Assembly (NCBI GenBank): GCA_030685015.1
Contig: JAUXWS010000059.1
Coordinates: 87,052 to 151,051 of the forward strand
DNA from: a bacterium
GTDB lineage: Bacteria > CAIWAD01
DNA: 64,000 nucleotides
Reading direction: 5' to 3'
Shown here in pieces: positions 1-64,000 of this stretch. Below the pieces are notes generated by a model. That model searched no databases. It was given only the letters and a program-made list of their open reading frames with translations, and was not told the DNA's origin. Numbering within the stretch: position 1 is the stretch's first letter; each line of letters opens with the position of its first letter. The position numbers were made by a program, and so were the translations under genes.

Positions 1-7
1 GGATGGT

Positions 8-418
8 TCAGGCGTTCTTCAGCAACCAGGCCACCGCGTCCTCCTCCGAGGATGCTTCCACCAGGATGATGCCGTGGGGACCCACCTTGGATTGGTAGGT
101 CAGGATCGACATGCGCGTCACGGCGCTATGGGAGGTGATGCTGATGAAGTGCTTGATGCCTTCATGGGCAAAGGCGGGAAAGACCTCACGGTCGATGCAA
201 TCCTGGATCTCTTGGCTGAAAGACCCCCGCGCCGCGCTGCTGTCGACAATCCAGGCCTTTCCCCCCTTGGCCCGGGCGTGGGACAAGCCCTTCTCCAACA
301 CGGCCGCCCGGAACTCCGCCAAGGTCACGCCATAGTTGGTCCAGGTGTCGATGATGGCCCTGCTCGACGGATCATAGCGCACCGTCAACTTGCCCGGAAT
401 GGAGTAGACATGATCCAT
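8..418 (-). CDS. hypothetical protein. The ORF extends to 544, but the first 42 codons are an R/K/H-rich low-complexity stretch, so the ATG at 418 is preferred.
   Basis: ORF track 8..544 (-). Internal ATG at 418 is preceded by an AGAAGG-like RBS. No recognisable family motif. Confidence 0.4.
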   Translation of the reverse strand: MDHVYSIPGKLTVRYDPSSRAIIDTWTNYGVTLAEFRAAVLEKGLSHARAKGGKAWIVDSSAARGSFSQEIQDCIDREVFPAFAHEGIKHFISITSHSAVTRMSILTYQSKVGPHGIILVEASSEEDAVAWLLKNA

Positions 419-577
419 GTCGGCCTTCTGCTTGCGATGATTCGAACCCTTCGTCCTTCGTCGACTGTATCGGTGTGGGTGGTAAGGATCTGAACCAGTG
501 TCAACCTTGAATTGTGCTCGGAAGACATGGGAAGAGGGTCCCAAAGGACCCTCTTCTTCTGAAGTGACTATGACGAA

Positions 578-2998
578 CTACTTGACCAGCAATACCTTTT
601 CGGCTCCGATGCGGGCGCCGTCCACCGCCAGCTCCACCAAGTAATGTCCGCTTGCCATGGCCGCGCCGTTGAACACGACCCGATGCTCGCCCGCTGCGAC
701 CGGACCATCCATCAAACGCGCAACCAGACGGCCCTGGAGATCGAACACGGACAGGCTGGCCCGGCCGGGTCGATCCAACTGGTAGCTGATGGTCGTCATT
801 GGATTGAAGGGGTTGGGCCAGGCGCCGGCGAGGCGGGCCGTCGCCGGACGCGCGCCGCCATCCGGCAGGGAATCGATCAGCTCCTCGTGGCCGAAACAAT
901 GGAAATTGAACTGGAAATTATTGAGGGGAATCAGGGCGTTGTTCACAACCCGGTAGCTGGACACCTCCTCCCAGGTGCGGGGCACCAGTGTCAGGTTGGG
1001 CACAGGTCGAGGATCACCCGGCGTCTGGAAGGATTTCAGTTCCAGGGGCAGGACTTCGATCCAGAAAGGCTGGGTGAAGGGCTCCAACAGGCCGGCCACG
1101 CTGACGCCGATCCAGTCCTCGCTGGCATCGCCGCCGGCGTAGCTCGGCGCATAGTTGTGGTCGGATTGATGGAGGAGCGTCCCATTGACGGGCAGGCCGC
1201 TCCAAACCTTCAGGCGCCAGGCACTGGCATCCTCGGGGGGGATGTTGAAGCTGGCGAAGCGAAGGCGCAGGCTGTCGAGGGCGTAGCCCATGCTGGGGCC
1301 CATCTGGGGTGGCTGGAAGCGCTGGGCGTAGCCCAGGCCCAGGGCGTCACCAGAACCGGTGGTGTGGAGGAATTCAGGATTGGTGACATCCCAGCCGTAA
1401 TCGTTGGCCAGTTCCAGGACGCCGGTCGGCCGCACGATGTAACTGGGCAGATTGAGGCGATCGTTGGGGGCGTAGCCGTCCGGCGTCATCAGGCGGATCT
1501 GTGGAAAGTGCAGGCTGGTGGCGTCCGGGGTCAGCGAGAAGGCGACGTCCACGTGCTGGTGCTGTTCCAGGCTGAAGGTGCCGCCCAGGGCTGTCGGCAG
1601 GTTGTCCATGTAGAGGGACCACTGGACATCCTGCGCCTGGTTGAGACCGAAGTTCTGGAAGGTGGCGGTGCCGGGAATGGGCCGCCCCAGGGTCCGCGGG
1701 TACGGCAGGCGGAACTCCGTCACACCCACGTCATTGGGCAACAGGGGAGATCCCACCACGCGGAAATCGTCCACGAAGAAGCCGGTTCCGGTGCCGCCGT
1801 CGTGGTTGTTGTCCGTCTGGACCCGGAAGCGGAAGAAGACGAGATTGCCGCCCAGGAAGCTCACGTTGGTGGAGCGTCCGTGGCCGCCCCCATCCATGAA
1901 GTGGTACCACTGCCCGCTGCCCGTTTCCGTGTCGTAGTAGTCATAGAAAAGGGAGCGCCAGACGAAACCATCCAGGCTGTACTCCAGCAGGAAGTAGTCG
2001 TCCAGGCTGCTGTCGCCGTCGCCATCGTAGTCCAGCAGGTCGACCTTGGTCCAGAAGTCGATGAGCATGGTGTAGTTGGCCGGCAGGAAGATGGGGGGGC
2101 TGTAGATCACGTTGCTGATGGGCACTGCCTGGTTGGCCACTTGACAATGCACGCTGAAGGGACTGCTGTGGAAGGTGGTGGAGACGGCCCAGTGGTCGCC
2201 CGCCGCCGGCACGCCGGAGTAATGAAGGGTGGGTCCGGGGGTGTCCACGCCGTCGGCATTGTTCTGCAGCAGGATGAGGGCTCCGTCCGCCACCTGGATG
2301 TTGTCCAGCTGCATGCCGGTCAGGGCATCGTCATCCGGAAAGGATGTGTAGTCGTCGCTGGCGAAGGCGAAACGGATGCGGGTGGCGGTGGAACGATAGG
2401 GCGTCAGGTCGCAGACGGCATTGCGCCAGGTGTTGCCCAGCCCGGCCCAGCCCGCCCGGATGCCATGGCCGAAGATTTCCCCGAAGGCGAAGGCGTTGCT
2501 TACCGTGTAGGCCGGCGTCGAGGGCGTGAGCAGCTGCCAGGGTCCGGCGCCCATCTTCACTTCCACGTGGCAGGCATCCCACCCATCGTAGGGGGCGGGG
2601 GCACCGGCCGGGCTCTCCAGCGCCCAGAAGAGGTTGAAGGTAAGCTGCGGGCTGGTGGTGGCGCTCAAATTGAGGGGCGGCAGCTCCAGGAAGAGCAGGG
2701 TGTGGTCCAGGTAGCCGCCCACGTCGACGCTGGCGGACCACCAGTTCCAGGAGCCATCGAAACTGTTGAAGCTGCTCATGTGCCAGGTGCTGCCCTGGTC
2801 GGTCAAGTCCTGGCTGGTCCAACCGTCAAAGCCGGTGATGAAGTTCACCTCGTAAAGTGTCGTGTCCGTCCGGCTGGCATCCCGCTGCACGGGGGGCGGG
2901 AAATCTCGCGTCTCCACCCGGAAGGGGCTGAAGCTTGCGTGGGCAAGTCCCGCCAGGAGCAGCAGGAGGCACAATGCAGAAGCGCGCCGCTTGGCCAT
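578..2998 (-). CDS. large secreted protein with a C-terminal FlgD-Ig / T9SS type-A-like sorting domain
   Basis: ORF 578..3103. Start moved to the ATG at 2998, which begins the signal peptide MAKRRASALCLLLLLAGLAHA. The C-terminal ~80 aa read WPNPFNPMTTISYQL...VFDLQGRLVARL...SGHYLVEL, typical of the Por/T9SS C-terminal sorting domain. Confidence 0.7.
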   Translation of the reverse strand: MAKRRASALCLLLLLAGLAHASFSPFRVETRDFPPPVQRDASRTDTTLYEVNFITGFDGWTSQDLTDQGSTWHMSSFNSFDGSWNWWSASVDVGGYLDHTLLFLELPPLNLSATTSPQLTFNLFWALESPAGAPAPYDGWDACHVEVKMGAGPWQLLTPSTPAYTVSNAFAFGEIFGHGIRAGWAGLGNTWRNAVCDLTPYRSTATRIRFAFASDDYTSFPDDDALTGMQLDNIQVADGALILLQNNADGVDTPGPTLHYSGVPAAGDHWAVSTTFHSSPFSVHCQVANQAVPISNVIYSPPIFLPANYTMLIDFWTKVDLLDYDGDGDSSLDDYFLLEYSLDGFVWRSLFYDYYDTETGSGQWYHFMDGGGHGRSTNVSFLGGNLVFFRFRVQTDNNHDGGTGTGFFVDDFRVVGSPLLPNDVGVTEFRLPYPRTLGRPIPGTATFQNFGLNQAQDVQWSLYMDNLPTALGGTFSLEQHQHVDVAFSLTPDATSLHFPQIRLMTPDGYAPNDRLNLPSYIVRPTGVLELANDYGWDVTNPEFLHTTGSGDALGLGYAQRFQPPQMGPSMGYALDSLRLRFASFNIPPEDASAWRLKVWSGLPVNGTLLHQSDHNYAPSYAGGDASEDWIGVSVAGLLEPFTQPFWIEVLPLELKSFQTPGDPRPVPNLTLVPRTWEEVSSYRVVNNALIPLNNFQFNFHCFGHEELIDSLPDGGARPATARLAGAWPNPFNPMTTISYQLDRPGRASLSVFDLQGRLVARLMDGPVAAGEHRVVFNGAAMASGHYLVELAVDGARIGAEKVLLVK

Positions 2999-3129
2999 GG
3001 GAAGTTCCTCCTCGACAACGCACCTGGAGCCATGATCAGGTGCCGTTGAATACCGCATGCGGCGGAAGGGTGAATCGTCCCTTCTCGCGTGGATCGCCGC
3101 CAATGTGTGGATCGGTTGCCGCCGGGCGC

Positions 3130-3369
3130 CTACCAGGCCTGCTCCACAATGATCTCCGGGTCAACCTCCTGGCGCAGGATGCGCTCGATCCCCGCCTTGA
3201 GCGTGACCGTGGAGGAGGGGCAGCCTGAGCAGGCGCCGCCCAGGCGCAGGAAGACCACCTTGTCGCGGATTTCGACCAGCTCGCAGAAGCCACCGTCCAT
3301 GGCCAGTGCGGGTGCGATCTTCTCTTCCAGGATCTGGGCGATCTGATCCGTCATCGTCGTGTCGCTCAT
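3130..3369 (-). CDS. NifU-like (Nfu-type) Fe-S cluster assembly domain protein
   Basis: Internal ATG within ORF 3130..3510. The product reads MSDTTMTDQIAQILEEKIAPALAMDGGFCELVEI...GGACSGCPSS, carrying the CxxC Nfu signature. Confidence 0.7.
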   Translation of the reverse strand: MSDTTMTDQIAQILEEKIAPALAMDGGFCELVEIRDKVVFLRLGGACSGCPSSTVTLKAGIERILRQEVDPEIIVEQAW

Positions 3370-3479
3370 GGGACCTTTCCACCTTGAACCGGGCTGAACA
3401 TGCCAATCTGCTCGCGGTCGTCGTGTGCTCGTCGGCACCTCGCCCGGCCAGAGACCAGGCAGGAGAACTCGGGACGGAC

Positions 3480-4142
3480 TCAATGAGGCAGATTCGGCCC
3501 CCTGCCGCAAGACGAACCTGAGGGGATGGCTTTCGCCCCGATGGGGCGAAAGGAGGCCGCGTGGCGGCGAAAGTTGCGGATCATGAGCGGTCCGGCGTCA
3601 CTCAAGAAGGACTCTGGATGAAACTGCAGGCCCCACAGTCCCATCTGCTCATGGCGCAGGGACATCAGGAGTCCGGGTTGGCACACGGCATCCACCAGCA
3701 GGCCGGGACCGGCCACGGCCGGAAGGGGCATCGCCCCGCAACCTGACAGCACCAGGCTGTGGTAACGGGCCACGGACAAGTCCGGCGGACAACCGGCGAA
3801 CAAGCCCAGGCCCGAATGCCGCAGCGGCACGGCATGGCCATGCACGGGGCGGGGGGCGCGGACCAGCTTCATGCCCAGCCACTCGCCGATGGCTTGATGA
3901 CCCAGGCAGATGCCCAGAATGGGCATCTGCCCGGCGCAGGCCGCCAGAATCTCCCATAGCCCGCGGCATTGCCGGGGTCGGCCGGGACCTGGGGACAGGA
4001 TGAGGGCTTCGGGGCGATGCCCCGGAAGCGCGCCGGGATCCACCTTGTCCACGCGCGCCACCACCGGCTCCTTCCAGGCCAGCGCCAGCAGATGCGCCAG
4101 GTTGTGCGTGAAGGAGTCGTGGTTGTCGATCAAGAGCAACAT
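3480..4142 (-). CDS. class-I glutamine amidotransferase, anthranilate / aminodeoxychorismate synthase component II (TrpG/PabA family)
   Basis: N-terminal MLLLIDNHDSFTHNLAHLL, GICLGHQAIGE with the catalytic Cys, and LQFHPES with His/Glu. These match the TrpG/PabA family. Confidence 0.8.
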   Translation of the reverse strand: MLLLIDNHDSFTHNLAHLLALAWKEPVVARVDKVDPGALPGHRPEALILSPGPGRPRQCRGLWEILAACAGQMPILGICLGHQAIGEWLGMKLVRAPRPVHGHAVPLRHSGLGLFAGCPPDLSVARYHSLVLSGCGAMPLPAVAGPGLLVDAVCQPGLLMSLRHEQMGLWGLQFHPESFLSDAGPLMIRNFRRHAASFRPIGAKAIPSGSSCGRGPNLPH

Positions 4143-4143
4143 G

Positions 4144-6552
4144 TCATGCTTTCGGGGCGATGCCCCGAAAGCGCCGCCGCCCCTTCGGCAACAGGATGAG
4201 CTTCAGCACCTCCTCCATCCGCCGCACCGGCACGAAGTCCAGCTTGTCGCGGATGGCAGCGTGCATGTCCACCAGGTCCCGTTCATTGTCGGCCGGGATC
4301 AGCACCCGGGCGATTCCGGCCCGCAGGGCCGCCATCGCCTTCTCATTCAGCCCGCCGATGGGCAGCACCTCGCCATGCAGGGTCACCTCCCCCGTCATCG
4401 CCGTGTCGGGCCGCACCAGGCGACCCGTGGCCGCGCTGGCCATGGCCGTCACCAGGGTGATGCCGGCCGAGGGCCCGTCCTTGGCGATGGCGCCCTCCGG
4501 GATGTGCACATGGAGATCCTGCTTGTCGAAAAACCCCGGCCGGATGCCCAGCTCGTCGGCGTGCGTGCGCAGCCAGGTCAGTGCCGCCATGGCGCTTTCC
4601 TTCATCACGTCGCCCAGCTTGCCGGTCATGGTCAGGCGGCCACGCCCCGGATAGATCCCCACCTCGATCTGCAGCAGATCGCCGCCCACGGGCGTCCAGG
4701 CCAGGCCGACGGCGCGCCCCAGCATCGCCTCCTGCGGAGCCCGCTTCTCGATGATGTTGGGCAGACCCAGATAACCCGTCAGCGAAGCCTCGTCCACCAC
4801 CACCGTCGGCGGCCGCCGGACACGCTTGCGACCGGCGGCGTCGGCCCGGCTCACCTGTTCGCGCGCCACGCGCCGGCAGATCTTGGCGATGCGGCGCTCC
4901 AGGGTACGCACCCCCGCCTCCTGCGTGTACTGCATGATGAGGGCCTCCAGCGCGGTCTGCTCGAAGCGGACCAGGGCCGGATCCAAGCCGTGCAGGGCCA
5001 CCTGGCGCGGCACCAGGAAGTCGGTGGCGATGCGCTGTTTCTCATGCAGCAGGTAGCCGGGCAGATTGATGATCTCCATGCGGTCGCGCAGGGCGGGAGG
5101 AATGTCCGCCGCCACATTGGCCGTGGTGATGAACATCACCTCGCTCAGATCGAAGTCCAGGTCCAGGTAGTGGTCGTTGAAGCTGTTGTTCTGCTCCGGA
5201 TCCAGCACCTCCAGCAGCGCGGCCGAGGGATCGCCGCGGAAGTCCATGGACATCTTGTCGATCTCGTCGAGGAGGATGACCGGGTTGTGGCTGCCCGCCT
5301 TCTTCATGCCCTGGATCAGCCGGCCGGGCATGGCGCCGATGTAAGTCCGCCGGTGGCCGCGGATCTCCGCCTCGTCCCGCACGCCACCCAGGGACATGCG
5401 GACGAAGTTGCGCTTGAGGGCGTTGGCGATGCTGCGGCCCAGGCTGGTCTTGCCCACGCCGGGCGGTCCCACGAAACAGATGATCTGCCCGCGCATCTTC
5501 TTCACCAGCCGCAGCACGGCCAGGTGTTCCAGGATGCGCTCCTTGGGTTTGTCCAGGCCGTAGTGGTCCTCGTTCAAGGTGCGCTCGGCGTTGGCGATGT
5601 CCAGGTTGTCCGCCGTGCGCCCGGTCCAGGGCAGGGCGAAGATCCAGTCCAGGTAGGTGCGGATGACATGGGCCTCCGGACTCATGGACGGCATCTGGCG
5701 GAGCTTGTCCAGCTCCTCCTCCACCCGCTGCCTTGCCTCGGCCGGCAGCTCCGTCTTCCCCAGCTGCTCCTTGTAGCGGCCCACCACGCCGTCCTCGTCG
5801 TCGGACTGCTCCCCCAGCTCCTCGCGGATGACACGAAGCTGTTCCTGCAGGTAGTAGGCACGCTGGTGCTTGCTGATCTTGTCGCGCACCTGGCCCTCGA
5901 TGGTGCGCTCCAGCTCGAGGATGCTGTTCTCACTCTCCAGCAGCGCCGTGATGTACTCCAGCCGGTCCACCAGCTCTTCCGCCTCGAGGATGGGCTGCTT
6001 CTTGTCCACGCCGTGGACGATGTGGGCGGCGATGAAGTCGATCAGCAGGCTGATGTTGGGCAATTGCTCGATGCTGGCCAGGATCTCATCGGGGAGATTG
6101 GGGTTGAGATTCACATAGCGCCGGAAGAGGGTGGCCGCCACGCGAGAGAGAGCCTGCAACTGCGGCGTGTCCGCCTTCTCCTCGCCGGCCAGGGCCTTGA
6201 TCTCGACGAAACGCACGCCCTTGGCCTGGGTGTAGCGGCTGATGCGGGCGCGGGTGACGCCCTCGACCAGGACGCGCAGCACGCCGTTGGGCATTTTCAG
6301 CACCTGGAGGATCTTCACCATGGTGCCCACCGGGTAAAGGCCGTCGCGGCGGGGCTCCTCGTCCTGGGCGTTGCGCTGCGCCACCACGAAGAGGAGACGG
6401 TCCCGCACCATGGCCGCCTCCACCGCCTTGACCGAGGTCTCCCGCCCGATGAGGAGCGGGAAGATCATGTAGGGGAAGAGCACCACATCGCGCAGGGGAA
6501 TGGCGGGCAGTCGCTCCGGGATCTTGATGGGTTTGGGACGGGCCTCTGGCAT
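4144..6552 (-). CDS. lon: ATP-dependent Lon protease
   Basis: 802 aa. It has the Lon N-terminal domain, a Walker A motif GPPGVGKTS in the AAA+ module, and the C-terminal proteolytic domain with the PKDGPSAG Ser block. Confidence 0.95.
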   Translation of the reverse strand: MPEARPKPIKIPERLPAIPLRDVVLFPYMIFPLLIGRETSVKAVEAAMVRDRLLFVVAQRNAQDEEPRRDGLYPVGTMVKILQVLKMPNGVLRVLVEGVTRARISRYTQAKGVRFVEIKALAGEEKADTPQLQALSRVAATLFRRYVNLNPNLPDEILASIEQLPNISLLIDFIAAHIVHGVDKKQPILEAEELVDRLEYITALLESENSILELERTIEGQVRDKISKHQRAYYLQEQLRVIREELGEQSDDEDGVVGRYKEQLGKTELPAEARQRVEEELDKLRQMPSMSPEAHVIRTYLDWIFALPWTGRTADNLDIANAERTLNEDHYGLDKPKERILEHLAVLRLVKKMRGQIICFVGPPGVGKTSLGRSIANALKRNFVRMSLGGVRDEAEIRGHRRTYIGAMPGRLIQGMKKAGSHNPVILLDEIDKMSMDFRGDPSAALLEVLDPEQNNSFNDHYLDLDFDLSEVMFITTANVAADIPPALRDRMEIINLPGYLLHEKQRIATDFLVPRQVALHGLDPALVRFEQTALEALIMQYTQEAGVRTLERRIAKICRRVAREQVSRADAAGRKRVRRPPTVVVDEASLTGYLGLPNIIEKRAPQEAMLGRAVGLAWTPVGGDLLQIEVGIYPGRGRLTMTGKLGDVMKESAMAALTWLRTHADELGIRPGFFDKQDLHVHIPEGAIAKDGPSAGITLVTAMASAATGRLVRPDTAMTGEVTLHGEVLPIGGLNEKAMAALRAGIARVLIPADNERDLVDMHAAIRDKLDFVPVRRMEEVLKLILLPKGRRRFRGIAPKA

Positions 6553-6665
6553 CGTGCGTCACTTTCCATGGTCTGCCGCGCTCCCGCCCGCCGCCAATGG
6601 GCCGCCGTGCGCGTGGATGGTGCGTGGGATGGCAGAATGTAGGAAAGGCGGACCCGGGACAGGAT

Positions 6666-7577
6666 CTATCCCCCGAACTGCTCCGCCACAGCCTCCGCTT
6701 CCCGCAGGAGAAGCTCCGCGTCCAGCCCGCTGATTTCCCCGCCCAGATCCCGGCAGGCCAGGCCGCCCGCCACCGCGGCGCAGGCCAGGGCCTGGCGCAA
6801 GGGGTAGCGCTTCAGCAAGGCCCAGGCCAGGGTGCCGTGATAGGCGTCACCGGCGCCGGTGGTGTCCACCACGGTTCCCGGAGACCAGGCAGGCACCCAG
6901 CCGGGCTCGCCGCCCCGCTCGCACACGATGGCCCCGCCCGCCCCCATGGTGATGATGGCCAGACGCGGCCCGGCCTCGGCCAATTGGGCGGCGGCCTTCA
7001 GCAGGTCCAGCCCCGGGTGCCTGCTCATGACAAAGGCCTTGGAGACGGCCACCACGTCCGCCGCCGCCACCAGCGGCGCAATCTCCTCCCGCGGGCCGCC
7101 CAGATCCAGCAGCACGGTCATGCCGCCGGCGCGGGCGCGGCGGGCGGCCTCCCGCGCGATGGGTTCCTTGCCGTCCAGGAGCAGGCAGCCCTCCCCCCAG
7201 GGCAGACGCTCCAGCAGGGTGGCCGGATAGTCGGGCAGGCCGCCCCGGTCCAGCACGACCGTGCGCTTGCCGTGGCGCGCCTCCACCCAGATCGAGGCGC
7301 GCGGCGTGGCCTGTCCGGCGCAGACCTGAAGACCATCCAGATCCACACCCGCCGCTTCGAAGTCCCGGCGGATGCGCTGGCCCGCCTCGTCGTCACCCAC
7401 ACAGCCGGCGAAGTGAACCTCGGCCCCCAGCGCCGCCGCCGTGATGGCCGCCCGCGCCGCCGGCCCCCCGGTGCAGGTGCGGCCGCGGCGGGCGGTCACT
7501 TTGCTGTCCATGGCGGGATAGTGGTCCACCAGCAGCAGGTGGTCCAGCACGATGTGGCCCAGGGCGATCAGACGCAT
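6666..7577 (-). CDS. PfkB-family carbohydrate kinase (ribokinase-like)
   Basis: ORF 6666..7625, with start taken at the ATG for MRLIALGHIVLDH. The C-terminus carries the DTTGAGD anion-hole motif typical of PfkB kinases. Confidence 0.75.
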   Translation of the reverse strand: MRLIALGHIVLDHLLLVDHYPAMDSKVTARRGRTCTGGPAARAAITAAALGAEVHFAGCVGDDEAGQRIRRDFEAAGVDLDGLQVCAGQATPRASIWVEARHGKRTVVLDRGGLPDYPATLLERLPWGEGCLLLDGKEPIAREAARRARAGGMTVLLDLGGPREEIAPLVAAADVVAVSKAFVMSRHPGLDLLKAAAQLAEAGPRLAIITMGAGGAIVCERGGEPGWVPAWSPGTVVDTTGAGDAYHGTLAWALLKRYPLRQALACAAVAGGLACRDLGGEISGLDAELLLREAEAVAEQFGG

Positions 7578-7811
7578 GAGAAGTCCTTCCGGCAAGGATG
7601 GCGGAAGGTAGGGAAGCGCCTGCACCCCGGCCGGTCAATGATGGGCCGAGCGCATCCCGGGTGGCAGGTGGATTCGGCTGACCCGATCGCCACCTTCCGT
7701 CCAGGAATCTTGACGCGTGGAACCTGCGCCCGCGGCCCGCGGTCTGGTGGCCGCGCCGGCCATCCGCGGGGGCGGCCGCCACCGGTCCATATCAGCCAGG
7801 GACTTCAGCTC

Positions 7812-10667
7812 ATGAACAAAGCGGCCTGGGGATTGCTTCCCTTCATCCTGATCCTGCTGCTGCCCCATGCCGGCGGCGCCATGTTCCACTTGATGACCGG
7901 CGCCAACCACGCGGAGCTGGCTTGGCGCAGCCTCAGCACCGAGCATTTCCGCATCCACTACCACCAGGGCCTGGAGCAGACGGCGCGGGATTGCGCCGAC
8001 ATCGCCGAGCAGGTCTATGGCCCCATCACCCGCCAACTGGGCGTGGAACCGCGTGGCCGGACGGAGCTGGCCATCACCGACGTCGACGCCGTGGTCAACG
8101 GCTTCGCCTTCCGTGACCGCATCGCCATCTGGGTGCACCAGAACGACTACATCAAGCACTTCTCCCAGCGGCGGGAGTGGCTGCACCAGGTCATCGCCCA
8201 CGAATTCCAGCACACGGTGGCCTTCGAGGCCCTGCGCGACTGGCGGGGCGCGGCGGGCCTCGGTCTCTCCGGCACGCCGGCCTGGTGGATGGAGGGACTG
8301 GCCGAGTACTACACCGAGCACTGGAACCTGCTGCGCTCGGACGAGGCGCTGCGCCGGGCCACCTTGGACAGGCGCCTCAAGGAGAGCGAAGCGCACGACG
8401 CCGGCTACGCCAAAGTGCTCTACCTGGCCTGGCGGGACGGGGACAGCACGCTGGTGAAGATCACGCGCTGGCGGCATCCCCGGTTGCGCACCCACTCTTT
8501 CCGGCGGGCCTTCAAGGAGGTCACCGGCCAGTCGCTCAGCGCCTTCGAGGAGGAGTGGTCGCGCCTGGTCTTCGCCCTCTACCACACGGAGCTGGCCCTG
8601 GGCGAGGCCCTGGACGAAATCGGCCGGCGGGTGGAGACGCCCCTGGCCCGCGTGGACTGGATGGCCCTCCTGCCCGACTCCAGCGCCTGGGTCGCGGTGG
8701 GACGGGACAGCCTCTCCCGCCGGGATCGGGCTCTCTACCGGATCTCCTGCGACTCCATGGGCCGGGCGGAAAGGCTGGCCCAGGGCCGCTTGCTGGACCG
8801 GGCGGCCCTGTCACCGGACGGAGGGCGGGTCGTGTTCGCCCGCAGCCTGCAAAACCGGCACGGTTCCTGGATCCCCGACCTCTGGGCACTGGATCTGGCC
8901 ACGGGCCGCGAGGAGCGGCTGACGAGCGGCGCGCGGGCGCAGGACCCGGCCCTGGCCACCGACGGCGCCCTGGCCTGGCTGGCCACTTCAGGGGACCGCC
9001 ATCGCCTCATGCTGGAGGAGGATGGCGAGACGCGGGTCCTGTGGGATCCCGGACCGGGCTGGGAGATGATGCGGCCGGATTTCTCCCCCGACGGCCGCCG
9101 GTTGGCCCTGGCCACCGACGATCCGGAGTCGTGCCGACGCATCACGCTGCTGGACCGGGCCAGGGGCGGGGCCACCCACCTGGAACCGCATTTCGAGGAC
9201 GAACGCGATCCCGTCTGGATCTCCGACAGCCTGCTGGCGATCACGGTCTTCGCGGACTTCCGGGCCAACCTCGCAGTCCGGGATCTGCACGGCGGCCTGC
9301 GGCGCGTCAGTGACAGCGGAGAGGGCCTGCGCAGCCTGGGCGCCGTGGGGCACGCGGACCAGGTTTGCTTGCTGACCCTCGCCCTGGATTCGGCCCGCGT
9401 CAGCCGCCCCCTGCTGGTGGATCCGGCCCGGCAGGCGGTGCCGGCGGAGCTGCCGCTGCACGCGCGGTACACGTCCTGGCGCCACCAGATGCCGGAGATC
9501 CGCGTCCCCGACTGGCGGCGCGGGGAGCGGACGGTGATCCTGGCCGATCGGCGCTACAACCCATGGGCGCTGAAGCCCCTGGCCGCGCTACTGCTGCCCC
9601 TGCCGGGCGGCGGCATGGGTGTGGCGGCCCTGGCCGACCCCCTGATGAAGAACATGGTGACCGTGACGGGCGGCGTGCTGGGCGATGACCTGCCCGTGGC
9701 CCAGGTGGGCTGGGAGAACCGGCAGCTGGACTGGACCCTGGGCCTGGCGGCGGGATGGAACACGGGATACGGTCTCGTCCTGGTCGACGACCGGGTGGTG
9801 GAGGTGAACAGCTCCCACCTCTCGACCTGGCTGGGGCGCCGTTGGCCCTTCTTCGCCAAACCCTATGAGCAGGTGGCGCTCAGCATCGGCCTGCGGCTGG
9901 AGGACGGATGGCGCACGGGCGACACCGGCGACACGCTGAGTTCACCCTTCCTGCCGGTGGACGGCCGTCGCGGCCAAGTCTCCCTCACCGCGGCGTGGAG
10001 CGGCCGCCCGCTGGAGGCCGACGCGGTCTGGTGGCCCAGCTGGAGCCATGGCCTCCAGCTTCACGGCGCCCTGGCCCGGCCCTGGATCCTGGGCGACGAG
10101 CAGCTGGACTACTGGCGGGCCGGCCTCTACCGCATCCAGCCATTGTTCCACCCCGCGGCGCGCCTGGTCGCCTCCGCCCGCCTCGACGCCTTCACCGGCA
10201 AGCGCCACACTTGGCGCGCCCTGGGCTTCTCGCCCGACCCCTTGCTGAACGCCTTGGACCTGGGCGATGCGACGGCCGGGGTGGCGGGATTGCCCAGCGG
10301 GCCGGTCTCCCACCTGCGGGCCCTGCCGCGCACCGTGGCCGGCGACCGGGTATTCCAGGCCAGCCTGGAGCTGCGCCTCAGTCCGGGGGCGCCCCCCCTC
10401 TTCCAAGTGTTGGACCTGGCCAACGGGCGCCTGACGCTGGCGCCCTTCGCCGACGTCGGCCATGTGGCGGACCGCGCCCGCCTGGAACCCGGCCAGCCCG
10501 CCCTCTGGCTGTGGACGAGCGGCCTGGAGCTGCAGCTGGGGTTGGTCGTGAAGAAGCTCACCATCGCCAGTCTCGGCCTGGGCGTGGGCGGAGAGGACCT
10601 GGACTGGCTGCGCGCCTCCCGTCATCGTCAGAGCTATTGGCGCATCCTGCTCAGCCGGCCGATCTGA
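7812..10667 (+). CDS. secreted multi-domain protein: N-terminal HExxH metallopeptidase-like domain, PD40/TolB-like beta-propeller repeats, and a C-terminal beta-barrel-like domain
   Basis: Part of the 1356-aa ORF 6597..10667. Start taken at the ATG at 7812, which begins the signal peptide MNKAAWGLLPFILILLLPHAGGA. Motif VIAHEFQHTVAFE (HExxH). Repeats of the form SPDGGRVVFARS and DFSPDGRRLALATDD. The C-terminus has alternating hydrophobic beta strands ending LGLGVGGEDLDW, which is Omp85/ShlB-like. Confidence 0.7.
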   Translation: MNKAAWGLLPFILILLLPHAGGAMFHLMTGANHAELAWRSLSTEHFRIHYHQGLEQTARDCADIAEQVYGPITRQLGVEPRGRTELAITDVDAVVNGFAFRDRIAIWVHQNDYIKHFSQRREWLHQVIAHEFQHTVAFEALRDWRGAAGLGLSGTPAWWMEGLAEYYTEHWNLLRSDEALRRATLDRRLKESEAHDAGYAKVLYLAWRDGDSTLVKITRWRHPRLRTHSFRRAFKEVTGQSLSAFEEEWSRLVFALYHTELALGEALDEIGRRVETPLARVDWMALLPDSSAWVAVGRDSLSRRDRALYRISCDSMGRAERLAQGRLLDRAALSPDGGRVVFARSLQNRHGSWIPDLWALDLATGREERLTSGARAQDPALATDGALAWLATSGDRHRLMLEEDGETRVLWDPGPGWEMMRPDFSPDGRRLALATDDPESCRRITLLDRARGGATHLEPHFEDERDPVWISDSLLAITVFADFRANLAVRDLHGGLRRVSDSGEGLRSLGAVGHADQVCLLTLALDSARVSRPLLVDPARQAVPAELPLHARYTSWRHQMPEIRVPDWRRGERTVILADRRYNPWALKPLAALLLPLPGGGMGVAALADPLMKNMVTVTGGVLGDDLPVAQVGWENRQLDWTLGLAAGWNTGYGLVLVDDRVVEVNSSHLSTWLGRRWPFFAKPYEQVALSIGLRLEDGWRTGDTGDTLSSPFLPVDGRRGQVSLTAAWSGRPLEADAVWWPSWSHGLQLHGALARPWILGDEQLDYWRAGLYRIQPLFHPAARLVASARLDAFTGKRHTWRALGFSPDPLLNALDLGDATAGVAGLPSGPVSHLRALPRTVAGDRVFQASLELRLSPGAPPLFQVLDLANGRLTLAPFADVGHVADRARLEPGQPALWLWTSGLELQLGLVVKKLTIASLGLGVGGEDLDWLRASRHRQSYWRILLSRPI

Positions 10668-10673
10668 TGACGG

Positions 10674-13106
10674 TCAGCCCGTGGCGCCGGTGCCATGGAA
10701 GCCCTCCAGGTTGTCCAGCAGCTCGCCGGGCAATTCCAGCTGCAAGGGGCGGGCGTCGTAGAACTCCTCGATGACGGCCAGGTTGTCCGCCTGGCTGAAG
10801 CGGTCGCAGAAGAGGACGATGCTGCCGCGGTCGTCGGGCCGGCGGATGACCCGGCCGGCCGCCTGCAGCACCCGGCAGAGGCCGGGCAGGCGGTAGGCCT
10901 GGTCGAAGCCCGACTCCCCGCGGGATTCGTACCAGAGGCGGGCCAACTCCCGCTCGTGGGAAAGCTGGGGCAGGCCGGGGCTGATCACCAAGGCGGCCTC
11001 CAGCATGCGGCCGGGATAATCGACAGCCTCGGCGAAAATGCCGCCCATCACGGTCAAGAGCAGGTGTGGACTCCGCCGCTCCAGTTTGCGCAACAGGGCC
11101 AGGCGGGCGGTCTGCTCCAGCTCGCCGTCATGGACAAGCAGGGGCAGGCCGGGGGGAAGCTGCTGGCGCAGGGATCGCAGGTAGGCGAAGGAGGGGAGGA
11201 AGACGGCCGTGTTGCCGCCCACGCGGCGGAAACAATCCGCCACGAGGCGGCCCAGCAGCGGCAGGCCGCGGCGGCGATCGCGCCAACGGCTGGACATGCC
11301 CTCGAAGATGACCAGGTTGCGATGCCCGGGAGGGAAGGGGGAGGGCGCGGCCATCGTTTCCAGCCGGCTCTCGCCGCGCAGGCCCAGCTCGCCCAGGTGC
11401 CAGTCCCACGGGCGCAAGGTGGCGGAGAAGAGCACGGCGGCGGGAAAGCGCGCCACCTGCTCCTGGATCCAGTCCCCGGCCCATGAGCAGCGGATCTCGA
11501 GCACCAGTCCGGGCGGTCCTTCCGGGCATGGCCTGACCAGGACGAGGGAGCGCCGCGAATCCTTCTCCTCCCGCGCCAGGGTGACGAAGCGATCCAGCCC
11601 GCGGTAGAACTCCACCGCCGGATCCTTCTCCACCACCAGGCCCATCAACACTCGGGTGAGGAGCAGGTCCACCAGATGGCGCTCATAGAGGGCCAGCACG
11701 GCCTCCAGCTCCTCATGGTCGAACCGGGCCGACAAGGCCCGGACGCCGTCATCGTAGGCGAACTCGAAGTCGCCATCCACCATCTCCTCGACCCGTCCGA
11801 AGAAGTCTTCCAGACGCTGCGCGGCCTTTGCCAGTCCCCTCAGCGGGCGCTGGAGGGGACCGCCCTGGAAAAGGTCGCCCCCCGCCAGCTCGACCTGCAG
11901 GTGGCGGGACAGCGCGGCCACGGCATCGCGGGAAAGTTCGCCGCTGAACCAGGAGCGGCCGCGGGGGGCCAGGTTGTGGGCCTCGTCGATGACGAGCACG
12001 AAATCCTGGGGATCGCCCTCCACAAAGAGACGGCGGATGCGCACCTGGGGGTCGAAGACATAGTTGTAGTCGCCCACCACCAGGTCGCGCGTCTCGGTCA
12101 GGGCCAGGGCGATCTCGTGCGGGCAGACACGGTGGCGCAGGCCGGCCGCCACCAGCTCCTCCCGATCCACCAGCGGCACCTCCGCCAGTTCGCGCAGGGC
12201 CTCCTCCAGGCGCGGCGCCATGCCCTTGAGCAGGGGACAATGCTCCTCGTGGCAGAAGTAGACCTCGGCCGGGCACATGCCCTCGCGACTGGACATGGCC
12301 ACGGCCGTGACACAGGTCTGCCCCCGGTTGAGCGCCCGCGCCACCTGGAGGGCAGCCTCGCGGCCCGTGTTCTTCGCCGTGCAGAAGAAGACGCGGCGGC
12401 CCGCCGCCATGGCCGTGCGCAAGGCCGGCAGCAGGACGGAGACGGACTTGCCCAGTCCCGTGGGGGCGTTCAGCAGCAGGAGGCGGCTCCGGACCAGGGC
12501 GTTCTCCACGTCCTGCATGAGGGCGCGCTGGCCGGGCCGGGGAGCGGGAAAGGGGAAGTCCAGCCGCCGGGAGCGCGCCCGGCGTTGTTGGCTTGCCCCG
12601 TCCTGCGCCTCCTCGCGGGCCAGGGCGAGGGCGACCTGGGTCTCCAGCACGGCCAGCAGTTGGGCGGCGGGGCGCTCCAGCTCCAGCACGCGCTCGGACC
12701 CGTCCCCCAGGTTGACCAGCCGCAGGCGGGCCTGCACGGTGGCGGCGGGCTTCAGCATCCAGGCGTAGAAGAGGGCCTGCAGGGCGTGGCCGGGGAAGTC
12801 CTCGGCCCGGAAGCGCCTCATGCGTTCGGCCGAGGCGAGCACGGTCTTCACCTCCTCCACCACGCCCTCGGCGTCCACCAGGTCGGCGCGGCCCTGGAGC
12901 TCGACCTCCTGGTCCAGCAAACGGCCCCGCCAGGAGAGGGGAAGCTCGACGCGGGCGCCCTCGGCCATGGCGCGCGTCTGGTGCTGCATGTGCAGGCGCT
13001 GCCCCTGGCGGGCGCGGCCGGGAATCCAGCCACCGCCGTCGTTGCGGCCGCCCTCGGCCAGTTCGCAAAGGGCCTGGACGGAGAAGTGGCGCACGGGCTC
13101 AGGCAT
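10674..13106 (-). CDS. DinG/XPD-family ATP-dependent DNA helicase (Fe-S) with an N-terminal PD-(D/E)XK (RecB/Cas4-like) nuclease-like extension
   Basis: Helicase motif I LLLNAPTGLGKS, DEAH box VIDEAHNL, and four Cys in the Fe-S insert (CPAEVYFCHEEHCPLL...CPHE). The N-terminal ~170 aa carry GRADLVD...VEEVK...QALFY, matching PD-(D/E)XK nuclease motifs II, III and QxxxY. Confidence 0.8.
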   Translation of the reverse strand: MPEPVRHFSVQALCELAEGGRNDGGGWIPGRARQGQRLHMQHQTRAMAEGARVELPLSWRGRLLDQEVELQGRADLVDAEGVVEEVKTVLASAERMRRFRAEDFPGHALQALFYAWMLKPAATVQARLRLVNLGDGSERVLELERPAAQLLAVLETQVALALAREEAQDGASQQRRARSRRLDFPFPAPRPGQRALMQDVENALVRSRLLLLNAPTGLGKSVSVLLPALRTAMAAGRRVFFCTAKNTGREAALQVARALNRGQTCVTAVAMSSREGMCPAEVYFCHEEHCPLLKGMAPRLEEALRELAEVPLVDREELVAAGLRHRVCPHEIALALTETRDLVVGDYNYVFDPQVRIRRLFVEGDPQDFVLVIDEAHNLAPRGRSWFSGELSRDAVAALSRHLQVELAGGDLFQGGPLQRPLRGLAKAAQRLEDFFGRVEEMVDGDFEFAYDDGVRALSARFDHEELEAVLALYERHLVDLLLTRVLMGLVVEKDPAVEFYRGLDRFVTLAREEKDSRRSLVLVRPCPEGPPGLVLEIRCSWAGDWIQEQVARFPAAVLFSATLRPWDWHLGELGLRGESRLETMAAPSPFPPGHRNLVIFEGMSSRWRDRRRGLPLLGRLVADCFRRVGGNTAVFLPSFAYLRSLRQQLPPGLPLLVHDGELEQTARLALLRKLERRSPHLLLTVMGGIFAEAVDYPGRMLEAALVISPGLPQLSHERELARLWYESRGESGFDQAYRLPGLCRVLQAAGRVIRRPDDRGSIVLFCDRFSQADNLAVIEEFYDARPLQLELPGELLDNLEGFHGTGATG

Positions 13107-13202
13107 GGCGGCGGCTCATGGCGAGGCGGCGGGCGCGGAGGAACCGGCCTCGCCGGGTTGATCGGGGAAGGGCTGGGCTGGCGTTCGCCGCATGGTCGGG
13201 GC

Positions 13203-14471
13203 TCAGGTTTTCTGCTTCTTCTTCTTGGCCGCGGGGAAGAGCACGTTGTTGAGGATGAGACGGTAGCCGGGCGAGTTGCGGTGCAGGCTGAGCTGGGTCT
13301 CGGGGTCGCCCACCATGTGCCGGTAGTCCTCCGGGTCGTGGCCGCCATAGAAGGTGAAGGTGCCCTTGCCCACGTTGCCGTGGATGTAGCGGGTCTCGTT
13401 GCTGCCTTCGATCTCGCCCATCACCAGCACGTGCGGCTTGAGACGGTCGCGGCGGAAGGCGGTGGTCTGGCCCATGAAGCCGCGCACCCAGGAGACGTGG
13501 TTCTGGGTGAGCATGGTGGGCACTGGATCCCATTTGGCGCTGAACTCGAAGAGGCTGAACCAGTCCTGCTCCTCGGGGATGTTTCGACCGGTGACCGGTC
13601 CCAGGTCGATGTCGGAGAATTCGTAGACCATGGGGTCGGTGATGATCTGGAAGTCGGTGAAGGCCACGCACTGGCTGTAGTCGATCTTGCCGGCCCAGCC
13701 CGGATCGATCCCGTCACCATCGAACACCGCGTCGCAGATGTCCGTGTCCATGGCGGAGAGGGCGACGTCGTAGGAGTCGGTGGCGCTGCACATGGCGAAC
13801 ATGAAGCCGCCCTGCTCCATGAAGTCGCGGATGGCCAGGGCCACGGCCAGTTTCGCCCGCGAGACCTTGGCGAAGCCGAGCCGGCGGGCCAGGGCCTCGG
13901 CCTCGGCCTGCTGCCTGATGTACCACGCCGCGCTGTGGTACTGCGCGTAGAACTTGCCGTACTGGCCGGTGAAGTCCTCGTGGTGGAGGTGGAGCCAATC
14001 GTAGTCGGGCAGCTTGCCGGTCAGCACCTCCTCGTCCCAGATGCGATCGAACTCGATCTCAGCGTACTCGAGGGCCATGGTCACGGCGTCATCCCACGGC
14101 TGGCTGTCGGGCGGGGCGTAGATGGCCACCTTGGGCGCCTTCTCGAGCAGGATGCGATCCATGTTCTCCTGCTCGATGGTGGCATGGATCGCCGCCGCCG
14201 CGGCGCCGCCCACCGACTCCCAGCTCACGCCGGTCAGGCGCAGGCGCTCCTCGAGGGCGGGGAACTCATCCATCATGAAGCTGCCGCCGCGATAGTTGAG
14301 CAGCCATTCCACGTCCACGCCCTGGCTCAGCGTCCACCATGCCACGCCGTAGGCCTTCAGGTGGTCGCGCTGGGCCGGATCCATCGGGACGAGGATCTTG
14401 CCTTCAAGGGCCGGCGCCCCCGCCAGGGCAAGGGCCGCCAGGGCGGTGGCGATGCGGGTGGTGGGTCTCAT
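13203..14471 (-). CDS. secreted hypothetical protein (possible ThuA / class-I amidotransferase-like fold)
   Basis: ORF 13203..14510, with start at the ATG for the signal peptide MRPTTRIATALAALALAGAPALEG. No confident family assignment. Lys-rich C-terminal tail. Confidence 0.55.
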   Translation of the reverse strand: MRPTTRIATALAALALAGAPALEGKILVPMDPAQRDHLKAYGVAWWTLSQGVDVEWLLNYRGGSFMMDEFPALEERLRLTGVSWESVGGAAAAAIHATIEQENMDRILLEKAPKVAIYAPPDSQPWDDAVTMALEYAEIEFDRIWDEEVLTGKLPDYDWLHLHHEDFTGQYGKFYAQYHSAAWYIRQQAEAEALARRLGFAKVSRAKLAVALAIRDFMEQGGFMFAMCSATDSYDVALSAMDTDICDAVFDGDGIDPGWAGKIDYSQCVAFTDFQIITDPMVYEFSDIDLGPVTGRNIPEEQDWFSLFEFSAKWDPVPTMLTQNHVSWVRGFMGQTTAFRRDRLKPHVLVMGEIEGSNETRYIHGNVGKGTFTFYGGHDPEDYRHMVGDPETQLSLHRNSPGYRLILNNVLFPAAKKKKQKT

Positions 14472-14506
14472 GCCGCTTGTGCCTTCGTTTCCTTCAACAG
14501 CCAGGA

Positions 14507-16405
14507 TCAACGCGGTCGGCCGTCGCCGACGGGCTCAGCTGGACTGACCGCGGCGCCTTCGCCCGGACTTCCGCCCTCCCAGCCGCGCAGGCGACGCCGC
14601 ACGGCGTCCTGCAGCAGGCTCTGGGGCCAGGTCCGCAACAAGTCCAGGGCCTGGGCGCGCAGGCTGTCCACGGGCTGGCCCTCCCCTTCCATCGCCTCCA
14701 GTTCCATCCAGGCCAGTCGGTCCAGGCGGACCGACTCCGGTTGCCGTAGCCGGTAGCGCGCGTACTCGGCCCGGGCCTCGGTCGGCGGCATTTCCCTGGT
14801 GGCCAGCAGGCAGGCCCGCCAGTCCAGCCACTCAGCCAGGCGGCCGGTGGAGCTCTCCGCCGTGGCATGGAGCAGATCCAGGGCCTCCCGCCAGCGGCCC
14901 GCGTAGGCCAGGCGGTCCGCCCGGGCCGCTTCCACCACCTTCGCCGAATCCGTCGTGGCGAAGGCCATCAGGTCCATCAGCTCGATGGCGTCGTTGAAGA
15001 CTACCTGCCGGGTGCTCGTCTTGAGGAAGGCGCCCAGGCCTTCGCGGCAGGCGCTCAGGCGTCCGGCCCACCAGTCCAGGCTCAGGCCCAGCCAGTCAAG
15101 TTCCGACGCGCCCTCAGCGCCGGGACCTTGTTGCGCCCGCAGGCGGCGCAAGGCGTCGCGGGCCCGCTCGTGCTCACCCTGACAGCCCAGCAGCAGGACC
15201 AGTCGACGCCCCGCCTCGCGGTGGGAGGGCTGACGCGCGAGGACGCCCTCCAATTCCCGCGCCGCTTCCGGCAAGTGCCCCAAGGGGCGGTGGAGCAGGT
15301 CGGCCGCCCTCATGGCGGCGGGAAGACCCTTGGCCCCGCCCGTGCCAGCGGCCTGGCGGAAGAGGGCGAGCGCCTCCTCGGGCTTGTCCAGCGCGGCCAG
15401 GCATTCGGCCTTGAGCAACAGGAACTCGGGCTGCGTGGCGGGGTGCCGACCCCGGCGGGCCAGATCCTCGAGCAGAGCAAGGGCCGCCTTGTGGCTGCCG
15501 TCCCGCACCAGATCGCCCGCCAGGCGGAAGGGCGCCGCCCCCGTCCCGTCCGTGTCCAGCCGCCAGGCAAGCGGCACGGCCTTGCCGACCCAGCGGTGCT
15601 GGACCAGGATCCCCAGCACGGCTTCGCCCAGGGCGGGGCAGGTCTCCTTGCCGCCTTCCACCCGCTTCAACATGTGCTCGATCAGGACCCGGCGGTCCGT
15701 CGCGCCCTCGGCCAGGGCCAGCAGGCGCGGCTCCAGCACGCGTCCCGCCGCCTGCTGGCGGCAGCCCCAGAGGGCCAGCTCGTCGAAGGCTTCGCGGGGG
15801 TGGCCCGATTCCTCGTGCATCTGGGCCAGCTCCAGGGCCCACAGGTCCACGGAGGAGGCGCGCCGGCGCTGTTCGGTGGCCCAGGCATGGGCCTCATCAA
15901 TCAGACGAACCTGACGATAACTGTGAAACACGGCCAGGGCCAGGGGCTCGGAGCTTGCCTGCTCTTTCATCTGCTTCCACAGGTCGGCGGCCCGGGCCGG
16001 GCGGCCCAGGCGATAGTGGGCGCCGGCGAGAGCGCCGGCGATCTGGAAATCAGGGTAGCTGACCAAGCGCCCACCGGTCGGCAAGCGGGCGGCGAGTTCT
16101 TCCATGCTGCGTCGCGCCCCCTCCTCGTCGTTCAGCCGCACTTGGAGGTCCAGCATCTGCAGCAGGGGTCCCGCGTCGGAACGCCGCCCGGACAGACTCT
16201 CGAGGATCAGGAGCGCCTGCTGGAACTGCCCTTGCTGGATGAGGCGGTTGGCCCGGTCCTGCAACTCGTTCTGGCGCCTCGCATCGGGCTCAAGACCATC
16301 GGCCTGGCCGGAGACGCCCGCTGGTTGCGCCTGCAGTCCCACAACCGGCGCCATGGCGAGCAGCAACCCAAGTGACAGGATCGTGCAATATCTGACACCC
16401 TTCAT
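14507..16405 (-). CDS. TPR-repeat protein with signal peptide
   Basis: ORF 14507..16435, with start at the internal ATG for MKGVRYCTILSLGLLLAMAPVVGLQA. The body is Ala/Leu-rich helical TPR-like repeats. It overlaps the downstream gene start by 4 bp. Confidence 0.6.
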   Translation of the reverse strand: MKGVRYCTILSLGLLLAMAPVVGLQAQPAGVSGQADGLEPDARRQNELQDRANRLIQQGQFQQALLILESLSGRRSDAGPLLQMLDLQVRLNDEEGARRSMEELAARLPTGGRLVSYPDFQIAGALAGAHYRLGRPARAADLWKQMKEQASSEPLALAVFHSYRQVRLIDEAHAWATEQRRRASSVDLWALELAQMHEESGHPREAFDELALWGCRQQAAGRVLEPRLLALAEGATDRRVLIEHMLKRVEGGKETCPALGEAVLGILVQHRWVGKAVPLAWRLDTDGTGAAPFRLAGDLVRDGSHKAALALLEDLARRGRHPATQPEFLLLKAECLAALDKPEEALALFRQAAGTGGAKGLPAAMRAADLLHRPLGHLPEAARELEGVLARQPSHREAGRRLVLLLGCQGEHERARDALRRLRAQQGPGAEGASELDWLGLSLDWWAGRLSACREGLGAFLKTSTRQVVFNDAIELMDLMAFATTDSAKVVEAARADRLAYAGRWREALDLLHATAESSTGRLAEWLDWRACLLATREMPPTEARAEYARYRLRQPESVRLDRLAWMELEAMEGEGQPVDSLRAQALDLLRTWPQSLLQDAVRRRLRGWEGGSPGEGAAVSPAEPVGDGRPR

Positions 16406-16473
16406 GGGGAGCAAGGTAGGCAGCTTGGGCCGCAATTGAACAGGGTGGCGTGGCGGGGGAGGACACTGCTCAC

Positions 16474-16513
16474 ATCTTGAACAATCTTAACAAGTAGCCC
16501 GAATCTTCAATCA
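16474..16513 (+). promoter_or_regulatory. three direct repeats ATCTT(G/A/C)AACAA in a low-GC intergenic region, a possible regulator binding array
   Basis: Seen directly: atcttgaacaa, atcttaacaa and atcttcaatca within 40 nt. They lie between the divergent TPR gene (-) and the small ORF at 16586 (+). Confidence 0.3.
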
Positions 16514-16557
16514 GGGCAAGCGATTGCGGGCTATGGCGATCTGGACTGATTGTGAAA

Positions 16558-16572
16558 TGGTACGCGGTTTGC
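16558..16572 (+). promoter_or_regulatory. sigma54-like -24/-12 element TGGTAC-N5-TTGC
   Basis: TGGTACGCGGTTTGC has correct GG-N10-GC spacing, with one mismatch to the TGGCAC consensus. It lies only ~14 nt upstream of the ATG at 16586, so the leader would be very short. Confidence 0.25.
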
Positions 16573-16585
16573 TGTCGGGGAGCTC

Positions 16586-16867
16586 ATGAAGAACGACGGC
16601 GTGGAAAAACAGGATCTCATCCGCTATCGAACCTACGCGGACGCGCTCATCCGCCTCAACAATGCGGCCAGCGTCTTGTTGCAGGAGGGAGCCGACCCGG
16701 AGGCGATCAAGCTGATCCTCTCCGGCGCCGCCAAGCTTTATGCGGAACTGGAGCGCCGCATGGTGCAAGCCTTCTCCGAGGAAGGGCCGCGCAACATCGA
16801 TCCGGACTTCCCGGATCCTGCGCGGGGAGGCTGGACCATGCCGCCCGTCTCACCGCCAGGACCCTGA
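16586..16867 (+). CDS. small hypothetical protein (93 aa)
   Basis: ORF in an otherwise non-coding 470-nt gap. GGGGAG lies just upstream of the ATG. No family recognised. Confidence 0.4.
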   Translation: MKNDGVEKQDLIRYRTYADALIRLNNAASVLLQEGADPEAIKLILSGAAKLYAELERRMVQAFSEEGPRNIDPDFPDPARGGWTMPPVSPPGP

Positions 16868-16910
16868 GCCAACCATCCCAACTGAACTTGCGCCGGGGCG
16901 CAGGCCTCCA

Positions 16911-17816
16911 TCAATCGCACCGCGGGCGGCGGTAGACTCCCGGGTGGACTTGGTGACCGTCCAGGACCGCGCCGCAAAGATCCACTCCCCCCGTAAGCAG
17001 CCACCCGCCGGGACGCAGAACCTCCGCGTAACGTCGCACCACGGCGCGACGCGTCTCCGGGTCGAGATAGCGCAGCGCGCCGGCGCAGAAGACGGCATCG
17101 AGGCCGTGCGTGACAATGGGCAGCCGCGCGGCCGAGCTGTGCCGGCGGAAGCGGACCAGGCCGCGCAACCGGTCGGCCACGCACCAGTTCTGTGAATCCG
17201 CCTCATCAAAGCAACGGGTGCGCAGGTCGCAGGGGAGGCGCCGCAGGCTGTCGTCGTCGTAAACGCCTTCCATGGCGGTGGTCAGGGCCTGCGCCGAACA
17301 ATCTGTCCCCAGGATCGAGACGCATTCCGCCGCGGCGGGGCCGAGGCGCTCATCCAATTCGCAGGCCAGCAGCCAGACATCCCCTCCCGTGCCGCAGCCC
17401 GGAACCCAAAAGCGCAGGACGCGCCCCTTCCTCCGCCCCTCTTCCCAGGTGGGCAGCAATTCGCGCCGGAGCAGGTCAAGGTGGATGCGCGCGGGCTGGA
17501 ACTCGCCGACGGTGGCGCCAAGGCGGTTGACCACCTCAAAGGCCAGCTTTCCGGTCCGGTCCTCTTCCACCAGATCCAGGAAGTCGTCAAAGGCGGGGTA
17601 GCCCCGGCTGTGGGCGAGGCGCAACAGTCCGCCCACTTCGTGGGGAGGTCGGCAATCCGTCAGTTGAAGCCGGAAGCGCTCACGGACCAGCCGATGCAAG
17701 CGGGTGGCGGCGGCGGGAGAATGTTCAGGAAGCACGGGCGTCTCCTGGCTGCTGTAGGGAGGCGGGATCCTGTCCTCCGGGGGAGGGTCGCGATGGTCCC
17801 GCACGGATGGCCCCAA
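16911..17816 (-). CDS. CheR-type protein-glutamate O-methyltransferase (SAM-dependent)
   Basis: SAM-binding block LRFWVPGCGTGGDVWLLACEL matches the CheR motif (RIWSAGCSTGEE). There is an all-alpha N-terminal region. No other che genes are in the window. Confidence 0.65.
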   Translation of the reverse strand: MGPSVRDHRDPPPEDRIPPPYSSQETPVLPEHSPAAATRLHRLVRERFRLQLTDCRPPHEVGGLLRLAHSRGYPAFDDFLDLVEEDRTGKLAFEVVNRLGATVGEFQPARIHLDLLRRELLPTWEEGRRKGRVLRFWVPGCGTGGDVWLLACELDERLGPAAAECVSILGTDCSAQALTTAMEGVYDDDSLRRLPCDLRTRCFDEADSQNWCVADRLRGLVRFRRHSSAARLPIVTHGLDAVFCAGALRYLDPETRRAVVRRYAEVLRPGGWLLTGGVDLCGAVLDGHQVHPGVYRRPRCD

Positions 17817-18001
17817 CGACCACGCATCCCTTATCGGCCATCATGTCGTCTCCATTCACCAAGCTGGCGCCGGGAGGGGCTCCATGCCAATCATCGGGAT
17901 GGCAGGGCCAGCCACACGGCCGATCATGACTTCTGGCATTGTGTTCATTAACCCAGAAGCCGGGTTCTGCCGCGCGGGTGCCACAAAGCTGTCACACGAG
18001 C

Positions 18002-18016
18002 TGGCACCGCCTTTGC
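18002..18016 (+). promoter_or_regulatory. candidate sigma54 (RpoN) promoter TGGCAC-N5-TTGC
   Basis: cTGGCACcgcctTTGCt is an exact match to the -24 GG / -12 GC consensus spacing. It lies ~175 nt upstream of the C25 peptidase ATG at 18191. An inverted repeat GGTGCCA-N17-TGGCACC overlaps it. Confidence 0.45.
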
Positions 18017-18190
18017 TTCCATGAGTCCGTTCAGTGAACCCAAAAGCCTGCCGGGCTTGGACCTTCGACGGGATCACGCCCATGTCGAGGACCATACGGT
18101 GGGGGAATCGCGTCGCGTAACGGCACTTACTCGCAAGGAAACCGCGTCGAGAGGGGCCGACTGGCTCCCGGCCCCTGGTGGGAGATCATT

Positions 18191-21100
18191 ATGCCTTGCA
18201 GGTTGATCCCATTTTTCGCCCTCCTGCTTGTCCTGGTCGGTACCGCCCGGGTCCGGGCCGAGGGCTGGCAGGCCCGGGCGCAAGACTGGCACATGAAGCT
18301 GGTGGCCGAGGACGACCAGGGTTTGACCCTCAGCCTTCAGTTGGAGGAGAGCTTGGCCAAGGAGCTGGCGGATGGCCGCTTGCGGCCGGAGGCGCGGGGC
18401 GAGGACGATCCGCCCCTCGTCCTGGGCCGCTGGATCGCGCTGCCCGCCTCCGCCGTGGCGGATGTGGAGCCGGTGTCCCAGCTCTGGTCCCGGGCAAGCC
18501 CGGCGGGATCGCTTGACTGCTGCGATTTGTCGGCGCCCGTGCAGCGTCTGGGACAGCGCATGGCCAGCCTGGGCATCCAGCCCGTGGCCGATGACGGGAC
18601 CGTGCTGCTCGAGATGACCCTGCGCATCCGCTTCGTGGGGGGAGAGGCCGCCCAGCCTGGCGCCGTGCCCCGCGCCGGGTCGTGGCTGCAACTGGAGCGG
18701 GCCGGACGCCAGGTGCTTAATCCGGGCTTGACCCTGCGTCAACTGGCCGGACGCACGGCGGATCTGCCCCTGGGCCGTTATCTGGTGGTGGGCAAGGAGG
18801 CGTCCCTGACCTACATGGCGAACTGGGCCGCCTGGCGCCGCCAGCAGGGCTTCGAGGTCGCCCTTGTCTCCAGCGAGTCCCTGGGCGTGACCGGCAATTA
18901 CTGGGCGCCCATCCGCGACGCGGCCCAGGCCATGGCCGCGGACGAGGGGTTGGATTACCTGCTCCTGATCGGCGACATGAACATCGACCAATCCGGCTAT
19001 CATCTGCCCGGCGACCTGGTGCCCGGCGGCCAGTACGCGGAAACGAACTGGGGACGGCGCATCGTCAGCGATCACACCCTGGCCCTGCTGGAGGGGGACG
19101 ACTACTTCGCCGACGTGCTGGTGGGGCGCTTCTCCGCCGACAACGCCACCCAGGTCTCAATCATGGCCAGCCGCGCCCTGCTCTACGACCAGCAGCCGAC
19201 GGTGTCGGGGGATGCCTGGCTGAGCAAGGCCCTCATGGTCTACGACGTGGCGGGCGCCGCCAGCCGGCGCGAGACCTCCTTGTCCATCCGACAGCACCTG
19301 ATGGCGCGGGGAATTGCTCCCGTGGACACCATCCGCAACAACCGCTACACAAATCCGCAATCGCCCACCCTGGTCACCAATGCCATCAATGACGGCCGGG
19401 TGGTGGTGAACTACCGCGGTTACGGCTATCGCTATTCCTGGAACGGGCCGCTCTTCGGCGTGAGCAACATCAACCAGTTGTCCAACTACGGGCGGTGGCC
19501 GCTGGTGACCAGCATCGTCTGCGGGGGCGGGGATTTCGCCAGCGCCAATTACGACCCCTGCCTGGGCGAGGCCTTCCTGCGCGTGGGCTCGACCTCCGAG
19601 CCGAAAGGGGCCGTGGCCTTCATCGGGCCCTCCGAGGAGGACACCCACACCAGGTGGAACAACACCATCAACATGGGGATCTACCAAGGCCTGCTCGAAG
19701 AGGGCATCCGTGACGTGGGGGCCTTGATGGATCGCGGCAAGGCCGAGCTGTGGCACTGCTTTCCCAACCACCGCACCCAGATCTGGCACGACCCCGGCTC
19801 CCCCAGCCAGACGACGAACGCACCCTTCTACTTCTACTGCTACAACCTGTTGGGCGACCCCGGCACCCGCCTGCGGCTGGGCAGCCAGCGCACAGTGGCC
19901 CAACCCGCCTGGACGCCGCCGCCGGCGGGCTCCACCCAGCTCGAGCTGATGGTGAGCGACACGGAGGGACAGCCCGGCGCCGAGTTGTGGGTCTGCCTGA
20001 GCGGATCCGACAACCGCCGTCTGGCCCTGGCGCGGACGGATGCGGACGGACGGGCCGTGCTGGATTTCGCGCCGCTGGCCGTTGAGGCCTCCCACCTCGT
20101 CATCCACGGGGATGACTGGATCCCCCTCGATCTGGAGTTCACGCCCGCCCCGGCTGGATCCAACCTGGTCCTGCTGAACTGGTCCGCCGCGGCGGAGGAT
20201 AGCCTGCTGGCGGCCGGCGACGAGTTCGCCCTGGCGCTGAGGCTGCGTGAGGCCGGCGTGGCCGGCAGTCCGGCCGGGCGACGGCTCTCCGTCGAGGCGC
20301 TGGACGACGGACTGACCGTGCTGGTGGACGAGATGGACTTGCCCGCCCTGGCCTCCGGGGAGATCCTGGAAACGGAAGGGATGGCCCTGCGGCTTGCCCC
20401 CAGTGTGGAGCATGGCCGGGAACTGCCCATGCGCCTGACCTTGCGCGAGGCGGCGGGCGAGCTCCTGTGGGAACGGAGGCTGGTGGCCGTGGCGGCGGGG
20501 GCGAGGCCCGAGCTGCTGCAGTTGCAGACCTTGCCGCCCACGCCCGTGCCGGGGGCGGTGGTGGAGCTGCTCCTGACCTTCCGCAATGCGGGCCCGCTGC
20601 TCCTGGATGCCAACAGCTGCCGCCTCTTTCCATCCAGTACCGCCTGCACGATGTTGGACGCCGACGCCGCCCTCGACCCGCTGGAACCGGGCGCCGAGGG
20701 TGCCGCCTCCTTCCGCCTGCTGCTGGCGTCCGGCGTGCTGCCCGGGGCGCGACTCAACCTGGAACTCGTTTGCTTCCGCGCCGACCACTCCATGGCGGCC
20801 CGCCTGCCCATCACCCTGGCCGTGGGGGAGGCCGGCCCCACGGATCCGGTGGGCCCTGACGACCACGGCTATCTCATCTACCATCACGGCGACAGCTCGC
20901 CGCGGGCCCCCGTCTACGACTACCACGACATCACACAGCTGGGGACCGAGCTTCCCATGAACGACGAGGGCGCCATCTTCAACGATGACGGCGTGGACGG
21001 AGTCAGCCGCGTGCTGCCCCTGCCCTTCCCCTTTCGCTTCTACGGCGTGGACTACGACACGATCACGGTCTGCTCCAACGGCTGGATCGCCATGGGCGCG

Positions 21101-21841
21101 CAGCCGGATCACATCATCGGCCTCAACACGCCCATCCCCGCGGCCCAGGGGCCGGCCGCCATGGTCGCCGTGTTCTGGACCGACCTCTACAACTACTACG
21201 GCGGCTCCCGCTTCGGCCGCTGCTACCGCCATCACGACGAAGCGGAGCACACCTTCACGATCCAGTGGAACAACTTCCACCACACGGGCCATCCCTACCA
21301 GGACAACTGGTTCCAAGCCGTGCTGCGGGATCCCGCCTGGTGGCCCACGCCCACCAGCGACGGCGAGATCCTGCTGCAGTATCAGGACATCGTCACCACC
21401 TTCGGCGAACACATCTTCACGGTGGGGGTGGAGCGCCCGGACGAGGCGGCCGGGCTGCAGTACACCTTCAACGGCCAGTACCCGCCCGCCGGGCAGCCCG
21501 TCACCAGCCAGACGGCCCTGCTCATCACCACCGCGGAGCGCTTCGAGGAGACAGCCCTGCCAGCCGGGGAGCGCCCCCGCGCCCTGGCCATGGCGCCGGC
21601 CGCCCCCAATCCCTTCAATCCGGAGACCATCATCCGGCTGGAGCTGCCCAGCGCCGCTCCACTCCAGCTCAGCGTCTACAACCTTCGGGGCGAGCTGGTG
21701 CGACGGCTCCACAACGGCCCGGTGGCGGCCGGGCACCGCCAGTTCCGCTTTCACGCCGGCGGCCTGGCGGGCGGCGTCTATCTGGTGGAGGCGCGACAAG
21801 GAGGACACCACGTCGTGCAACGTGTGCTCCTCTTGCCCTGA
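18191..21841 (+). CDS. peptidase C25 (gingipain-like cysteine protease) family protein with a C-terminal FlgD-Ig/T9SS type-A-like sorting domain
   Basis: Signal peptide MPCRLIPFFALLLVLVGTARVRA. Gingipain-like blocks YLLLIGDMNID, NYRGYGYRYSWNG, TSIVCGGGDF. C-terminus APAAPNPFNPETIIRLELP...LSVYNLRGELVRRL...GVYLVEA. Confidence 0.85.
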   Translation: MPCRLIPFFALLLVLVGTARVRAEGWQARAQDWHMKLVAEDDQGLTLSLQLEESLAKELADGRLRPEARGEDDPPLVLGRWIALPASAVADVEPVSQLWSRASPAGSLDCCDLSAPVQRLGQRMASLGIQPVADDGTVLLEMTLRIRFVGGEAAQPGAVPRAGSWLQLERAGRQVLNPGLTLRQLAGRTADLPLGRYLVVGKEASLTYMANWAAWRRQQGFEVALVSSESLGVTGNYWAPIRDAAQAMAADEGLDYLLLIGDMNIDQSGYHLPGDLVPGGQYAETNWGRRIVSDHTLALLEGDDYFADVLVGRFSADNATQVSIMASRALLYDQQPTVSGDAWLSKALMVYDVAGAASRRETSLSIRQHLMARGIAPVDTIRNNRYTNPQSPTLVTNAINDGRVVVNYRGYGYRYSWNGPLFGVSNINQLSNYGRWPLVTSIVCGGGDFASANYDPCLGEAFLRVGSTSEPKGAVAFIGPSEEDTHTRWNNTINMGIYQGLLEEGIRDVGALMDRGKAELWHCFPNHRTQIWHDPGSPSQTTNAPFYFYCYNLLGDPGTRLRLGSQRTVAQPAWTPPPAGSTQLELMVSDTEGQPGAELWVCLSGSDNRRLALARTDADGRAVLDFAPLAVEASHLVIHGDDWIPLDLEFTPAPAGSNLVLLNWSAAAEDSLLAAGDEFALALRLREAGVAGSPAGRRLSVEALDDGLTVLVDEMDLPALASGEILETEGMALRLAPSVEHGRELPMRLTLREAAGELLWERRLVAVAAGARPELLQLQTLPPTPVPGAVVELLLTFRNAGPLLLDANSCRLFPSSTACTMLDADAALDPLEPGAEGAASFRLLLASGVLPGARLNLELVCFRADHSMAARLPITLAVGEAGPTDPVGPDDHGYLIYHHGDSSPRAPVYDYHDITQLGTELPMNDEGAIFNDDGVDGVSRVLPLPFPFRFYGVDYDTITVCSNGWIAMGAQPDHIIGLNTPIPAAQGPAAMVAVFWTDLYNYYGGSRFGRCYRHHDEAEHTFTIQWNNFHHTGHPYQDNWFQAVLRDPAWWPTPTSDGEILLQYQDIVTTFGEHIFTVGVERPDEAAGLQYTFNGQYPPAGQPVTSQTALLITTAERFEETALPAGERPRALAMAPAAPNPFNPETIIRLELPSAAPLQLSVYNLRGELVRRLHNGPVAAGHRQFRFHAGGLAGGVYLVEARQGGHHVVQRVLLLP

Positions 21842-22294
21842 GCGTGCTTTTCATGCTGTGTGCGGCAAGGGTCGGCGCCGATGGTGACGGCCCTTTCCTT
21901 CACATGATTCCGCTGGTCGGACCTTCCCCCATTCAGTACCTTCGAATGCCAGCGTCCCCCCCGCGCTGGATCTCTTTCGGGCTTGGATCCTGGACGGAGT
22001 TCGCGCATGGCTGGATCCCGCCACTCCAGTCTTGCCGGGCCGGCCGGCGTCAAGACCAGGGACTTCGCCATGCTCCGACGGGATGAATGGAACGGACCAT
22101 TCAGGCCAAGCCGGCCATGTCCCTGACAGCACAGAAGCTCCAGAGTTGAAGCAGAGGTGCAAGTGGGCCACCTTCCCACAGAAGACTGGGCCGCAAGCCG
22201 GAACCCGTCGCCCGGGAAGGTCGATCCAGGCCCTGTCGCTCTTCTGGAGCTGCCCCGGCGCCGGCTCTTCATCTTCGGTGGCCTGTTCCGCCTG

Positions 22295-24694
22295 ATGGCT
22301 ATCAGCCTGCTGTGCATCGCCACCGTGGCCCTGCTGGCGGGAGCGCTGATGGAGTTTGCGCTGTCCCCCGGGGTGGGCTGGCTGGCCAGGCCCTTTGACA
22401 CGAGCACCCACTTCGGCAAGGTGGAGCTGGCCGAGCTGACCGGCGACGACGGCCTGGACCGACTTCTCAACAGCGAGCCGCGGTCCTCCGAACCCCCCTC
22501 CCTCAAGATTGTCTCGACCACGCCGACGCAGGCCCGCCCGAACCGCCAGCTCTACCTGGCGGGCAAGGTCATGCTGGGGGGCGTCGTGACGGCCCGCGCG
22601 ACCGATGGCAGCCGGTGGATCGCCGCCTTGTCCACCAGCGGCGACAGCACGACGATCCTGCTCAACCTGTTCCGGGCCGACTCGACCGGGGAGAGCAAGC
22701 CCTTCTGGCAGGGCGTGCTGTTCTCCCCGGCCCACCACCCCCATTCCTGGCGGGATGTGCCGCGCCTGACCAGCATGCGCTTCCATCAGTCGGAAGGCCG
22801 CGGGTGCGCCCTGCTCTCCGTGGGCGCGGCCTTCCAGGGATGGCGGGGCGTGGTGCGGCTGGAATTGACATCCGGCGCCGTCACCGTGGAGCGCCACCCC
22901 TGCGGCCTGGAGATCCACTTTCCGCCAGGACCGTCCCTGGTGGATGAGGAGGGCCGGTCCTGGCTGGCCCTGAGCAGTTTCGCGCCCCACAACGGCAACG
23001 ACCTGGGTGGCATCAACGACACATGCGCCGCCCTCCTGCTTTTCTCGCCGCACGACGGCCGCTTCCGCGTGATCGACACGGGCGATAAACACAATTCGCT
23101 TCAGGTCCAGGTCCTGCCCGACCAGCGGCATCTCGTCTTTCATTCGCGCCAGGAGATCAAGTTGCCGGATGGACGCCGCGGGCACGCCTTCCTTTTGGAC
23201 AGCTGGGCGGAGCGGGTGCTGCGGACCTGGTGGATACCAACGCTGAAGGCCCTGTGGCTGGCCGGGGACGACCGGGAAGACAGGAGCGCCAGTCCTGCGC
23301 TGCATGGCCTGGCCGGGACCCGGGTGGTGGCGTTGGCGGCGGCGGATTCGGCCAGGACACTGTGGGAATGGCCGCCGGAATGGGCCTTGCCGTCCTACCG
23401 GGACGGCTGGCTGGTCGGCGACGAGGGGGCGGGGACCAGCAGGGTGATCAGCCTGGATGGCCGCCAGCGGGTCGTAGTGCGCTACGCCGGATCCGGCCAC
23501 CTGCGCATGGAATCCCGCGGTTCCAGTCTGGACGACGCCCTGGCCCATGTGGTGCAGGGATCCTCCATCACTTCTTTCACCTTGCACGCCGTGCCGGTCT
23601 GGAGCCGCCTGCTGCGCAGCCCGGCCACGCGCCTGTCGGCCGAGGTGGCGGCTTTCTTCTTCCTGCTGCTGCTGGTTTTGCGCTTGCGCCGCCAGGACAA
23701 CCTGCTGCGCGGCATCCTGGACGACAACTCCCAGCCGGTGGGGCTGCTGGATCCCCAAGGACGCCTCACCTTCGCCAACCAGGAGTTGCGTCGTCTGCTG
23801 ACGGATCCACAGCAGGGACCCGCCTTGAGTACGCTGGCAAAACGCCTCCGTCCCGGTACCGGCGAGTTGCATCAATCGGGTGAGCGCTGGATGCGCTGGC
23901 TCCTGCGGCCCGTCCGCCCCGGCAGGCAGGAGGTGGGGAGCGTCATCTTCGGCATCGACGAAACGGCCCTGGTGGCCGCCGAGGACGGGCGCCGCTACCG
24001 GTCCCTGACCGGTCTGATCACCCACGAGCTGAAGACGCCCATCGCGCCCATCGGCCTGGGCCTGGACCAGCTGCAGCGCGAGGTTGAGCGCGCCCTGCAA
24101 CCCATGCCGGAGGGATTGCAGCGGATCATCGGCCGCATGCGGGCGGAGTTGGATCGCTTGCGCCAGTTGATCCGACACTTCACCGCCATCTCCGGCGAGC
24201 GCCGCCATCGGGAGAGAGTGGACCTGGTGGCGGCTCTGGCCGCGGGCGCCCGGCGCGCCGAATTGGCCGGCATGCCCGGAATCCAGTGCAGCTGGCACCT
24301 GCCCGACAAGGCGGAGGTGGTGGGCGACGCCGAAACCCTGGCCCTCGTCTTCGGCAGCCTGTTCAACAACGCCGTTGAAGCCATGGAGCACCGGGGCCGC
24401 CTGATGATCGGCCTGGTGCCGGCCAGCGACATGGCCACGAGCGGTTGGACGATCTTCATCGAGGACACGGGGCGCGGCGTGCCCGCCGAGATCCGGCACC
24501 GCATCTGGGAGCCGGGCTTCAGTTCGAGGCGGGGGGGCTATGGCTACGGCCTCTACTTCGCCCGCCACCTGTTGCAGGACCTGGGCGGCCAGATCAGCCT
24601 CGACCCCTCGGCGGCGGGGGGCACCCTGGTCCGCATCGATCTGCCGCAGGCTCCCGCTGGGCTGGAGCCGTCGGACAAGCTGGAGGACGTCTGA
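22295..24694 (+). CDS. sensor histidine kinase with a large periplasmic domain (two TM helices, HisKA + HATPase_c)
   Basis: TM1 is AISLLCIATVALLAGAL and TM2 is AAFFFLLLLVL, flanking a ~440-aa periplasmic region. H-box LITHELKTPIAPI. G-boxes IEDTGRGVP and GYGYGLYF. An alternative start at 22157 is possible. Confidence 0.8.
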   Translation: MAISLLCIATVALLAGALMEFALSPGVGWLARPFDTSTHFGKVELAELTGDDGLDRLLNSEPRSSEPPSLKIVSTTPTQARPNRQLYLAGKVMLGGVVTARATDGSRWIAALSTSGDSTTILLNLFRADSTGESKPFWQGVLFSPAHHPHSWRDVPRLTSMRFHQSEGRGCALLSVGAAFQGWRGVVRLELTSGAVTVERHPCGLEIHFPPGPSLVDEEGRSWLALSSFAPHNGNDLGGINDTCAALLLFSPHDGRFRVIDTGDKHNSLQVQVLPDQRHLVFHSRQEIKLPDGRRGHAFLLDSWAERVLRTWWIPTLKALWLAGDDREDRSASPALHGLAGTRVVALAAADSARTLWEWPPEWALPSYRDGWLVGDEGAGTSRVISLDGRQRVVVRYAGSGHLRMESRGSSLDDALAHVVQGSSITSFTLHAVPVWSRLLRSPATRLSAEVAAFFFLLLLVLRLRRQDNLLRGILDDNSQPVGLLDPQGRLTFANQELRRLLTDPQQGPALSTLAKRLRPGTGELHQSGERWMRWLLRPVRPGRQEVGSVIFGIDETALVAAEDGRRYRSLTGLITHELKTPIAPIGLGLDQLQREVERALQPMPEGLQRIIGRMRAELDRLRQLIRHFTAISGERRHRERVDLVAALAAGARRAELAGMPGIQCSWHLPDKAEVVGDAETLALVFGSLFNNAVEAMEHRGRLMIGLVPASDMATSGWTIFIEDTGRGVPAEIRHRIWEPGFSSRRGGYGYGLYFARHLLQDLGGQISLDPSAAGGTLVRIDLPQAPAGLEPSDKLEDV

Positions 24695-26106
24695 TGGGAG
24701 CGCCCCACATCCTGATCCTCGAGGACAACCGCAACGTGGCGGAGTCCTTGCGCGAGTCCCTCTGCAGTGAAGGCTACGTGGTGGGGCTCGCCCAGGATGC
24801 CGCCCAGGCCCGTCGCCAGACACAGGATCGGGTGCCCGATCTGCTGCTGCTGGACATCGGCCTGTCCGGCGCCCACCAAGGCGGCCTGGACTTCCTGCGT
24901 GAGCTGCGCCCGCGGGCGCCCCGCCTGCCGGTCGTGGTCGTTTCCGGCAAGGACACCACGGAGAACTTGCTGGAGGCCGGGCGTCTGGGCGTGGTCCAAT
25001 TCCTCTCCAAAAGCGACCTGAACGAGACCATGCTGCTGGACACTGTGCGCAAGGCCCTTGATGCCGCCCGCCCGGACCCGGCCGACGAGCGGCGCGGGGT
25101 GGGTCGCCTGCTGGGGAGCAGTCTCCCCATGCGCCGGCTGCGTGAGCAGATCCTGAACTACGCGCCGCTGGACATGCCGGTGATGATCTCGGGGGAGACG
25201 GGCAGCGGCAAGGAGCTGGTGGCCAAGGCGCTGCACGAGGAGGCTCCCGGCCGTGCCGACCGCCCCCTGACCATTGTCAACTGCGCCGCCATTCCTGAGT
25301 CCATCATCGAGAGCCACCTCTTCGGGCATCGCAAAGGGGCCTTCACCGGCGCCATCCACGACCACCCCGGCATCATCCAGCAGGCCGAAGGCAGCACCCT
25401 CTTCCTGGACGAGGTGGGCGAACTCAGCCACGACGCGCAGAAGCGCCTGCTCCGCTTCCTGGAATCCGGGGAGGTCCAGGCCGTGGGTCAAACAGACTAC
25501 ACCCATGTCCGGGCCCGGGTGGTGACGGCGAGCCATCAGAACCTGTCCCAACGGGCGCTGGAGGGGCGTTTCCGCCCCGACCTGAGATTCCGGCTGGACG
25601 TGCTGAAGCTGAACCTGCCTTCCCTCAGGGAGCGGCGGGAGGACGTGGAGGAACTGGCCCACGTCTTCCTGGATGCGGTCGCCCGGCGCAACAACCTGCC
25701 CACCAGGAGCTTGAGCCGGGCAGCCCTGGGTCTGCTGCAGGACCATGACTGGCCGGGCAACGTGCGGGAGTTGCGCAATCTGATGGATGGCCTGCTGGCG
25801 GGTTCGCGCCACCCGGTGGTGGATGTGGACGAGATCCGTCCCCTCCTGTCCACCATCCACGACCATGGCCACGCCGGACCATGGGACGGAGCCTGGCCGG
25901 GCGGAGCATCCACGGACTCTGTTGGATTCCTCCCACAGAGCGTCGAGGAAATCCAACCCTTGCGCCAATGGCGGCAGGACATCCAGCGGGAGTACATCCA
26001 GCAAGTGCTGCGCCTCTGCCAGGGCAATGTTACACGATGTGCTGAATTGCTAGCGGTGGATCGCACAACTATATACGCATTAATCGGACAGAACCGTGAT
26101 TCATGA
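24694..26106 (+). CDS. sigma54-dependent response regulator (NtrC family: receiver + AAA+ sigma54-interaction + HTH)
   Basis: The ATG overlaps the kinase stop (ATGA). Receiver domain ILILEDN...LLLLD. AAA+ block GETGSGKE...ESHLFGH...GAFTGA. The GAFTGA motif contacts sigma54. C-terminal HTH. Confidence 0.9.
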   Translation: MGAPHILILEDNRNVAESLRESLCSEGYVVGLAQDAAQARRQTQDRVPDLLLLDIGLSGAHQGGLDFLRELRPRAPRLPVVVVSGKDTTENLLEAGRLGVVQFLSKSDLNETMLLDTVRKALDAARPDPADERRGVGRLLGSSLPMRRLREQILNYAPLDMPVMISGETGSGKELVAKALHEEAPGRADRPLTIVNCAAIPESIIESHLFGHRKGAFTGAIHDHPGIIQQAEGSTLFLDEVGELSHDAQKRLLRFLESGEVQAVGQTDYTHVRARVVTASHQNLSQRALEGRFRPDLRFRLDVLKLNLPSLRERREDVEELAHVFLDAVARRNNLPTRSLSRAALGLLQDHDWPGNVRELRNLMDGLLAGSRHPVVDVDEIRPLLSTIHDHGHAGPWDGAWPGGASTDSVGFLPQSVEEIQPLRQWRQDIQREYIQQVLRLCQGNVTRCAELLAVDRTTIYALIGQNRDS

Positions 26107-26310
26107 AAGTAAGTCGGGTCAGAACAGGCTCGCAAGCTGCACAATCCACGTCTTGGCACATGTTTTGCCAATAACAGCCCGTGGTCGGTTCCACCACGTC
26201 ACCGCCCTGGCGCGGGCGGCAGGAAATGGCGTCGTCGCACTCGTCAGGTTGTGGGACTTGAACCGGGGGGCTGCAGCTCACACACTGCACGCAGTGGATG
26301 CGGCGACGCA

Positions 26311-26340
26311 GGTGGGGCGGACTTCTTGTCCGCCCCTTTT
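26311..26340 (+). terminator. rho-independent terminator-like hairpin GGGGCGGAC-ttctt-GTCCGCCCC followed by TTTTT
   Basis: Seen directly. A 9-bp GC stem plus a T5 run on the plus strand, ~200 nt downstream of the NtrC-family gene stop. A second hairpin CACTGCacGCAGTG lies just upstream. Confidence 0.55.
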
Positions 26341-26481
26341 TGTGCCCTGGCCACATGATGTATGTGCATCCAGCCGCATTGCAGCAGCTGGGGGCAGGAC
26401 CGAAGATCATGCACAGGCAGGGAGGGGAGGAGAGAAGCGACACCAGGTGGATGCGCCACAACGAAGGGTGGGCGCCCGGCT

Positions 26482-26994
26482 TCACTCTCGCCGGCGGTTG
26501 GCTCCCAGCCAACGCTCAACCAGGTCCTCCTGCTCCGCCGTCTCCACGCTGCCTGGACGCAGGCGGCGGATGCGGGCCAGGGCGGTCGCGCCGTCCAGTC
26601 CCAGCTCACGACCCAGCAGGCAGGCGAGCAGGGTGCCCGTGCGGCCAACACCGGCGGCGCAGTGCAGGGCCAGGACCTGCCCTGGCGGCAGGGTGGAGAA
26701 GAGGCGCCCCAGCTCGTCGGCTTGTTCCAGGGACGGAGCCGTGTAGTCATCGACCGGCAGGTCGATCAGGTGCAGCCCGTCCAAGGTGGCGCGGGCGGCG
26801 GCGGGATAGGCTTCGCCGGTCAGGTTGACCAGTGCGGCGACGCCAGCCTCCCGCAGGAGGGCGGCGACGGCCTCAGGCCCTGCCTCGCGGCGGAAGGGCC
26901 AGCCCAGACCGGCCAGGCGGCCGGGCAGGACGATGGAGAAGTTGAGGCGGCGGGCCAGCGCAGCAGCATCCGGGCGCGCGGTGTCGTCGGTCAT
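26482..26994 (-). CDS. dual-specificity / protein-tyrosine-phosphatase-fold protein
   Basis: P-loop LHCAAGVGRTG (HCxxGxxR). It is the last gene of the minus-strand operon. Confidence 0.75.
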   Translation of the reverse strand: MTDDTARPDAAALARRLNFSIVLPGRLAGLGWPFRREAGPEAVAALLREAGVAALVNLTGEAYPAAARATLDGLHLIDLPVDDYTAPSLEQADELGRLFSTLPPGQVLALHCAAGVGRTGTLLACLLGRELGLDGATALARIRRLRPGSVETAEQEDLVERWLGANRRRE

Positions 26995-27000
26995 GACGTG

Positions 27001-27864
27001 TCAATTCCCTTTCTGCAGAGGCGATGTGCCCAGCAGGCGCAGGGCGTCCCGGAAGGCCGGACCCTCCACGTCCACCAGCTCCATGTCTCCCACGAAGTCA
27101 GGCAGGATGCGGCGGGCCAGGGCCTGGAAGGCCTCGGTGCGATCGCTGAAGACAAAGCGCCGGTGGCCCGGCTCCAGGTTGGGGGTGGCCAGGTCGCGTT
27201 CCGCCAGGATGGCCGCCAGCTCCCGCGCCGTGCCCTCCGCCGCGTCGACGATGCGCAGGCCCTCCCCCAGGACGCGGGCCATCGCGGGTTGAAGGAGCGG
27301 GTAGTGGGTGCAGCCCAGCACCAGGGTGTCGATGCGCGAGGGGCGGATGTCCCCCAGATAGTGGCGGATGACCGCCTCGGCCACCGGCCCGTCCACGATG
27401 CCGTCCTCCACCATGGGCACGAAGAGCGGACAGGCCCGGCTCAAGGTGCGCACCGAGGCGTCCAGCCGCGCCACGGCATCGGGATAAGCGCGGCTGGCCA
27501 CGGTGGAGGCCGTGCCCACCACCGCCACTTCGCCATTGCGCGTGGCCTCCACCGCCTGGCGGGCGCCCGCCTCGACCACGCCGATGACGGGGACGGGAAG
27601 CGCGTTGCGCAGGTCGGGCAGGGCCACGGCGCTCACCGTGTTGCAGGCGACGACAATGGCCTTTACCCGGTTGGCCAGCAGCCAGGCGGCGATCTCGCGG
27701 CTGAACTCGCGGATCACCCGCGGGCTGCGGATGCCGTAGGGGACGCGGGCGGTGTCGCCGAAGTAGATGAGATCCTCGCGGGGCAGCTGCGCCAGCACCT
27801 GGGCGACGACGGTGAGGCCGCCCACGCCGGAGTCGAACACGCCGATGGGCTGGGGGGAGGGCAT
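27001..27864 (-). CDS. murI: glutamate racemase
   Basis: ORF 27001..27960, with start at the ATG for MPSPQPIGVFDSGVGGLTV. Blocks ACNT (VVACNTVSAVAL) and GCTHYPLL match MurI. Confidence 0.85.
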   Translation of the reverse strand: MPSPQPIGVFDSGVGGLTVVAQVLAQLPREDLIYFGDTARVPYGIRSPRVIREFSREIAAWLLANRVKAIVVACNTVSAVALPDLRNALPVPVIGVVEAGARQAVEATRNGEVAVVGTASTVASRAYPDAVARLDASVRTLSRACPLFVPMVEDGIVDGPVAEAVIRHYLGDIRPSRIDTLVLGCTHYPLLQPAMARVLGEGLRIVDAAEGTARELAAILAERDLATPNLEPGHRRFVFSDRTEAFQALARRILPDFVGDMELVDVEGPAFRDALRLLGTSPLQKGN

Positions 27865-27869
27865 GGCGG

Positions 27870-29204
27870 CTACTCCTTCGGCTCGGGCAGCGCACAGACC
27901 AGGTCCCGGAAGCGCCGCCCCCGCTCCTCGAAGTTGACGAACTGGTCGAAGGAGGCGCACATGGGGCTTAGCAGGACGACGTCGCCCGGGCGGGACAAGG
28001 CCGCGGCCCGGGCCACGGCGCCGGCCAGGTTGTCCTCACGGTGCACGGCCAGCTTGTCCGCGAACCAGTCTCCGATGATGCCGCCGTCGCGGCCGAAGAC
28101 GACCAGCTCGCGCACCCGCTCCCTCACCAGCCCCTCCACCGTGCTGTAGTCGTCCGTTTTGGCCTCGCCGCCCGCCAGCAGGATGACGGAGCCGGGCGCG
28201 AAACCGACCAGGGCCTTGGCCGTGCTGTCCACGTTGGTGGCCTTGCTGTCGTTGATCCAGCGGACGCCCCGGCGCGTCCGCACGATCTCGATGCGGTGCT
28301 CGACGGGCGAGAAGTCCAGCATCGCCTGCCGCACAGTGGCCAGGTCGAGGCCGAGGTCGCGGGCGGCCAGCAGCACGGCGGCCATGTTCTCCAGGTTGTG
28401 GGCGCCGATGAGGCGCGGCGCGCCCGCCTCGATGAAGAGGCCGCCCGGCCACTCCTCCAGCCAGAGGCCGCGCTCGTCCACGCGCGCGGCGGCGGTCCGG
28501 CCGCCGGCGGAGAAGCGGTGGACGCGGCAGGAGAGGGAGTCGGCCCGAGGGGCCAGCAGCGGATCGTCGGCGTTGACCACCACGCAGCCGTCCTCCGCCA
28601 CCTGCTCGGCCAAGCGCCACTTGGCCGCCAGGTAGCCTTCCATGCTGCCGTGGCGGGCAAGGTGGTCCTCGCTCAGGTTGAGCAGCAGGGCGGCGCGCAC
28701 CCGCAGGTCGCGGCTCAACTCAAGCTGGTAGCTGCTCGCCTCCAGCACGGCCCAGTCCGGCGGCGGCTCCTCCAGCGCGACCAGGCTGAGCGGGTGGCCC
28801 ACGTTGCCGCAGGCCTCGGCCCGGCAGCCGCAGGCCTGGAGCACGGCCGCCGCCAGCAGAGTCGTCGTCGTCTTGCCGTTGGATCCGGTGACGGCCAGCA
28901 CCTCGCCGGCGAACCAGGTCCGTGCGAAATCCGGCTCGCTCTGCACGGGCAGGCCGCGCCGCAGAGCCTCCGCCACCAACGGATGGGACGGGGGGATCAC
29001 CGGGCTGGGCACAACCAGCGTCAGGTCGGAGGGCAGATCATTCCCCAGATGGACGGCCACCGGCAGGCCGGCCAGCTTCCCGCCCATCTGCTCCAGACTC
29101 AGCAGGTCGTCGTGGAGCAGGACCTCATGGCCGCGGGCCAGACCCAGCCGGGCCGCCGCCAGACCGCTGCGCGCCACGCCGATGATCAGCAGGCGGCCTG
29201 TCAT
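27870..29204 (-). CDS. murD: UDP-N-acetylmuramoyl-L-alanine--D-glutamate ligase
   Basis: Lies within ORF 27870..29792. Start at the ATG for MTGRLLIIGVARSGLAAARL, the MurD Rossmann N-terminus. Contains GSNGKTTTT. Its start overlaps the murE stop (ATGA). Confidence 0.9.
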   Translation of the reverse strand: MTGRLLIIGVARSGLAAARLGLARGHEVLLHDDLLSLEQMGGKLAGLPVAVHLGNDLPSDLTLVVPSPVIPPSHPLVAEALRRGLPVQSEPDFARTWFAGEVLAVTGSNGKTTTTLLAAAVLQACGCRAEACGNVGHPLSLVALEEPPPDWAVLEASSYQLELSRDLRVRAALLLNLSEDHLARHGSMEGYLAAKWRLAEQVAEDGCVVVNADDPLLAPRADSLSCRVHRFSAGGRTAAARVDERGLWLEEWPGGLFIEAGAPRLIGAHNLENMAAVLLAARDLGLDLATVRQAMLDFSPVEHRIEIVRTRRGVRWINDSKATNVDSTAKALVGFAPGSVILLAGGEAKTDDYSTVEGLVRERVRELVVFGRDGGIIGDWFADKLAVHREDNLAGAVARAAALSRPGDVVLLSPMCASFDQFVNFEERGRRFRDLVCALPEPKE

Positions 29205-30715
29205 GCCGGGCGCTCCCAGCATTGCCGCAGCACCTCGCGCTCGTCGAAGGGCCGCTTCTCGGTCCCGATCAGTTGATAGCGCTCGTGCCCCTTGCCCAGC
29301 AGCAGAAGCAGATCCTCCGGCCCCGCCTCCGCCAGCATGGCGGCGATGGCGGCGGCGCGATCGTCCAGGCGCGTGATGCGGGCGTCCCCGCCCTGCTCCG
29401 CCAGGATGTCGCCGAAGATCTGCGCCGGATCCTCGCCCCGGGGATTGTCCAGGGTCAGCCAGACACGGTCCGCGTGGACCAGCGCGATCCGCAGCATGAC
29501 CGGGCGCTTGCCACGGTCCCGCTCGCCGCCGCATCCGAAAAGCACGTGCAGGCGACGCCGGGGCAGGGCGGCCACTGCGGCGAAGGCCTTCTCGTAGCCG
29601 TCCGGGGAGTGGGCGTAGTCGATGAGGACGCGCGGGCCGCCCGCCAGGCGGAGGGGCTCCATGCGGCCGGGCACCGGATCCAGGTCGGCCATCAGCTCTC
29701 GCAGGCGGGGGCGGGGAATGCCCAGGGAGTCGGCCACGATCCAGGCCGCCGCGGCGTTGGAGGCGTTGTGGGAGCCGGGCAGGGGAATCCACAACTCTTC
29801 ATCGGCGCCGGGTCCCAGCAGGCGAAAGGCCTGTCCCTCGCCCTCGCCGCGTTCATCGGCGAGGCGCCAGTCGACCCCCGCCTCTCGGCCGAAGGTGACG
29901 ACGGGGAGGGGGTCCAGCTCCTGTGCCAGCCGCCGGCCCCAGGTACAGTCCGTGTTCACCAGGCGCAGTTCCGCCTCGGGGCGGCGCAGGAAGGATGCCT
30001 TCACCCGGAAGTAGTCCTCCATGCCCTGATGATAGTCGAGATGCTCCGGGCTGAGGTTGAGGAAGACGGCGCTGCGGAAGCCGAAGACCGCTTCCCGGCG
30101 CTGATGGATGGCGTGGCTGGAGACCTCCATCACCAGATGCCGTCCGCCCGCCTCCAGCAGCCTGCTGGCGAAGGCGGCCAGCCAGGGGGAGTCCGGCGTG
30201 GTGAGCGTGGCGGGGGCGGCTTCGCCGCCGCCCAGGCGGCTGCAGATGGTGCCCACGAGGCCGGCCCGGGGATCCAGCGGTCGCAGGAGCTGCTGCAGGA
30301 TCCAGGTGGTGCTGGTCTTCCCGTTGGTCCCGGTGACGCCATGCACGACGAGGTCCGCTTGTTCCAGGCCGGCGATGCGGGCCACGGCGCGGGGCAGCCA
30401 ATCCTGCGTGTCCTCGACCACCAGTTGGCCCGGCGTCCGGCGCAGGGGTTCCTCCTGGGCGAGGTGCCAGCCGGCCTCCACCACGCAGGGGAAGCCGTTG
30501 GCCAGCAGGGCGGGCGCATGGCCGTGTCCGTCGTGGGAGTATCCGCGCAGCGCCACGAAGAGGTCCCCCGGGCGGCAGCGGCGCGAGTCCGTGCGCAGGA
30601 GGGGACCGTCGCCACCCAGCTCCTCAAGGCCCCAGGGTCCCCCCGCCTCCAGTTGGAGGCGCCGGACACCCGGGAGGGCGCAGAGCCATCCCAGCGATGC
30701 TTCGCGTCGTGTCAT
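29201..30715 (-). CDS. murE: UDP-N-acetylmuramoyl-L-alanyl-D-glutamate--2,6-diaminopimelate ligase
   Basis: Lies within ORF 29201..31240. Start at the ATG for MTRREASLGW. Contains GTNGKTST and the DNPRGEDP (DNPR) meso-DAP specificity motif. ATGA overlap with the upstream sugar transferase. Confidence 0.9.
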   Translation of the reverse strand: MTRREASLGWLCALPGVRRLQLEAGGPWGLEELGGDGPLLRTDSRRCRPGDLFVALRGYSHDGHGHAPALLANGFPCVVEAGWHLAQEEPLRRTPGQLVVEDTQDWLPRAVARIAGLEQADLVVHGVTGTNGKTSTTWILQQLLRPLDPRAGLVGTICSRLGGGEAAPATLTTPDSPWLAAFASRLLEAGGRHLVMEVSSHAIHQRREAVFGFRSAVFLNLSPEHLDYHQGMEDYFRVKASFLRRPEAELRLVNTDCTWGRRLAQELDPLPVVTFGREAGVDWRLADERGEGEGQAFRLLGPGADEELWIPLPGSHNASNAAAAWIVADSLGIPRPRLRELMADLDPVPGRMEPLRLAGGPRVLIDYAHSPDGYEKAFAAVAALPRRRLHVLFGCGGERDRGKRPVMLRIALVHADRVWLTLDNPRGEDPAQIFGDILAEQGGDARITRLDDRAAAIAAMLAEAGPEDLLLLLGKGHERYQLIGTEKRPFDEREVLRQCWERPA

Positions 30716-32040
30716 GTGCGCAGCTTTCCCACCCGGGGCTGTCGCAGACTGCGCAGACCCTTGAGCACGGACTCCAGCATGATGCGCAGATCCATTTGCG
30801 GCGACCAGTTCATGGCGTAATACATGTCCATGGCCAGGCGTTGGCCCGGCTCGAAGTAGCCATAGTCGCTCACTTGCCAGAGGCCGGTGAGGCCGGGGCG
30901 GATGCGGGCGAAGGCCGCCAGATCCCCGGGATAGGTCTCGAACTCGCGCTCGATGAGCGGCGCGGGACCCACCAGGCTTTGCGATCCGACCAGCACGCCC
31001 AGCAGCTCCGGCACTTTGTAGAGTCCGGACTGGAAGAGCCAGCCGCCCCGCTCGTAGTCCACACGCAGCTGGAGCAGGGTGAGAGGGCGCCGCGTGAGGT
31101 CGTAGCGACGGATGCGCATGAGGGGTCGGCCCCGCAGGAAGGGCGTGGCCGCCACCACGGTCAACAGCACGAGCGGCAATCCGAGGAGGCCGGCTGTCAG
31201 GTCGACCAGGCGCTTGAGCAAGCGCTTGGCGGGTCGCCACAGGCTTTGCTCCAGGGACAACAGCGGCTGGTCGTCGAGGCGCACGATGCGGGCCCCCATC
31301 AGGGCCATGGTGGCGGCGTCGGGCACCAGCTCGATCGTGCGCACCCGGATCTCGAACTTGCGCAGCACGGTGGTAAGGCGGCGTCGCGGCATGCCCTCCA
31401 TGAAGACGACCACCTTCTGCAGGCCCTTGTCCGACACCAGGTGGTCGACCTGCTCATTGCATTCCGGCCGGAAGTCCTCGCCCTGCTCATCAAACAGCTC
31501 ACCCGGCGCCAGGCGGGCCAGTTCATCGTTGCCGCGACGGAAGCGGTCGCGGCCCACGGCGTCCAGAAAGGCCTCCACGCGGGTCGGGCTGCCGATGAAA
31601 AGCATGGGCGCCCGCAGCAGTCCGCCGCGCTGGATGAGCTGCCAGGCCGCCACACGAGCCACAGGCAGAAGGAGGAGGAGCCAGCCCATGGCGAATAGGG
31701 TTCCCAGGCGACTGAACTCGAAATCCAGGCGGAAGATGACGAGATAGGCGAGGACGACGGGGAAAAGCCAGGCCACGACCTGCAGGGAGCCGTAGACCTG
31801 GCGGCGCAACCCCAGGTCGCCGAAGCGGTAGAGGCGGGCCCGGGCGGCGAAGATCACCAGCAGGATGGAGGCCGGCGCCAGCACGTCCAAGTAGAGGCTC
31901 CAGGGCTGCTGGACGCTGACCAGCCCGGGCAGCAGCGGCGGCAGCAGCATGAAGCGGGTCCACCAGCCCAGCCAGAAGGCCAGCAGCAGGCAGGCAAGGT
32001 CCACCAGGACAAGCCCGGCGCGCAGCAGGTAGCGGGTCAT
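30712..32040 (-). CDS. bacterial sugar transferase family (polyprenyl-phosphate glycosyl-1-phosphate transferase, WbaP/EpsL-like)
   Basis: Lies within ORF 30712..32754. Start at the ATG for MTRYLLRAGLVLVDLACLLL. N-terminal TM helices. C-terminal catalytic blocks SLVGPAPL and RPGLTGLWQV. Confidence 0.8.
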   Translation of the reverse strand: MTRYLLRAGLVLVDLACLLLAFWLGWWTRFMLLPPLLPGLVSVQQPWSLYLDVLAPASILLVIFAARARLYRFGDLGLRRQVYGSLQVVAWLFPVVLAYLVIFRLDFEFSRLGTLFAMGWLLLLLPVARVAAWQLIQRGGLLRAPMLFIGSPTRVEAFLDAVGRDRFRRGNDELARLAPGELFDEQGEDFRPECNEQVDHLVSDKGLQKVVVFMEGMPRRRLTTVLRKFEIRVRTIELVPDAATMALMGARIVRLDDQPLLSLEQSLWRPAKRLLKRLVDLTAGLLGLPLVLLTVVAATPFLRGRPLMRIRRYDLTRRPLTLLQLRVDYERGGWLFQSGLYKVPELLGVLVGSQSLVGPAPLIEREFETYPGDLAAFARIRPGLTGLWQVSDYGYFEPGQRLAMDMYYAMNWSPQMDLRIMLESVLKGLRSLRQPRVGKLRT

Positions 32041-32960
32041 CAGGCGGGGCGCGTGCGCTTGAAGAGGTTGAAGACAAGCAGGACGGCCATGCGCAGGTAG
32101 ATGCCGAGGTGGACGAGGGCGGTGGTGGCCCAGGAGTAGTGGCGGCGGTAGTGCTTGTTGTAGAAGATGCGCATGGAGTCGTGGAAGTGGAAGATGACCC
32201 AGGGGGCGCGCTTGTTGGTGGTGCCGCCCTTGCGGTGCAGCATGGCCACGTCGCCCAGGTACCAGACCTCGCCGCCCCGCTGCTTGACGCGGTAACAGAG
32301 GTCGATGTCCTCCCCGTAGAAGAAGAAGTCCTCGTCGAAGGGACCGGGGGGCAGCGCCTCGCGCCTCGCCATGAGGAAGGCGCCCACCAGACTGTCCACC
32401 TGGTAGCGTTCCTCCTCCGGCATGTAGCGCAGGTCGTAGGCGGCGAAGCGCCGACTGCGCGGGAAGAGGCGGTTGAAGCCCAGCAGTTTCCACAGCGACA
32501 CGGAGGGCGTGGGGAAGGATCGGCGGCAAGCGCTGTCCAAGCTGCCGTCGCTCTTGAGCAGGCGGCAGCCGGCCAGGGCGGCCTGCGGCTCCGCGTCCAG
32601 GAAGGCCGCCACCTGGCGCAGGGCGTCGTTCTGCACTTCCGTGTCCGAGTTGAGGAAGAGGAGGAGGCGTCCTCTGGCCTGGCGGGCAGCGATGTTGTTG
32701 GCCTCGCCGAAGCCGATGCCGCGATCCAGCCGCAGGAAATGGAGCCAGGGGCAAGCCGCGGCCAGCCGCCCTCCGGAGCCGTCGCTGGAGCCGTTGTCCA
32801 CCAGGAACACCTCCACCGCAAGGCCATTCCGCTCGCGCAGGATGGACTCCAGGCAGGCCCGGGTGAGCGCCTCCGTGTTGAAGTGGACGACGATGATCGA
32901 AAGATCGGGCGTCGCGACAGCCGGCAGGGCGGGGCGGTTCTCCACCAGGCGCGCGCTCAC
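32040..32960 (-). CDS. family 2 glycosyltransferase
   Basis: Lies within ORF 32040..33665. GTG start (VSARLVENRP...) overlapping the rlmN stop (GTGA). Blocks SIIVVHFN and FLVDNGSSDGS (DxD-type region). Codon arithmetic gives 306 aa. Confidence 0.7.
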   Translation of the reverse strand: MSARLVENRPALPAVATPDLSIIVVHFNTEALTRACLESILRERNGLAVEVFLVDNGSSDGSGGRLAAACPWLHFLRLDRGIGFGEANNIAARQARGRLLLFLNSDTEVQNDALRQVAAFLDAEPQAALAGCRLLKSDGSLDSACRRSFPTPSVSLWKLLGFNRLFPRSRRFAAYDLRYMPEEERYQVDSLVGAFLMARREALPPGPFDEDFFFYGEDIDLCYRVKQRGGEVWYLGDVAMLHRKGGTTNKRAPWVIFHFHDSMRIFYNKHYRRHYSWATTALVHLGIYLRMAVLLVFNLFKRTRPA

Positions 32961-34039
32961 GGGGCGGCCTCGCGGCGCTCTTCCTTGACGAGCAACTGGC
33001 CGCAGGCGGCGTCGATGTCGGTGCCCATGTTCTGCCGCAGGGTGACAGCGAAGGGCGCGGTCTGCAGGTCGGCGAAGAAGCGCTGGTAGATCTCCGCCCC
33101 GCTGGATTGGAAGCCGCGCTCCGTCGGGTTGTAATAGATCAGGTTGAGTTTGCAGGGGAGGCGGGAGAGGCGGGCGCGCAGGCCGCGGACGTCCTCCCGG
33201 GTATCGTTGACGCCCTCCATCAGGATGTACTCGAATGTGACGCGCTGGCCGGTCCGCTCGGTCCAGTCCTTGCAGGCGGCGAAAAGATCGTCCAGGGGAT
33301 ACTTGCGGTTGATGGGCATCAGGCGCGAACGCTTCTCGTCGGTGACGGCGTTGAGGGAGACAGCCAGCTTGCAGGGCAGGTCTTCTTCGGCCATCCGCCG
33401 GATCTGCGGCACAAGCCCGGCGGTGGAGACCGTCATGCGGCGACGGCTGAGCCCCAGCCCGCGGTTGTCGTGCAGCAGGCGGAGGGCCCGGGCCACGTTG
33501 TCGTAGTTGTGCAGGGGCTCGCCCATGCCCATGAACACGACGTTGCTCAGCTGGAGGCCTTCCTGGGCATTCACCCAGAGGACCTGCTGGACGATCTCGG
33601 CCGCGCTCAGATGGCGGCGGAAGCCCATGGTCGCCGTGGCGCAGAAGGCGCAATCCAGGGCGCAACCCACCTGGGTGGAGACGCAGAGCGTGCTGCGGCG
33701 CTCAAAGCCCATCCAGACGGCCTCGATGCGGGCGCCGTCGGCCAGGCGGAAGAGGAACTTCTCGCAGTTGGACACGGCGCTTCGCACGCGCCGCGCCGGC
33801 TCGATCTCGAGGACGGCGTAGCGCTCCGCCAGGTCGCGGCGCAGGTCGCGGGCCAGGTTGGTCATGTCCTGGAAGTCGAAGGTGCGGCGGGCATGGATCC
33901 AGTTGAAAATCTGGTCGGCGCGCCAGGGCGCCAGTCCCTCCGCCGCAAGGCGCTCCCGCAGGCTTTCCAGGCTGTCGCCGGCCAGGCTGGGGCGGGCTTG
34001 GACAGGGGGGGGCGGAGTCTGGCTGGCGAGCGACAGCAC
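32957..34039 (-). CDS. rlmN: 23S rRNA (adenine2503-C2)-methyltransferase RlmN (radical SAM)
   Basis: Lies within ORF 32957..34489. The RlmN body begins near LESLRERLAAEGLAPWRADQIFNWIH. Radical-SAM CxxxCxxC block CALDCAFCATA. Start uncertain: the GTG at 34039 is chosen because the upstream ORF portion overlaps the receiver gene and is non-conserved, Pro/Arg/Gly-rich sequence. Confidence 0.75.
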   Translation of the reverse strand: MLSLASQTPPPPVQARPSLAGDSLESLRERLAAEGLAPWRADQIFNWIHARRTFDFQDMTNLARDLRRDLAERYAVLEIEPARRVRSAVSNCEKFLFRLADGARIEAVWMGFERRSTLCVSTQVGCALDCAFCATATMGFRRHLSAAEIVQQVLWVNAQEGLQLSNVVFMGMGEPLHNYDNVARALRLLHDNRGLGLSRRRMTVSTAGLVPQIRRMAEEDLPCKLAVSLNAVTDEKRSRLMPINRKYPLDDLFAACKDWTERTGQRVTFEYILMEGVNDTREDVRGLRARLSRLPCKLNLIYYNPTERGFQSSGAEIYQRFFADLQTAPFAVTLRQNMGTDIDAACGQLLVKEERREAAP

Positions 34040-34059
34040 GGGTGCGGGGCCCTCCGGGC

Positions 34060-34443
34060 CTAGCTGGACGGCGACAGCTGGGAGTCGATGCAGGACTTCA
34101 AATCCACCATTCGATAGGGTTTGAACAGGTGTGGTGGATCCCCGGCGGGGGGATCCGGATCGGGGTCCCCGCTGCAGAAGATGGCCGGGGCGTCGGGCCG
34201 GATGCGCCGCAGCTCCAACAGCAGTTGGCGTCCCGTCATGCCGGGCAGGTTGAGGTCCAGCATCAGCAGGTCGAAGCGGGCGGGATCCTGCTTGAAGACG
34301 GCCAGCGCCGCGGGACCATCGACCACGGCCGTGACCTGGTAACCCAACAGGGTCAGCATTTGCGTGCTGATGTCGCGGACAGCTTCCTCGTCCTCGACGA
34401 GCAGGATATGCGGCGTCACGCCCGGCTCCCCTGTTGAATCCAC
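34060..34443 (-). CDS. single-domain response regulator (CheY-like receiver)
   Basis: ILLVEDEEAVRD...LLMLDLNLPGMTG...LFKP carries the phospho-acceptor Asp and conserved Lys blocks. Confidence 0.75.
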   Translation of the reverse strand: MDSTGEPGVTPHILLVEDEEAVRDISTQMLTLLGYQVTAVVDGPAALAVFKQDPARFDLLMLDLNLPGMTGRQLLLELRRIRPDAPAIFCSGDPDPDPPAGDPPHLFKPYRMVDLKSCIDSQLSPSS

Positions 34444-34522
34444 ACAATTTCTCCCCTGTGAAGGAAGGAAAACAACGGCTTGGGTTCAAGCTGAAGGCCC
34501 TGCTTGAGCCCTGACCGATGCC

Positions 34523-35005
34523 TCAGATCACCCTGTCCCGGCCCAGGAGACGGCTGGCCATTGACAGGCATCCAGTATGGTGCGCCTCGTGGTGGGACAG
34601 GTGCACCAACACTTCCGCCTTGGTGGCGAAGAAGCGGCTGGACTCCACCGGGGGGGACTTCAGCATGGCCGTCGTCGCCTTTTCCAGCCAGGCGGTCAGA
34701 TCCTGGCGGCGCTCCGCCAGGACGGCGCGGCATTCATCCGCGCCGGGCAGCTGATCGCATTCCGCGGGAGGGCAGCCCAGACCGAAGAGGGCGGGCCAGC
34801 GCTCGTCCCAGGTCCGCTGCCCGTTGAGCAGATAGAGAAAAAGGCCGCGATGGTAGGCCAGATGGCCCAGGGTCCACAGGGCGCAATTGGGCAGGTCCGG
34901 CGGCAGGGCCGTCCAGTCGTCGCCGGAAAGGCGGCTGGTGAAGGTATCGATGAACATGTCGCTACGCTCCAGGCCCAACCAGAACGCCTTGGCCATGGGA
35001 TCCAT
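34523..35005 (-). CDS. DinB/YfiT-like (DinB_2, DUF664) four-helix-bundle metal-binding protein
   Basis: His-rich motifs LGHLAYH and HLSHHEAHHTG are typical of the DinB_2 superfamily. Confidence 0.65.
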   Translation of the reverse strand: MDPMAKAFWLGLERSDMFIDTFTSRLSGDDWTALPPDLPNCALWTLGHLAYHRGLFLYLLNGQRTWDERWPALFGLGCPPAECDQLPGADECRAVLAERRQDLTAWLEKATTAMLKSPPVESSRFFATKAEVLVHLSHHEAHHTGCLSMASRLLGRDRVI

Positions 35006-35059
35006 CCGGGTCCACCTCTGTTCTTGAGATAGGAGGTCGGGACGCGACGCGTCGCGTCC

Positions 35060-35863
35060 CTACGGCCGCGGCCGGTAATTCCTCCTCGCCTCGGGCATCA
35101 GCTTCCTTAGCTTGGCGATGCGCGCGGCATCCGAGGGATGGGTGCTGAGGAATTCCGGCGGCTCCCCCCCCTTGCCCGCCGACATGCGCTGCCAGAAGCC
35201 CACCGCCGCCTCCGGGTTGTAGCCGGCCATCGCCATGAAGATGAGGCCCATGCGGTCGGCCTCGCTCTCGTGGGTGCGGCTGTAAGGCAGCATCACTCCC
35301 AGGGTGGAACCCAGGCCGTAGGCCGTCATCCACAATTGCTGGGTCTCCGCCGGCTTCTGCTCCAGGTAGGTGGAGAGCGCCAAGCCGCCGAACTGCTGCA
35401 GCATGCCCTGGCTCATCCGCTCGTCGCCGTGGCGGGCGATGGCGTGGGCGATCTCGTGCCCCATCACCACGGCCAGGCCCGCCTCGTCCTGCGCCACCGG
35501 CAGCAGACCCGAGTAGACGACCACCTTGCCCCCCGGCATGCACCAGGCGTTCACCTCGTCGCCTTCCACCAGGTTGAACTCCCAGTCATAACCGGCCAGC
35601 TGGTCGGTCAGGCCTTTGCGGGTCATGTACTCTTCCACGGCGGCCTGGATGCGACCCCCCACCCGCGCCACCATGGCACTCTGGGTCGTGTTGGCGATGC
35701 GCGGATTCGTTTTGATGAACTCGTCGTACTGCTGGTAGCTCACGGCCTGCATCTGGGATGCCGGCACCAGGGCCAATTGACGGCGGCCCGTCAGCGGGAC
35801 CGTGCTGCAGGCGGCGATCAGCAGCAGGATCGCCAACGCAGCGGGGAAGGTGCGGTTGTACAT
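35060..35863 (-). CDS. M48-family zinc metallopeptidase, lipoprotein
   Basis: ORF 35060..35899, with start at the ATG preceded by an AGGAG RBS. Lipobox LLIAACS. HExxH in VMGHEIAHAIARH. M48-like ESEADRMG block. Confidence 0.8.
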   Translation of the reverse strand: MYNRTFPAALAILLLIAACSTVPLTGRRQLALVPASQMQAVSYQQYDEFIKTNPRIANTTQSAMVARVGGRIQAAVEEYMTRKGLTDQLAGYDWEFNLVEGDEVNAWCMPGGKVVVYSGLLPVAQDEAGLAVVMGHEIAHAIARHGDERMSQGMLQQFGGLALSTYLEQKPAETQQLWMTAYGLGSTLGVMLPYSRTHESEADRMGLIFMAMAGYNPEAAVGFWQRMSAGKGGEPPEFLSTHPSDAARIAKLRKLMPEARRNYRPRP

Positions 35864-36028
35864 GGAAGACTCCTGATTTCTTTGGCTCCAATATCGCACT
35901 CGCAGCTAGTTGGAACGGGAACAATGGGAGCCTGATCCGTCCAATCAGCGGCGCCTTCCCGACAGGCTGCTAGAGGGCCTGGGCGGGAACCAGGAGGCAG
36001 GCGGGCAGCCAAACGATGGGCCAGGACC

Positions 36029-36397
36029 TCATGCTTTCTCCCGCGGCTGGACCAGCTCAAGCAGGTTGCCGTCCGGATCCTCGAGCGCGGCGTAGCGTCC
36101 CTGGGGCACCGTGAGGATCTCCGTCAGGAAGCGCACGCCGGCCACCCTCAGCCGCGCCGTCTCCGCCTCGATGTCGCCGCAGGCCAGGCAGAGAACCGTG
36201 GCGCGTTCGCGGCCGTAATTCGCCTGGTGCGGGGCGGGGGACGCCCCGGCCATCAGGATCAGCTCCACGCCGCAGTCCAGGGCCAGCCAGCCCTCGCCGC
36301 CCTGCCTCACCGGCAGGCCCAGCACGCCCTCGTAGAAGGCGCGGGCCCGGGCCAGGTCGGAGACGAAGCTCTGGATCTCGGCGAAGCGCAGGCTCAT
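36029..36397 (-). CDS. VOC family (glyoxalase/bleomycin-resistance fold) protein
   Basis: 122 aa. The N-terminus MSLRFAEIQSFVSDLARARAFYEGVLGL is the VOC beta-alpha-beta-beta-beta module pattern. Confidence 0.65.
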   Translation of the reverse strand: MSLRFAEIQSFVSDLARARAFYEGVLGLPVRQGGEGWLALDCGVELILMAGASPAPHQANYGRERATVLCLACGDIEAETARLRVAGVRFLTEILTVPQGRYAALEDPDGNLLELVQPREKA

Positions 36398-38337
36398 GCT
36401 CCCGCCTCCCGTTCCTTCCGGGGGACGAGCAAGGGCATGGGCAGGTCCAGTCCACGGGCCAGGATCCGGATCAGGAAGAGGCCGTCCGGGGTCAGCTGGT
36501 TGTCCAGCGCGCCGCAGGCCATGGCCCCGCGCATCAACCGGATGCGGTCGGGCCGGGGCAGGGCGCCCAGTTCCTCCATGGCCGCCTCCAGTTCGCGACC
36601 ATCCCCCGGGGGCGGGGGCAGGGCGCCCTCTTCAGGCAAGGCGGCCTCGCGGCAGCCGGCGGCGAAGGCGCGGGCCGCTCCCTCCTCATCCTCATGCTCC
36701 AGGCGGGCCAGGGCGGTCAAGAGCAGACGGGCGGAAGGCGCAGCCTGGACCAGGTTCCCCCGGTGCGCCGGCGGGCGTCGCCCCAAGCCATGGGCGCCGT
36801 CCAGGTGGTGGAGCACGAGCCGCTGCAGAAGCCACTCCCGCAGACTGATTGCCTGGTCGGCCTCGATCAATTCCAGCAGGGCCTGGCGGAAGAGCAGGGC
36901 CTGCGGGCGCGACAGGCCGTGCAGTGTGGCCAGGGCCAGGTCCACGAGCGGCAACCTAAGCTCGGGGGCAAGGGCCTGCATGGGCGGGACCAGCTTGTCC
37001 GCCAGGTCCGCCAAGCCGCCCGCGCCCAGGGCGCGCACCAGCACCAGCTGGCGTTGGCGGGCCTCCGGCGTGGCATCCGCCGCCAGGGCGAGCAGAAGTG
37101 CCTGGGCGCCCAGGGGGTCCTGGCTTTCGCCCGCCAGATCGGGCGGCAGTCTGCCCAGCAGGCCACGGGCATAGCCCAGGCTGCGCGTGTCCGCCTGGCC
37201 GGCCTGATCCAGCGCCTCCAAAGCCGCTGAGACACTCAAGAGGCGGCGGACCGGAGCGGCCGCAGCCGGGCGGCCCGCCGCGGCGGGCAAGGGGGCCGGA
37301 TTCCGCGCCCGCGGCAGCGGCTCCTGCCAGCGGCCGTCCCAGTCCGGGTCCAGGCGCCGCACCCGCTCCGCCAGCGGGGGATGCGTGGCCAGCGGATTGC
37401 GGAGGGAGGCCTTCACCCCCAGGCTGAAGTAGGCGTGGCTGAACTCCGAGGCGTTCGGCGTTCGCAGGAGGGATCCTTGCGGGGCGCCGCCGATCCTTTT
37501 CAGAGCCCCGGCCAGGCCGGCGGGGTGGCGCGTGTATTGCACGGCGGCAGCGTCCGCGTGGAACTCGCGCTGGCGGCTGATGAGCGCCTTGATCAGGTTG
37601 CCGAAGAAGGAGCCGATGTAGCCCACGGCCAACAAGGCCAGCGCGGCCAGGCCCAGCGCCGCGCCGACGCTTCCCACGCCGCCACGGCCCCGCGTCCCGC
37701 CCAGGCGCACTCCCCGCAGGTGGCGCAGGACGAACTCGCCGGTCAGGCCCAGCAGCAGGATGCCGTGCAGGGTACCCGCCAAATGCAGGTTCCTCGCCAT
37801 GTCGCCCCCCGTGATGTGGCTGATCTCGTGGGCGACGACGCCCTGCAGCTCATCGCGGGACAAGGATTCCACGGCACCGCGCGTCACCCCGATGACGGCA
37901 TCGGCGGGAGTCCAGCCGGCGGCGAAGGCGTTGATCGCCGGCTCGTCAAGCAGAAAGACGGCGGGCACGGGGATGCCGGCGGCCAGGGCCATCTCCTCGA
38001 CCACGTTGAGCAGCTTCCGCAGCTGTGGGTCCTGGCTGGAGGGGTGCACGCGCCGGCCGCCCAGCCCTTCCGCCACGGTTCGGCCGCCGCCGGCCAGCTG
38101 CCTCAGCTTGAGCAGGCTGCCCAACACGATCACGGTCAGCACGGCCAAGGCCACGGCCAGGGCGAGGCCCGGCTCCTGGCCGCTGAGGATTTGCCCCGAC
38201 CAAGTGCGGGTCCCCTTGAGGGCGAGCAGGACCGCGGCGACGGCCGCCGCCATGATGCCCGCCACGGCCAGCCCGAAGAGCAGCACCAGCCAGCCCGTGT
38301 TGCGCCGGGCGAGATCCTGGGCGTGGTGGAAGTTCAT
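36394..38337 (-). CDS. HtpX-like M48 membrane metallopeptidase with a long C-terminal helical extension
   Basis: N-terminal TM helices. HExxH in VVAHEISHITGGD. ~350-aa Ala/Leu/Arg-rich C-terminal region. ATGA overlap with the VOC gene. Confidence 0.8.
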   Translation of the reverse strand: MNFHHAQDLARRNTGWLVLLFGLAVAGIMAAAVAAVLLALKGTRTWSGQILSGQEPGLALAVALAVLTVIVLGSLLKLRQLAGGGRTVAEGLGGRRVHPSSQDPQLRKLLNVVEEMALAAGIPVPAVFLLDEPAINAFAAGWTPADAVIGVTRGAVESLSRDELQGVVAHEISHITGGDMARNLHLAGTLHGILLLGLTGEFVLRHLRGVRLGGTRGRGGVGSVGAALGLAALALLAVGYIGSFFGNLIKALISRQREFHADAAAVQYTRHPAGLAGALKRIGGAPQGSLLRTPNASEFSHAYFSLGVKASLRNPLATHPPLAERVRRLDPDWDGRWQEPLPRARNPAPLPAAAGRPAAAAPVRRLLSVSAALEALDQAGQADTRSLGYARGLLGRLPPDLAGESQDPLGAQALLLALAADATPEARQRQLVLVRALGAGGLADLADKLVPPMQALAPELRLPLVDLALATLHGLSRPQALLFRQALLELIEADQAISLREWLLQRLVLHHLDGAHGLGRRPPAHRGNLVQAAPSARLLLTALARLEHEDEEGAARAFAAGCREAALPEEGALPPPPGDGRELEAAMEELGALPRPDRIRLMRGAMACGALDNQLTPDGLFLIRILARGLDLPMPLLVPRKEREAGA

Positions 38338-38356
38338 GGCGCGCCCCCGGTTCTCC

Positions 38357-38956
38357 TCAGAAACTCACCTTGGGCGCCGCCTGGAACTGCGCGCTGTCGG
38401 CGAACTCCAGCAGGGAGGCGTCGACGGGGTGGCCGAAGACCGGCGCGAACAGGGTGGTCGGAAAGGATTGGCGCGTGCTGTTGTAGTCCGTCACCTGGTC
38501 GTTGTAGGCCTGGCGGGCGAAGGCGACCCTGTTTTCCGTGCTGGTCAGCTCCTCGCTGAGCTGCATCATGGTGGTGTTGGCCTTGAGGTCCGGGTAGGCC
38601 TCCATCACGACGCTCAAGCGGCCCAGGGCATCGGAGAGCCCGCCCTCCGCGCGGCCGAGCCCGGCCATGGCCGCCCCGGCGCCTGGTTGGGCCTTGGCCG
38701 CCTCAAGCATGGCCAGCGCCGTGTTGCGCGCGGCGATCACCGCCTCCAGGGTCTCCCGTTCATGCGAGATGTAGCCCTTGGCCGTCTCCACCAGGTTGGG
38801 GATGAGGTCGTAGCGGCGCTTGAGCTGCACCTCGATCTGGGCGAAGGCGTTCTGGTAGCGGTTGCGCAGGAGCACCAGGCGGTTGTAGATGCCGATCACG
38901 TAGAGGAAGAGGACACCCAGCAGCGCCAGCACAATGACGATTCCCAGCATGATCAT
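38357..38956 (-). CDS. LemA family membrane protein
   Basis: ORF 38357..39025, with start at the ATG preceded by AAGGAG. Product MIMLGIVIVLALLGVLFLYVIGIYNRLV...RYDLIPNLVETAKGY is the LemA signature. Confidence 0.85.
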   Translation of the reverse strand: MIMLGIVIVLALLGVLFLYVIGIYNRLVLLRNRYQNAFAQIEVQLKRRYDLIPNLVETAKGYISHERETLEAVIAARNTALAMLEAAKAQPGAGAAMAGLGRAEGGLSDALGRLSVVMEAYPDLKANTTMMQLSEELTSTENRVAFARQAYNDQVTDYNSTRQSFPTTLFAPVFGHPVDASLLEFADSAQFQAAPKVSF

Positions 38957-39223
38957 CTCCTTGATTGGCGGGCGCGGACCGCCCGCGTCGGGGGGACGCC
39001 CCAATACGGCGAAATCAGGACGCAAGTGGAAGCGGCATGGCCCAGCAGCCTGTCGGACTTGGCCACTTGGCGGTCTTCATCGCCCCATTCGGTCCGGATT
39101 TTCCGCAAGTTTCTTGAACAGACCACCAGTATGCCCTGCGAAACTTCCGAAAAACCGGCCTCGATTTGGGCGCGAATCCCATCCAAGGCCCAAGCCCGAC
39201 AGGCTGTTAGTCGCCGGGGAAGG

Positions 39224-40537
39224 TCAGGCGCACTCCTGGCCTGGCAACAGGCCGCGGCGGACGTAGACGGCGTGGGCCATCTGCCGCAGTCGCGGCATGC
39301 GCGGCAGCGCCAACGCGGCACAGGCGGCGTAGACCAGGGCGCCGCAGGCCAGGGCCCAGGGGGCGCTCCAGACATCCGCCAGCCAGCCCAACAACAAGGC
39401 CCCCACGGGGAAGCTGCCCATGAAGGACATGGTGTAGAAGCTCATCACGCGGCCGCGCTGCTCGTCCTCCACCAGGGTCTGCAACAGTGTGTTGCTGCCG
39501 GCCATCTGGATCATCTGCCCGAATCCGATGGGCAGCATGAGCAGCAGGGAGAGCCAGACCGAGGTGGAGAGGGCGAAGGCGACCAGGGCCAGGCAGAAGA
39601 TGCCCGCCGAGATGACGATGAGTCGGCCGAGACCCAGGACGCTGCGGCGCGAGGCCAGATGAAAAGCTCCGCCGAGGGCGCCCACGCCCACGCCGCCCAT
39701 GAGGAAGCCCAGCGTGTCCGGGCCGCCGCCCAGGATGTCGCGGGCGAAGACGGGGAGCAGCACGGTGTAGGTCATGCCGACGAAGTTGAAGACCATCAGC
39801 AGGAGCAGGATGGCCCAGAGCGGGGGATTACCCATGACATAGCGCCAGCTCTCGCCCAGGCCCTCCCGCAAGCCGCGCCGCCGCTCCCGGGCACGGGCCT
39901 CGTCCCGGGCGGGGAGTCGCATCATCAGCAGGCAGGCCAGCACGGCCACATAGCTCAGGCCGTTGGCCAGGAAACAGACCCCCTCACCGGCCAGCGCGAT
40001 GAGCAGGCCGGCCAGGGAGGGTCCCAGCAGGCGGGCGCCGTTGAACATGGAGGAGTTGAGGGCGATGGCATTTCCCAGATCCCGGCGGTCGTCCACCAGC
40101 TCCACCAGGAGGGCATGGCGCACGGGCATGTCGAATCCGTTGATGGCGGCCATCAGCACGCTCAAGGCGACGACGTGCCAGAGCTGGATCCAGCCGCCCA
40201 GCACCAGCGCCGCCAGCAGCAGGGCCTGCAGCATGGACATCACTTGGGTGGCGAAGAGCAGACGGTGCTTGTCCACCCGGTCGGCGATGGCGCCGGCCAG
40301 CGGCGCGATGAGGAAGGTGGGCAGGTTGCCGGCGAAACTCAGCAGGCCCAGCAGGAAGGCCGAGTCGGTCAGGCGGTAGACCAGCCAGGCCAGCGCCACC
40401 CGCTGCATCCAGGTCCCCACCAGCGACACGCCTTGTCCCAGGAAGAAGAGCCGGTAGTTGCGGTGACGCAGGGCGCGCCCCACGATGGCCAGACGGGGGA
40501 TGGGCGCGAAATCGCGCCAGGCGGAGAGGCGGAGCAT
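39224..40537 (-). CDS. MFS transporter (EntS/YbdA-like)
   Basis: 437 aa with about 12 predicted TM helices. MFS block GAIADRVDKHRLL. Confidence 0.8.
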   Translation of the reverse strand: MLRLSAWRDFAPIPRLAIVGRALRHRNYRLFFLGQGVSLVGTWMQRVALAWLVYRLTDSAFLLGLLSFAGNLPTFLIAPLAGAIADRVDKHRLLFATQVMSMLQALLLAALVLGGWIQLWHVVALSVLMAAINGFDMPVRHALLVELVDDRRDLGNAIALNSSMFNGARLLGPSLAGLLIALAGEGVCFLANGLSYVAVLACLLMMRLPARDEARARERRRGLREGLGESWRYVMGNPPLWAILLLLMVFNFVGMTYTVLLPVFARDILGGGPDTLGFLMGGVGVGALGGAFHLASRRSVLGLGRLIVISAGIFCLALVAFALSTSVWLSLLLMLPIGFGQMIQMAGSNTLLQTLVEDEQRGRVMSFYTMSFMGSFPVGALLLGWLADVWSAPWALACGALVYAACAALALPRMPRLRQMAHAVYVRRGLLPGQECA

Positions 40538-40625
40538 GCGGGCGCCTTCAGGTCGGGACGGGTCTGTGGTCCTCGCCGGTCGAATCCGATGGGCCGCAAG
40601 CTAAGGAACTGGCCGCAAGCAGGGC

Positions 40626-41120
40626 TCAGGCCGCATCCTTGTCGTCCGACTGCTTGCCGCTCAGGGACTCGATCTCGATGGCCCACACCCGCGTCCGCTC
40701 CAGGCTGGCCGGCTGGTAGTCCCAGGCGCCCTGGCCGCCATAGTGGCGCATGATTTCGTCCAGGGCGGCGCGCCGCTCGTCGTGGCTGCGCAACTCCCGC
40801 ACGAGGCCGGTGCCGATCACCGAGCGGTAGGCGAAGCTCCAGGAGCAGGCCCTGTCCGGATGCGTCAGCAGGCGCAGGTCGCAGTGGGCCGCGAAACAGA
40901 CGCGGGGGTTCCTGGCCAGCATCTCCAGTTTGCGGCCCTCCCGCGCCGTGTGGAAGAAGAGGCGGCGGCCGTCATAACCGAAGGAAAGCGGCACCAGGTA
41001 AGGCTCCTGATCCACCGCCATGGCCAGGTGCAGCAGCTCCGCGCCGTGGAGCACCTCATCCAGGCCGGCCCGCGAGTCCATGGCCTTGTCCCGCCGGCGC
41101 AGGGGCCGTTGCATGTCCAT
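40626..41120 (-). CDS. pyridoxamine 5-prime-phosphate oxidase-like FMN-binding split-barrel protein
   Basis: ORF 40626..41234, with start at the ATG for MDMQRPLRRRDKAMDSRAGLDEVL. Contains LSFGYDGRRLFFHTAREGRKL. Confidence 0.6.
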   Translation of the reverse strand: MDMQRPLRRRDKAMDSRAGLDEVLHGAELLHLAMAVDQEPYLVPLSFGYDGRRLFFHTAREGRKLEMLARNPRVCFAAHCDLRLLTHPDRACSWSFAYRSVIGTGLVRELRSHDERRAALDEIMRHYGGQGAWDYQPASLERTRVWAIEIESLSGKQSDDKDAA

Positions 41121-41193
41121 GGCTCCCCCAAAAAGACCAGCCCCCGATCCGGACGGGGGCTGGTGGATTGTCCACGTGGGCTGGTTCGAAGGG

Positions 41194-41577
41194 CTAGAAA
41201 CGACGGTTGCCGCCGCCTCCGTAGCCGCCACCACCGCCGCCGCTGCGATTGCCGCCGCCGCCGCCGAAGCCGCCGCGACCGCCCCCGCCCCCGCCGAAAC
41301 CGCCGCCGCCGCGGGGCCGGCTGCCCTCCTCGCGCGGACGGGCCTCGTTGACGGTGAGGGCGCGACCGTTGATCTCCTTGCCGTTCAATTCGGCGATGGC
41401 CGTGGCCGCCTCGCCGTCATTGGCCATCTCCACGAAGCCGAAGCCTTTGGAGCGATTCGTGTCGCGATCCATGATGACCGTGGCCGACGTGACCTGGCCG
41501 TAGGCTCCGAACAGCTCCTCGAGGTCCTGGCTGCCCATGGTGAAGTTCAAGTTGCCGACGTACAACTTCTTGCTCAT
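41194..41577 (-). CDS. RNA-binding protein, RRM domain with Gly-rich C-terminal tail
   Basis: RNP2 block LYVGNL and RNP1 block KGFGFVEM, followed by a GGGFGGGGGGRGG tail. Confidence 0.85.
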   Translation of the reverse strand: MSKKLYVGNLNFTMGSQDLEELFGAYGQVTSATVIMDRDTNRSKGFGFVEMANDGEAATAIAELNGKEINGRALTVNEARPREEGSRPRGGGGFGGGGGGRGGFGGGGGNRSGGGGGGYGGGGNRRF

Positions 41578-41887
41578 CGAAAAGACTCCTGTTGGAAGAA
41601 CTGTGAGGATCCACGCCGTGCCTTGAACGTGTCAGCCCGGAGCTGCCTCGTTTCGAACCACGCCCCTGTCACGTCGCCCCGGCCGTCCGGCCCAGCGGAG
41701 CGGACCCGGATTCCCGCCCGAATGCTCCTTCCAGCAAGGACATACGCGACAAGCGGCGCGGGAATGTAGTGTTAGCGGGGGGGAAGTCCACTCACAATTT
41801 CGCATGGACAATCGCCGATCCAGGCCAGGCCGGGATCTCCCTTCACAGTCCGGAGCATGGCTGGTCGGCGCGATCGCGGTAAATGAA

Positions 41888-41911
41888 AGAGGGTGCCCGC
41901 GGGCACCCTCT
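41888..41911 (-). terminator. 24-nt perfect palindrome AGAGGGTGCCCGCGGGCACCCTCT followed by UUCAUUU on the minus-strand transcript: intrinsic terminator of selenoprotein candidate 1
   Basis: Seen directly, 23 nt downstream of the stop at 41935. Confidence 0.5.
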
Positions 41912-41934
41912 TCGGCGTCAGGATGTCGTCGGCC

Positions 41935-43722
41935 TCACTTGACCAGCATGACCTTCATCGCGTCGCGGGGCAGGCCGTCCACCACCAGCCGCACGAGGTA
42001 GAGGCCGCTGGCCAGCTCGGCGCCGTCCAGGGTGCGGGCGTGGGTGCCCGCCGCCTGGCGGCCCGCCTCAAGACGCCGCAGCTCCTGCCCCAGGGTGTTG
42101 AAGACGGCCAGCGCCACCGCGCCTTCCCGCTCCAGGCGATATTCCACCGTGGTGGTCGGATTGAAGGGGTTGGGCGTGGCCTGCACCAGGCGGAAGTCCT
42201 GCGGGCCGGCCGCCGGCGCCGGCGTCACGCCGGTCCCCATGAAGTAGTCCATGACGTGCTCGAGGAACATGGGCATGTTCATGGAACCGGTGACCGAGGA
42301 ATGGATGCGCGTGGCCTCAACGGGGAAACCGCAGAATATGGCGGCGTAGGGCGTGCCGGTGGTGTAAACCGCCGCCGGGGCGTTGGCCACCTGCCGCCAG
42401 GTGCCGAAGACCACGCCGGGTGCCGTCACGTCCAGCACGTCGGGATCCTGGCTGTTGTTGGCGCCCTGCACGCCGGTGATGACGAAGGCGGTGCCGTCGA
42501 ACCAGGTGTCGCCCGCCACGCCATCGATCACGAAGACGGAGCCGGCATCGGTGTCGGTCACGGTCACGCCGAAGTAGTCGGCCAGGAAGTCGGCCCGGGC
42601 GGGATTGGTGGACATGAACTGGCTCGACAAGAGCAGCCGTCCTCCGCCGTCCAGGAAGGTGCGCAGACCAGCCTCCTCGGCGTCGGTGACGTCGTTCTGC
42701 TTGATGCCGCCCAGCCACAGGATGCGCTCATAGCGGCCCATTTCGTCGGCGGCCAGGGGATTGTTCAAGCCGGACCAGACGTCGTGGCCGATCCCGGCCA
42801 GATCCAGGGCGGAGGTGACGAAGCTCTCGTTGTCGTCCATGCCGCCGTCGCTATCCACCAGCAAGGTGGCCGGGCGGCCAATGCGCTGGGTGTGGGTCAG
42901 CGTGCCCGTGGCCGTGCCGCCGTTGTAGGGGGCCGAGTACGCGAAGCTAAAGGTGGCCCAGTGCGGCTCGATGCCGGCGGCGACGGTGTAGACGAAGGGG
43001 CCGCTCCCTTCCACGGTCTCGCCCGGTTGGGCGGCTGGGAAGGTGACGGTGTTCTGGGTGATGGTCACGGCCGGGTCGCTGCAGGTCATGACCACCGTGC
43101 AGCCGTTGGCGGGGACGGCGATGGGGCTGTTGCGCAAGCTCAGGTCGTAGTGGATGGTCTCGCCGCCGTCGGGCCGGCCGTCCCCGTTGTCGTCGGAGAC
43201 GATGGCCAGCGATTGCACGGTGAACACAGGATAAGCAACCGACATGTACTGGTTGATGATGTTGTGCATCGCGCCTTCACTGAACCCGCTAGCCGTGTAG
43301 CGGACGATACCGTCTGTGTCCAGAATGACGTTGTATGGTATGTAGTTGTTGCCGTATTGGCTGTAGATGCTGGCGCAGCCCGTCAACACCAGGAAGGTGG
43401 GGTTGTACTGGTCCCAATGGGCATGCAGGGCGGCCGCTGAGGCGTTGTCCGTGTCGATGTGGACCAGTTCGAAGGCGGCGGGATCGTAGACTTGCTCAAA
43501 GTTGGTTTGAAGCACCGGAAACTCGGTGTTGCAGGAGGGTCACCACGTGGCACCGAAGTTTATCACCACCACCTTGCCCCGCTGGGCGTAGAGGTTCCAG
43601 CTGCCACCGTTCCAGTCGTTGCAGGTGAAGTCCGTCGGCGTTTGGCCCACCATCCAGGCGGCCTCAGCCGACAGGGCCATGCCCAGGGTGACCACGCCCA
43701 GCGCGATCGCGTTCTTCATCAT
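41935..43722 (-). CDS. candidate selenoprotein: secreted TlpA-like thioredoxin-fold oxidoreductase (UxxC active site) fused to a large C-terminal region with a FlgD-Ig/T9SS type-A-like sorting domain. In-frame UGA at 43540..43542 is read as Sec.
   Basis: ORFs 43540..43854 and 41935..43515 are in the same frame, separated only by TGA. Start at the ATG at 43722 with a GGGAGG RBS and signal peptide MMKNAIALGVVTLGMALSAEA. Read-through gives KVVVINFGATW-U-PSCNTEFPVLQ, which aligns with TlpA/ResA WCxPCRxExPxL. C-terminus TPNPFNPTTTVEYRLE...GLYLVRL. Confidence 0.65.
43511..43530 (-). promoter_or_regulatory. SECIS-like hairpin AA-CACCG-AGUUUC-CGGUG-CU; the core stem starts 11 nt 3-prime of the UGA at 43540..43542 (9 nt to the extended AA/UU stem)
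   Basis: Seen directly on the minus-strand mRNA. The core stem begins 11 nt after the UGA (9-nt spacer to the flanking AA/CU extension), and the loop contains GU. Position and shape fit the bacterial SECIS model. Confidence 0.5.
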
Positions 43723-43793
43723 TCCGCCTCCCTGATGGGTCCATGTATTGAACCATGGACCTGTGTTGTTCCGATTGAATGCTTTGTCAACCG

Positions 43794-43822
43794 CCGGGAG
43801 CATGATCGCACCATGCTCCCGG
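43794..43822. other. perfect 11-bp inverted repeat CCGGGAGCATG-N7-CATGCTCCCGG between the two paralogs
   Basis: Seen directly. It lies ~50 nt downstream of the copy-2 stop (43871) and ~70 nt upstream of the copy-1 start. No U-tract follows, so it may be a terminator-like or processing hairpin. Confidence 0.4.
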
Positions 43823-43870
43823 GAGATTTGGCAATTCCGAAGCAAATTCAGCAACTCCCGCGCCAGAAGA

Positions 43871-45595
43871 TCAGCGCACGGCCCGCACCTGGAAGTAGAG
43901 CTGTTCCACGCCGGGCAGGAACAGAACCGCGGGGGGCTGCTCCGTCTCCATCACCGGCTGTCCTGGAAAAGTCCAGGGCTGGGCCGATTGGTACACGCGA
44001 TATCCGGTGGCGCCGGGCACGGGCGTCCAATGCAGCGTGGCCGCGCCGGCGGTCATGCCCAGCGACAGGTCCGTCACCGGGTCCGGGGGCGTGGCGGGAT
44101 GGGCCGCGTGCCAGGCGAAGGCGCGCTGCAGGAAGCCGGCCATGGTCACGGAGGCCGGCAGCGGTCCATAGAGACGCAAGGCCTCGAGGGGGAATCCGCA
44201 GAAAATGCTGTTGAATCCGCCGCCCGCCAGGTAGGCCGCGGCGGGACCCAACGTCCCCTGGCGCCAAGCGGCCATCTGCACCGCCGGCGGCGTCACCGCG
44301 ATGACATCGGGATGCACGTTGTTGTTGGCCGCCGCCGCCCCCGACAGGATGAGGTCCATGCCGCCGAACCAGGGGTCGTCGGCCGTGGTGGTGGCCCAGA
44401 AGATGTTGCCGCCGGTGAGCGCCGTCGTTTGCACGCCGAAGCGCTGGGCGAGGAAGGGGGCGTTCTGCGCGTTGCTGGAGGCGTACTGGCTGGAAAGCAC
44501 CAGCAGGCCGCCACGGTCCAGGAAGGCCTCCAGCACGGCCCGCTCCGCCGCGGTGATGTCCGGGTTGCGGATGCCGCCCAGCCAGATGATGCGCTGGTAT
44601 CTCAGCGCCTCCACCTCGCTCAGGGCGCCCTGCTGGTCCAGGGCCCACAGGTCGGCGGCCACGCCCAGGGCCGAGAGCGCGTTCAGGGCGTAGCTCTCGT
44701 TGTCGTCCATCTCGCCGTCGGCATCCACCAGCAGCAGGTCGGGACGGGCGATGCGCTGCTGGACCAACAGGTTCTGCTCCCAGGTGCCGCCCTCGAAGTT
44801 GGCCGACACGTGGATCTGGAAATCCGCCCAGTGCGGCTCCGCTTCGGACGACACGATGAAACTGAAGGCCGGCGTCTGCACGACCTGGCCCGGTGCCATG
44901 GCCGCCACCGTGGCTTGCGCCACCTGCGGTGACAGGGCGCTGGAGGTGGTCGACCAACTGATGTTGATGGACTGGGCGGCCATGCCGTTGGGACTGTTGC
45001 GCAAGGTGAGGGCGAAGCTCACCTGCTCGCCGGGATCTGGCCGGCCGTCGCCGTTGTCGTCGGACAGGATGTCCACCGACAGCAGGTTGAAGAAGGGGTT
45101 GGGCAGGCTGAGATACTGCTGGATGACGGCGTGGATGGCCGACTCGTTGAAGCCCGAGGCGGTGTAGCGGACGATGCCCTCCGTGTCCAGCACCACGTTG
45201 TAGGGGATGTAGTTGTTGCCGTATTGATTGTAGATGCTGGCGCAGCCCACGAGGACGGGAAAGGTGGGGTTGTATTGGTTCCAGTGGGCGTGCAGGGCGG
45301 CGGCGCTGGCGTTGTCCGTGTCGATGTGGACGACTTCGAAGGCGGCGGGATCGTAGGAGGCCTCGAAGTTGGATTGCAACACCGGAAACTCGGTGTTACA
45401 AGACGGTCACCACGTGGCGCCGAAGTTGAGGAGGACCACCTTGCCGCGCTGGCTGTAGAGATTCCAGCTTTGGCCGTTCCAATCCGTGCAGGTGAAATCG
45501 GTGGGCGTGCTGCCGATGGTCCAGACGGCGGCCGCGGGCGCGCAAAGGACCATCGACAGAAACAGCCCGGTCAACAAACGGGCGCGGTGCTTCAT
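43871..45595 (-). CDS. candidate selenoprotein, paralog 2: secreted TlpA-like thioredoxin-fold (UxxC) protein with the same middle region and an FN3-like C-terminus. In-frame UGA at 45407..45409.
   Basis: ORFs 45407..45595 and 43871..45382 are in the same frame, separated only by TGA. Signal peptide MKHRARLLTGLFLSMVLCAPAAA. Read-through gives KVVLLNFGATW-U-PSCNTEFPVLQ, identical in the active-site block to copy 1. RBS AGGGGGGA. Confidence 0.65.
45378..45397 (-). promoter_or_regulatory. SECIS-like hairpin AACACCG-AGUUUC-CGGUGUU (7-bp stem) beginning 9 nt 3-prime of the UGA at 45407..45409
   Basis: Seen directly. The hairpin-forming nucleotides are identical to copy 1, while flanking synonymous positions differ. 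Confidence 0.5.
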
Positions 45596-45768
45596 TAATC
45601 CCCCTGGTTCACAAGCGGAACAAACGTAAGGGCTGAGGTGGCTCGCTCCAAGAGAAAAGAGCCATCACGTCAATTATTCAGCGGGCGGGGATAGGCCTGA
45701 TGACACCCAGGCAGCTTGATGTCCCACCCCCCCGACACCTTGCCGGCGAATCACAAAGGAGGTGTCCC

Positions 45769-46128
45769 ATGATCAAGCAGAAAACCAACAAGCCGGTGAT
45801 GGTCAGCTTCCGCCGGAGCGTGGGCGAGCTTCGCCTGCTGGGGCTGGTGGCCTGGGGCGGGCTGTGCCTGGATCTGGCCGGGCTGCGCGGCCGGGACGTG
45901 GCGCTGCGCCTGGGGGCGCCCCGCATGTGGATGGAGACGATGCTGGAGGCCGTGGCGCAGGCGGGATCCCGCCAGCTGGTGCTGGTGGATTTGGATCTCA
46001 GCGTCTTCCTGGGCGATCCAAGCGAACTGGCCGGCCGTCTGGAAACTTGGGCGGCGCGGCAGGGCGTCCGCCTGACCCGCCTGTCCACCCAGGGCCTGTC
46101 CGCCGCCGGGTCCGCACGGGCGGCATGA
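45769..46128 (+). CDS. hypothetical protein (119 aa)
   Basis: Strong RBS AAAGGAGG 7 nt upstream of the ATG at 45769. It sits inside ORF 45700..46128. Confidence 0.5.
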   Translation: MIKQKTNKPVMVSFRRSVGELRLLGLVAWGGLCLDLAGLRGRDVALRLGAPRMWMETMLEAVAQAGSRQLVLVDLDLSVFLGDPSELAGRLETWAARQGVRLTRLSTQGLSAAGSARAA

Positions 46129-46156
46129 ATGGACGGGGCGGATGCGCTGGCATGCC

Positions 46157-46840
46157 CTACCAGCCGACCTCCTCTTCATCGCGGATGAAGCGGCCGCTGG
46201 GTCCGCCCTCAGGCAGCAGGGCGAGCCGCAAGAGGCCGCGGGCGCCCTCGTCGGGGCTGCGGTCGGCCTCCGGCCCACCCATGCGGGTCCGCACCCAGCC
46301 GGGACTGACGGCGTTGACCAGCACTCCCGGCGGCAGCCCGTGTGACAAAGACACTGTGAGAGCGTTGAGGGCGGCCTTGCTGACGCTGTAGGAGGCGGGT
46401 CCAGCCATGCCCTGGGTGAAGGAGCCCCAGCCCGAGGAGACGTTGACCACGCGACCCCAGCCCCGTGCGATCATGGGCGGCATGAAGGTCCGACAGCAGC
46501 GCCAGGCGCCCAGCAGGTTCACCTGGAGGGATTCCAGGATGTCGGTCTCGTCCACCGTCAGCGCGTCGCCCCGCACCAGGACGGCGGCATTGTTGACCAG
46601 GATGTCCACGGCCTGGCCCTGCATGTCGAGCAGGCGGGCACAGGTGGCGATGGAGGCGGGGTCGGCCACGTCCAGCTCCACGGGTGTGATGGAGCCGGCG
46701 CCGGCCACGGCGCGCAGGGCCTCCGCGCCGGCCTCCTCGTCGCGGCATCCCATCAGCACGTGTACGCCGGCTTGGGCCAGTTGCCCGCAGAGGGCAAGGC
46801 CGATGCCGCGGTTGCCGCCGGTGACCAGGGCCGTGCGCAT
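46157..46840 (-). CDS. SDR-family short-chain dehydrogenase/reductase
   Basis: ORF 46157..47026, with start at the ATG with an AGAGGAG RBS. Cofactor motif TGGNRGIG and active-site YSVSK (YxxxK). Confidence 0.85.
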   Translation of the reverse strand: MRTALVTGGNRGIGLALCGQLAQAGVHVLMGCRDEEAGAEALRAVAGAGSITPVELDVADPASIATCARLLDMQGQAVDILVNNAAVLVRGDALTVDETDILESLQVNLLGAWRCCRTFMPPMIARGWGRVVNVSSGWGSFTQGMAGPASYSVSKAALNALTVSLSHGLPPGVLVNAVSPGWVRTRMGGPEADRSPDEGARGLLRLALLPEGGPSGRFIRDEEEVGW

Positions 46841-47258
46841 GGTGCTCCTCTTGTCTGCTTCCACCTCTGTTTCCGCCGCTGTACGCGGCGAGTCCGCTCC
46901 TTCCTGGCAACCCGGTGCCCAAGCAGCTTGTCGGGCTTGGCCATGAGCGACGCGTTGTGCGGCGCAAGATGTCGCGCCGGCTTGGGACATCTCGATCACC
47001 ACGCGACAACCCCTTTGCTCGGTCAACCCTTGCCACGGGGATGGTCGAAATCAATGTTTGCTGACGCCCGTGTGCTCGACGACCTGCAAGAGTTCGTGCT
47101 CGGCTGCAGCTTGCCGGCCAAGGCATCGAGGTCTCCTCGATATCCTGACCCAACCTCACGGTTGTAACACTCATGATCACCTTCAAACATCTGGCAACCA
47201 TGTAATACAAGGCGGTTGTCGTGGGAATCTTAGATGCAATCCGAATACGTGAGCCCAG

Positions 47259-48590
47259 CTACGCGTTATGCCTCACCCGGAAGCGCACCGTGCGCGTCTC
47301 CCCGGCCTTGACGGGCACCTGCATCTCCAGGGTGCCGGCGTCCTTCTTCTCCCACGCCACGTCGGATGAGAGGACGCTCCAGTCGCCCCACATCCGCTCC
47401 CGCACGATGATGGTGGCGGACTCTTTCGCCTTGCGGTTGCGCAGGACGACCTCGATCTCGCGGTCAACGCTGCGTCCGCTGCGCTTCTCGTCCAGGACCT
47501 TGCGCTCGGCCACCAGGTCGAAGGCCTTGCCGGCGCTGAGCTTCACTCTCTCATCCACCGGCGTGTGCTTGACGGCATCCTCGCCCACCATCTGCCGGCG
47601 GCCGCGGTTGTCCAGCTTGTAGAGGCGCACCGTGCCCTCGGGCAGCGGCAGGCCGGGGCCCTTGTCCTTGCTGTTGACGAACTCCAGCTCCACCTGCACC
47701 TCGTTGCCGCGGTTGCTGTCCGTGATGTAGCGCTTGGCCAGCGTGACGCGCTTGGGGTCGAAGAGGGAAACCTGCTTGTCCTGGCGGTCGCGGATGGTCA
47801 CCGGGCGTTCCAGGGTGTAGAGGTGGTACTCGAAGAAGGCCTCCTCGGCGAAGCCGCCGGCGGCGTCGGCCATCTCGGCCATGGCCATGCGCGGCGCCTT
47901 GGCCCAGTTCTCCATGGCGGGCCGCACCCGGTTGACCTTGCCCGCCACCAGCTGCAGGGTGGCGTCCTCCCAGGTGAGGCCGGTCTGGTTGCCGAGGTTG
48001 ACCCAGGAGGCCATCTCCATGCTGTTGTCGTCCTCGGCCAGCAGGCAGACGTACTCCGCCTTCCAGCCCAGCCCGCCACTCAGGTAGCTGATCGTCGCCT
48101 TGCGGTTGCCGGCGTTCTGCGCCTCCAGCTCCCAGCGCAGGGCGGGCCGCAGGCGCAGACCCTCCGGCAGGCTGGGATAGCGCACGGCGACCAGGGCCTC
48201 CGGCCGCAGGCTGGTCACTCCCTGGGCCGTCTGCAGGATGAGGCCCATCCCGCCGGCGAGCAGGGTGCCGCGCAGCCACTCGCCGCCCTCCAACTGGGCC
48301 TCGATCTCCTGGCCCAGGTAGCGGCGCAAGAGGGTGCCCTCGTCCACCAGGTCGTACTCGTAGTTCTGCTCCAGGAGGCGGACCCCCTCGCAGGAGAAGA
48401 GGACGGTGGCCGGCTCGATCTGCTGGCTGACGCCGTCGAAGAGCCACTCCTGGCGGCCTTTCTTGAGCGGCAACTCGCGCTCCTCGCTGATCAGGCCGAA
48501 GCCGTCGCTGTAAATGGTGATGGAGCCGGCGCACCAGGCCACGGGCGCCATCAGCGTGGCCAGCAGGGCGGCGGTCAGGGTGCGGGTCAT
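47259..48590 (-). CDS. DUF4139-domain secreted protein (mucoidy-inhibitor MuiA-like)
   Basis: ORF 47259..48728, with start at the ATG with an AAGGAG RBS. Signal peptide MTRTLTAALLATLMAPVAWC. Family assignment is by overall pattern, with moderate certainty. Confidence 0.6.
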   Translation of the reverse strand: MTRTLTAALLATLMAPVAWCAGSITIYSDGFGLISEERELPLKKGRQEWLFDGVSQQIEPATVLFSCEGVRLLEQNYEYDLVDEGTLLRRYLGQEIEAQLEGGEWLRGTLLAGGMGLILQTAQGVTSLRPEALVAVRYPSLPEGLRLRPALRWELEAQNAGNRKATISYLSGGLGWKAEYVCLLAEDDNSMEMASWVNLGNQTGLTWEDATLQLVAGKVNRVRPAMENWAKAPRMAMAEMADAAGGFAEEAFFEYHLYTLERPVTIRDRQDKQVSLFDPKRVTLAKRYITDSNRGNEVQVELEFVNSKDKGPGLPLPEGTVRLYKLDNRGRRQMVGEDAVKHTPVDERVKLSAGKAFDLVAERKVLDEKRSGRSVDREIEVVLRNRKAKESATIIVRERMWGDWSVLSSDVAWEKKDAGTLEMQVPVKAGETRTVRFRVRHNA

Positions 48591-48628
48591 GACGATCTCC
48601 TTGCCGGCGGCGGCCGGCCCGTGGCGGG

Positions 48629-49117
48629 TCATTTCTTCTCGAAATCCAGGGATGCTGAGTTGACGCAGTAGCGCAGGCCGGTGGGCTGGGGGCCGTCCTC
48701 GAAAACGTGGCCCAGGTGGGCGCCGCAATTGGCGCAGACGATCTCCGTGCGCTGCATGCCGTGGCTGCTGTCCGGCCGGGTGGCGACGCGGTCGTTCTCG
48801 GCGGTGAAGAAACTGGGCCAGCCGCAGCCGCTGTCGTACTTGGTCTCCGACTGGAAGAGGGTGACGCCGCAGACCACGCAGCTGTAGCGGCCGTCCTCGT
48901 GGTGGTTCCAGTACTGGCCGGTGTAGGGCGCCTCGGTGCCGCGCTCCTGGGTCACGCGGAACTGCTCGGGGCTGAGGCGGGCCTTGAGGTCGGCGGAATC
49001 GGGTCGACTTGCCTCGCTCATCGCATGTCCCTCCGCGCTGGGGCTTCGTCCCGACTCGTGGTGGCAGGCCGCCAACAGCAGCAAGGCCAGGACGGAACAG
49101 ATCAATGGATGTCGCAT
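48629..49117 (-). CDS. msrB: peptide-methionine (R)-S-oxide reductase MsrB, lipoprotein form
   Basis: ORF 48629..49297, with start at the ATG with a GGAGG RBS. Lipobox LLLAAC. MsrB blocks CVVCG...CGWPSF...RYCVNS carrying the two CxxC pairs. Confidence 0.85.
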
Positions 49118-49215
49118 GGGACCTCCGCGCGGCTGCCGGACGGCCGGACTCCCGGCCTCTGCAGGGCGCGGCGCAAGGTAGGAAATCATCCGCCCGGCGG
49201 AGCTCTTGTCGAAGG

Positions 49216-50408
49216 TCAGGCCGTGCGCGTCACGGTCAGCCGCACCTGGCCGTGGTTGTTCTTGTAGAAGTTCCAGGCCTCGTTGGCGTGGCAGCAAAGG
49301 TAGCCGGCGCGGGACGGCGTGCGGCTGTGGGCCGTGCCGATGCGGAAGGTCTCCAGGGGAGCAGGCGTGCCGTCCGGCCCCGGATCGCCGCCGTTGGCGA
49401 TGGCGCCCATGAGGGCCATCCAGGGCTCCTGCTCGGCCCGCCGCGTGCCCCAGAAATCCGCCTCCTCGTTGCCGGTCACCTTCTTCACCAGTTGTTCGAA
49501 GCGACCCCAGACCCCCGCGGCGACGTGAATCAATTCACCCTTGTCGAAGCGGCCATCCTTGGTGCCCCCTGGGGCCGCAGACCAGGTCGCGGTCCATCCA
49601 CTGGCCCTCGGCACTGGACTCGCAAGTGGCGCCCGCCTACAGCCAGAGGCCAGTGATGTTCCAACGGTCGGCGGGCGTAAATGGCCAGCTGGCAGGATTC
49701 ACCCACGGCGAGCTGTTGCGTCCGCCGGCAGGGCGCTTGGAGGATGGGCGGATCCTCCAGGCGCTTGAGGGCGGTGGAATGGATGTGATCGTCGCCGCTC
49801 GTCAGTTTTGGCGTGTGGCGGGGCTGGGTGCGCAGCAGCTTGAAGACGCCGGAGCAAGAGTCGTGCAGGACGTCCTGGTGGTTGGGGCGGACCTGGCGCA
49901 GCATGCCCGGCTTGAAGGCCTAACCCTGGGCCTGGGCCTCCTCGATCATCCACTGCAGAGCGCCGTTGGAGAGGCCGGTCTCGGCGTAGCCGCCCCCCAC
50001 GTCGCAGTGCACGCCGCGCTTCCAGCGGTCGACGTCGGACAAGCCGGTCAGATCGGGCAGGCCGCAGGCCGACATCAGTCCGGCCAGACTGCGCACCGTG
50101 CAGGCGCCGCGGCTGAAGCCGATAAGGAAGAGGCGGCCGCCGTCCTGCACGTTGCGGCAGAGCCAGTGCCAGGCGCTGAGGATGTTCTTGCTCAGCCCTT
50201 CGCCCACGCTGCCGCCCTTGGCCTTCTCCCACCATCTGTCTTCGGTGCCCGCGCCGGGATGGTGTTAGGCCAACTGGTGCCTGCCCTGGGCGTCTGTCTC
50301 GGCCAGCGCGTTGTGGAGACGCACCACGTTGGCGGGGACAGGAGTGCCGCTCTCGTCCTGGTCGGGTGTGCTCCAGGTGCCGTCGCAGCAGATAACCAGC
50401 CGCCGCAT
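49216..50408 (-). pseudogene. disrupted DUF2235 (T6SS Tle1-lipase-like alpha/beta hydrolase) gene. In-frame TAA at 50265..50267 and TAG at 49920..49922, plus a frameshift in 49530..49614.
   Basis: N-terminal fragment MRRLVICCDGTWSTPD...NVVRL carries the DUF2235 CDGTW and NVxRL blocks. The next same-frame fragment has GFSRGA (GxSxG) and GVHCDVGGGY. Four consecutive ORF-track pieces lie on one strand. Confidence 0.5.
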
Positions 50409-50541
50409 GGGGTTTCCCCGTTTCAGATGTGTATTGGATGTGCCGTGTGGTGGCCAGCATATCACCGCCATGCGGGGAAGAGGCGATGTCAAGGGGAAAA
50501 CCGATTCAGGAAGATGCCCGCCACGGCATCCTGCTGACTGG

Positions 50542-52572
50542 TCATGGGCGCCGACGGTCCGGGTTGTGGAAGTAGTTGAAGCGCCAGAGCGCCTCGTCGC
50601 CATGGCAAGTGGCGCACAGGGTCTCGCTGCTCTCGGCCGTGAGGAATTGCACTCGTCCATGCTCACGACCTTCGCGCCAGGGCTGATGTGGATTGTGACA
50701 GGTGCGGCAATCCACATGCAGGTAGCGTCGCTCTTCCGGAACGATGGAGGGCAGCGGCCCCTTTTCCCAGGCGGGGTGGAACCAGGCCTTGGGCACGCGC
50801 TGTCCGACTCCGGAGTCGTGGTGGCAGGCCAAGCAGCCGATGGCGCCGGTTGTCCAATTGTCGGGCTGCCGTTCCCGGCTTCCTTCGGCCCAGTCCGATT
50901 CGGGCATGAGATGACCCAGGTTCGATCCGGCCACGGCGGAGCTGAGCAGGGCCGGCGTGGCCGCCTGGTGCGGACTGTGGCAGGCTGCGCAGGGATTGGG
51001 CGATTCGCCGGGCATTCCGCGCCGGTCGTGCATGCTGCCCAGGATGGAGCCCTGGTTGGTATGGCAGTCCATGCACAAGGCGCCGTCATGATTGCCCGCG
51101 CGAAGGAAACTGGAGGCATCGTCGCCGTTCATGCCCCGTGCCCATGCAGCCCCGACGGGACTCCACTGGTGTGGGTCGTGGCAGGTTTCGCAGCCGATGC
51201 GCTCATCCGCAAGGCGTGGCAGCCAGGAAGGCCGGAGGGCTCCGATTCCCCTTCCCACCGGATGGCTGAATTCACCCACGGAGCTGAGCCCCGGAGTGTT
51301 GGCTGCGGCATCCTCGTGACAGCGAAGGCACAGGCGCGTGGCCGGGCTTAGCAGGCCGGCCTCGGCGGGACCATCGGGACTGGTGGCCAGCACGTCGCGG
51401 CCGTGGGCATCGTGACAACTGCTGCAGCGCCACACCGACTGACCCGAGAGGGAGATGAAAAGCGGTTCGTCGGCGCCATGGTCGGAGGCCAGAATGGAAG
51501 CTTGGCCTGGGTGGCAACTCAGGCAAAGGCCATCTTCAGCCTGGTCCATGCGCCGCAGGAAACTGGTTCCCGGCGTGCCGGGCTGGCCTGCGTCGGTCTC
51601 GCCTCCGACGGACCACCGATGCGGATCGTGGCAGGTGATGCAAGCCACGTGGCCTTGTCGCAGGGGCAAGTCGCCACTTCCCTCCGGCACCGCGCCCAAG
51701 GGATGGCCCCAGGCATGCGCGGCGTCCTCGCTGTGGGATTGCGGCGCCGCGTGACAGCGTTGGCAAAGGGCGTTGCCGCGAGAGTCGGGCGAGGCGTTGG
51801 CGTGGGGCGCATGACAGGTCGAGCAGGCGTCGTGCTCCCCGGGCTTCCCACTGGACAGGCTGTGACGGGTGGACAGGACCTCCTGTTGCGGCTCATGGCA
51901 TGCGGCACACAGCCTGCCACGATCCTTGCCCTCCGTGTTCCGCGTGGGATGCGCGCTGTGCATCTTGTGGCAACTGAGGCATTCCACCCGGTCCCGCGGG
52001 GTGAAGGAATTGGTCAGCGAAGCGCCTCGACCATCCTTGAGCTGTGCGTGGATCGGGTGATTCCCGGCATTGCCCGCGTGGTCCGCATGACAGTTGAGGC
52101 AAAGCTCCGAGGCGAGAATGCCGTCTCGGATGAAGGGCGACAGCTCGTACTTGCGCCCCATTTTGTGCGTGTGCGGCGTGTGGCAGGTGCCGCAATAGAC
52201 GTCGCCATTCAGGTCGAGCGGAAGACTGCCCGTGGAAAAACCCTTGGGGAGTTTCCGCAAATGGATGTCGCCGGGGCGAAACGCAGTGCGGCTGTCCTTC
52301 ACGTAGCCATCGTGGCAGGACCAGCACATTTCTTCCGAGCTGTTGCGCGCCGGCTCGCCGTCCAGGATCACCGGGTTCTTCAGGGGAGGCAGGAAGGGCT
52401 CCAGGCGGTCAAAATCGTCGCCCCAGTTGATATGGCAGATGATGCACTGACGGAGGTGCTCGGCGCGCGATACCACGGCAAGGCTGTTGGATGAAGCACA
52501 CAGCAATGCCAGCAGGAGGACGCGAAAGGTCAGGTTCTGGCTTGGGATCACAAGGGGCCGGATCTTGGCCAT
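50542..52572 (-). CDS. multiheme c-type cytochrome with 18 CxxCH motifs, secreted
   Basis: Signal peptide MAKIRPLVIPSQNLTFRVLLLALLCASS. I counted 18 CxxCH motifs in the translation. Confidence 0.85.
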   Translation of the reverse strand: MAKIRPLVIPSQNLTFRVLLLALLCASSNSLAVVSRAEHLRQCIICHINWGDDFDRLEPFLPPLKNPVILDGEPARNSSEEMCWSCHDGYVKDSRTAFRPGDIHLRKLPKGFSTGSLPLDLNGDVYCGTCHTPHTHKMGRKYELSPFIRDGILASELCLNCHADHAGNAGNHPIHAQLKDGRGASLTNSFTPRDRVECLSCHKMHSAHPTRNTEGKDRGRLCAACHEPQQEVLSTRHSLSSGKPGEHDACSTCHAPHANASPDSRGNALCQRCHAAPQSHSEDAAHAWGHPLGAVPEGSGDLPLRQGHVACITCHDPHRWSVGGETDAGQPGTPGTSFLRRMDQAEDGLCLSCHPGQASILASDHGADEPLFISLSGQSVWRCSSCHDAHGRDVLATSPDGPAEAGLLSPATRLCLRCHEDAAANTPGLSSVGEFSHPVGRGIGALRPSWLPRLADERIGCETCHDPHQWSPVGAAWARGMNGDDASSFLRAGNHDGALCMDCHTNQGSILGSMHDRRGMPGESPNPCAACHSPHQAATPALLSSAVAGSNLGHLMPESDWAEGSRERQPDNWTTGAIGCLACHHDSGVGQRVPKAWFHPAWEKGPLPSIVPEERRYLHVDCRTCHNPHQPWREGREHGRVQFLTAESSETLCATCHGDEALWRFNYFHNPDRRRP

Positions 52573-52798
52573 GGAGGCCTCCGCGGGGATGAAGAGAATG
52601 TGCTTCCGTCAGAACAGGAGTCGGTGGCCAACGGCCGCAGGGGGCGATAGCCTCAATTGTGAAACTGTTGCCAAGTTAATCCCCGTCGTGGGCAATTCAA
52701 GTGCAAGCCAGCGGGTTTCCAACTTGACATGGCAGCTTTCGTCACAGACCTTGAATCGACGAAAGCCGTTGGCAAGTTGAGTTCATGCTGGCCTTGGG

Positions 52799-53542
52799 AT
52801 GTGTATGAAGATCCGGATCCTGTTCCTGTTTTTGTTGACGGCGGCGGTTGCCGCGGGCGCCGCCGGTGCCGGGCGGCCCTCTCCCAAGGGCGCATGCCTG
52901 GTCTGTCACAAGTTGAAGACGCCAAATTTGTACGCGGACTGGCACTCCTCCGCCCATGCCAAGAACGGAGTGACCTGCCTGGACTGCCATGAGGCGCGGG
53001 CCAGCGAACCGGATTCCTATGCCCATGGTGGAGCCACCATTTCACTTTTCGTGACCCCGAAGGATTGCGCCGGATGCCATGAGGTGGAGACAAGCCAGTA
53101 CGCGCGCTCCGGACACGCCGGCGCCGCTGTGGATCTGGAGAGCATCGACCCCGGGCTGCGCGCCAATTACGGCGAGCCCGGGTCCTGCAGCAAGTGCCAT
53201 GGTGGTCACGCCCGTCGCGATCCCGACCGGCCCATCGGCCAGCCCGTGGTGCCCCGTCCGGAACACGGCGTGGGTCGCCTGAACCAGGACGGATCGCTGG
53301 GGGCCTGCACGCCTTGTCATGCCGAACACCGCTTTGCCAGGGACGTGGCGCGCAAAGACTCAACTTGCACGGCCTGCCACGGGGAGGAACACCGTCCCCG
53401 GCATGAAGGCGCCATTCTTGCCGCCGGCGGACGGCGCGCGGGCGTGCCCCCCCTGGACAGTCAAGTGGCGTGCGCCAGTTGCCACATGTCCGTGGGGCGG
53501 GGGCGGCCAGTGTCGCATCTCATCCAGCGCAAGGGACAGTGA
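52799..53542 (+). CDS. multiheme c-type cytochrome with 7 CxxCH motifs, secreted
   Basis: Signal peptide MKIRILFLFLLTAAVAAGAAGA. Motifs CLVCH, CLDCH, CAGCH, CSKCH, CTPCH, CTACH and CASCH. Confidence 0.8.
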   Translation: MCMKIRILFLFLLTAAVAAGAAGAGRPSPKGACLVCHKLKTPNLYADWHSSAHAKNGVTCLDCHEARASEPDSYAHGGATISLFVTPKDCAGCHEVETSQYARSGHAGAAVDLESIDPGLRANYGEPGSCSKCHGGHARRDPDRPIGQPVVPRPEHGVGRLNQDGSLGACTPCHAEHRFARDVARKDSTCTACHGEEHRPRHEGAILAAGGRRAGVPPLDSQVACASCHMSVGRGRPVSHLIQRKGQ

Positions 53543-53605
53543 CCGCTGTGCTTCCGCACGTCCAGTTAGAGTGCCTCAGCCCATTCCAGTAGTCTCGGAG
53601 CCGAC

Positions 53606-55204
53606 ATGAACCTGGCGTACTTCAGAAACATCTGGCTGGCGGTGTTGCGCAGTCTGGCCATCAACAACATCAGTCGCGCCGGCGTGGCCATCACGACCTC
53701 GGCATTCGTCTCCTTCTTCTTCTTTGAGATCAGCATGCTGACCGGGGTCCTTCACAACCCCTACGTGGGCATGATCACCTACCTGGGCATTCCCATGCTG
53801 TTCATCCTGGGCCTGATGTTGATCCCGATCAGCTGGGTGTGGGAGGCACGACGCCGGAAATGCAGCATCAAGGCCCTGTTGTGGGAGAGGTTCGATCGAC
53901 GCATGCTGGAGCGTCGTGCGCGCGGCGCATTGGCCTTGCGTGTGCTGGTCATCATGAGCTTCGTCAATGTGGGCTTCATCAGCGTGGTGGGATTCCAGGC
54001 GGCCAAGCACATGGACGAATCTGAATTCTGCGGCACCACGTGCCACACGGTGATGGGTCCGGAATGGGCCGTGTATCAGGGGTCTCCGCACGCCCGTGTG
54101 CAATGCGTGCATTGTCACATCGGCGAAGGCGTGGGTGCCCTGGTGGACGCCAAGCTCAACGGCGCGTGGCAGATGATCGCCCTGTCCCTGGGCATCTATG
54201 AACGGCCGATTCCCACTCCGGTCCACAACTTGCGCCCGGCCCGCTTCACCTGCGAGAAGTGTCATTGGCCCGCGCTTTTCCACGGCAACCAATTCAAGAA
54301 CATCGTTCACTACGAAGAGGACGAAAGCTCCACGCCGCGCCACACGACCCTGATGATGAAGACCGGGTCGGGCGAGCCGGGGCATGAGCACGGCAGTCAT
54401 TGGCACGTGTCCCCCAGCAATCAAGTGCATTACGCGTCCCTGGATGACAAGGGCGAAACCATGGTCTGGGTTGACATGCGGTTGCCCGACGGAGGGGTGC
54501 GTCGCTACCACAACAAGTCCTTGTCGAAGGCGGACGCCGAGCGTGCTGGACTAACACACACGATGGACTGCGTGGATTGCCACAACCGGGCCACGCATGT
54601 CTTCGAGCTGCCTGCGGTTGCCGTGGATCAGCGGATTCGCCTGGGACTCATCAGCCGGGATCTGCCCTACATCAAGCGTCAGGCGCTGGCCGCTCTTGTG
54701 CAGGCGTACCCTGATCGCGACGCCGCGATGACGGGGATTGACGCAAGCATTCGCGGATTCTATCATCAGGAATACCCCGAACTTGCCATGGCCCGCGCCA
54801 CCGCCCTGGACTCCGCGGTCACGACGGTGCAGGCCATCCACCGGCGCAACATTCATCCGGACATGAAGGTGGTCTGGGGGAGCTACCCCAACCACCTGGG
54901 TCACGGCAGCACCTCAGGGGGCTGTTTTCGGTGTCACAATCAAGACATGGTGGATGATTCGGGAGCCGGCATCCCGGACGACTGCGTGCTCTGTCATTCG
55001 ATCCTCTCCAACGACGAGCCGGAGCCTTATCTCTATCTGTTCCGGCCGGACGAGTACGCGCCGCGGGAAACACAGGAGATGCAGCGATTCCTGCGGACGG
55101 AATTCTGGGAATACACACGGGATGCAGTGGAAAAGGGCGCCCGCCCGAATCAGTCACCACCGGACTGGTTCAACAAGGCGGCGGGCCGCGAATCCGGGGA
55201 TTGA
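53606..55204 (+). CDS. membrane-anchored multiheme cytochrome c with two N-terminal TM helices, 5 CxxCH and 1 CxxxCH; NapC/NirT or ImcH-like architecture
   Basis: TM helices VAITTSAFVSFFFF and ITYLGIPMLFILGLMLIPI. Heme motifs CGTTCH (CX3CH), CVHCH, CEKCH, CVDCH, CFRCH and CVLCH. Confidence 0.8.
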   Translation: MNLAYFRNIWLAVLRSLAINNISRAGVAITTSAFVSFFFFEISMLTGVLHNPYVGMITYLGIPMLFILGLMLIPISWVWEARRRKCSIKALLWERFDRRMLERRARGALALRVLVIMSFVNVGFISVVGFQAAKHMDESEFCGTTCHTVMGPEWAVYQGSPHARVQCVHCHIGEGVGALVDAKLNGAWQMIALSLGIYERPIPTPVHNLRPARFTCEKCHWPALFHGNQFKNIVHYEEDESSTPRHTTLMMKTGSGEPGHEHGSHWHVSPSNQVHYASLDDKGETMVWVDMRLPDGGVRRYHNKSLSKADAERAGLTHTMDCVDCHNRATHVFELPAVAVDQRIRLGLISRDLPYIKRQALAALVQAYPDRDAAMTGIDASIRGFYHQEYPELAMARATALDSAVTTVQAIHRRNIHPDMKVVWGSYPNHLGHGSTSGGCFRCHNQDMVDDSGAGIPDDCVLCHSILSNDEPEPYLYLFRPDEYAPRETQEMQRFLRTEFWEYTRDAVEKGARPNQSPPDWFNKAAGRESGD

Positions 55205-55497
55205 GCGTCGGTGAAGGTCACCTTGGAACCCCGATGCATCGCCGCGGGCCGGGTCGATCGAATCGGGCGCATTCACAGTCCAGTTGGGCGGCACAGGTAG
55301 CGCCTCAGATATACATTAGGCGTAAAACAAAACCGGTCATTTTTTCAAACCAAATGTTAGGTTCTTGACGGGCTGGCGATGCGGGTCATTCCACGCTCCG
55401 TTCCGTGTTCCAGCCGAACGTTGCGCATTCCTGATCGATCGAACTTCCAGGGCGGCCGGCCATGGCTGCTTGCGCCCGAAGCCCCAGGAGCCCGCGC

Positions 55498-56259
55498 ATG
55501 AAGTCCTGCACCAGACGTTGCGTCCTTGCTGCCCCATTGGCGCTGCTTGTGTTTGTGGTGGCCATGCCCGCCATATCCGCAACCGACACCTGCCTGGATT
55601 GCCACGCGTCTCCAGATTTGAAGGTGCGCGCCCCCGGTCTGCAAGCCTGCTACCAAGCCTGGCGCAATTCTCCTCATGCCAAGGCCGGCGTAGGGTGCGC
55701 GGACTGCCACGGCGGCGGCGATGCGGCCACCCGGGACCAGTGCCCTTCCACGTCGGAACGGAATGTCAACGACTTCCGCCGGATACCCGAGACCTGCGGC
55801 CAGTGCCATCAGGTTCTTCTGATGACCTTTCGCGAGAGCGTGCACTTCACCCAGCTTCAGGAGGCTGAAGCGGGGAAGGAAGGGCCCAATTGCGTGACCT
55901 GTCACGGCTCCATGGGAGCATCTCGAGTGGAAACCGCCCAAGTGGAGGCTTTGTGCGCCACCTGTCATGACGGTGTTCGTGCGTCCGACGATGGAATTCC
56001 CGCACGAGCGCGATCCGTTCTTGAGGTTCTATTGGGCGTGCGGCAGTTCAGCGCATGGCTGGGACTTCATACCCAGGACCCCGAACTGGAGGTGAACGAG
56101 CGAAGCAAGCAGATCGCTCATTGGCATAGATTCGAACTGGCCGCCCTTGAAATGCAAAGCGCAAAACAACTGGAGGAATTGAAAGCCCGAGTGAATGATG
56201 TTCGGGTCAAGGAAGGCCAGCTTCGACGTGAAAAGCGAAAACTGGGGCAGAAGGAATAG
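55498..56259 (+). CDS. multiheme c-type cytochrome with 5 CxxCH motifs and a C-terminal coiled-coil
   Basis: ORF 55462..56259, with start at the ATG for MKSCTRRCVLAAPLALLVFVVAMPAISA. Motifs CLDCH, CADCH, CGQCH, CVTCH and CATCH. Confidence 0.75.
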   Translation: MKSCTRRCVLAAPLALLVFVVAMPAISATDTCLDCHASPDLKVRAPGLQACYQAWRNSPHAKAGVGCADCHGGGDAATRDQCPSTSERNVNDFRRIPETCGQCHQVLLMTFRESVHFTQLQEAEAGKEGPNCVTCHGSMGASRVETAQVEALCATCHDGVRASDDGIPARARSVLEVLLGVRQFSAWLGLHTQDPELEVNERSKQIAHWHRFELAALEMQSAKQLEELKARVNDVRVKEGQLRREKRKLGQKE

Positions 56260-56465
56260 AACGGGAAGCGGTTAAGCAGTAGACGGCGTTTGCGATGTGG
56301 AGAGAAGTTGATAAACGAAGTTAATTGTCGCCTTAAGGCTACTACAGATAACAGCATCAGATCGAGATCATAGATATAAACCGGTACTCAAACATGTGTT
56401 GGCTGAAGGTAGCCTACGAGTCCTTATGCAATTTCTAAGCAATCCGATGAAGAAAGGAGACAACC

Positions 56466-57404
56466 GTGGAGAAGGAAGAACGTGTTCATGACAGGCATGA
56501 CCCTCGACATGGCAGCAGGACCCAGGGGGAACATGTGTCGTTGGGCGGAACCCTGCGCGCCGTTGTCTTCATCCTGCCCGTGGCGGTGCTTGCCCTGATC
56601 CTGTTGTCCATGTCATCCCGCGGGGCCATGACGCTGACCTCGGCGATCATGGTGTTGGCAATCCTGATGATAATCCTTGGCATCGTTGTATCGGGCATCC
56701 GCGTTGCAGCCCAATGGGAGCGCGGAGTCGTCCTGCGCCTAGGCAATTTCCGCTCGGTCAAGGGCCCCGGACCACTCTACATTGTTCCAATCTTCGAGAG
56801 TGTCCGCTTCATCGATACCCGCCTGCTGGTCTTGAACATTCCTCGGCAGAAGGTCATCACCAAGGACAATGTGCCGGCGGAGATCGATGGCGCGCTCTTC
56901 TTCATGGTTTCGGACAGCCAGAAGGCGGTGATCACAATCCAGGACTTCCGTTTTGCCGTAGCGCAGTATGCCCAGGCTGCACTTAGGGACATCGTCGGCG
57001 GATTGACCTTGGACGAACTGCTCTCGGAACGGGAGCAAATCCAGGCCCACATCAAGGAGCATGTGGAGCAGCGGGTCAAGGATTGGGGACTGAGCGTGGA
57101 TTCCATCCAGCTCCAGGACATCGAGCTGCCGGAGGATCTGAAGCGAATGATGTCCAGGCAGGCGTCCGCTGAAAGGGAGAAGCGCGCCACCATCACCAAG
57201 GCCGAGGGCGACATGCTGGCGGCGACGAATCTGGCGGAGGCAGCCAGGATCATGTCGGCCAGCCCCATCACCCTGCAACTTCGGACCCTGCAGATGATCG
57301 ACGGCCTGGGTGCCAGCCAGTCCAACACGGTCATTTTGTTTCCCGCGCAGATGGGGGAGCTGCTTGAAAGCCTTGCCGCCGGTCGTGCCAGGGCCAACGA
57401 ATAG
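56466..57404 (+). CDS. SPFH/band-7 (stomatin-prohibitin-like, slipin) membrane protein
   Basis: GTG start preceded by an AAAGGAG RBS. TM helix VVFILPVAVLALILL, followed by an SPFH domain and a coiled-coil. Confidence 0.85.
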   Translation: MEKEERVHDRHDPRHGSRTQGEHVSLGGTLRAVVFILPVAVLALILLSMSSRGAMTLTSAIMVLAILMIILGIVVSGIRVAAQWERGVVLRLGNFRSVKGPGPLYIVPIFESVRFIDTRLLVLNIPRQKVITKDNVPAEIDGALFFMVSDSQKAVITIQDFRFAVAQYAQAALRDIVGGLTLDELLSEREQIQAHIKEHVEQRVKDWGLSVDSIQLQDIELPEDLKRMMSRQASAEREKRATITKAEGDMLAATNLAEAARIMSASPITLQLRTLQMIDGLGASQSNTVILFPAQMGELLESLAAGRARANE

Positions 57405-57501
57405 GGGAAGTGCCCATGGTTGAAACATCCTCCAAGGGTGCGCCACAAGGGCGGTGGCCGGCCTTCCGTTCGCGCTGCAATCATGGCCTGAATCGGGCGC
57501 G

Positions 57502-58335
57502 GATATGATCCGGATTTCATTGCTGGTCATGTTGGCGGCCTGTCTGCATGGCAGGGTCGGACATGGTGTCGAGACTCCCGCCCACAATGACAGGGTCAAG
57601 TTGCTCTGGGAGTTCCATGGCTACTATCCCTGCATGGACTGCCATTTCAACCAGGAGACCAACCGGAGGCCCCGGGTGCTTGAAATGGAGCACGAGAAGC
57701 CTCTGGATTGGATGGACGACGACGGCGTGATTCACCGCGTGGAATTCGGCGAGCGCCTGCCTTTGGCGGAACTTCTTGGGAAGGGGCAGGCTCGTGGCCT
57801 GCGCCGGGAGACACTGGAGCGCATCGGACGGCGCATGAATCTGCGCGACCACATGTCCGCCCAAGGCCTTGGCGTAACGGACTCGATCTGGGTGCTGACG
57901 CATGGTGGTGGCAATGTGTGGTGCCTGGATTGCCACTCAGCCAGCGAACGGGACATGCTGGTGCTGCATGATGGCAGCCTGTTGAGTTTCAATGAAAGCC
58001 AGAGGCTGTGCGGGCAATGTCACGGGCCCACACTGATTGACTGGGATGCGGGAGCCCACGGCCGCACCAATGGCTACTGGAATCTGGAGTTGGACTCCAC
58101 GGGCATCAGCAGGCGCTTGTTGTGCGTGGAGTGCCACAACCCTCACGCGCCAGCCTTCCGCGGCATGATGCCTCTTGCCGGACCCGTCAACCGACTTGAC
58201 AACATTTCTCAACCCGCCCCTGGCACGCACAGAAAAGAAACCATCAAAGGGACGCGGGATGATATGGGGCCGCAGCCATGGCAGACTTCGCCGCGAAACG
58301 GGACGAGCGATCGCTCCAGGGAGGGCAACCCGTGA
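57502..58335 (+). CDS. tetraheme c-type cytochrome (4 CxxCH), periplasmic partner of the downstream NrfC/NrfD-like module
   Basis: ORF 57454..58335, with start at the ATG for MIRISLLVMLAACLHG. Motifs CMDCH, CLDCH, CGQCH and CVECH. Confidence 0.7.
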   Translation, partial: DMIRISLLVMLAACLHGRVGHGVETPAHNDRVKLLWEFHGYYPCMDCHFNQETNRRPRVLEMEHEKPLDWMDDDGVIHRVEFGERLPLAELLGKGQARGLRRETLERIGRRMNLRDHMSAQGLGVTDSIWVLTHGGGNVWCLDCHSASERDMLVLHDGSLLSFNESQRLCGQCHGPTLIDWDAGAHGRTNGYWNLELDSTGISRRLLCVECHNPHAPAFRGMMPLAGPVNRLDNISQPAPGTHRKETIKGTRDDMGPQPWQTSPRNGTSDRSREGNP

Positions 58336-59273
58336 AGCCCAGCAAAAAGAACATGATGCGGGGCCGCGCGGACTCCGTGGACCGGCGCGGATTCCTCAAG
58401 GCCATGGCATCCACGGTCGCCGCCCTGAGCCTGCCCGTGTTGAGCAAGGACGCCGGGGCCTTCTCCTGGGATGAGTTTTTCCAGAAGCATTTCTATGAGC
58501 TAAGTCGGGAAGAACTGGAAAAGCGGATCAAGCGCCTCGAAAAGGAATACAACGAGAAGTTCCACAGGACGGACTTCAGCGTGAGCACCGATGGCCCGCT
58601 CAAGGATGTGCGCTTTGCCTACGCGCTAAGCCTGTCCAAGTGCATCGGTTGCAGGAAGTGCGTACACGCCTGCGTGGCGGAGAACAATCAGCACCGGGGT
58701 AGCGAATCGCGCCGGGACGTGGTGGAGTACATCCGCGTTCTGGAAATGGAGAAAGGTTCGCTGGACCTGGAGAAAGCCGTCCACGACTACAGCCACCCGG
58801 TTCCCGCGGAAGGCAAGTACTACATGCCCGTGCAGTGCCATCACTGCAACAACGCGCCCTGCACGAAAGTCTGTCCCGTGGAAGCCACTTGGCAGGAAGT
58901 GGACGGCATCGTTGTCGTCGACTACGAATGGTGCATCGGATGCCGTTACTGCCAGGCGGCCTGCCCCTACTTCGCCCGGCGCTTCAACTTCAGCGAGCCC
59001 AGGCTTCCGGAGGCGGAAGTCAATCCCGTGACCCATTACCTGGGCAATCGCCCGCGGAGCAAGGGGGTCATGGAAAAATGCACCTTTTGCATCCAGCGCA
59101 CACGCAGGGGATTGAATCCCGCCTGCCTGGACGTCTGCCCCACAGGCAGCCGGAAGTTCGGCAACCTGCTCGACCCAGATAGCGAAATCCGCTACATCAT
59201 CAATAACAAGCGGGTGTTCATCCTCAAGGAAGAACTGGGCACGATGTCCAGCTTCTACTATTACTTCGATTGA
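58332..59273 (+). CDS. Tat-exported 4Fe-4S ferredoxin-type iron-sulfur subunit (NrfC/PsrB/HybA family)
   Basis: GTG at 58332 overlaps the cytochrome stop (GTGA). The ATG at 58353 is an alternative. Twin-arginine motif RRGFLKAMAS. Four Cys clusters: CIGCRKCVHAC, CHHCNNAPC, CIGCRYCQAAC and CTFC...C. Confidence 0.8.
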   Translation: MKPSKKNMMRGRADSVDRRGFLKAMASTVAALSLPVLSKDAGAFSWDEFFQKHFYELSREELEKRIKRLEKEYNEKFHRTDFSVSTDGPLKDVRFAYALSLSKCIGCRKCVHACVAENNQHRGSESRRDVVEYIRVLEMEKGSLDLEKAVHDYSHPVPAEGKYYMPVQCHHCNNAPCTKVCPVEATWQEVDGIVVVDYEWCIGCRYCQAACPYFARRFNFSEPRLPEAEVNPVTHYLGNRPRSKGVMEKCTFCIQRTRRGLNPACLDVCPTGSRKFGNLLDPDSEIRYIINNKRVFILKEELGTMSSFYYYFD

Positions 59274-59280
59274 AGAGGGC

Positions 59281-60513
59281 GTGGTGGTCCATATCAGTCT
59301 TTACCCTCGCTTCGTCATTGATGCCATGCGTTCGATGATGGGGGATTCGGGGCTTTACCGACTTTGGTTGGTTTCCTTGTCGTGCCTGATTGGAGCAGGA
59401 GGATGGGCCTACGCCCAGCAGCTCGAATCCGGTCTGGCCGTGACGGGGATGAGCGATCAAGTTTCCTGGGGCGTCTACATCGCCAATTTCACCTTTCTCG
59501 TGGGCGTCGCCGCGGCGGCCGTCATGATGGTGATCCCGGGCTACCTGTATCACATCAAGGAAGTCAAGGACGGCGTCCTGATCGGTGAAATGGTTGCCAT
59601 TGGCGCCATCATCATGTGCCTGCTCTTCGTGGTGGTTGACCTCGGCCGCCCGGACCGGATCTGGCACATGATTCCCGGAATCGGCCGCTTCAATTTCCCC
59701 ATGTCACTGCTAAGCTGGGATGTGGTAGTCCTGAACGGTTACCTGTTGTTGAATCTGCACATCCCTGGATACATCCTCTATCAAAGGTGGTTGGGAAAGG
59801 AGCCGAGAAGGGGATACTACATGCCCTTCGTTTACATGAGCGTGGTCTGGGCAGTCAGCATCCACACCGTCACGGCGTTCCTGTACAATGGATTGGGTGG
59901 GCGACCTTTCTGGAACACGGCCATCCTTGCCCCTCGCTTCATCGCCAGTGCCTTCACGGCTGGCCCGGCCTTCATCATCCTCGTGCTTTATCTGGTAAGG
60001 CGGTACACGGACTTTCATGTGGATGGCCGGCTCTTCCGCTTCCTGCGCATGGTGGTGTTGATCTGCGGCCTGATCAACCTGTTCCTCCTGGGCAGCGAGG
60101 TGTTCACCGAGTTCTACACAGACTCCACACATGTGGCAAGCGCCCGCTACCTCTACTTTGGCCTGCATGGACACACGGCCCTTGTTCCCTGGATCTGGGC
60201 TTCCGTCGGCATGAACGTGCTGGCCATCCTGATGCTGCTGTCGCGACGCTTCGAGTTCAGCACCACGGCACTGAAAGCCCTGCCCTTGGTACTGCTGATT
60301 GTGGCCATCTGGATTGAGAAGGGCATGGGCTTGATCATCCCCGGTTTCATCCCGACTCCCCTTGGGGAGATCTTCGAGTACATGCCATCCGCGACGGAGA
60401 CGTTGATCTGCCTGGGAGTCTGGGCGGTGGGCTTGCTGGTCATGACCCTGCTGATCAAGTTCGCCACGGACGTGGAGACGGGCCGGATCAGCGCTCCCAG
60501 AACGGAGTTCTGA
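59281..60513 (+). CDS. NrfD/PsrC-family integral membrane quinol-interacting subunit
   Basis: 410 aa with ~8-10 TM helices. The sequence pattern matches polysulfide-reductase NrfD-like membrane anchors. It lies immediately downstream of the Fe-S subunit. Confidence 0.8.
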   Translation: MVVHISLYPRFVIDAMRSMMGDSGLYRLWLVSLSCLIGAGGWAYAQQLESGLAVTGMSDQVSWGVYIANFTFLVGVAAAAVMMVIPGYLYHIKEVKDGVLIGEMVAIGAIIMCLLFVVVDLGRPDRIWHMIPGIGRFNFPMSLLSWDVVVLNGYLLLNLHIPGYILYQRWLGKEPRRGYYMPFVYMSVVWAVSIHTVTAFLYNGLGGRPFWNTAILAPRFIASAFTAGPAFIILVLYLVRRYTDFHVDGRLFRFLRMVVLICGLINLFLLGSEVFTEFYTDSTHVASARYLYFGLHGHTALVPWIWASVGMNVLAILMLLSRRFEFSTTALKALPLVLLIVAIWIEKGMGLIIPGFIPTPLGEIFEYMPSATETLICLGVWAVGLLVMTLLIKFATDVETGRISAPRTEF

Positions 60514-60886
60514 CCCGTGACCCAAGGCTTACGCGAGATGGCCCGAAACATGCGCTGATCCATCCCCAGTGTCAGCGGCTCCATGTAGACAGCCGTGCTG
60601 GATCCTTAAAGAACCGGAATGGGAGATTCGCTCCAGGGCCCGTTCACGACAGTCGCGCTTTGCATCACACACTGCCAGTTGTCGAACCGGCTACTGTCGA
60701 GGCGCCGGGGACCAGTTCCTGGTCAACACGGCTCTGCAGGTGTCCGGGTAACTGGGACTGCACGATCAAAGAACGCTCTAAGTCAATGTCTGTCAATAGC
60801 TTAAGCTGACGGAGCGGACAAGGCTGTGACTGGCTTGTCTTGGATCGGGCACTTGGAGGAACGGGACACGCCAAGCGGTCAAGGGC

Positions 60887-63577
60887 TTAGCCCAGCTCCG
60901 CCAGATTGTGCTGGAGCTTCTCCAGATCCAGCCGCACGGCCTCCCGCTTGGCCTGCTCCTTTTCGACCACCTCGGCAGGCGCCCGGGCCAGGAAGTCCTG
61001 ATTTCCCAGCTTGGCGTCCTGACCTTTCAATAGACCTGCCACACGCAGGATTTCCTTTTTCAGGCGGAAACGCTCCACGTCGAGATCGATGAGACCGGCG
61101 AGCGGCACCCACACGTCGATCCCCTCCACCACGTTGGCGGCAACGGGCGTGGGCCGCTCCGCGTTGAGGCGGATCTCCGCGGCCTGGGCCAGGTCGCGGA
61201 TGTAGGGCAGGGCCGGCTCGAGCAGGGCCAGGCGTTCCCGGTCGCCGTGCAGCACGACCGAGATGGGCTGCCGCGGCTTGAGGTTCTGCTCGGCACGGAT
61301 GTTGCGCAGCGCCGTGGTGACGCCCTGGACCAGGGCGAACTCCTCCTCGACGGCGGGCAGGACCAGGCCCGGGTCGACGATGGGGAAGTCGTGACACATG
61401 AGATGCGCGCCCCAGGGCAGGGGCAGGCCGCGCCCGGCCAACTCCTCCCGCGTGACACGCCAGACCTCCTCGGCGATGAAGGGCATGAAGGGCGAGAGCA
61501 GTTGCATGGCCCGCAGGAAGACGTGGAGGGCGTGCTCGAGGGCGGCCTTGCGCGCCGCGGGTTCGCCTTCCTTGTAAAGGCGCGGCTTCACCAGCTCCAC
61601 GTACCAGTCGCAGAACTCGCCCCAGATGAAATCGTAGAGCGCCGCCTGTGCCTCGTTGGGCCGGAAGCGGGCGAAGCCCTCATCCACCTTGGCAATGGTG
61701 CTGTGCAGGCGGCTGAGGATCCACTCGTCGGCCAGCTCCCGCGGGCAGGGGGCGGCCAGGTCGGTCGCCGCGTCGAGCAGATCCCAGTCCTGCATGTGCA
61801 GGAAGCGGAAAGCCTGCCAGATCTTGTTGGCGAAGTTGCGCCCCATCTCGAACTTCTGCTCGGAGAGCTTGATGTCCTGGCCTTCCGTGTTGAGCGCGAT
61901 CATGCAGTAGCGCACGGCGTCCGCCCCGTAGCGCTCCACCATCGCCAGCGGATCGATCCCGTTGCCCAGGCTCTTGGACATCTTGCGGCCCTGGGCGTCC
62001 TTGACGATGCCGGTGAAGTAGACGTCGCGGAAAGGCGGGCGGCCGGTGAACTCCACGCCGGCCATGATCATGCGGCTTACCCAGAAAAAAATGATGTCGT
62101 AGCCCGTCACCATCAGGTCCGTGGGGTAGTACTTGCGGAAGCGCGGGTCGTCCGTGTCGGGCCAGCCCAGCGTGGTGAAGGGCCACAGCCAGCTGGAGAA
62201 CCAGGTGTCCAGCACGTCCTCGTCCTGGGCCAGGTGCGCCGAGCCGCAGGCCGCACAGGCCGTCGGATCCTCCCGTGTCACCATCACGTGGCCGCACTCG
62301 CCGCAGGTGAAAACGGGGATGCGGTGCCCCCACCACAGCTGGCGGCTGATGCACCAGTCACGGATGCCTTCCAGCCAGTGGAAGAAGACGTTCTCCCAGC
62401 GCTTCGGGTGGAACTGCACCTCGCCCCGCCGCACCGAGTCCATGGCGGCCTCGGCCAGGGGTTTCATCCGCACGAACCACTGCCGCGAGAGGTAGGGCTC
62501 CACCACCGTGTGGCAGCGCTGGCACTGGCCCACCGCGTTGCTGTGGTCCTCAGTCTTGCGCAGCAGGCCCTGGGCCTCCAGATCCTCCAGCACCTTCTGG
62601 CGGGCCTCGTAGCGGTCCAGCCCGGCGTAGGGGCCACCCTGGTCGTTGATGCGGCCGTCCACGTCCAGCACTTTGACCGGTGTCAGACCGTGGCGGCGTC
62701 CCATCTCGAAATCGTTGGGGTCGTGGGCGGGCGTCACCTTGACGCAGCCGGTGCCGAAGGCCGGATCCACAAAGTCGTCGGCGATCACCACCAGCTCGCG
62801 GCCCAGCAGCGGCAGGCGCAGCCGGCGTCCCGGCAGATGCCGGTAGCGGGCGTCCTCCGGGTGGACGGCCACGGCCACGTCGCCCAGCATGGTCTCCGGG
62901 CGCGTGGTGGCCACCACCAGCTCCTCGCCCGTGGGCCGGCCCTGGTCGTCCAGCACGGGATAAGCCATGTGCCACAAGTGGCTGGCTTTCTCCTCGTGGT
63001 CCACCTCCTCGTCGGAGATGGCCGTGTGGCAGCGCGGGCACCAGTTGACGATGTAGTCGCCCTGGTAGATGAGGTCCTTCTCATGGAGGCGGACGAAGAC
63101 CTCGCGCACGGCGCGGGAGGGCCCGGGGTCCATCGTGAAGACCTCGTGGCGCCAGTCCGCGCTGTCCCCCAGCTTGCGCTTCTGCTCCATGATGATGTCG
63201 CCGTAGGTGCGGCGCCATGCCCAGGCGCGCTCCAGGAAGGCCTCGCGGCCCAGGGCGTGGCGGCTGCTGCCTTCCTGGGCCAGCAGCTTCTCCACCACGT
63301 TCTGGGTGGCGATGCCGGCGTGGTCCTTGCCCGGCTGCCACAGGGCGTCGAAGCCCTTCATGCGCTTGTAGCGGATGAAGGCGTCCTGCACGGCGTCCTG
63401 CAGGCCGTGGCCCATGTGGAGCTGCCCGGTCACGTTGGGGGGCGGCATGTTGATGACGAAGGCGGGCCGGCCGCCGGCGGGATCCGTGTGGAAGCAGCCG
63501 TGCTCCTCCCACATGCGGTACAGAAGGGGTTCCAGCTCCTGGGGTTCCCAGGTCCGCGACAGCTCCGTGCGCGTCAT
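60887..63577 (-). CDS. valS: valine--tRNA ligase
   Basis: ORF 60887..63772, with start at the tandem ATGs 63577/63580 with an AGGAGAC RBS. HIGH region NVTGQLHMGH. Ends with the ValRS C-terminal coiled-coil. Confidence 0.95.
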   Translation of the reverse strand: MTRTELSRTWEPQELEPLLYRMWEEHGCFHTDPAGGRPAFVINMPPPNVTGQLHMGHGLQDAVQDAFIRYKRMKGFDALWQPGKDHAGIATQNVVEKLLAQEGSSRHALGREAFLERAWAWRRTYGDIIMEQKRKLGDSADWRHEVFTMDPGPSRAVREVFVRLHEKDLIYQGDYIVNWCPRCHTAISDEEVDHEEKASHLWHMAYPVLDDQGRPTGEELVVATTRPETMLGDVAVAVHPEDARYRHLPGRRLRLPLLGRELVVIADDFVDPAFGTGCVKVTPAHDPNDFEMGRRHGLTPVKVLDVDGRINDQGGPYAGLDRYEARQKVLEDLEAQGLLRKTEDHSNAVGQCQRCHTVVEPYLSRQWFVRMKPLAEAAMDSVRRGEVQFHPKRWENVFFHWLEGIRDWCISRQLWWGHRIPVFTCGECGHVMVTREDPTACAACGSAHLAQDEDVLDTWFSSWLWPFTTLGWPDTDDPRFRKYYPTDLMVTGYDIIFFWVSRMIMAGVEFTGRPPFRDVYFTGIVKDAQGRKMSKSLGNGIDPLAMVERYGADAVRYCMIALNTEGQDIKLSEQKFEMGRNFANKIWQAFRFLHMQDWDLLDAATDLAAPCPRELADEWILSRLHSTIAKVDEGFARFRPNEAQAALYDFIWGEFCDWYVELVKPRLYKEGEPAARKAALEHALHVFLRAMQLLSPFMPFIAEEVWRVTREELAGRGLPLPWGAHLMCHDFPIVDPGLVLPAVEEEFALVQGVTTALRNIRAEQNLKPRQPISVVLHGDRERLALLEPALPYIRDLAQAAEIRLNAERPTPVAANVVEGIDVWVPLAGLIDLDVERFRLKKEILRVAGLLKGQDAKLGNQDFLARAPAEVVEKEQAKREAVRLDLEKLQHNLAELG

Positions 63578-63725
63578 CATGTCTCCTGATCGGCCTTCCC
63601 GCGTCCCGCCATCCTCATTGTCGGGCAAGAAGGTAGGGCCTGGGGCGCGGAGCACAAAGCCGGACCGGGCGCCTGGCTGGACATGGGCGCAGGGCTTGTC
63701 CACAGGGGGCGGCAAGCCTTGCCGA

Positions 63726-63756
63726 GGTGTCCGACCATGGGTCGGACACCTGTTCG
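63726..63756. repeat. palindromic repeat unit GGTGTCCGACCATGGGTCGGACACCTGTTC (REP-like), copy 1
   Basis: Seen directly. Stem GTGTCCGAC/GTCGGACAC with loop CATGG. Confidence 0.5.
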
Positions 63757-63916
63757 TAGGCTCAGACACCATCCGGCCGCCTCACCAAAATGGGGCAACA
63801 GCTCGCCCGCCCGGCGCGACACCCGCCCGCCGGCAAGTTCTCCGGCCCTGGCGAGACGCACCCGCCGACAGCTGTCTCAGCGAAGGGCCGTACATGCGGG
63901 CGGCAACAACTGCCAG

Positions 63917-63947
63917 GGTGTCCGACCCATGGTCGGACACCTGTTCC
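63917..63947. repeat. palindromic repeat unit GGTGTCCGACCCATGGTCGGACACCTGTTC (REP-like), copy 2, ~190 bp from copy 1
   Basis: Seen directly. Near-identical to copy 1, including the trailing CCTGTTC. Confidence 0.5.
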
Positions 63948-64000
63948 GCCATCATTACACAGGAGCGGTCCTCCTCCCGACCTGTCCACCGTTGTCCAGC

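Follow-up and report, generated by a model that had tools for sequence, protein, structure and literature searches.

Two tandem genes with an in-frame TGA at the catalytic cysteine codon: candidate multidomain selenoproteins with a ResA/TlpA-like active site

ResA, TlpA and CcmG (DsbE) are Cys-based proteins of about 140-220 aa that are membrane-anchored or periplasmic. Their substrates are apocytochrome c or assembly factors of copper centres, and their electrons come from CcdA or DsbD. Selenoproteins with a UxxC motif in a thioredoxin fold, or "Prx-like" selenoproteins, are a long-established class, and Zhang, Gladyshev and co-workers described "Prx-like thiol:disulfide oxidoreductase" and "thiol:disulfide interchange protein" selenoproteins (PMC1794560, PMC2398784, PMC13188914). 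Here we compare with these systems two adjoining genes, copy 1 and copy 2, found in a 64-kb stretch of bacterial DNA that was analysed as a whole (the window). Comparison of these genes with their homologues makes it likely, with a probability of roughly 0.88, that both encode selenoproteins, their UGA codons being recoded to selenocysteine (Sec) through SelB, Sec-tRNA(Sec) and a downstream hairpin.

The tandem genes and their TGA codons

Two open reading frames on the minus strand, 43540..43854 and 41935..43515, lie in the same frame and are split by a lone TGA at 43542..43540 (Table 1). A second reading of the minus strand agreed with the earlier note on this arrangement, the peptide context being ...GKVVVINFGATW-TGA-PSCNTEFPVLQ. 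The start had to be revised: TTG 43854, taken before as the first codon, gives way to ATG 43722, which has GGAGG at 43731..43727. Read-through from this ATG yields the product of about 595 aa that had been proposed (exactly 595 aa, with U as residue 61), and full-length homologues of 591-604 aa span the entire length of copy 1. No comparable ribosome-binding site precedes GTG 43515, the start chosen by the gene caller for the downstream piece. A scan for consensus promoters and terminators gave nothing useful and left the terminator-like hairpin at 41887..41912 unflagged.

Table 1. Positions of the features of the two tandem genes in the window
Feature	Position	Strand	Details and basis
Copy 1 read-through CDS	41935..43722	-	595 aa with U61; ATG 43722 to stop TGA 41937..41935
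Ribosome-binding site GGAGG of copy 1	43727..43731	-	4 nt 5' of ATG; sequence read directly
Signal peptide MMKNAIALGVVTLGMALSAEA of copy 1	43660..43722	-	Sole export signal of the protein; by inspection
ResA/TlpA-like thioredoxin-fold domain, about residues 23-160	43243..43656	-	Active site W-U-P-S-C; Pfam, NCBIfam, phmmer, model of Cys homologue
Predicted Sec-UGA codon of copy 1	43540..43542	-	N-terminal active-site Cys position; TGA there in 26 other genes
SECIS-like hairpin of copy 1	43508..43533	-	Core 43513..43528 CACCG-AGUUUC-CGGUG, 16 nt past UGA
Ig-like beta-sandwich, about residues 165-282	42877..43230	-	Invariant DGRPDxGE motif; AF2 model of window fragment, pLDDT 92
Class-I glutamine-amidotransferase-like (GATase1) / ThuA-like alpha/beta domain, about residues 286-496	42235..42867	-	Non-Pfam
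T9SS type A C-terminal sorting domain, about residues 516-595	41938..42177	-	TIGR04183, 27 bits against a cut-off of 23
GC-rich intrinsic-terminator-like hairpin, 12 bp, followed by UUUCAUUU	41887..41912	-	3' of copy 1; folding, -25.6 kcal/mol, z -4.1
Copy 2 read-through CDS	43871..45595	-	574 aa, U63; 53% identity to copy 1
Predicted Sec-UGA codon of copy 2	45407..45409	-	Same arrangement as in adjoining copy 1
Predicted SECIS hairpin of copy 2	45374..45401	-	11-bp stem UUGUAACACCG/CGGUGUUGCAA, loop AGUUUC, 16 nt past UGA

Residues 25-150 of copy 1 match the AhpC-TSA, Redoxin and ResA/TlpA families of Pfam and NCBIfam (Pfam AhpC-TSA 9.8e-13, Redoxin 3e-12; NCBIfam ResA 6.9e-17), and phmmer relates the same domain to ResA and 3kcm at about 1e-11. 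The thioredoxin domain used alone as a query for homologues gave no usable matches. In the phmmer alignment INFGATW[U]PSCNTEFP pairs with LNFWGTWCEPCKKEFP of B. subtilis ResA, so that W-U-P-S-C-N-T-E-F-P of copy 1 lies against W-C-E-P-C-K-K-E-F-P of ResA. The TGA therefore occupies the position of the N-terminal active-site Cys, and the earlier suggestion of a TlpA/ResA active-site block with UGA on its first Cys is confirmed. The thioredoxin fold is taken from the AF2 model of the Cys homologue P0003 (61% identical, pLDDT 86.7), AF2 having been used for the window protein itself on a fragment. This model matches ResA, Etrx2 and DsbE-like chains with E of about 1e-10 and a TM-score, normalised to the target chain, of up to 0.87. 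Its residues 1-17, equivalent to the signal peptide of copy 1, form a low-confidence N-terminal helix.

The Ig-like beta-sandwich of copy 1 has no match in Pfam. The T9SS tail that the earlier note had claimed is recovered by TIGR04183, while Pfam Por_Secre_tail (PF18962, 21.3 against a cut-off of 27) and FlgD_ig both stay under their cut-offs; in P0003 this tail is modelled as a beta-sandwich. Copy 1 thus combines the two features of T9SS cargo, a TIGR04183 tail and an N-terminal signal peptide, the latter recognised by inspection. A T9SS sorting tail presupposes prior Sec export. Since the signal peptide and the ribosome-binding site are found only 5' of the TGA and the T9SS tail 3' of it, the two pieces are sensible only as one protein.

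Copy 2 ends differently from copy 1, in a segment with ...GYRVY... that looks fibronectin-III-like by eye, and neither Pfam nor NCBIfam gives a T9SS-tail match for it. The two copies are 1.9 kb apart, and the codons 3' of their TGAs differ only synonymously (CCC/CCG, TCC/TCT, TGC/TGT, CTT/TTG), which indicates selection at the level of the protein on the downstream frame. Multihaem-cytochrome electron-export genes lie near the tandem pair; no cytochrome-c-maturation, ccdA or dsbD genes were found beside it.

TGA stands at the active-site codon in 27 genes, namely the two window copies and 25 more from independent assemblies, which are distributed over Delongbacteria, KSB1, Calditrichota, Marinimicrobia/Neomarinimicrobiota and Fidelibacterota MAGs. 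The complete Delongbacteria chromosome OY760505.1 (L007) bears the same TGA gene. Both flanks of the TGA show amino-acid conservation together with synonymous variation. The earlier note had named orthologues consistently split in two as evidence against a selenoprotein; instead, all 27 genes keep the TGA at the exact codon between conserved flanks. Orthologues with Cys, for which it had advised a search, do exist: a syntenic Delongbacteria contig (L001) carries tandem paralogues with TGA, TGA and TGC at this codon (Sec, Sec and Cys in the proposed reading). Cys homologues are single proteins of 568-604 aa, and WCGPC is found in the full-length homologues P0003, P0004, P0009, P0012, P0025, P0026 and P0043. 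Three usual signs of a selenoprotein gene are accordingly present: a UGA at a conserved catalytic Cys, conservation on its flanks and TGA-containing orthologues in other organisms.

In spite of this distribution, the family (at least 27 genes in at least five candidate phyla) is recorded only as "hypothetical" or "T9SS sorting domain" proteins of 500-530 aa, and for some members a separate 60-aa ORF is annotated besides the truncated entry. As a consequence of this split annotation, catalytic domain and signal peptide are missing from the entries. A model built for the family would mend the annotation and mark these lineages as users of Sec.

Hairpins downstream of the TGA codons

The consensus model of bacterial SECIS elements (bSECIS, PMC13188914) describes a loop of 3-9 nt, an upper stem of 4-16 bp, a G in loop position 1-2, a distance of 16-37 nt from the UGA and an MFE of -7.5 kcal/mol or lower. 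The hairpin of copy 1 has a stem of 5 bp and a 6-nt loop whose second position is G (spacing 16 nt, -6.1 kcal/mol), and two more pairings interrupted by mismatches lie beneath its core. It has the shortest spacing that the model allows and nearly the shortest stem, and its constrained MFE of -7.2 kcal/mol is 0.3 short of the cut-off. Among synonymous recodings, 71% fold at least as well (native -7.2 versus a mean of -9.8 kcal/mol), and for this reason we do not count its thermodynamic stability as evidence. A hairpin as good as this one follows 17.6% of the TGA triplets in the window, or 2.7% when only hairpins at a distance of 16-17 nt are counted. The copy 1 hairpin is minimal, and alone it is not above chance.

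The hairpin of copy 2 passes on every point of the bSECIS model (-15.2 kcal/mol, constrained MFE -16.0 kcal/mol; the folding itself gave -19.7 kcal/mol, z -2.6) and is matched at just 0.8% of the window TGA triplets. The synonymous-recoding test places it in the top 9%, which is weak support. A search of Rfam around both TGAs, at the gathering threshold and at E <= 10, returned nothing relevant.

A clearer picture is obtained from the family. In all 27 TGA genes a hairpin fits the loop size, G position and spacing of the bSECIS model, with a spacing of 16-17 nt in 26 of them. These hairpins have an upper stem of 4-11 bp and a G-U or G-G dinucleotide starting at loop position 1 or 2. They fall into two stem registers, with the loop AGUUUC in Delongbacteria and GGC or GUU elsewhere. 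Among 14 TlpA-type genes with a Cys codon from the same loci, seven lack such a hairpin, and in the others it is no stronger than -2 kcal/mol. In 15 genes from outside Delongbacteria the stem shows covariation at four pairs, 15 cells being altered on both sides; the covariation score of 0.287 compares with 0.075 for shuffled data, is equalled in none of 500 shuffles and exceeds that of all slid registers. In the 13 Delongbacteria-type genes the loop and 3' arm, GAG-TTT-CCG-GTG, are free of synonymous variation, against a background in which just 10.5% of comparable columns are invariant. The frozen codons include TTT, which is rare in the window (Phe codons TTT 68 versus TTC 560; GC 67%). The SECIS prediction that the earlier note had called for thus stands at the level of the family, as a conserved hairpin at canonical distance with covariation, and is less certain for copy 1, whose hairpin is weak alone. 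The case of copy 1 illustrates that a functional-looking SECIS can be so small that it fails single-sequence thresholds and is recognised only when genes are compared.

Alternative readings and the proposed mechanism

If the TGA were a true stop, copy 1 would be a pseudogene, or else two genes, one for a secreted peptide of 60 aa and one for a protein of 526 aa beginning at GTG 43515. Gene callers and databases all make this split (P0001, P0015 and others are entries of 522-529 aa, and one entry is named "T9SS type A sorting domain-containing protein" by NCBI), and it agrees with a copy 1 hairpin that by itself is within chance. We nevertheless consider a true stop extremely unlikely, because the TGA codon is kept across several phyla with conservation and synonymous change on either side, and because the Cys homologues are undivided. 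Moreover, the upstream piece would end one residue short of the redox motif, and the downstream piece would have neither a ribosome-binding site nor a signal peptide, yet would carry a T9SS tail that needs Sec export. Simpler to dismiss is the idea that the TGA arose as an error in sequencing or assembly, or that the organism reads TGA as a sense codon. Nothing but the bare in-frame TGA speaks for it, and the same TGA is present in both window paralogues and in 25 genes of independent assemblies. The earlier note had held a reassigned code unlikely, and the code is indeed standard: the 36 called genes of the window stop at TGA in 28 cases, at TAG in seven and at TAA in one. When the whole window was scanned for TGAs with coding-like GC3 on both flanks, the hits besides the two family sites were only 27003, which we read as an ordinary gene junction, and 3744, likely a non-coding antisense frame. 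This explanation is effectively refuted already.

Very unlikely as well is a read-through of UGA that does not involve selenium, either by a near-cognate or suppressor tRNA (Trp, Cys, Arg) or by leaky termination, with a hairpin that only slows the ribosome. The weak hairpin of copy 1 would suit it, and so would the results on the Sec machinery. ARAGORN and Pfam (the latter on 37 window ORFs) found no tRNA-Sec, selA, selB or selD in the window. The loci with TGA members of the family yielded no tRNA-Sec with ARAGORN and no SelA, SelB or SelD with tblastn, for which the E. coli proteins, used as queries against all fetched loci, gave no matches. The one tRNA-Sec that ARAGORN detected in the window and loci L001-L076 is in an LCP-89 locus (L016) that has no TGA member. 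On the other hand, SelD has been reported from SAR406 and KSB1 single-cell genomes (PMC5029168). The TGA lies exactly at the catalytic Cys, as in the classic Sec/Cys pair, and a CxxC enzyme would lose its activity if Trp or Arg stood there. The SelB-type loop dinucleotide, the spacing of 16-17 nt and the loop nucleotides frozen against codon bias also argue against selenium-free read-through.

Under the preferred selenocysteine reading, SelB with Sec-tRNA(Sec) would decode UGA 43542..43540 in copy 1 and UGA 45409..45407 in copy 2, with recruitment through a small hairpin, which begins a few nt past the UGA and presents its A-G-U-U-U-C loop 16 nt downstream. In the W-U-P-S-C motif of copy 1, Sec61 would be the attacking nucleophile and Cys64 the resolving residue. 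The predicted protein would have five parts in the order signal peptide, ResA/TlpA-like domain, Ig-like beta-sandwich, GATase1/ThuA-like domain and T9SS tail. The signal peptide and this architecture point to export via the Sec translocon, probably followed by the type IX secretion system and by surface display or release. Copy 1 is most likely an extracytoplasmic selenol/thiol-disulfide oxidoreductase, acting as a reductase with a selenenylsulfide cycle, and the fused domains would serve substrate binding or anchoring. The analysis shows the TGA, its alignment to Cys, its conservation, the hairpin and the folds of the domains; redox direction, substrate, electron donor and final location are, like Sec insertion itself, what we infer here.

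If this is the case, the use of selenocysteine would extend to large, exported and probably surface-displayed multidomain proteins, and the natural Sec/Sec/Cys paralogue set would offer a comparison of selenium-dependent with selenium-independent isoforms. A more doubtful idea, which we put forward tentatively, is that this might be the first T9SS-routed selenoprotein family, a surface or released selenoenzyme of FCB-group candidate phyla whose tandem Sec/Sec(/Cys) isoforms permit extracellular redox chemistry with or without selenium, perhaps linked to the nearby multihaem-cytochrome genes. Among the papers searched, nothing relevant joins type IX secretion with selenoproteins, and none pairs Delongbacteria with selenocysteine.

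Comparison with known systems

The family hairpins resemble the SECIS of the E. coli fdhF/fdnG type, and the consensus model, in being located within the CDS right past the UGA, with a small apical loop and a spacing of 16-17 nt; they share no sequence similarity with the E. coli elements. The protein has the same fold as ResA, TlpA and CcmG (B. subtilis ResA, PDB 1st9/1su9; B. japonicum TlpA, 1jfu), the TM-score of up to 0.87 referring to a ResA chain and the Cys homologue. It also shares the motif W-C-x-x-C-x-x-E-F-P and an extracytoplasmic location through an N-terminal signal. Copy 1 differs from them by its predicted Sec nucleophile, about 430 extra fused residues and the T9SS tail. Membership in the ResA, TlpA, DsbE and StoA equivalogs is rejected, with NCBIfam scores far under the cut-offs (ResA 62 versus 170; TlpA 35 versus 230). 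Selenocysteine in a TlpA/ResA-like domain is also known from the UGC-containing TlpA family (NCBIfam NF041054, "ResA-like WAxxUGC motif-containing protein"; PMC13188914). However, its Sec is located elsewhere, in a U-G-C rather than a W-U-x-x-C motif, and the match of 29-40 bits is far from the cut-off of 300, which excludes membership. Nor is copy 1 a peroxiredoxin proper (AhpC/TSA, PxxxTxxC): PF00578 is matched, but the active site is of the TlpA/ResA W-U-x-x-C type, and "Prx-like" applies to the window family only as the nomenclature of PMC1794560.

A close likeness is to the Prx-like 1 and 3 and the "thiol:disulfide interchange protein" selenoproteins, which have a thioredoxin fold with PF00578/PF08534 matches, Sec at the first Cys of CxxC, many Cys homologues and a SECIS directly past the UGA. 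Like the window genes, they are computational predictions, and the criteria are shared. Most members described so far consist of a single domain and come from Deltaproteobacteria, Clostridia or ocean reads. In contrast, the window family consists of 570-600-aa proteins with Ig-like, GATase1/ThuA-like and T9SS or other C-terminal domains, occurs as tandem paralogues and belongs to FCB-group candidate phyla; the comparison with the Prx-like representatives (for example, WP_010940744.1) is one with their published descriptions. The sole published fusion of Prx-like 3, "Unknown_3", has a conserved CxxC in its fused domain, whereas the conserved columns of the window family's module contain no Cys, so the two are unlikely to be identical. 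The architecture of an Ig-like domain, a GATase1-like domain and a T9SS tail is new, and the databases list only its truncated halves.

Reading frame and domains of the two TGA genes

The earlier note described copy 1 as two pieces in one frame with a single TGA between them, and the sequence of 41935..43854 (-) agrees. The peptide around the codon reads ...GKVVVINFGATW-TGA-PSCNTEFPVLQ, and read-through from the ATG yields 595 aa, of which residue 61 is the recoded one. A scan of the window for TGA triplets with coding-type GC3 on both flanks returned the sites of copy 1 and of its paralogue, copy 2, together with two other matches: 27003, read as an ordinary gene junction, and 3744, read as lying in an antisense frame that is likely non-coding. 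Since 28 of the 36 called genes in the window stop at TGA, the genetic code is standard, and a reassigned code is as unlikely as the earlier note had assumed.

Features of the window discussed here
Feature	Position	Strand	Remark
Peptidase_C25 (gingipain-like) protein	18038..21841	+	1267 aa
Adjacent ORFs, each with Mur-ligase middle and C-terminal domains	27870..29792; 29201..31240	-	overlapping as listed
Segment syntenic with Delongbacteria contig L001	39224..45595
Copy 1, downstream ORF piece	41935..43515	-
Ig-like + GATase1/ThuA-like module	42235..43230	-
Copy 1, upstream ORF piece	43540..43854	-
Copy 1 TGA	43542..43540	-
Copy 1 start, ATG	43722	-	GGAGG ahead at 43731..43727; judged the biologically sensible start
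Intergenic hairpin	43794..43822	-	GC-rich, strong, 13 bp, no U tract
Copy 2	45595..43871	-	directly upstream of copy 1; same TGA, same motif
Copy 2 candidate Sec-UGA codon	45409..45407	-	residue 63
Tle1-like (T6SS) phospholipase catalytic domain	49923..50264	-	114-aa fragment only
Extracytoplasmic electron-transfer cluster	50542..52608; 53570..55204; 57424..60513	-; +; +

Copy 1 and copy 2 are 53% identical over ~500 residues. Their codons 3' of the TGA show synonymous differences only (CCC/CCG, TCC/TCT, TGC/TGT, CTT/TTG), so that protein-level selection acts on the downstream frame in both copies. The 86-nt segment between copy 2 and copy 1 folds at -35.2 kcal/mol, and its hairpin, lying between the copy 2 stop and the copy 1 start, is a candidate terminator, processing site or attenuator.

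When C was substituted for U in profile searches, residues 25-150 of copy 1 matched Pfam AhpC-TSA, Redoxin and Thioredoxin_8, as well as the NCBIfam ResA, TlpA, DsbE and StoA models, the latter all with scores far under the equivalog cut-off; no family-level NCBIfam model matches. By phmmer, INFGATW[U]PSCNTEFP aligns to ResA LNFWGTWCEPCKKEFP. The TGA therefore falls on the N-terminal active-site Cys, where it had been placed before. The C-terminus is a type A sorting domain of the type IX secretion system (T9SS; TIGR04183, score over cut-off). The predicted tail and the length of ~595 aa both stand. Copy 2 differs in having no T9SS match; by eye, the end of its sequence (...GYRVY...) resembles a fibronectin III domain.

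The AlphaFold model of the Cys homologue P0003 (61% identical; mean pLDDT 86.7) consists of a signal peptide, a thioredoxin-fold domain, a beta-sandwich, an alpha/beta domain and a C-terminal beta-sandwich. The thioredoxin-fold part of this model can be superposed on structures of ResA, Etrx2 and DsbE-like proteins, at a TM-score (target-chain normalised) of up to 0.87. The Ig-like + GATase1/ThuA-like module corresponds to no Pfam family; DGRPDxGE is an invariant motif within it. By tblastn, matches confined to this module occur in Gemmatimonadota, Eisenbacteria, Zixibacteria, WOR-3, TA06 and KSB1 MAGs, and a further match to the module is P0049, an M6-peptidase-like protein. The thioredoxin domain has extra Cys residues (C34 and C116 in copy 1, C36 and C118 in copy 2, in DFTC and xGC) that turn up repeatedly among the Delongbacteria-type sequences viewed and could pair in a structural disulfide separate from the U-x-x-C centre.

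Relatives with TGA or Cys at the active site

A protein search returned ~48 close relatives. Seven are full-length (568-604 aa) and all read W-C-G-P-C; the remainder (446-529 aa) begin just past the TGA equivalent, the output expected of a gene caller halting at a Sec codon, and the NCBI and JGI entries are truncated. Contig L001, from a related Delongbacteria MAG, is syntenic with the window (two paralogues, then genes for an RRM protein, a PNPOx-like protein and an MFS transporter). Three paralogues stand in tandem there, with TGA at this codon in two and TGC in one. The Cys homologues sought by the earlier note exist both as proteins and as a gene in tandem with TGA paralogues. The Cys paralogue (WCGPC; ENA ERZ27247358 k141_1513971, 11774..13549) follows both TGA genes; in the window, where it is missing, the RRM-protein gene comes directly after copy 1.

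Among 75 translated loci, from a scan of one genome per species, the same W-x-x-x-C position is TGA in 24 further genes. The complete Delongbacteria chromosome OY760505.1 (9974 in locus L007) has the same in-frame TGA within a variant motif, SFGYPT-U-PGC versus NFGATW-U-PSC. The TGA genes come from MAGs labelled Delongbacteria, KSB1, Calditrichota/Calditrichaceae, 'Deferribacteres JdFR-76', Marinimicrobia/Neomarinimicrobiota and Fidelibacterota. That the stop is kept at one catalytic position across these groups is not explained by an assembly error, by a pseudogene or by two separate genes; instead of splitting into two genes, orthologues in several phyla keep TGA at the same codon.

The hairpin downstream of the TGA

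A bacterial SECIS (bSECIS) is modelled with a loop of 3-9 nt, an upper stem of 4-16 bp, G at loop position 1 or 2, a distance of 16-37 nt from the UGA and an MFE <= -7.5 kcal/mol (PMC13188914). All 27 TGA genes have a hairpin immediately 3' of the TGA that agrees in loop size, stem length and loop G, with a spacing of 16-17 nt in 26 of them. Genes of the Delongbacteria type have the loop AGUUUC (or GUU) and most others GGC, with AGUUG and AGGCA in two genes. Among 14 Cys-codon TlpA-type genes from these loci, a hairpin of this kind is missing from 7, and in no case is it stronger than -2 kcal/mol.

In copy 1 the hairpin is the weakest of the family, with an upper stem of 5 bp (CACCG/CGGUG) and an energy of -6.1 kcal/mol; its constrained MFE, -7.2 kcal/mol, narrowly misses the cut-off. 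Its stability does not exceed that of synonymous recodings of the peptide, and the window has a GC content of 67%, so that 17.6% of its TGA triplets are followed by a qualifying hairpin just as good (2.7% when the spacing is 16-17 nt). Its SECIS support is therefore comparative, not intrinsic; the minimal core is common to the orthologues in L001, L003 and L004. For copy 2 (11 bp, -15.2 kcal/mol) the case is clearer, since only 0.8% of window TGA triplets have a hairpin as good.

Two independent lines demonstrate RNA-level selection. In 15 non-Delongbacteria genes, four stem pairs are altered on both sides (15 cells; one pair, for example, occurs as U-A, G-C and C-G), with a covariation score of 0.287 versus 0.075 when shuffled (reached by 0 of 500 shuffles) that is above every slid register. 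The compensating changes alter the encoded residue at two codons (T/A/S at +5, V/H/N/D/R at +9). In 13 Delongbacteria-type genes the GAG-TTT-CCG-GTG codons of the loop and 3' arm are fully invariant, as are only 10.5% of comparably conserved degenerate columns, and the Phe codon is the rare TTT (genome usage TTC 560 versus TTT 68). At the level of the family, a SECIS-like hairpin of the kind that the earlier note had suggested looking for is present.

Probable selenocysteine insertion and relation to known selenoproteins

The Sec/Cys pairing, the conserved TGA and the conserved hairpin support the original proposal of a UxxC selenoprotein, and from these sequence comparisons genuine Sec insertion is very probable (about 0.88). 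No tRNA-Sec, selA, selB or selD was found in the window or in loci with TGA-containing family members. The sole tRNA-Sec seen (16163..16256 in locus L016, NJBN01000009.1, candidate division LCP-89 B3_LCP) has a distant C-terminal-module homologue ~5 kb away and no adjacent sel genes. The deep-Sep study (PMC12013277) included LCP-89 bacterium B3_LCP in its set of Sec-utilizing test genomes. The literature gives indirect support in that SelD was reported from SAR406 and KSB1 single-cell genomes (PMC5029168).

The hairpin would recruit SelB and Sec-tRNA(Sec) for insertion of Sec61, and the protein would be exported via its N-terminal signal peptide. Sec61 could then attack a substrate disulfide (or peroxide or sulfenate), with Cys64 resolving it as a selenenylsulfide. 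The Ig-like and GATase1-like domains may bind substrate or serve as a scaffold, and the copy 1 product would be handed to the T9SS. Peptidase_C25 proteins are typically T9SS cargo, so the family member in the window fits with the organism having an active T9SS.

No ccdA/dsbD or cytochrome-maturation genes lie beside copy 1 or copy 2. The multihaem-cytochrome/NrfD cluster, 7-17 kb from the two genes, is linked to them by proximity only; it encodes a multihaem cytochrome with an MtrC/MtrF-like domain, a NapC/NirT-like cytochrome, a CXXCH protein, a 4Fe-4S dicluster protein and an NrfD-like membrane subunit. Elsewhere in the window, the Mur-ligase ORFs are followed by glutamate-racemase-like and DSP-phosphatase-like genes, and the Tle1-like fragment may be a gene remnant.

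Literature searches on T9SS and selenoproteins gave no relevant link. The 570-600-aa architecture, which combines Ig-like and GATase1-like domains with a T9SS tail (or another C-terminal domain), the Sec/Sec(/Cys) paralogues in tandem and the distribution in FCB-group candidate phyla all appear undescribed in the material searched. To a selenoprotein specialist the chemistry would be unsurprising, and the value would lie in the annotation fix and a possible T9SS-exported selenoenzyme. Selenoproteins with a thioredoxin fold and a UxxC motif have long been recognised as a class, defined by computation, that takes in the 'Prx-like thiol:disulfide oxidoreductase' (PF00578/PF08534) and the 'thiol:disulfide interchange protein' (PMC1794560, PMC2398784, PMC13188914). 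Copy 1 and copy 2 share the defining characters of this class, so the mechanism is not new. The scheme proposed for copy 1 is that of ResA/TlpA, but with Sec as a stronger nucleophile.

Follow-up and report, generated by a model that had tools for sequence, protein, structure and literature searches.

Putative bacterial SECIS hairpins within the coding regions of two tandem redoxin genes interrupted by in-frame UGA codons

Two tandem paralogous genes, encoded on one 64,000-nucleotide stretch of bacterial DNA (GCA_030685015.1, JAUXWS010000059.1:87052-151051; hereafter the window, 64 kb), are each broken by a single in-frame TGA, and in both mRNAs a small hairpin lies directly past that codon, within what would be the coding region. 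An earlier reading of the DNA without database searches (the sequence-only reading) had likened these hairpins to bacterial selenocysteine insertion sequences (bSECIS). The locus therefore raises the question of whether the two UGA codons are read as selenocysteine (Sec) under the direction of the hairpins, or whether the hairpins are incidental to a conserved peptide, to a true stop or to some other kind of read-through. Our analysis of the window and of homologous genes indicates that each hairpin is very probably a bSECIS lying within the coding region of a selenoprotein gene. The coordinates of the features are collected in Table 1.

Table 1. Positions of the two genes, their in-frame UGA codons and the candidate bSECIS hairpins, counted from the first letter of the window
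Feature	Position	Strand	Description
Copy 1 gene (paralog type A)	41935..43722	minus	595 codons through UGA; ends at an ordinary TGA stop
Copy 1 in-frame UGA, codon 61	43540..43542	minus	aligns with the first Cys of WCGPC in Cys-containing homologs
Copy 1 candidate bSECIS core	43513..43528	minus	nt 15-30 from the U of UGA; 5-bp stem CACCG/CGGUG, loop AGUUUC
Copy 1 core, 5' arm CACCG	43528-43524	minus	
Copy 1 core, loop AGUUUC	43523-43518	minus	
Copy 1 core, 3' arm CGGUG	43517-43513	minus	
Copy 2 gene (paralog type B)	43871..45595	minus	574 codons through UGA
Copy 2 in-frame UGA, codon 63	45407..45409	minus	
Copy 2 candidate bSECIS	45374..45401	minus	nt 9-36 from UGA; 11-bp stem UUGUAACACCG/CGGUGUUGCAA

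In both genes the TGA lies in the active-site motif F-G-A-T-W-[TGA]-P-S-C. It interrupts one thioredoxin fold where homologs have the catalytic cysteine of their CxxC motif. The 60 codons 5' of the UGA keep their amino acids despite variation at their synonymous sites, which argues that they are translated in frame with the downstream part. Reassignment of the codon was considered and ruled out, since both paralogs end at TGA and no other ordinary stop is as common in the window. A scan of the 64 kb for further in-frame TGAs of this kind found none beyond these two, and a search of the same 64 kb for selA, selB, selD and tRNA-Sec also found none. The scan for in-frame TGAs also picked up the murI stop at 27003, behind which the neighbouring gene lies in the same frame.

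Judged by their sequences, both products join a TlpA/ResA-like UxxC redoxin to a large C-terminal region. The N-terminus of each is signal-peptide-like, and the AhpC-TSA/Redoxin domain was matched in the two copies with Pfam E values of 1e-12 to 4e-14 (for copy 1, AhpC-TSA 9.8e-13 and Redoxin 3e-12, in addition to Por_Secre_tail), the best PDB sequence/profile matches of this domain being ResA. Copy 1 is laid out as a signal peptide, a TlpA/ResA-like thioredoxin-fold domain (W-U61-P-S-C), a beta-sandwich, a GATase1-like alpha/beta domain and a C-terminal sorting domain of the type IX secretion system (T9SS; NCBIfam TIGR04183, 27 bits against a cutoff of 23). Copy 2 has the N-terminal redoxin domain (W-U63-P-S-C) and middle domains as in copy 1, but its C-terminus differs and the T9SS tail is absent. 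Identity between the paralogs is 45% overall and about 80% in the redoxin domain. Past the redoxin domain, the roughly 430 remaining residues matched no Pfam family, barring the T9SS sorting tail of copy 1. An AlphaFold (AF2) model of copy 1 residues 165-595 (431 residues, pLDDT 90.5) comprises a beta-sandwich, an alpha/beta domain and a C-terminal beta-sandwich tail, and for the alpha/beta domain the best single-domain fold matches were to IFT52 (GIFT domain) and TrpG (glutamine amidotransferase).

Read from the minus strand, the mRNA of copy 1 runs UGA CCC UCC UGC AAC ACC GAG UUU CCG GUG CUU and that of copy 2 UGA CCG UCU UGU AAC ACC GAG UUU CCG GUG UUG CAA. The hairpin CACCG/AGUUUC/CGGUG is present as the sequence-only reading had described it, with a 16-nt core identical in the two copies, and the synonymous differences that it listed in the flanking codons are found in both mRNAs. 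It had given the stem of copy 2 as 7 bp; the stem is in fact longer, at 11 bp (45401-45374), and includes one G-U pair, with the loop AGUUUC at 45390-45385. Both copies have a perfect upper stem; the lower stem of copy 1 is disrupted. The core stem starts in both at nt 15, taking the U of UGA as 1, and thus lies 11 nt past the UGA, where the sequence-only reading had given a spacer of about 9-11 nt. In both copies 16 nt separate the UGA from the apical loop.

These dimensions can be set against the consensus bSECIS model (bSECISearch, Zhang and Gladyshev 2005, via PMC13188914), which, in the outline given by that source, has an apical loop of 3-9 nt on an upper stem of 4-16 bp, a G in loop position 1 or 2 that is usually followed by G or U, a distance of 16-37 nt from UGA to apical loop, and a minimum free energy (MFE) of -7.5 kcal/mol or lower. 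Within that outline, both window hairpins agree in stem, loop and spacing: the loop is of 6 nt, the stem of 5 bp (copy 1) or 11 bp (copy 2), and G and U occupy loop positions 2 and 3 (A-G-U-U-U-C). A20 and U24 are able to pair, comparable to the N1-G-[G/U]-N-N2 pattern of the outlined model, and the spacing of 16 nt equals its lower bound. The position also agrees, each hairpin being a coding-region stem-loop directly past an in-frame UGA that aligns with the cysteine of homologs. Energy separates the copies relative to the outlined -7.5 kcal/mol, copy 2 clearing it easily at -15.2 to -16.0 kcal/mol and copy 1 being borderline, a little short of it at -7.2 kcal/mol for the simple hairpin and at -7.7 to -9.6 kcal/mol with 3' context. 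Rfam gave no match at gathering score in the window, and at E <= 10 the sole match between 43300 and 45700 was a spurious snoRNA.

The closest likeness is to the SECIS of E. coli fdhF, which also lies in the coding region directly past the Sec-UGA, with C following the UGA in both systems. The fdhF mini-SECIS is a 17-nt upper stem-loop (nt 15-31), 11 nt past the UGA, with essential G23/U24 in its loop (PMC8659212). The upper stem-loop in the window likewise runs from nt 15 and has G21-U22 in the loop, and in both systems the loop has 6 nt and the form A-G-(G/U)-U-N-N (AGUUUC in the window, AGGUCU in fdhF). The bulged U of fdhF (U17, on the 5' side of its upper stem) is absent from both window copies. 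In some homologs of the window genes the 3' side carries a bulged base, which is G, A or C. There is no similarity in primary sequence, and the hosts differ, being a formate dehydrogenase and a redoxin. With their perfect upper stem and no U17, the window hairpins would therefore work in an fdhF-like manner but are no homologs of the fdhF SECIS in sequence or structure.

On the evidence of the window alone, the hairpin stands only weakly beyond chance. The window is 68% GC, and 12.6% of its 1458 UGA triplets precede a simple hairpin that agrees with the bSECIS model as outlined above; 0.96% share exactly this hairpin geometry. Folding energies no better than those of shuffled sequences had been put forward as grounds for rejecting the hairpins. 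By that measure copy 2 (MFE -16.0 kcal/mol, z = -3.8) exceeds its dinucleotide shuffles, with 0/200 as stable, and copy 1 (-7.2 kcal/mol, z = -1.2) does not, 23/200 being as stable. The measure itself is not valid, since the proven E. coli fdhF SECIS fails it too (z = -0.94) and is thus not distinguishable from shuffles by folding energy. Resampling of synonymous codons with the peptide fixed and the gene's own codon usage likewise gave unremarkable energies (copy 1 p = 0.62, copy 2 p = 0.11), because GC-rich alternative codons are equally stable in other folds. The identity of the hairpin codons between the paralogs had also been taken to imply selection on the RNA. That argument is insufficient by itself: 175 of the 263 codons for the same degenerate amino acid are identical (66.5%), and a little past the hairpin the paralog alignment contains longer identical stretches, of 7 and 8 codons, so the six identical hairpin codons (N-T-E-F-P-V) are unremarkable. 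The claim of selection at the RNA level is nevertheless supported by the synonymous sites of homologs, which are frozen at the hairpin.

A protein search returned about 48 close relatives, most of which are 'truncated' proteins of 502-528 aa that start V/M-L-Q-(T/S)-(N/D)-F-E, directly past the hairpin; a few are full-length (568-604 aa) and carry W-C-G-P-C. From the DNA of genome and metagenome collections we obtained 28 distinct UGA-containing genes and 5 Cys-containing ones. The former come from Delongbacteria-like MAGs and one KSB1 MAG, and NCBI labels some of the relatives Candidatus Delongbacteria. Synteny is conserved (adh_short, a small divergent ORF, 2-3 paralogs, RRM, PNPOx, MFS, M48), and the order in the window is identical.

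The hairpin is kept in all 28 UGA forms, in each of which the MFE fold has its apical loop at nt 20-25, starting 16-17 nt past the UGA. The loop is AGUUUC in 21 of these genes, AGUUCC in 1 and AGUUG in 1, while the other 5 have a GUU triloop closed by A-U; copy 1 of the window has the weakest hairpin of the set. In fixed register, 83% of the sites are paired; sliding the 3' partner by 1-3 columns lowers this to 32-51%. The five Cys forms (WCGPC) are without the upper stem; their residues here are variable, N[ADES]E[MF]P[EY]LQ, and they retain only a lower pairing, CUGC/GCAG, which is explained by the common codons UGC...CUG CAG. The resemblance to the fdhF-type bSECIS is thus borne out by the start at nt 15, the G-U in the loop, the persistence of the hairpin in 28 of 28 UGA forms and the absence of the upper stem from the Cys forms. 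A covariance model (R1) searched over 537 kb matched homologous genes only, with lower scores for the Cys forms, and found no further SECIS-like site in those 537 kb.

Conservation of synonymous sites in the homologs proved decisive. The codons for N, E, F, P and V form the lowest-entropy interval of 160 in the gene (164 conserved degenerate amino-acid columns). When synonymous changes were counted by parsimony on a neighbour-joining gene tree, with P obtained from column resampling, the codons of the upper stem and loop showed 4 changes against about 20 expected (P ~5e-5), so the free synonymous variation among homologs that the sequence-only reading had named as contrary evidence is not seen. 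Codons to either side evolve at an average rate or faster (changes: P+1 6, C+3 7, L+10 8, Q+11 6). The codons chosen at the hairpin also depart from those used elsewhere in these genes: UUU for the loop phenylalanine in 23/24 (13% in the rest of the genes), GAG for glutamate in 24/24 (67%), CCG for proline in 24/24 (38%), UGU for cysteine in 16/24 (10%), CAA for glutamine in 12/24 (11%) and rare leucine codons in 20/23 (about 17%). With the 28 homologs included, the hairpin signal is clearly non-random.

It might still be argued that the hairpin has no function as RNA and is a by-product of the conserved peptide N-T-E-F-P-V and a GC-rich codon bias. Three of the five upper-stem pairs (16-29, 17-28 and 19-26) are indeed fixed by the amino acids T-E-F-P-V, the codons ACC, CCG and GUG are common in these genes, and the lower pairing also occurs in the Cys forms. 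Statistical support from base pairing is weak as well: the covariation score was not significant, being matched by 148/500 shuffles with 24 sequences and by 53/500 with 28; RNAalifold on an ungapped alignment recovered only part of the stem, with a covariation term of about zero; and the MFE was no better than under synonymous resampling for most homologs. The weakness of the covariation statistics is attributable to the high conservation of the region and to six homologs whose stems lie in a register shifted by 1 nt. Compensatory pairs in orthologs, which had been suggested as a check, are seen in the form of divergent stems that keep the hairpin and not as formally significant covariation. 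L006 has the pairs 15G-30C and 14G-31C, L060_4116 has 15A-30U and 14G-31C, and L003_4344 and L004 form GCGG/CCGC stems in the 1-nt shifted register. In the KSB1 gene (L007; 38% amino-acid identity) a different peptide, T-V-E-L-P-Q, is encoded by a 7-bp hairpin at the same place (ACUGUGG/CCACAGU, loop AGUUG), which a by-product of N-T-E-F-P-V would not account for. Nor would it account for a peptide that is conserved only in UGA-containing forms and varies in the Cys forms, for the roughly five-fold reduction in synonymous change specifically in these codons, or for the near-universal use of the rare UUU and of GAG. We regard this explanation as very unlikely.

Two further alternatives concern the UGA itself. 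Were it a true stop, the loci would be pseudogenes or pairs of genes (about 60 aa and 500-526 aa), with the hairpin incidental or serving re-initiation. Public annotation makes this very split, into an ORF of 57-62 aa and one of 502-528 aa, the longer product being labelled 'hypothetical' or 'T9SS sorting domain', and a GTG or TTG codon does lie within the 3' arm of the hairpin; in many homologs, however, the annotated 'start' is CTT, which is no start codon. The split would also run through one thioredoxin fold at its CxxC active site, a break across which full-length Cys homologs align, and 28 genes retain the UGA, with the sequence to either side of it under purifying selection, so that a true stop appears extremely unlikely. 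The hairpin could instead stimulate read-through of UGA without selenocysteine, for instance by near-cognate insertion of Trp or Cys. C directly after UGA is a leaky termination context, and C follows the UGA in 24/28 genes; the absence of Sec machinery from the 64-kb window would also fit. Against this stand the alignment of the UGA with the catalytic cysteine of CxxC, a classic Cys/Sec pair, the presence at canonical distance of the loop G-U that SelB recognises, and the fact that UxxC TlpA-like selenoproteins are already an established class. Read-through of this kind is, in our view, highly improbable, and the reading of the hairpins as bSECIS elements is the one that we develop below.

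By analogy with the E. coli and Moorella model, we infer that SelB would bind the hairpins and that selenocysteine would be inserted at the UGA codons. SelB-GTP carrying Sec-tRNA(Sec) would bind the apical loop (A-G21-U22-U-U-C) atop the 5-bp upper stem and, once the UGA 11 nt 5' of the stem occupied the A site, the tethered SelB would deliver Sec-tRNA in competition with RF2, placing selenocysteine at residue 61 of copy 1 or residue 63 of copy 2. The ribosome would then melt the hairpin and read N-T-E-F-P-V-L-Q, the residues that open the helix beyond the active site. The protein made in this way would be exported and act as a thiol-disulfide oxidoreductase of TlpA/ResA-like type; fused to the domain with its U-x-x-C redox centre would be a beta-sandwich and a GATase1-like domain, to which copy 1 would add the T9SS tail.

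UxxC thioredoxin-fold selenoproteins are themselves long established and include TlpA-like 'thiol-disulfide isomerase-like' and 'Prx-like thiol:disulfide oxidoreductase' families. Like these, the window proteins have a TlpA/ResA-like fold in which Sec would stand where CxxC has its first Cys, and some of their homologs carry Cys there. They differ in that their motif is W-U-P-S-C and not UGC (W-C-G-P-C in the Cys homologs), that some 430 more residues are fused to the redoxin domain, and that the genes occur in tandem arrays of 2-3 paralogs. None of the curated NCBIfam selenoprotein models was reached at cutoff (NF041054, WAxxUGC_long, scored 29-40 bits against 300), nor was the NCBIfam ResA model (62-69 bits against a cutoff of 170), and our literature search found no paper linking Delongbacteria with selenocysteine or T9SS with selenoproteins. 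As no NCBIfam selenoprotein model is reached, public annotation truncates the proteins and no linking literature was found, we take the hairpins to be ordinary bSECIS elements in a family of multidomain selenoproteins that is not yet catalogued and is in part T9SS-targeted.

A wider proposal, which we put forward tentatively and rate at a little short of an even chance, is that these genes are members of a so far undescribed family of exported multidomain selenoproteins, restricted in lineage to Delongbacteria-like MAGs and one KSB1 MAG, combining a TlpA-like UxxC redoxin with a beta-sandwich and a GATase1/GIFT-like domain and encoded in tandem arrays of 2-3. Some members would be T9SS cargo, paralogs would switch between Sec and Cys, and the Cys form L065 would perhaps retain a decaying 'fossil' SECIS. 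If this is true, the T9SS-cargo members would be the first selenoproteins to reach the cell surface by way of type IX secretion.

The recoding mechanism itself is textbook; the points of note are the architecture of the family and the constraint that the SECIS places on the coding sequence. That N-T-E-F-P-V is conserved in the Sec forms alone illustrates clearly how a SECIS within a coding region constrains synonymous sites and the encoded peptide alike. The practical gain is in annotation: once the UGA and its hairpin are recognised, the annotated fragments become full-length secreted redoxins of 574-595 aa, and the lineage can be counted as selenium-using. A selenoprotein at the cell surface, or exported by T9SS, that is fused to a GATase1-like domain would be an unusual architecture, and could point to extracellular thiol/selenol redox activity.

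Synonymous changes across the homologs were frequent at the lower-stem codons of the bacterial selenocysteine insertion (bSECIS) hairpin, numbering seven at Cys +3, eight at Leu +10 and six at Gln +11 (counted from the UGA), which exceeds the gene averages (two-fold codons, 3.0; four-fold or six-fold codons, 5.6). Despite this fast synonymous turnover, rare AU-ending codons are still preferred at all three positions. Two hairpin classes coexist in the homolog set, one with a continuous stem of 10-11 bp and UUG or UUA, the other with a 5-bp stem, a 3x3 internal loop and CUU. P0043, a type-B homolog (the paralog type of copy 2) with Cys in place of the UGA, retains E-F-P-V-L-Q and, within it, the codons GAG UUU, but its stem is down to 3 bp, with CCC GUC in place of CCG GUG. 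This remnant may represent a SECIS in decay, a 'fossil' from before a switch from Sec to Cys.

Two other genes with in-frame TGA codons were found in contigs of the comparison set. In the pyruvate,phosphate dikinase (PPDK) gene, which the gene caller divides into two products (600 aa and 353 aa), GC3 is high on either side of the TGA, and the codon stands at what we take to be the position of a Cys in PPDKs (GIGLCRTEHMF). The fold 3' of the TGA is weak (-8.7 kcal/mol). This gene could be another selenoprotein of the lineage, or else an assembly error. The second candidate, a thioredoxin-like protein, lies on an unrelated contig that was included solely through its match to a type IX secretion (T9SS) tail.

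Features discussed in the text, with positions in the window or in related loci
Feature	Location	Strand	Detail
Hairpin regions of the two copies	43505-43542 and 45372-45409		homolog codons +3, +10, +11
C-terminal 431 residues of copy 1	41938-43230	-	AF2 model, pLDDT 90.5
T9SS-tailed protein	581-3160	-	
T9SS-tailed protein	18038-21838	+	
Small ORF	45700-46128	+	142 aa from ATG; divergent, upstream of copy 2
Fragment	49923-50264	-	114 aa; match to T6SS Tle1-like phospholipase domain
MtrC/MtrF-like protein	50545-52608	-	paired CXXCH motifs
NapC/NirT-like protein	53570-55201	+	
P0043, Cys-containing type-B homolog	L065:1786		W-C-G-P-C-H-L-E-F-P-V-L-Q
PPDK gene with in-frame TGA	L059:2118, related metagenome contig ERZ27284379 k139_357404		…AFGAEGIGL*RTEHMFFGEG…
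Thioredoxin-like candidate with in-frame TGA	L055:5875		…LIVYRGGW*PHCNKQLVQLQ…

Pfam and NCBIfam searches with the small ORF beside copy 2 returned zero matches. In six syntenic loci (L058-L062 and L064) and in a seventh place, a family-less gene of ~115 aa is found at the corresponding position with the same orientation. The ORF may thus encode a conserved protein that partners or regulates the paralog array. Farther along the window, the multihaem cytochrome genes, one MtrC/MtrF-like and one NapC/NirT-like, lie at the beginning of a stretch whose GC content is lower (0.58-0.62 from 52 to 60 kb vs ~0.68 elsewhere).

The C-terminal region of copy 1 is predicted to comprise an Ig-like beta-sandwich, a GATase1-like alpha/beta domain and a T9SS C-terminal sorting domain; the top single-domain matches of the modelled alpha/beta domain were the IFT52 GIFT domain and TrpG. 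Among the invariant residues of this region are D-G-R-P-D-x-G-E and W-L-G-G…S-S-Q. The window encodes further T9SS-tailed proteins, including a C25 (gingipain-like) peptidase 1267 aa long, so that the organism appears to make extensive use of the type IX secretion system.

Follow-up and report, generated by a model that had tools for sequence, protein, structure and literature searches.

Two tandem paralogous genes, both on the minus strand, exactly span positions 41935..45595 of the window (the whole 64,000-nucleotide stretch of DNA that was analysed). The best explanation of the whole, considered reasonably probable, is that they encode exported selenocysteine (Sec)-thioredoxin proteins on a protease-type scaffold, which carry out thiol-disulfide exchange, and that copy 1 is directed to the type IX secretion system (T9SS). 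The domain order in copy 2 (574 aa) is signal peptide, Sec-thioredoxin head, Ig-like sandwich, GIFT/ThuA-like alpha/beta domain, and FN3-like C-terminus. Copy 1 (595 aa) has the same order up to the alpha/beta domain, after which a T9SS type A C-terminal domain follows (Table 1).

The alignment between the copies covers 504 aa at 53% identity (E = 0) and breaks off ahead of the C-terminal domains. Per-domain identity is 82% in the thioredoxin domain, 39% in the Ig-like domain, 44% in the alpha/beta domain, and 14% at the C-terminus. This agrees with an earlier sequence-only reading, which proposed a paralog pair with a common head and middle and alternative C-termini, and all the motifs it listed were found in the translations (DNGDGRPD, LLVDSDGGMDDNES, ILWLGG, FLDGGGRLLLSS, TPNPFNPTTTVEYRLE, GLYLVRL, ATLHWTPVPGATGYRVYQS). 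The separate RBS it assigned to each gene could likewise be read from the sequence a few bases 5' of the ATG (copy 2: AGGGGGA, copy 1: GGGAGG). Both copies are predicted to be exported proteins, each with a cleavable signal peptide. Both genes end in a TGA stop codon, so UGA also serves as a stop in this organism.

Table 1. Coordinates of the genes, domains, and hairpins of the paralogous pair.
Feature	Positions	Strand	Remarks
Copy 2 gene	45595..43871	-	574 codons + stop; TGA at codon 63 = 45409..45407; ORFs and translation
Copy 2 signal peptide	45527..45595	-	MKHRARLLTGLFLSMVLCAPAAA, then predicted cleavage before VW; AxA-type site; by eye from sequence
Copy 2 ResA/TlpA-like thioredoxin-fold domain	45110..45517	-	~aa 27-162; PF00578 53.2 bits, PF08534 49.6 bits, both above cutoff
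Copy 2 in-frame TGA	45407..45409	-	predicted selenocysteine 63 in FGATW-U-PSC; full-length homologues have the Cys of WCGPC here
Copy 2 SECIS-like hairpin	45374..45401	-	starts 8 nt after UGA; 11-bp stem, AGUUUC loop; conserved in homologues
Copy 2 Ig-like ('P-like') beta-sandwich	44750..45091	-	~aa 169-282; bears DDNGDGRPDPGE motif; AF2 strands, model residues 98-211, mostly pLDDT > 90
Copy 2 GIFT/ThuA-like alpha/beta domain	44102..44737	-	~aa 287-498; AF2, Foldseek
Copy 2 FN3-like C-terminal domain	43874..44083	-	~aa 505-574; ends YFQVRAVR
Intergenic inverted repeat	43794..43822	.	perfect 11 bp, 7-nt loop; ~50 nt past copy 2 stop; U-tract absent
Second intergenic hairpin	43738..43761	-	8-bp stem, 8-nt loop; directly upstream of copy 1 RBS
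Copy 1 gene	43722..41935	-	595 codons + stop; TGA at codon 61 = 43542..43540; ORFs and translation
Copy 1 ResA/TlpA-like thioredoxin-fold domain	43243..43650	-	~aa 25-160; PF00578 48.6 bits, PF08534 47 bits
Copy 1 in-frame TGA	43540..43542	-	predicted selenocysteine 61 in FGATW-U-PSC
Copy 1 SECIS-like hairpin	43507..43534	-	5-bp core, AGUUUC loop, interrupted lower stem
Copy 1 Ig-like ('P-like') beta-sandwich	42880..43224	-	~aa 167-281; strands 164-278 in homologue model
Copy 1 GIFT/ThuA-like alpha/beta domain	42229..42867	-	~aa 286-498; homologue model, phmmer
Copy 1 T9SS type A sorting domain (FlgD-Ig-like sandwich)	41938..42195	-	~aa 510-595; ends KVMLVK; TIGR04183 27.0 bits vs cutoff 23
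Hairpin 3' of copy 1	41887..41912	-	23 nt after stop; perfect 13+13 palindrome = 11-bp GC-rich stem, 4-nt loop; then TTCATTT

In both copies the first active-site cysteine position is an in-frame TGA (motif W-U-P-S-C). A TGA at the same codon was detected in 16 distinct genes (8 loci plus the window) of related uncultured bacteria, with MAGs labelled Delongbacteria; it is also present in L009, a Delongbacteria chromosome, and in L010, a KSB1 homologue. In seven full-length Cys homologues WCGPC spans the site. A hairpin with an AGUU-containing loop begins 8-12 nt 3' of the UGA in every Sec case compared. L007 and L008 keep the stem through altered pairing, with the protein changed from NTEFPV to NAEFPH or NTEFPH. 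The copy 2 hairpin folds well (63-nt segment, MFE -19.7 kcal/mol, z = -2.4). The copy 1 hairpin is weak by itself (5-bp core, z = +0.25), and its interrupted stem variant is shared with L005 and L006. The RNAalifold single-register consensus gave almost zero covariation energy for the post-TGA hairpin. Neither Sec machinery nor tRNA-Sec was found within the 64-kb window. Given the conserved position of the TGA across 16 genes, the existence of Cys homologues, and the hairpin that follows, UGA is predicted to encode selenocysteine as the attacking residue of the WCxxC motif in both copies.

If the TGAs were true stops, each gene would yield a 60-aa ORF and a separate protein of 503 or 526 aa, or would be a decaying pseudogene. 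Public gene callers do split every Sec form in this manner (57-81-aa and ~502-527-aa products). However, the thioredoxin fold would then break exactly at the catalytic residue, while coding conservation extends to either side of the TGA in the 16 genes, the Cys homologues run uninterrupted, and the hairpin is conserved. The downstream ORFs would have no signal peptide and their GTG start would fall inside a helix, and their third-codon-position GC of 0.90-0.91 indicates coding sequence. The true-stop reading is thus strongly disfavoured and its probability is very small.

The head was described in the sequence-only reading as TlpA-like, and this holds. AhpC-TSA and Redoxin score above Pfam cutoffs in both copies, and the modelled structure of a Cys homologue 61% identical to copy 1 superposes on ResA (Foldseek TM 0.87, 32% identity) as well as on TlpA-type, DsbE, and Etrx structures. 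Copy 2 matches the NCBIfam ResA subfamily with E = 3.9e-19, yet below the family cutoff. The heads might instead be selenocysteine peroxidases that clear envelope peroxides, like peroxiredoxins or glutathione peroxidases. AhpC/TSA is the best Pfam family, GSHPx matches are present (although weak), Sec is typical of peroxide-reducing enzymes, and the head family is named 'Prx-like' in the selenoprotein literature (PMC13188914). This is nevertheless improbable: the peroxiredoxin signature PxxxTxxC/U is absent, the site N-F-G-A-T-W-U-P-S-C is a thioredoxin-type WCxxC motif, the motif of the Cys paralogues is WCGPC, as in thioredoxins, and the peroxiredoxin AhpE ranks below the structures listed above.

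Thiol-disulfide oxidoreductases of the ResA/TlpA/CcmG-DsbE/Etrx group are close to the head in fold and in the WCxxC-type site, and the signal peptide implies the same extracytoplasmic location. Etrx1 and Etrx2 are described as exposed thioredoxin-family lipoproteins of S. pneumoniae. Unlike this group, the copies have Sec for the nucleophilic Cys, fall well short of the NCBIfam cutoffs for ResA, TlpA, and DsbE, lack a membrane anchor or lipobox, and continue into a large scaffold and a secretion tag. NF041054 ('ResA-like WAxxUGC motif-containing protein') is also a ResA-like selenoprotein with additional C-terminal sequence. The copies match it weakly (E = 4.9e-7 and 3.7e-10), and membership was rejected (29-40 bits vs a cutoff of 300; Sec motif W-U-x-x-C, not WAxxUGC).

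The claim that these proteins are not a described selenoprotein family stands only in part. The head alone fits the 'Prx-like thiol:disulfide oxidoreductase' family (PF00578, UxxC/UxxU), which was 'predicted with high confidence' (PMC13188914, PMC9312934): AhpC-TSA is above cutoff, Sec comes first in UxxC within a thioredoxin fold, and Cys homologues exist. The reviews define that family by Pfam domain and Sec motif only; in the present proteins of ~600 aa, three further domains follow the head. Secretion or T9SS is not mentioned for the Prx-like family in either review (PMC13188914, PMC9312934). The head-scaffold-T9SS tail fusion was absent from the literature searched, including described bacterial selenoproteins, and no selenoprotein was found there among reported T9SS cargo. 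Only the fused architecture appears to be undescribed; the head itself is a member of a known selenoprotein family.

The middle had been read as an Ig-like segment followed by a ThuA-like fold. The AF2 model for copy 2 (residues 72-574, mean pLDDT 82.8) and the model standing for copy 1 (P0003, the 61%-identical Cys homologue, mean pLDDT 86.6) were used to examine it. The order of a sandwich and then an alpha/beta domain was confirmed, but 'ThuA-like' is valid only at the fold or clan level. In Foldseek searches, where the matches span both domains jointly, the site-1 protease (S1P) ectodomain was the best match (9csd_A, E = 2.5e-8, 478 columns); dimethylformamidase, OST subunits, and ThuA-like 1t0b_F (E = 2.2e-4, TMt 0.58) ranked lower. 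No sequence similarity between the scaffold and S1P was detectable. DUF4159 matches copy 2 weakly (E = 0.14), and homologues of the module weakly match ThuA, DUF4159, IFT52_GIFT, and ABC_transp_aux. 'P-like sandwich plus GIFT domain', after site-1 protease, is the better name. In S1P (MBTPS1) a P-like sandwich and GIFT subdomain stabilise the catalytic head, and an acidic pocket holds a putative Ca site (PMC11231238). An acidic VD-x-DG...E motif is invariant across the family described here, and this acidic loop may correspond to the Ca pocket of S1P. Unlike S1P, the head is a Sec-thioredoxin, not a subtilase, and the S1P module belongs to a Golgi membrane protein, not to T9SS cargo.

A phmmer search with copy 1 aa 165-500 returned ~1,190 cluster representatives at E <= 1e-3. 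Among 58 sampled module proteins, Peptidase_S8 was found in 17 and Omp28 in 9, and M6, M1, M28, and C1 peptidases were likewise present. In this sample the module mostly sits behind S8, M6, M1, or C1 peptidase heads and ahead of T9SS tails; placement behind Peptidase_S8 is an S1P-like arrangement. In one KSB1 MAG two proteins with a 66%-identical scaffold have unrelated Sec heads. Site-1 protease and many T9SS-tailed bacterial S8/M6/M1/C1 peptidases carry this same supradomain behind their catalytic domain, and the two-domain module is promiscuous.

The alternative C-termini were borne out as well. The copy 1 tail passes the curated TIGR04183 cutoff, and the corresponding domain of its homologue was modelled at pLDDT ~86-96. 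Like T9SS type A cargo (gingipain-type), copy 1 has a signal peptide and a ~85-aa C-terminal sandwich with PNPFNP, GxY, and K-x-x-x-K, whereas copy 2 lacks the tail. The copy 2 C-terminus does not reach Pfam fn3; however, its family profile (A6) matches solved FN3 domains in the PDB (3mpc_A 'Fn3-like protein', 4.5e-5; 2dkm, 4e-4; 1k85, 6e-3), and AF2 predicts six strands (pLDDT ~79-88). A large C25 protein in the window was considered as PorU and rejected; it is a gingipain-like cargo.

Both copies could also be ordinary periplasmic TlpA/ResA-like reductases acting, for example, in cytochrome c maturation or envelope protein repair, in which case the copy 1 sandwich would serve only for interaction, as an Ig-like or FlgD-Ig-like domain, and would not function as a T9SS signal. 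PF18962 (21.3 bits) and PF13860 (21.6 bits) do fall under the Pfam GA of 27 on this tail, no T9SS core genes (sprA, porV, porU, gldKLMN) were found within the 64-kb window, and the window is rich in multihaem cytochromes, which need periplasmic thiol reduction. A periplasmic location would also solve the problem of electron supply. Reductases of the TlpA/ResA type are recharged by the inner-membrane proteins CcdA or DsbD. To our knowledge there is no electron source for proteins beyond the outer membrane, which leaves the chemistry of a reductase at the surface unexplained. Against this, in addition to the TIGR04183 score, PF18962 is a precomputed match on most copy 1-type homologues, Por_Secre_tail occurs in 40 of the 58 module proteins, and at least two further proteins in the window carry the same tail type. 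The lineages that hold the module (KSB1, Zixibacteria, Gemmatimonadota, Eisenbacteria, WOR-3) are usually placed in the FCB superphylum, where T9SS occurs. On balance the purely periplasmic reading is unlikely, if somewhat less so than the peroxidase one.

Gene order around the pair is repeated in L001-L003 (SDR, copy 2 type, copy 1 type, in places a third copy, RRM, PNPOx, MFS). The hairpin after copy 1, previously called a strong terminator, is indeed strong, but its U-tract is weak and a consensus terminator scan flagged neither it nor the intergenic repeat; from its sequence it is likely a transcription terminator. The perfect 11-bp inverted repeat between the copies is present as described. 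In the matching intergenic region of the related loci L003, L004, L005, and L007 no perfect stem of >= 7 bp was found, and L001 has a longer spacer with unrelated 8-bp stems.

In the favoured reading, that of exported Sec-thioredoxins on a protease-type scaffold, the Sec translocon would take both proteins across the inner membrane, and they would fold in the periplasm. Copy 1 would be passed on to the T9SS, lose its C-terminal domain, and be released or fixed to the cell surface. At that site the Sec-x-x-Cys centre would perform thiol-disulfide exchange, most likely disulfide reduction; the Cys paralogues bear the canonical reducing motif WCGPC. Copy 2 has no recognisable T9SS signal and would most likely stay inside, in the periplasm or envelope, tethered through its FN3-like domain and forming the inner counterpart of copy 1. 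By analogy with the GIFT subdomain in S1P, the scaffold would keep the head in place and stabilise it. As the scaffold otherwise serves secreted peptidases, it is plausible, if speculative, that these enzymes open disulfide bonds of extracellular protein substrates. The pair thus places a Sec-redox head on a scaffold that related bacteria mostly put to use in secreted proteases, with a predicted T9SS tail in one copy and an FN3-like tail in the other.

The two paralogous genes that the sequence-only reading had placed in 41935..45595 were found there, on the minus strand, and every peptide motif it had quoted is present in the translations of copy 1 or copy 2. Each gene contains a single in-frame TGA, in the same context in both (FGATW-TGA-PSC). 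Coordinates of the genes and of other features are collected in the table.

Coordinates of the paralogue pair and of other features in the window and in related loci
Feature	Location	Strand	Remarks
Copy 2 gene	45595..43871	-	single in-frame TGA, codon 63 (45409..45407)
Copy 1 gene	43722..41935	-	single in-frame TGA, codon 61 (43542..43540)
Inverted repeat at proposed copy 1 terminator	41887..41912		exact
Inverted repeat between the copies	43794..43822		exact
SDR-copy 2 spacer	45596-46156		~560 nt (~126 nt in L001)
ORF in SDR-copy 2 spacer	45700-46128	opposite	142 aa; high third-position GC; no family match
Protein with T9SS-like tail	578-3103	-	841 aa; no recognised family; sub-threshold T9SS type A tail, E ~4e-4
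C25 protein	18191-21841	+	1216 aa; Peptidase_C25 (gingipain-family); sub-threshold T9SS tail
Short ORF	49920-50207	-	95 aa; its sole match covers just the middle (positions 73-122 of the 287-position profile) of the T6SS Tle1-like phospholipase catalytic domain
Respiratory or electron-transfer cluster	50542-60513		
Decahaem-like cytochrome	50542-52572		
NrfH-like cytochrome	53606-55204		
NrfD-like membrane subunit	57454-60513 region		cytochrome c7-like protein and 4Fe-4S protein also in cluster
Beta-helix protein	L001:2163-4442	-	759 aa; same in L002
Omp28-like Sec-head protein	L011:4456-6534		
Omp28-like Sec-head protein	L012:5533-7566		
Omp28-like Sec-head protein	L017:5290-7311		

Comparative sequence evidence argues strongly that copies 1 and 2 encode selenoproteins. 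A protein search returned about 48 family members, most of them called as products of ~502-529 aa that start just past the TGA; the seven full-length members (568-604 aa) carry Cys at the TGA position, in the motif WCGPC. In DNA fetched from related genomes, 16 distinct genes have TGA at this codon, with the Sec motifs W-U-P-S/G/A-C, W-U-G-G-C and W-U-S-G-C; further cases are on a Delongbacteria chromosome (YPT-U-PGC) and in one KSB1 MAG (ATW-U-GGC). Public annotation cuts the proteins at the TGA and labels them 'hypothetical protein' or 'T9SS type A sorting domain-containing protein', so that a conserved multidomain selenoprotein family is currently invisible.

All homologues have a hairpin 8-12 nt downstream of the UGA, with AGUU in its apical loop. 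In two loci from MAGs labelled Delongbacteria (L007 and L008) the stem is kept via different pairs and the peptide is changed from NTEFPV to NAEFPH or NTEFPH; the Cys paralogue encodes another peptide, NDEMPEL, in the hairpin stretch. The single-register covariation test (RNAalifold consensus) gave a weak and uninformative result, since in some sequences, L007 and L008 among them, the register of the upper stem is displaced by one position; the hairpin was assessed from per-sequence folds instead. An alternative code in which UGA means Trp or Gly was dismissed on two grounds: copies 1 and 2 both terminate at TGA, which is thus an ordinary stop here too, and the site aligns with Cys. The 64-kb window contains no tRNA gene and no Rfam match.

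The head had been described as TlpA-like, and profile and structure searches agree. AhpC-TSA (PF00578) matches the two copies at 48.6 and 53.2 bits (gathering score 26), and both heads are above the Pfam cutoff for Redoxin. AF2 models were prepared for P0003, a Cys homologue with 61% identity (mean pLDDT 86.6), and for the post-TGA ORF of copy 2. Foldseek aligned the thioredoxin fold of the P0003 model with ResA at a TM of 0.87 (rmsd ~1.9 A, 32% identity), and TlpA-type, DsbE and pneumococcal Etrx proteins were also matched. The NCBIfam ResA/TlpA/DsbE models remained below cutoff (NF002854, 62-69 vs 170 bits; NF047696, 35-38 vs 230; TIGR00385, 34-35 vs 123), and from their sequence the heads are related to ResA/TlpA/DsbE but not equivalogs. 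The peroxiredoxin signature PxxxTxxC is absent from the heads, whose site is of the thioredoxin type, WCxxC. Selenoprotein families are defined in the literature by a Pfam domain and a Sec motif (PMC13188914, PMC9312934). Judged by these two features, the predicted selenoprotein head falls within a family that is already listed, 'Prx-like thiol:disulfide oxidoreductase', PF00578 + UxxC (PMC13188914, PMC9312934), which it resembles in the PF00578 domain, the UGA in first position of UxxC, the existence of Cys homologues and the downstream stem-loop.

In the AF2 models the head is followed by an Ig-like sandwich bearing DDNGDGRPD-GE and by a flavodoxin-like alpha/beta domain of ~215 aa. The pLDDT exceeds 85 over most of both domains, with a few short low-confidence loops. 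The best PDB match of the copy 2 model is the site-1 protease (S1P) ectodomain (9csd_A, E = 2.5e-8, 478 aligned columns), followed by dimethylformamidase, N-acyl-beta-Phe acylase, OST subunits and the ThuA-like 1t0b_F (E = 2.2e-4, TMt 0.58). The S1P counterparts of these two domains have been named 'P-like' (the sandwich) and 'GIFT' (the subdomain of the GldG/IFT52/OST type); in S1P, GIFT is reported to lie packed against the catalytic head, which it stabilises, and to have an acidic pocket with a putative Ca (PMC11231238).

At the sequence level nothing significant was found for this scaffold in the window copies, the only match being DUF4159 at E = 0.14, and none of the Pfam models PF06283, PF13709, PF23355 and PF09822 scored above cutoff. 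Homologues of the module gave weak matches to DUF4159 (9/24), ThuA (4/24, best 2e-6), IFT52_GIFT (3) and ABC_transp_aux (2). A profile of the GIFT-class domain run against PDB sequences returned insignificant matches only (IFT52, E = 0.26). The weak sequence matches and the fold matches together indicate that the label 'ThuA/class-I amidotransferase-like', given earlier to this region, is right at the fold or clan level, but it extends neither to an above-cutoff Pfam score nor to the catalytic triad. No Cys or His of the amidotransferase Cys-His-Glu triad is conserved, the invariant residues being D, W, G, G, S and E, and amidotransferase chemistry is therefore not expected.

The scaffold is not confined to selenoproteins. 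A phmmer search with copy 1 residues 165-500 retrieved 1,190 cluster representatives at E <= 1e-3, of which 386 remain at E <= 1e-10. The module is carried by members of KSB1, LCP-89, Zixibacteria, WOR-3, TA06, Gemmatimonadota, Krumholzibacteria and Eisenbacteria. A T9SS tail ends 40 of the 58 module proteins sampled, and some carry a dockerin instead. The heads in this sample include Peptidase_S8 (17), Omp28-like (9), M6, M1, M28, M36, C1 and a beta-lactamase. The analysis identifies a widespread P-like + GIFT-class scaffold without a Pfam family of its own, a link between the T9SS cargo of bacteria and the domain plan of a eukaryotic protease, S1P.

Two loci of the KSB1 MAG JADHWK01 (L010 and L017) encode proteins whose scaffold and tail are 66% identical over 451 aa and whose Sec heads are unrelated (AhpC-TSA type vs Omp28-like). 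This pair is direct evidence for head swapping on the scaffold. The exchange of heads aids the annotation of many 'hypothetical' T9SS cargo proteins.

The second Sec head was observed at three loci (L011, L012 and L017), on the same scaffold and with a T9SS tail. This N-terminal head is Omp28-like (PF11551) and thioredoxin-like, and its in-frame TGA lies in the motif G-N-T-x-U-x-Y-C-P at L011 and L012 and T-A-S-W-U-V-Y-C-P at L017. Each of the three has a hairpin downstream of the TGA, with the loop AGUUC in L011/L012. Omp28/PF11551 is absent from the 2026 selenoprotein review.

Within the window the read-through products of copies 1 and 2 are 53% identical over the first 504 residues (E = 0), after which similarity stops. 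Identity is 82% in the thioredoxin head, 39% in the Ig-like domain, 44% in the alpha/beta domain and 14% at the C-terminus; the last value means that the two C-termini are unrelated. In its scaffold domains, window copy 1 is nearer to copy 1 orthologues than to window copy 2, and the heads are ~80% identical across paralogues. Scaffolds that group by orthologue while the heads stay this similar indicate an old duplication and a head that is either strongly constrained or homogenised.

The signals proposed around the genes were largely recovered. Shine-Dalgarno-like purine runs precede both ATGs, in agreement with a separate RBS for each gene, and the inverted repeat between the copies is exact. 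The strong terminator proposed for copy 1 is confirmed as an inverted repeat, but it has no good U-tract and was not flagged by the consensus terminator scan. The repeat between the copies likewise is without a good U-tract and was not flagged by that scan. No perfect stem of at least 7 bp was found in the copy 2/copy 1 spacer of four Delongbacteria-labelled loci (L003, L004, L005 and L007), and in a fifth, L001, this spacer is longer and has unrelated 8-bp stems.

The FlgD-Ig/T9SS ending proposed for copy 1 is supported by TIGR04183, which matches residues 516-583 of 595 at 27.0 bits (cutoff 23), but PF18962 (21.3 bits, gathering score 27) and FlgD_ig are below their gathering scores. A precomputed PF18962 match exists in many or most copy 1 orthologues, and the copy 1-type C-terminal sandwich is confidently modelled by AF2. 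Copy 2 has no TIGR04183 match. An FN3-like nature of its end is suggested by a profile built from 19 C-termini of the copy 2 type, which matches solved FN3 domains in the PDB (3mpc_A, 4.5e-5; 2dkm, 4e-4; 1k85, 6e-3), but not by Pfam fn3, which does not match window copy 2 and matches only one of the 19 members, at E = 0.06. The AF2 model has six strands (FN3 is seven-stranded). The last, YFQVRAVR, aligns with FN3 strand F, and because copy 2 ends there, strand G appears to be missing.

The FN3-like profile had no matches in a set of 5.8 billion proteins. Among the fetched loci it matched an unrelated beta-helix protein (E = 8e-6). This protein adjoins the paralogue cluster and ends in a domain of the copy 2 kind (…RYHVYEIPTPW…RFYRVRADDQF). 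The ending is thus common to unrelated proteins, as expected of a sorting or docking module.

None of the T9SS core genes SprA, PorV, PorU and GldKLMN was found within the 64-kb window, and a literature search for Delongbacteria and T9SS found no paper linking them. Two other window proteins, at 578..3103 and the C25 protein, have T9SS-like tails. The C25 protein was considered as PorU and rejected: NF033707 scores 34 bits against a cutoff of 420, and the homologues, which go by the name of C25 peptidases, have a gingipain propeptide. Probably the protein is a T9SS cargo rather than the sortase.

The gene order in the window (SDR, copy 2, copy 1, RRM protein, PNPOx-like, MFS, LemA, M48 peptidases) matches contigs of MAGs labelled Candidatus Delongbacteria. 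Such contigs have a third paralogue, a Cys form in L001/L002 but a Sec form in L003 and L007. Only two paralogues are present in the window, and, compared with L001, L003 and L007, 41578-41934 is too short to accommodate another one ahead of the RRM gene. The SDR-copy 2 spacer is longer than in L001 and contains an ORF on the opposite strand. The short ORF at 49920-50207 probably represents a fragment of a gene, or else a gene whose limits were wrongly called. The decahaem-like cytochrome gave a weak C-terminal match to the PCGU-type 'UshA-like (seleno)protein' model; its ORF ends in ...DRRRP-TGA with no PCGU motif and no evident in-frame Sec codon, and it is therefore unsupported as a further selenoprotein of the window.

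Sequence comparison and structure models together show copies 1 and 2 as predicted exported proteins in which a Sec-x-x-Cys thioredoxin head sits on an S1P-like scaffold, with a T9SS type A tail in copy 1 and an FN3-like end in copy 2. None of the three parts, head family, T9SS tail or GIFT-class fold, is new in itself. The combination of Sec head, scaffold and T9SS tail is in neither selenoprotein review (PMC13188914, PMC9312934), and a full-text literature search for selenocysteine and type IX secretion returned one unrelated paper. No description of extracellular selenoproteins as a class was found in the literature searched. The earlier claim that this is not a described selenoprotein family consequently holds for the head-scaffold-tail combination but not for the head alone, which is in the listed Prx-like family.

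Export of both proteins would use the Sec translocon, with folding in the periplasm; from there copy 1 would cross the outer membrane by the T9SS and act at the surface or outside, and copy 2 would remain in the envelope. The chemistry would be thiol-disulfide exchange, probably reduction, and the scaffold may support the head by analogy with S1P. Only the usual partners of the scaffold suggest that disulfides of extracellular protein substrates might be opened. We know of no reductant outside the outer membrane, which is the main weakness of the surface-reductase mechanism. A broader reading, which we consider rather unlikely, is that some uncultured FCB-type lineages (Delongbacteria-like, KSB1) export Sec enzymes to the surface via T9SS, swapping ResA-like W-U-x-x-C or Omp28-like U-x-Y-C-P heads onto the S1P-like scaffold of their secreted peptidases; extracellular selenoproteins would then be disulfide-opening partners of proteases, and the FN3-like ending could be a second, so far unrecognised module for envelope sorting or strand complementation. 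If copy 1 is truly exported by T9SS, the question arises of what re-reduces the enzyme outside the outer membrane, and selenium-dependent redox chemistry would extend beyond that membrane.
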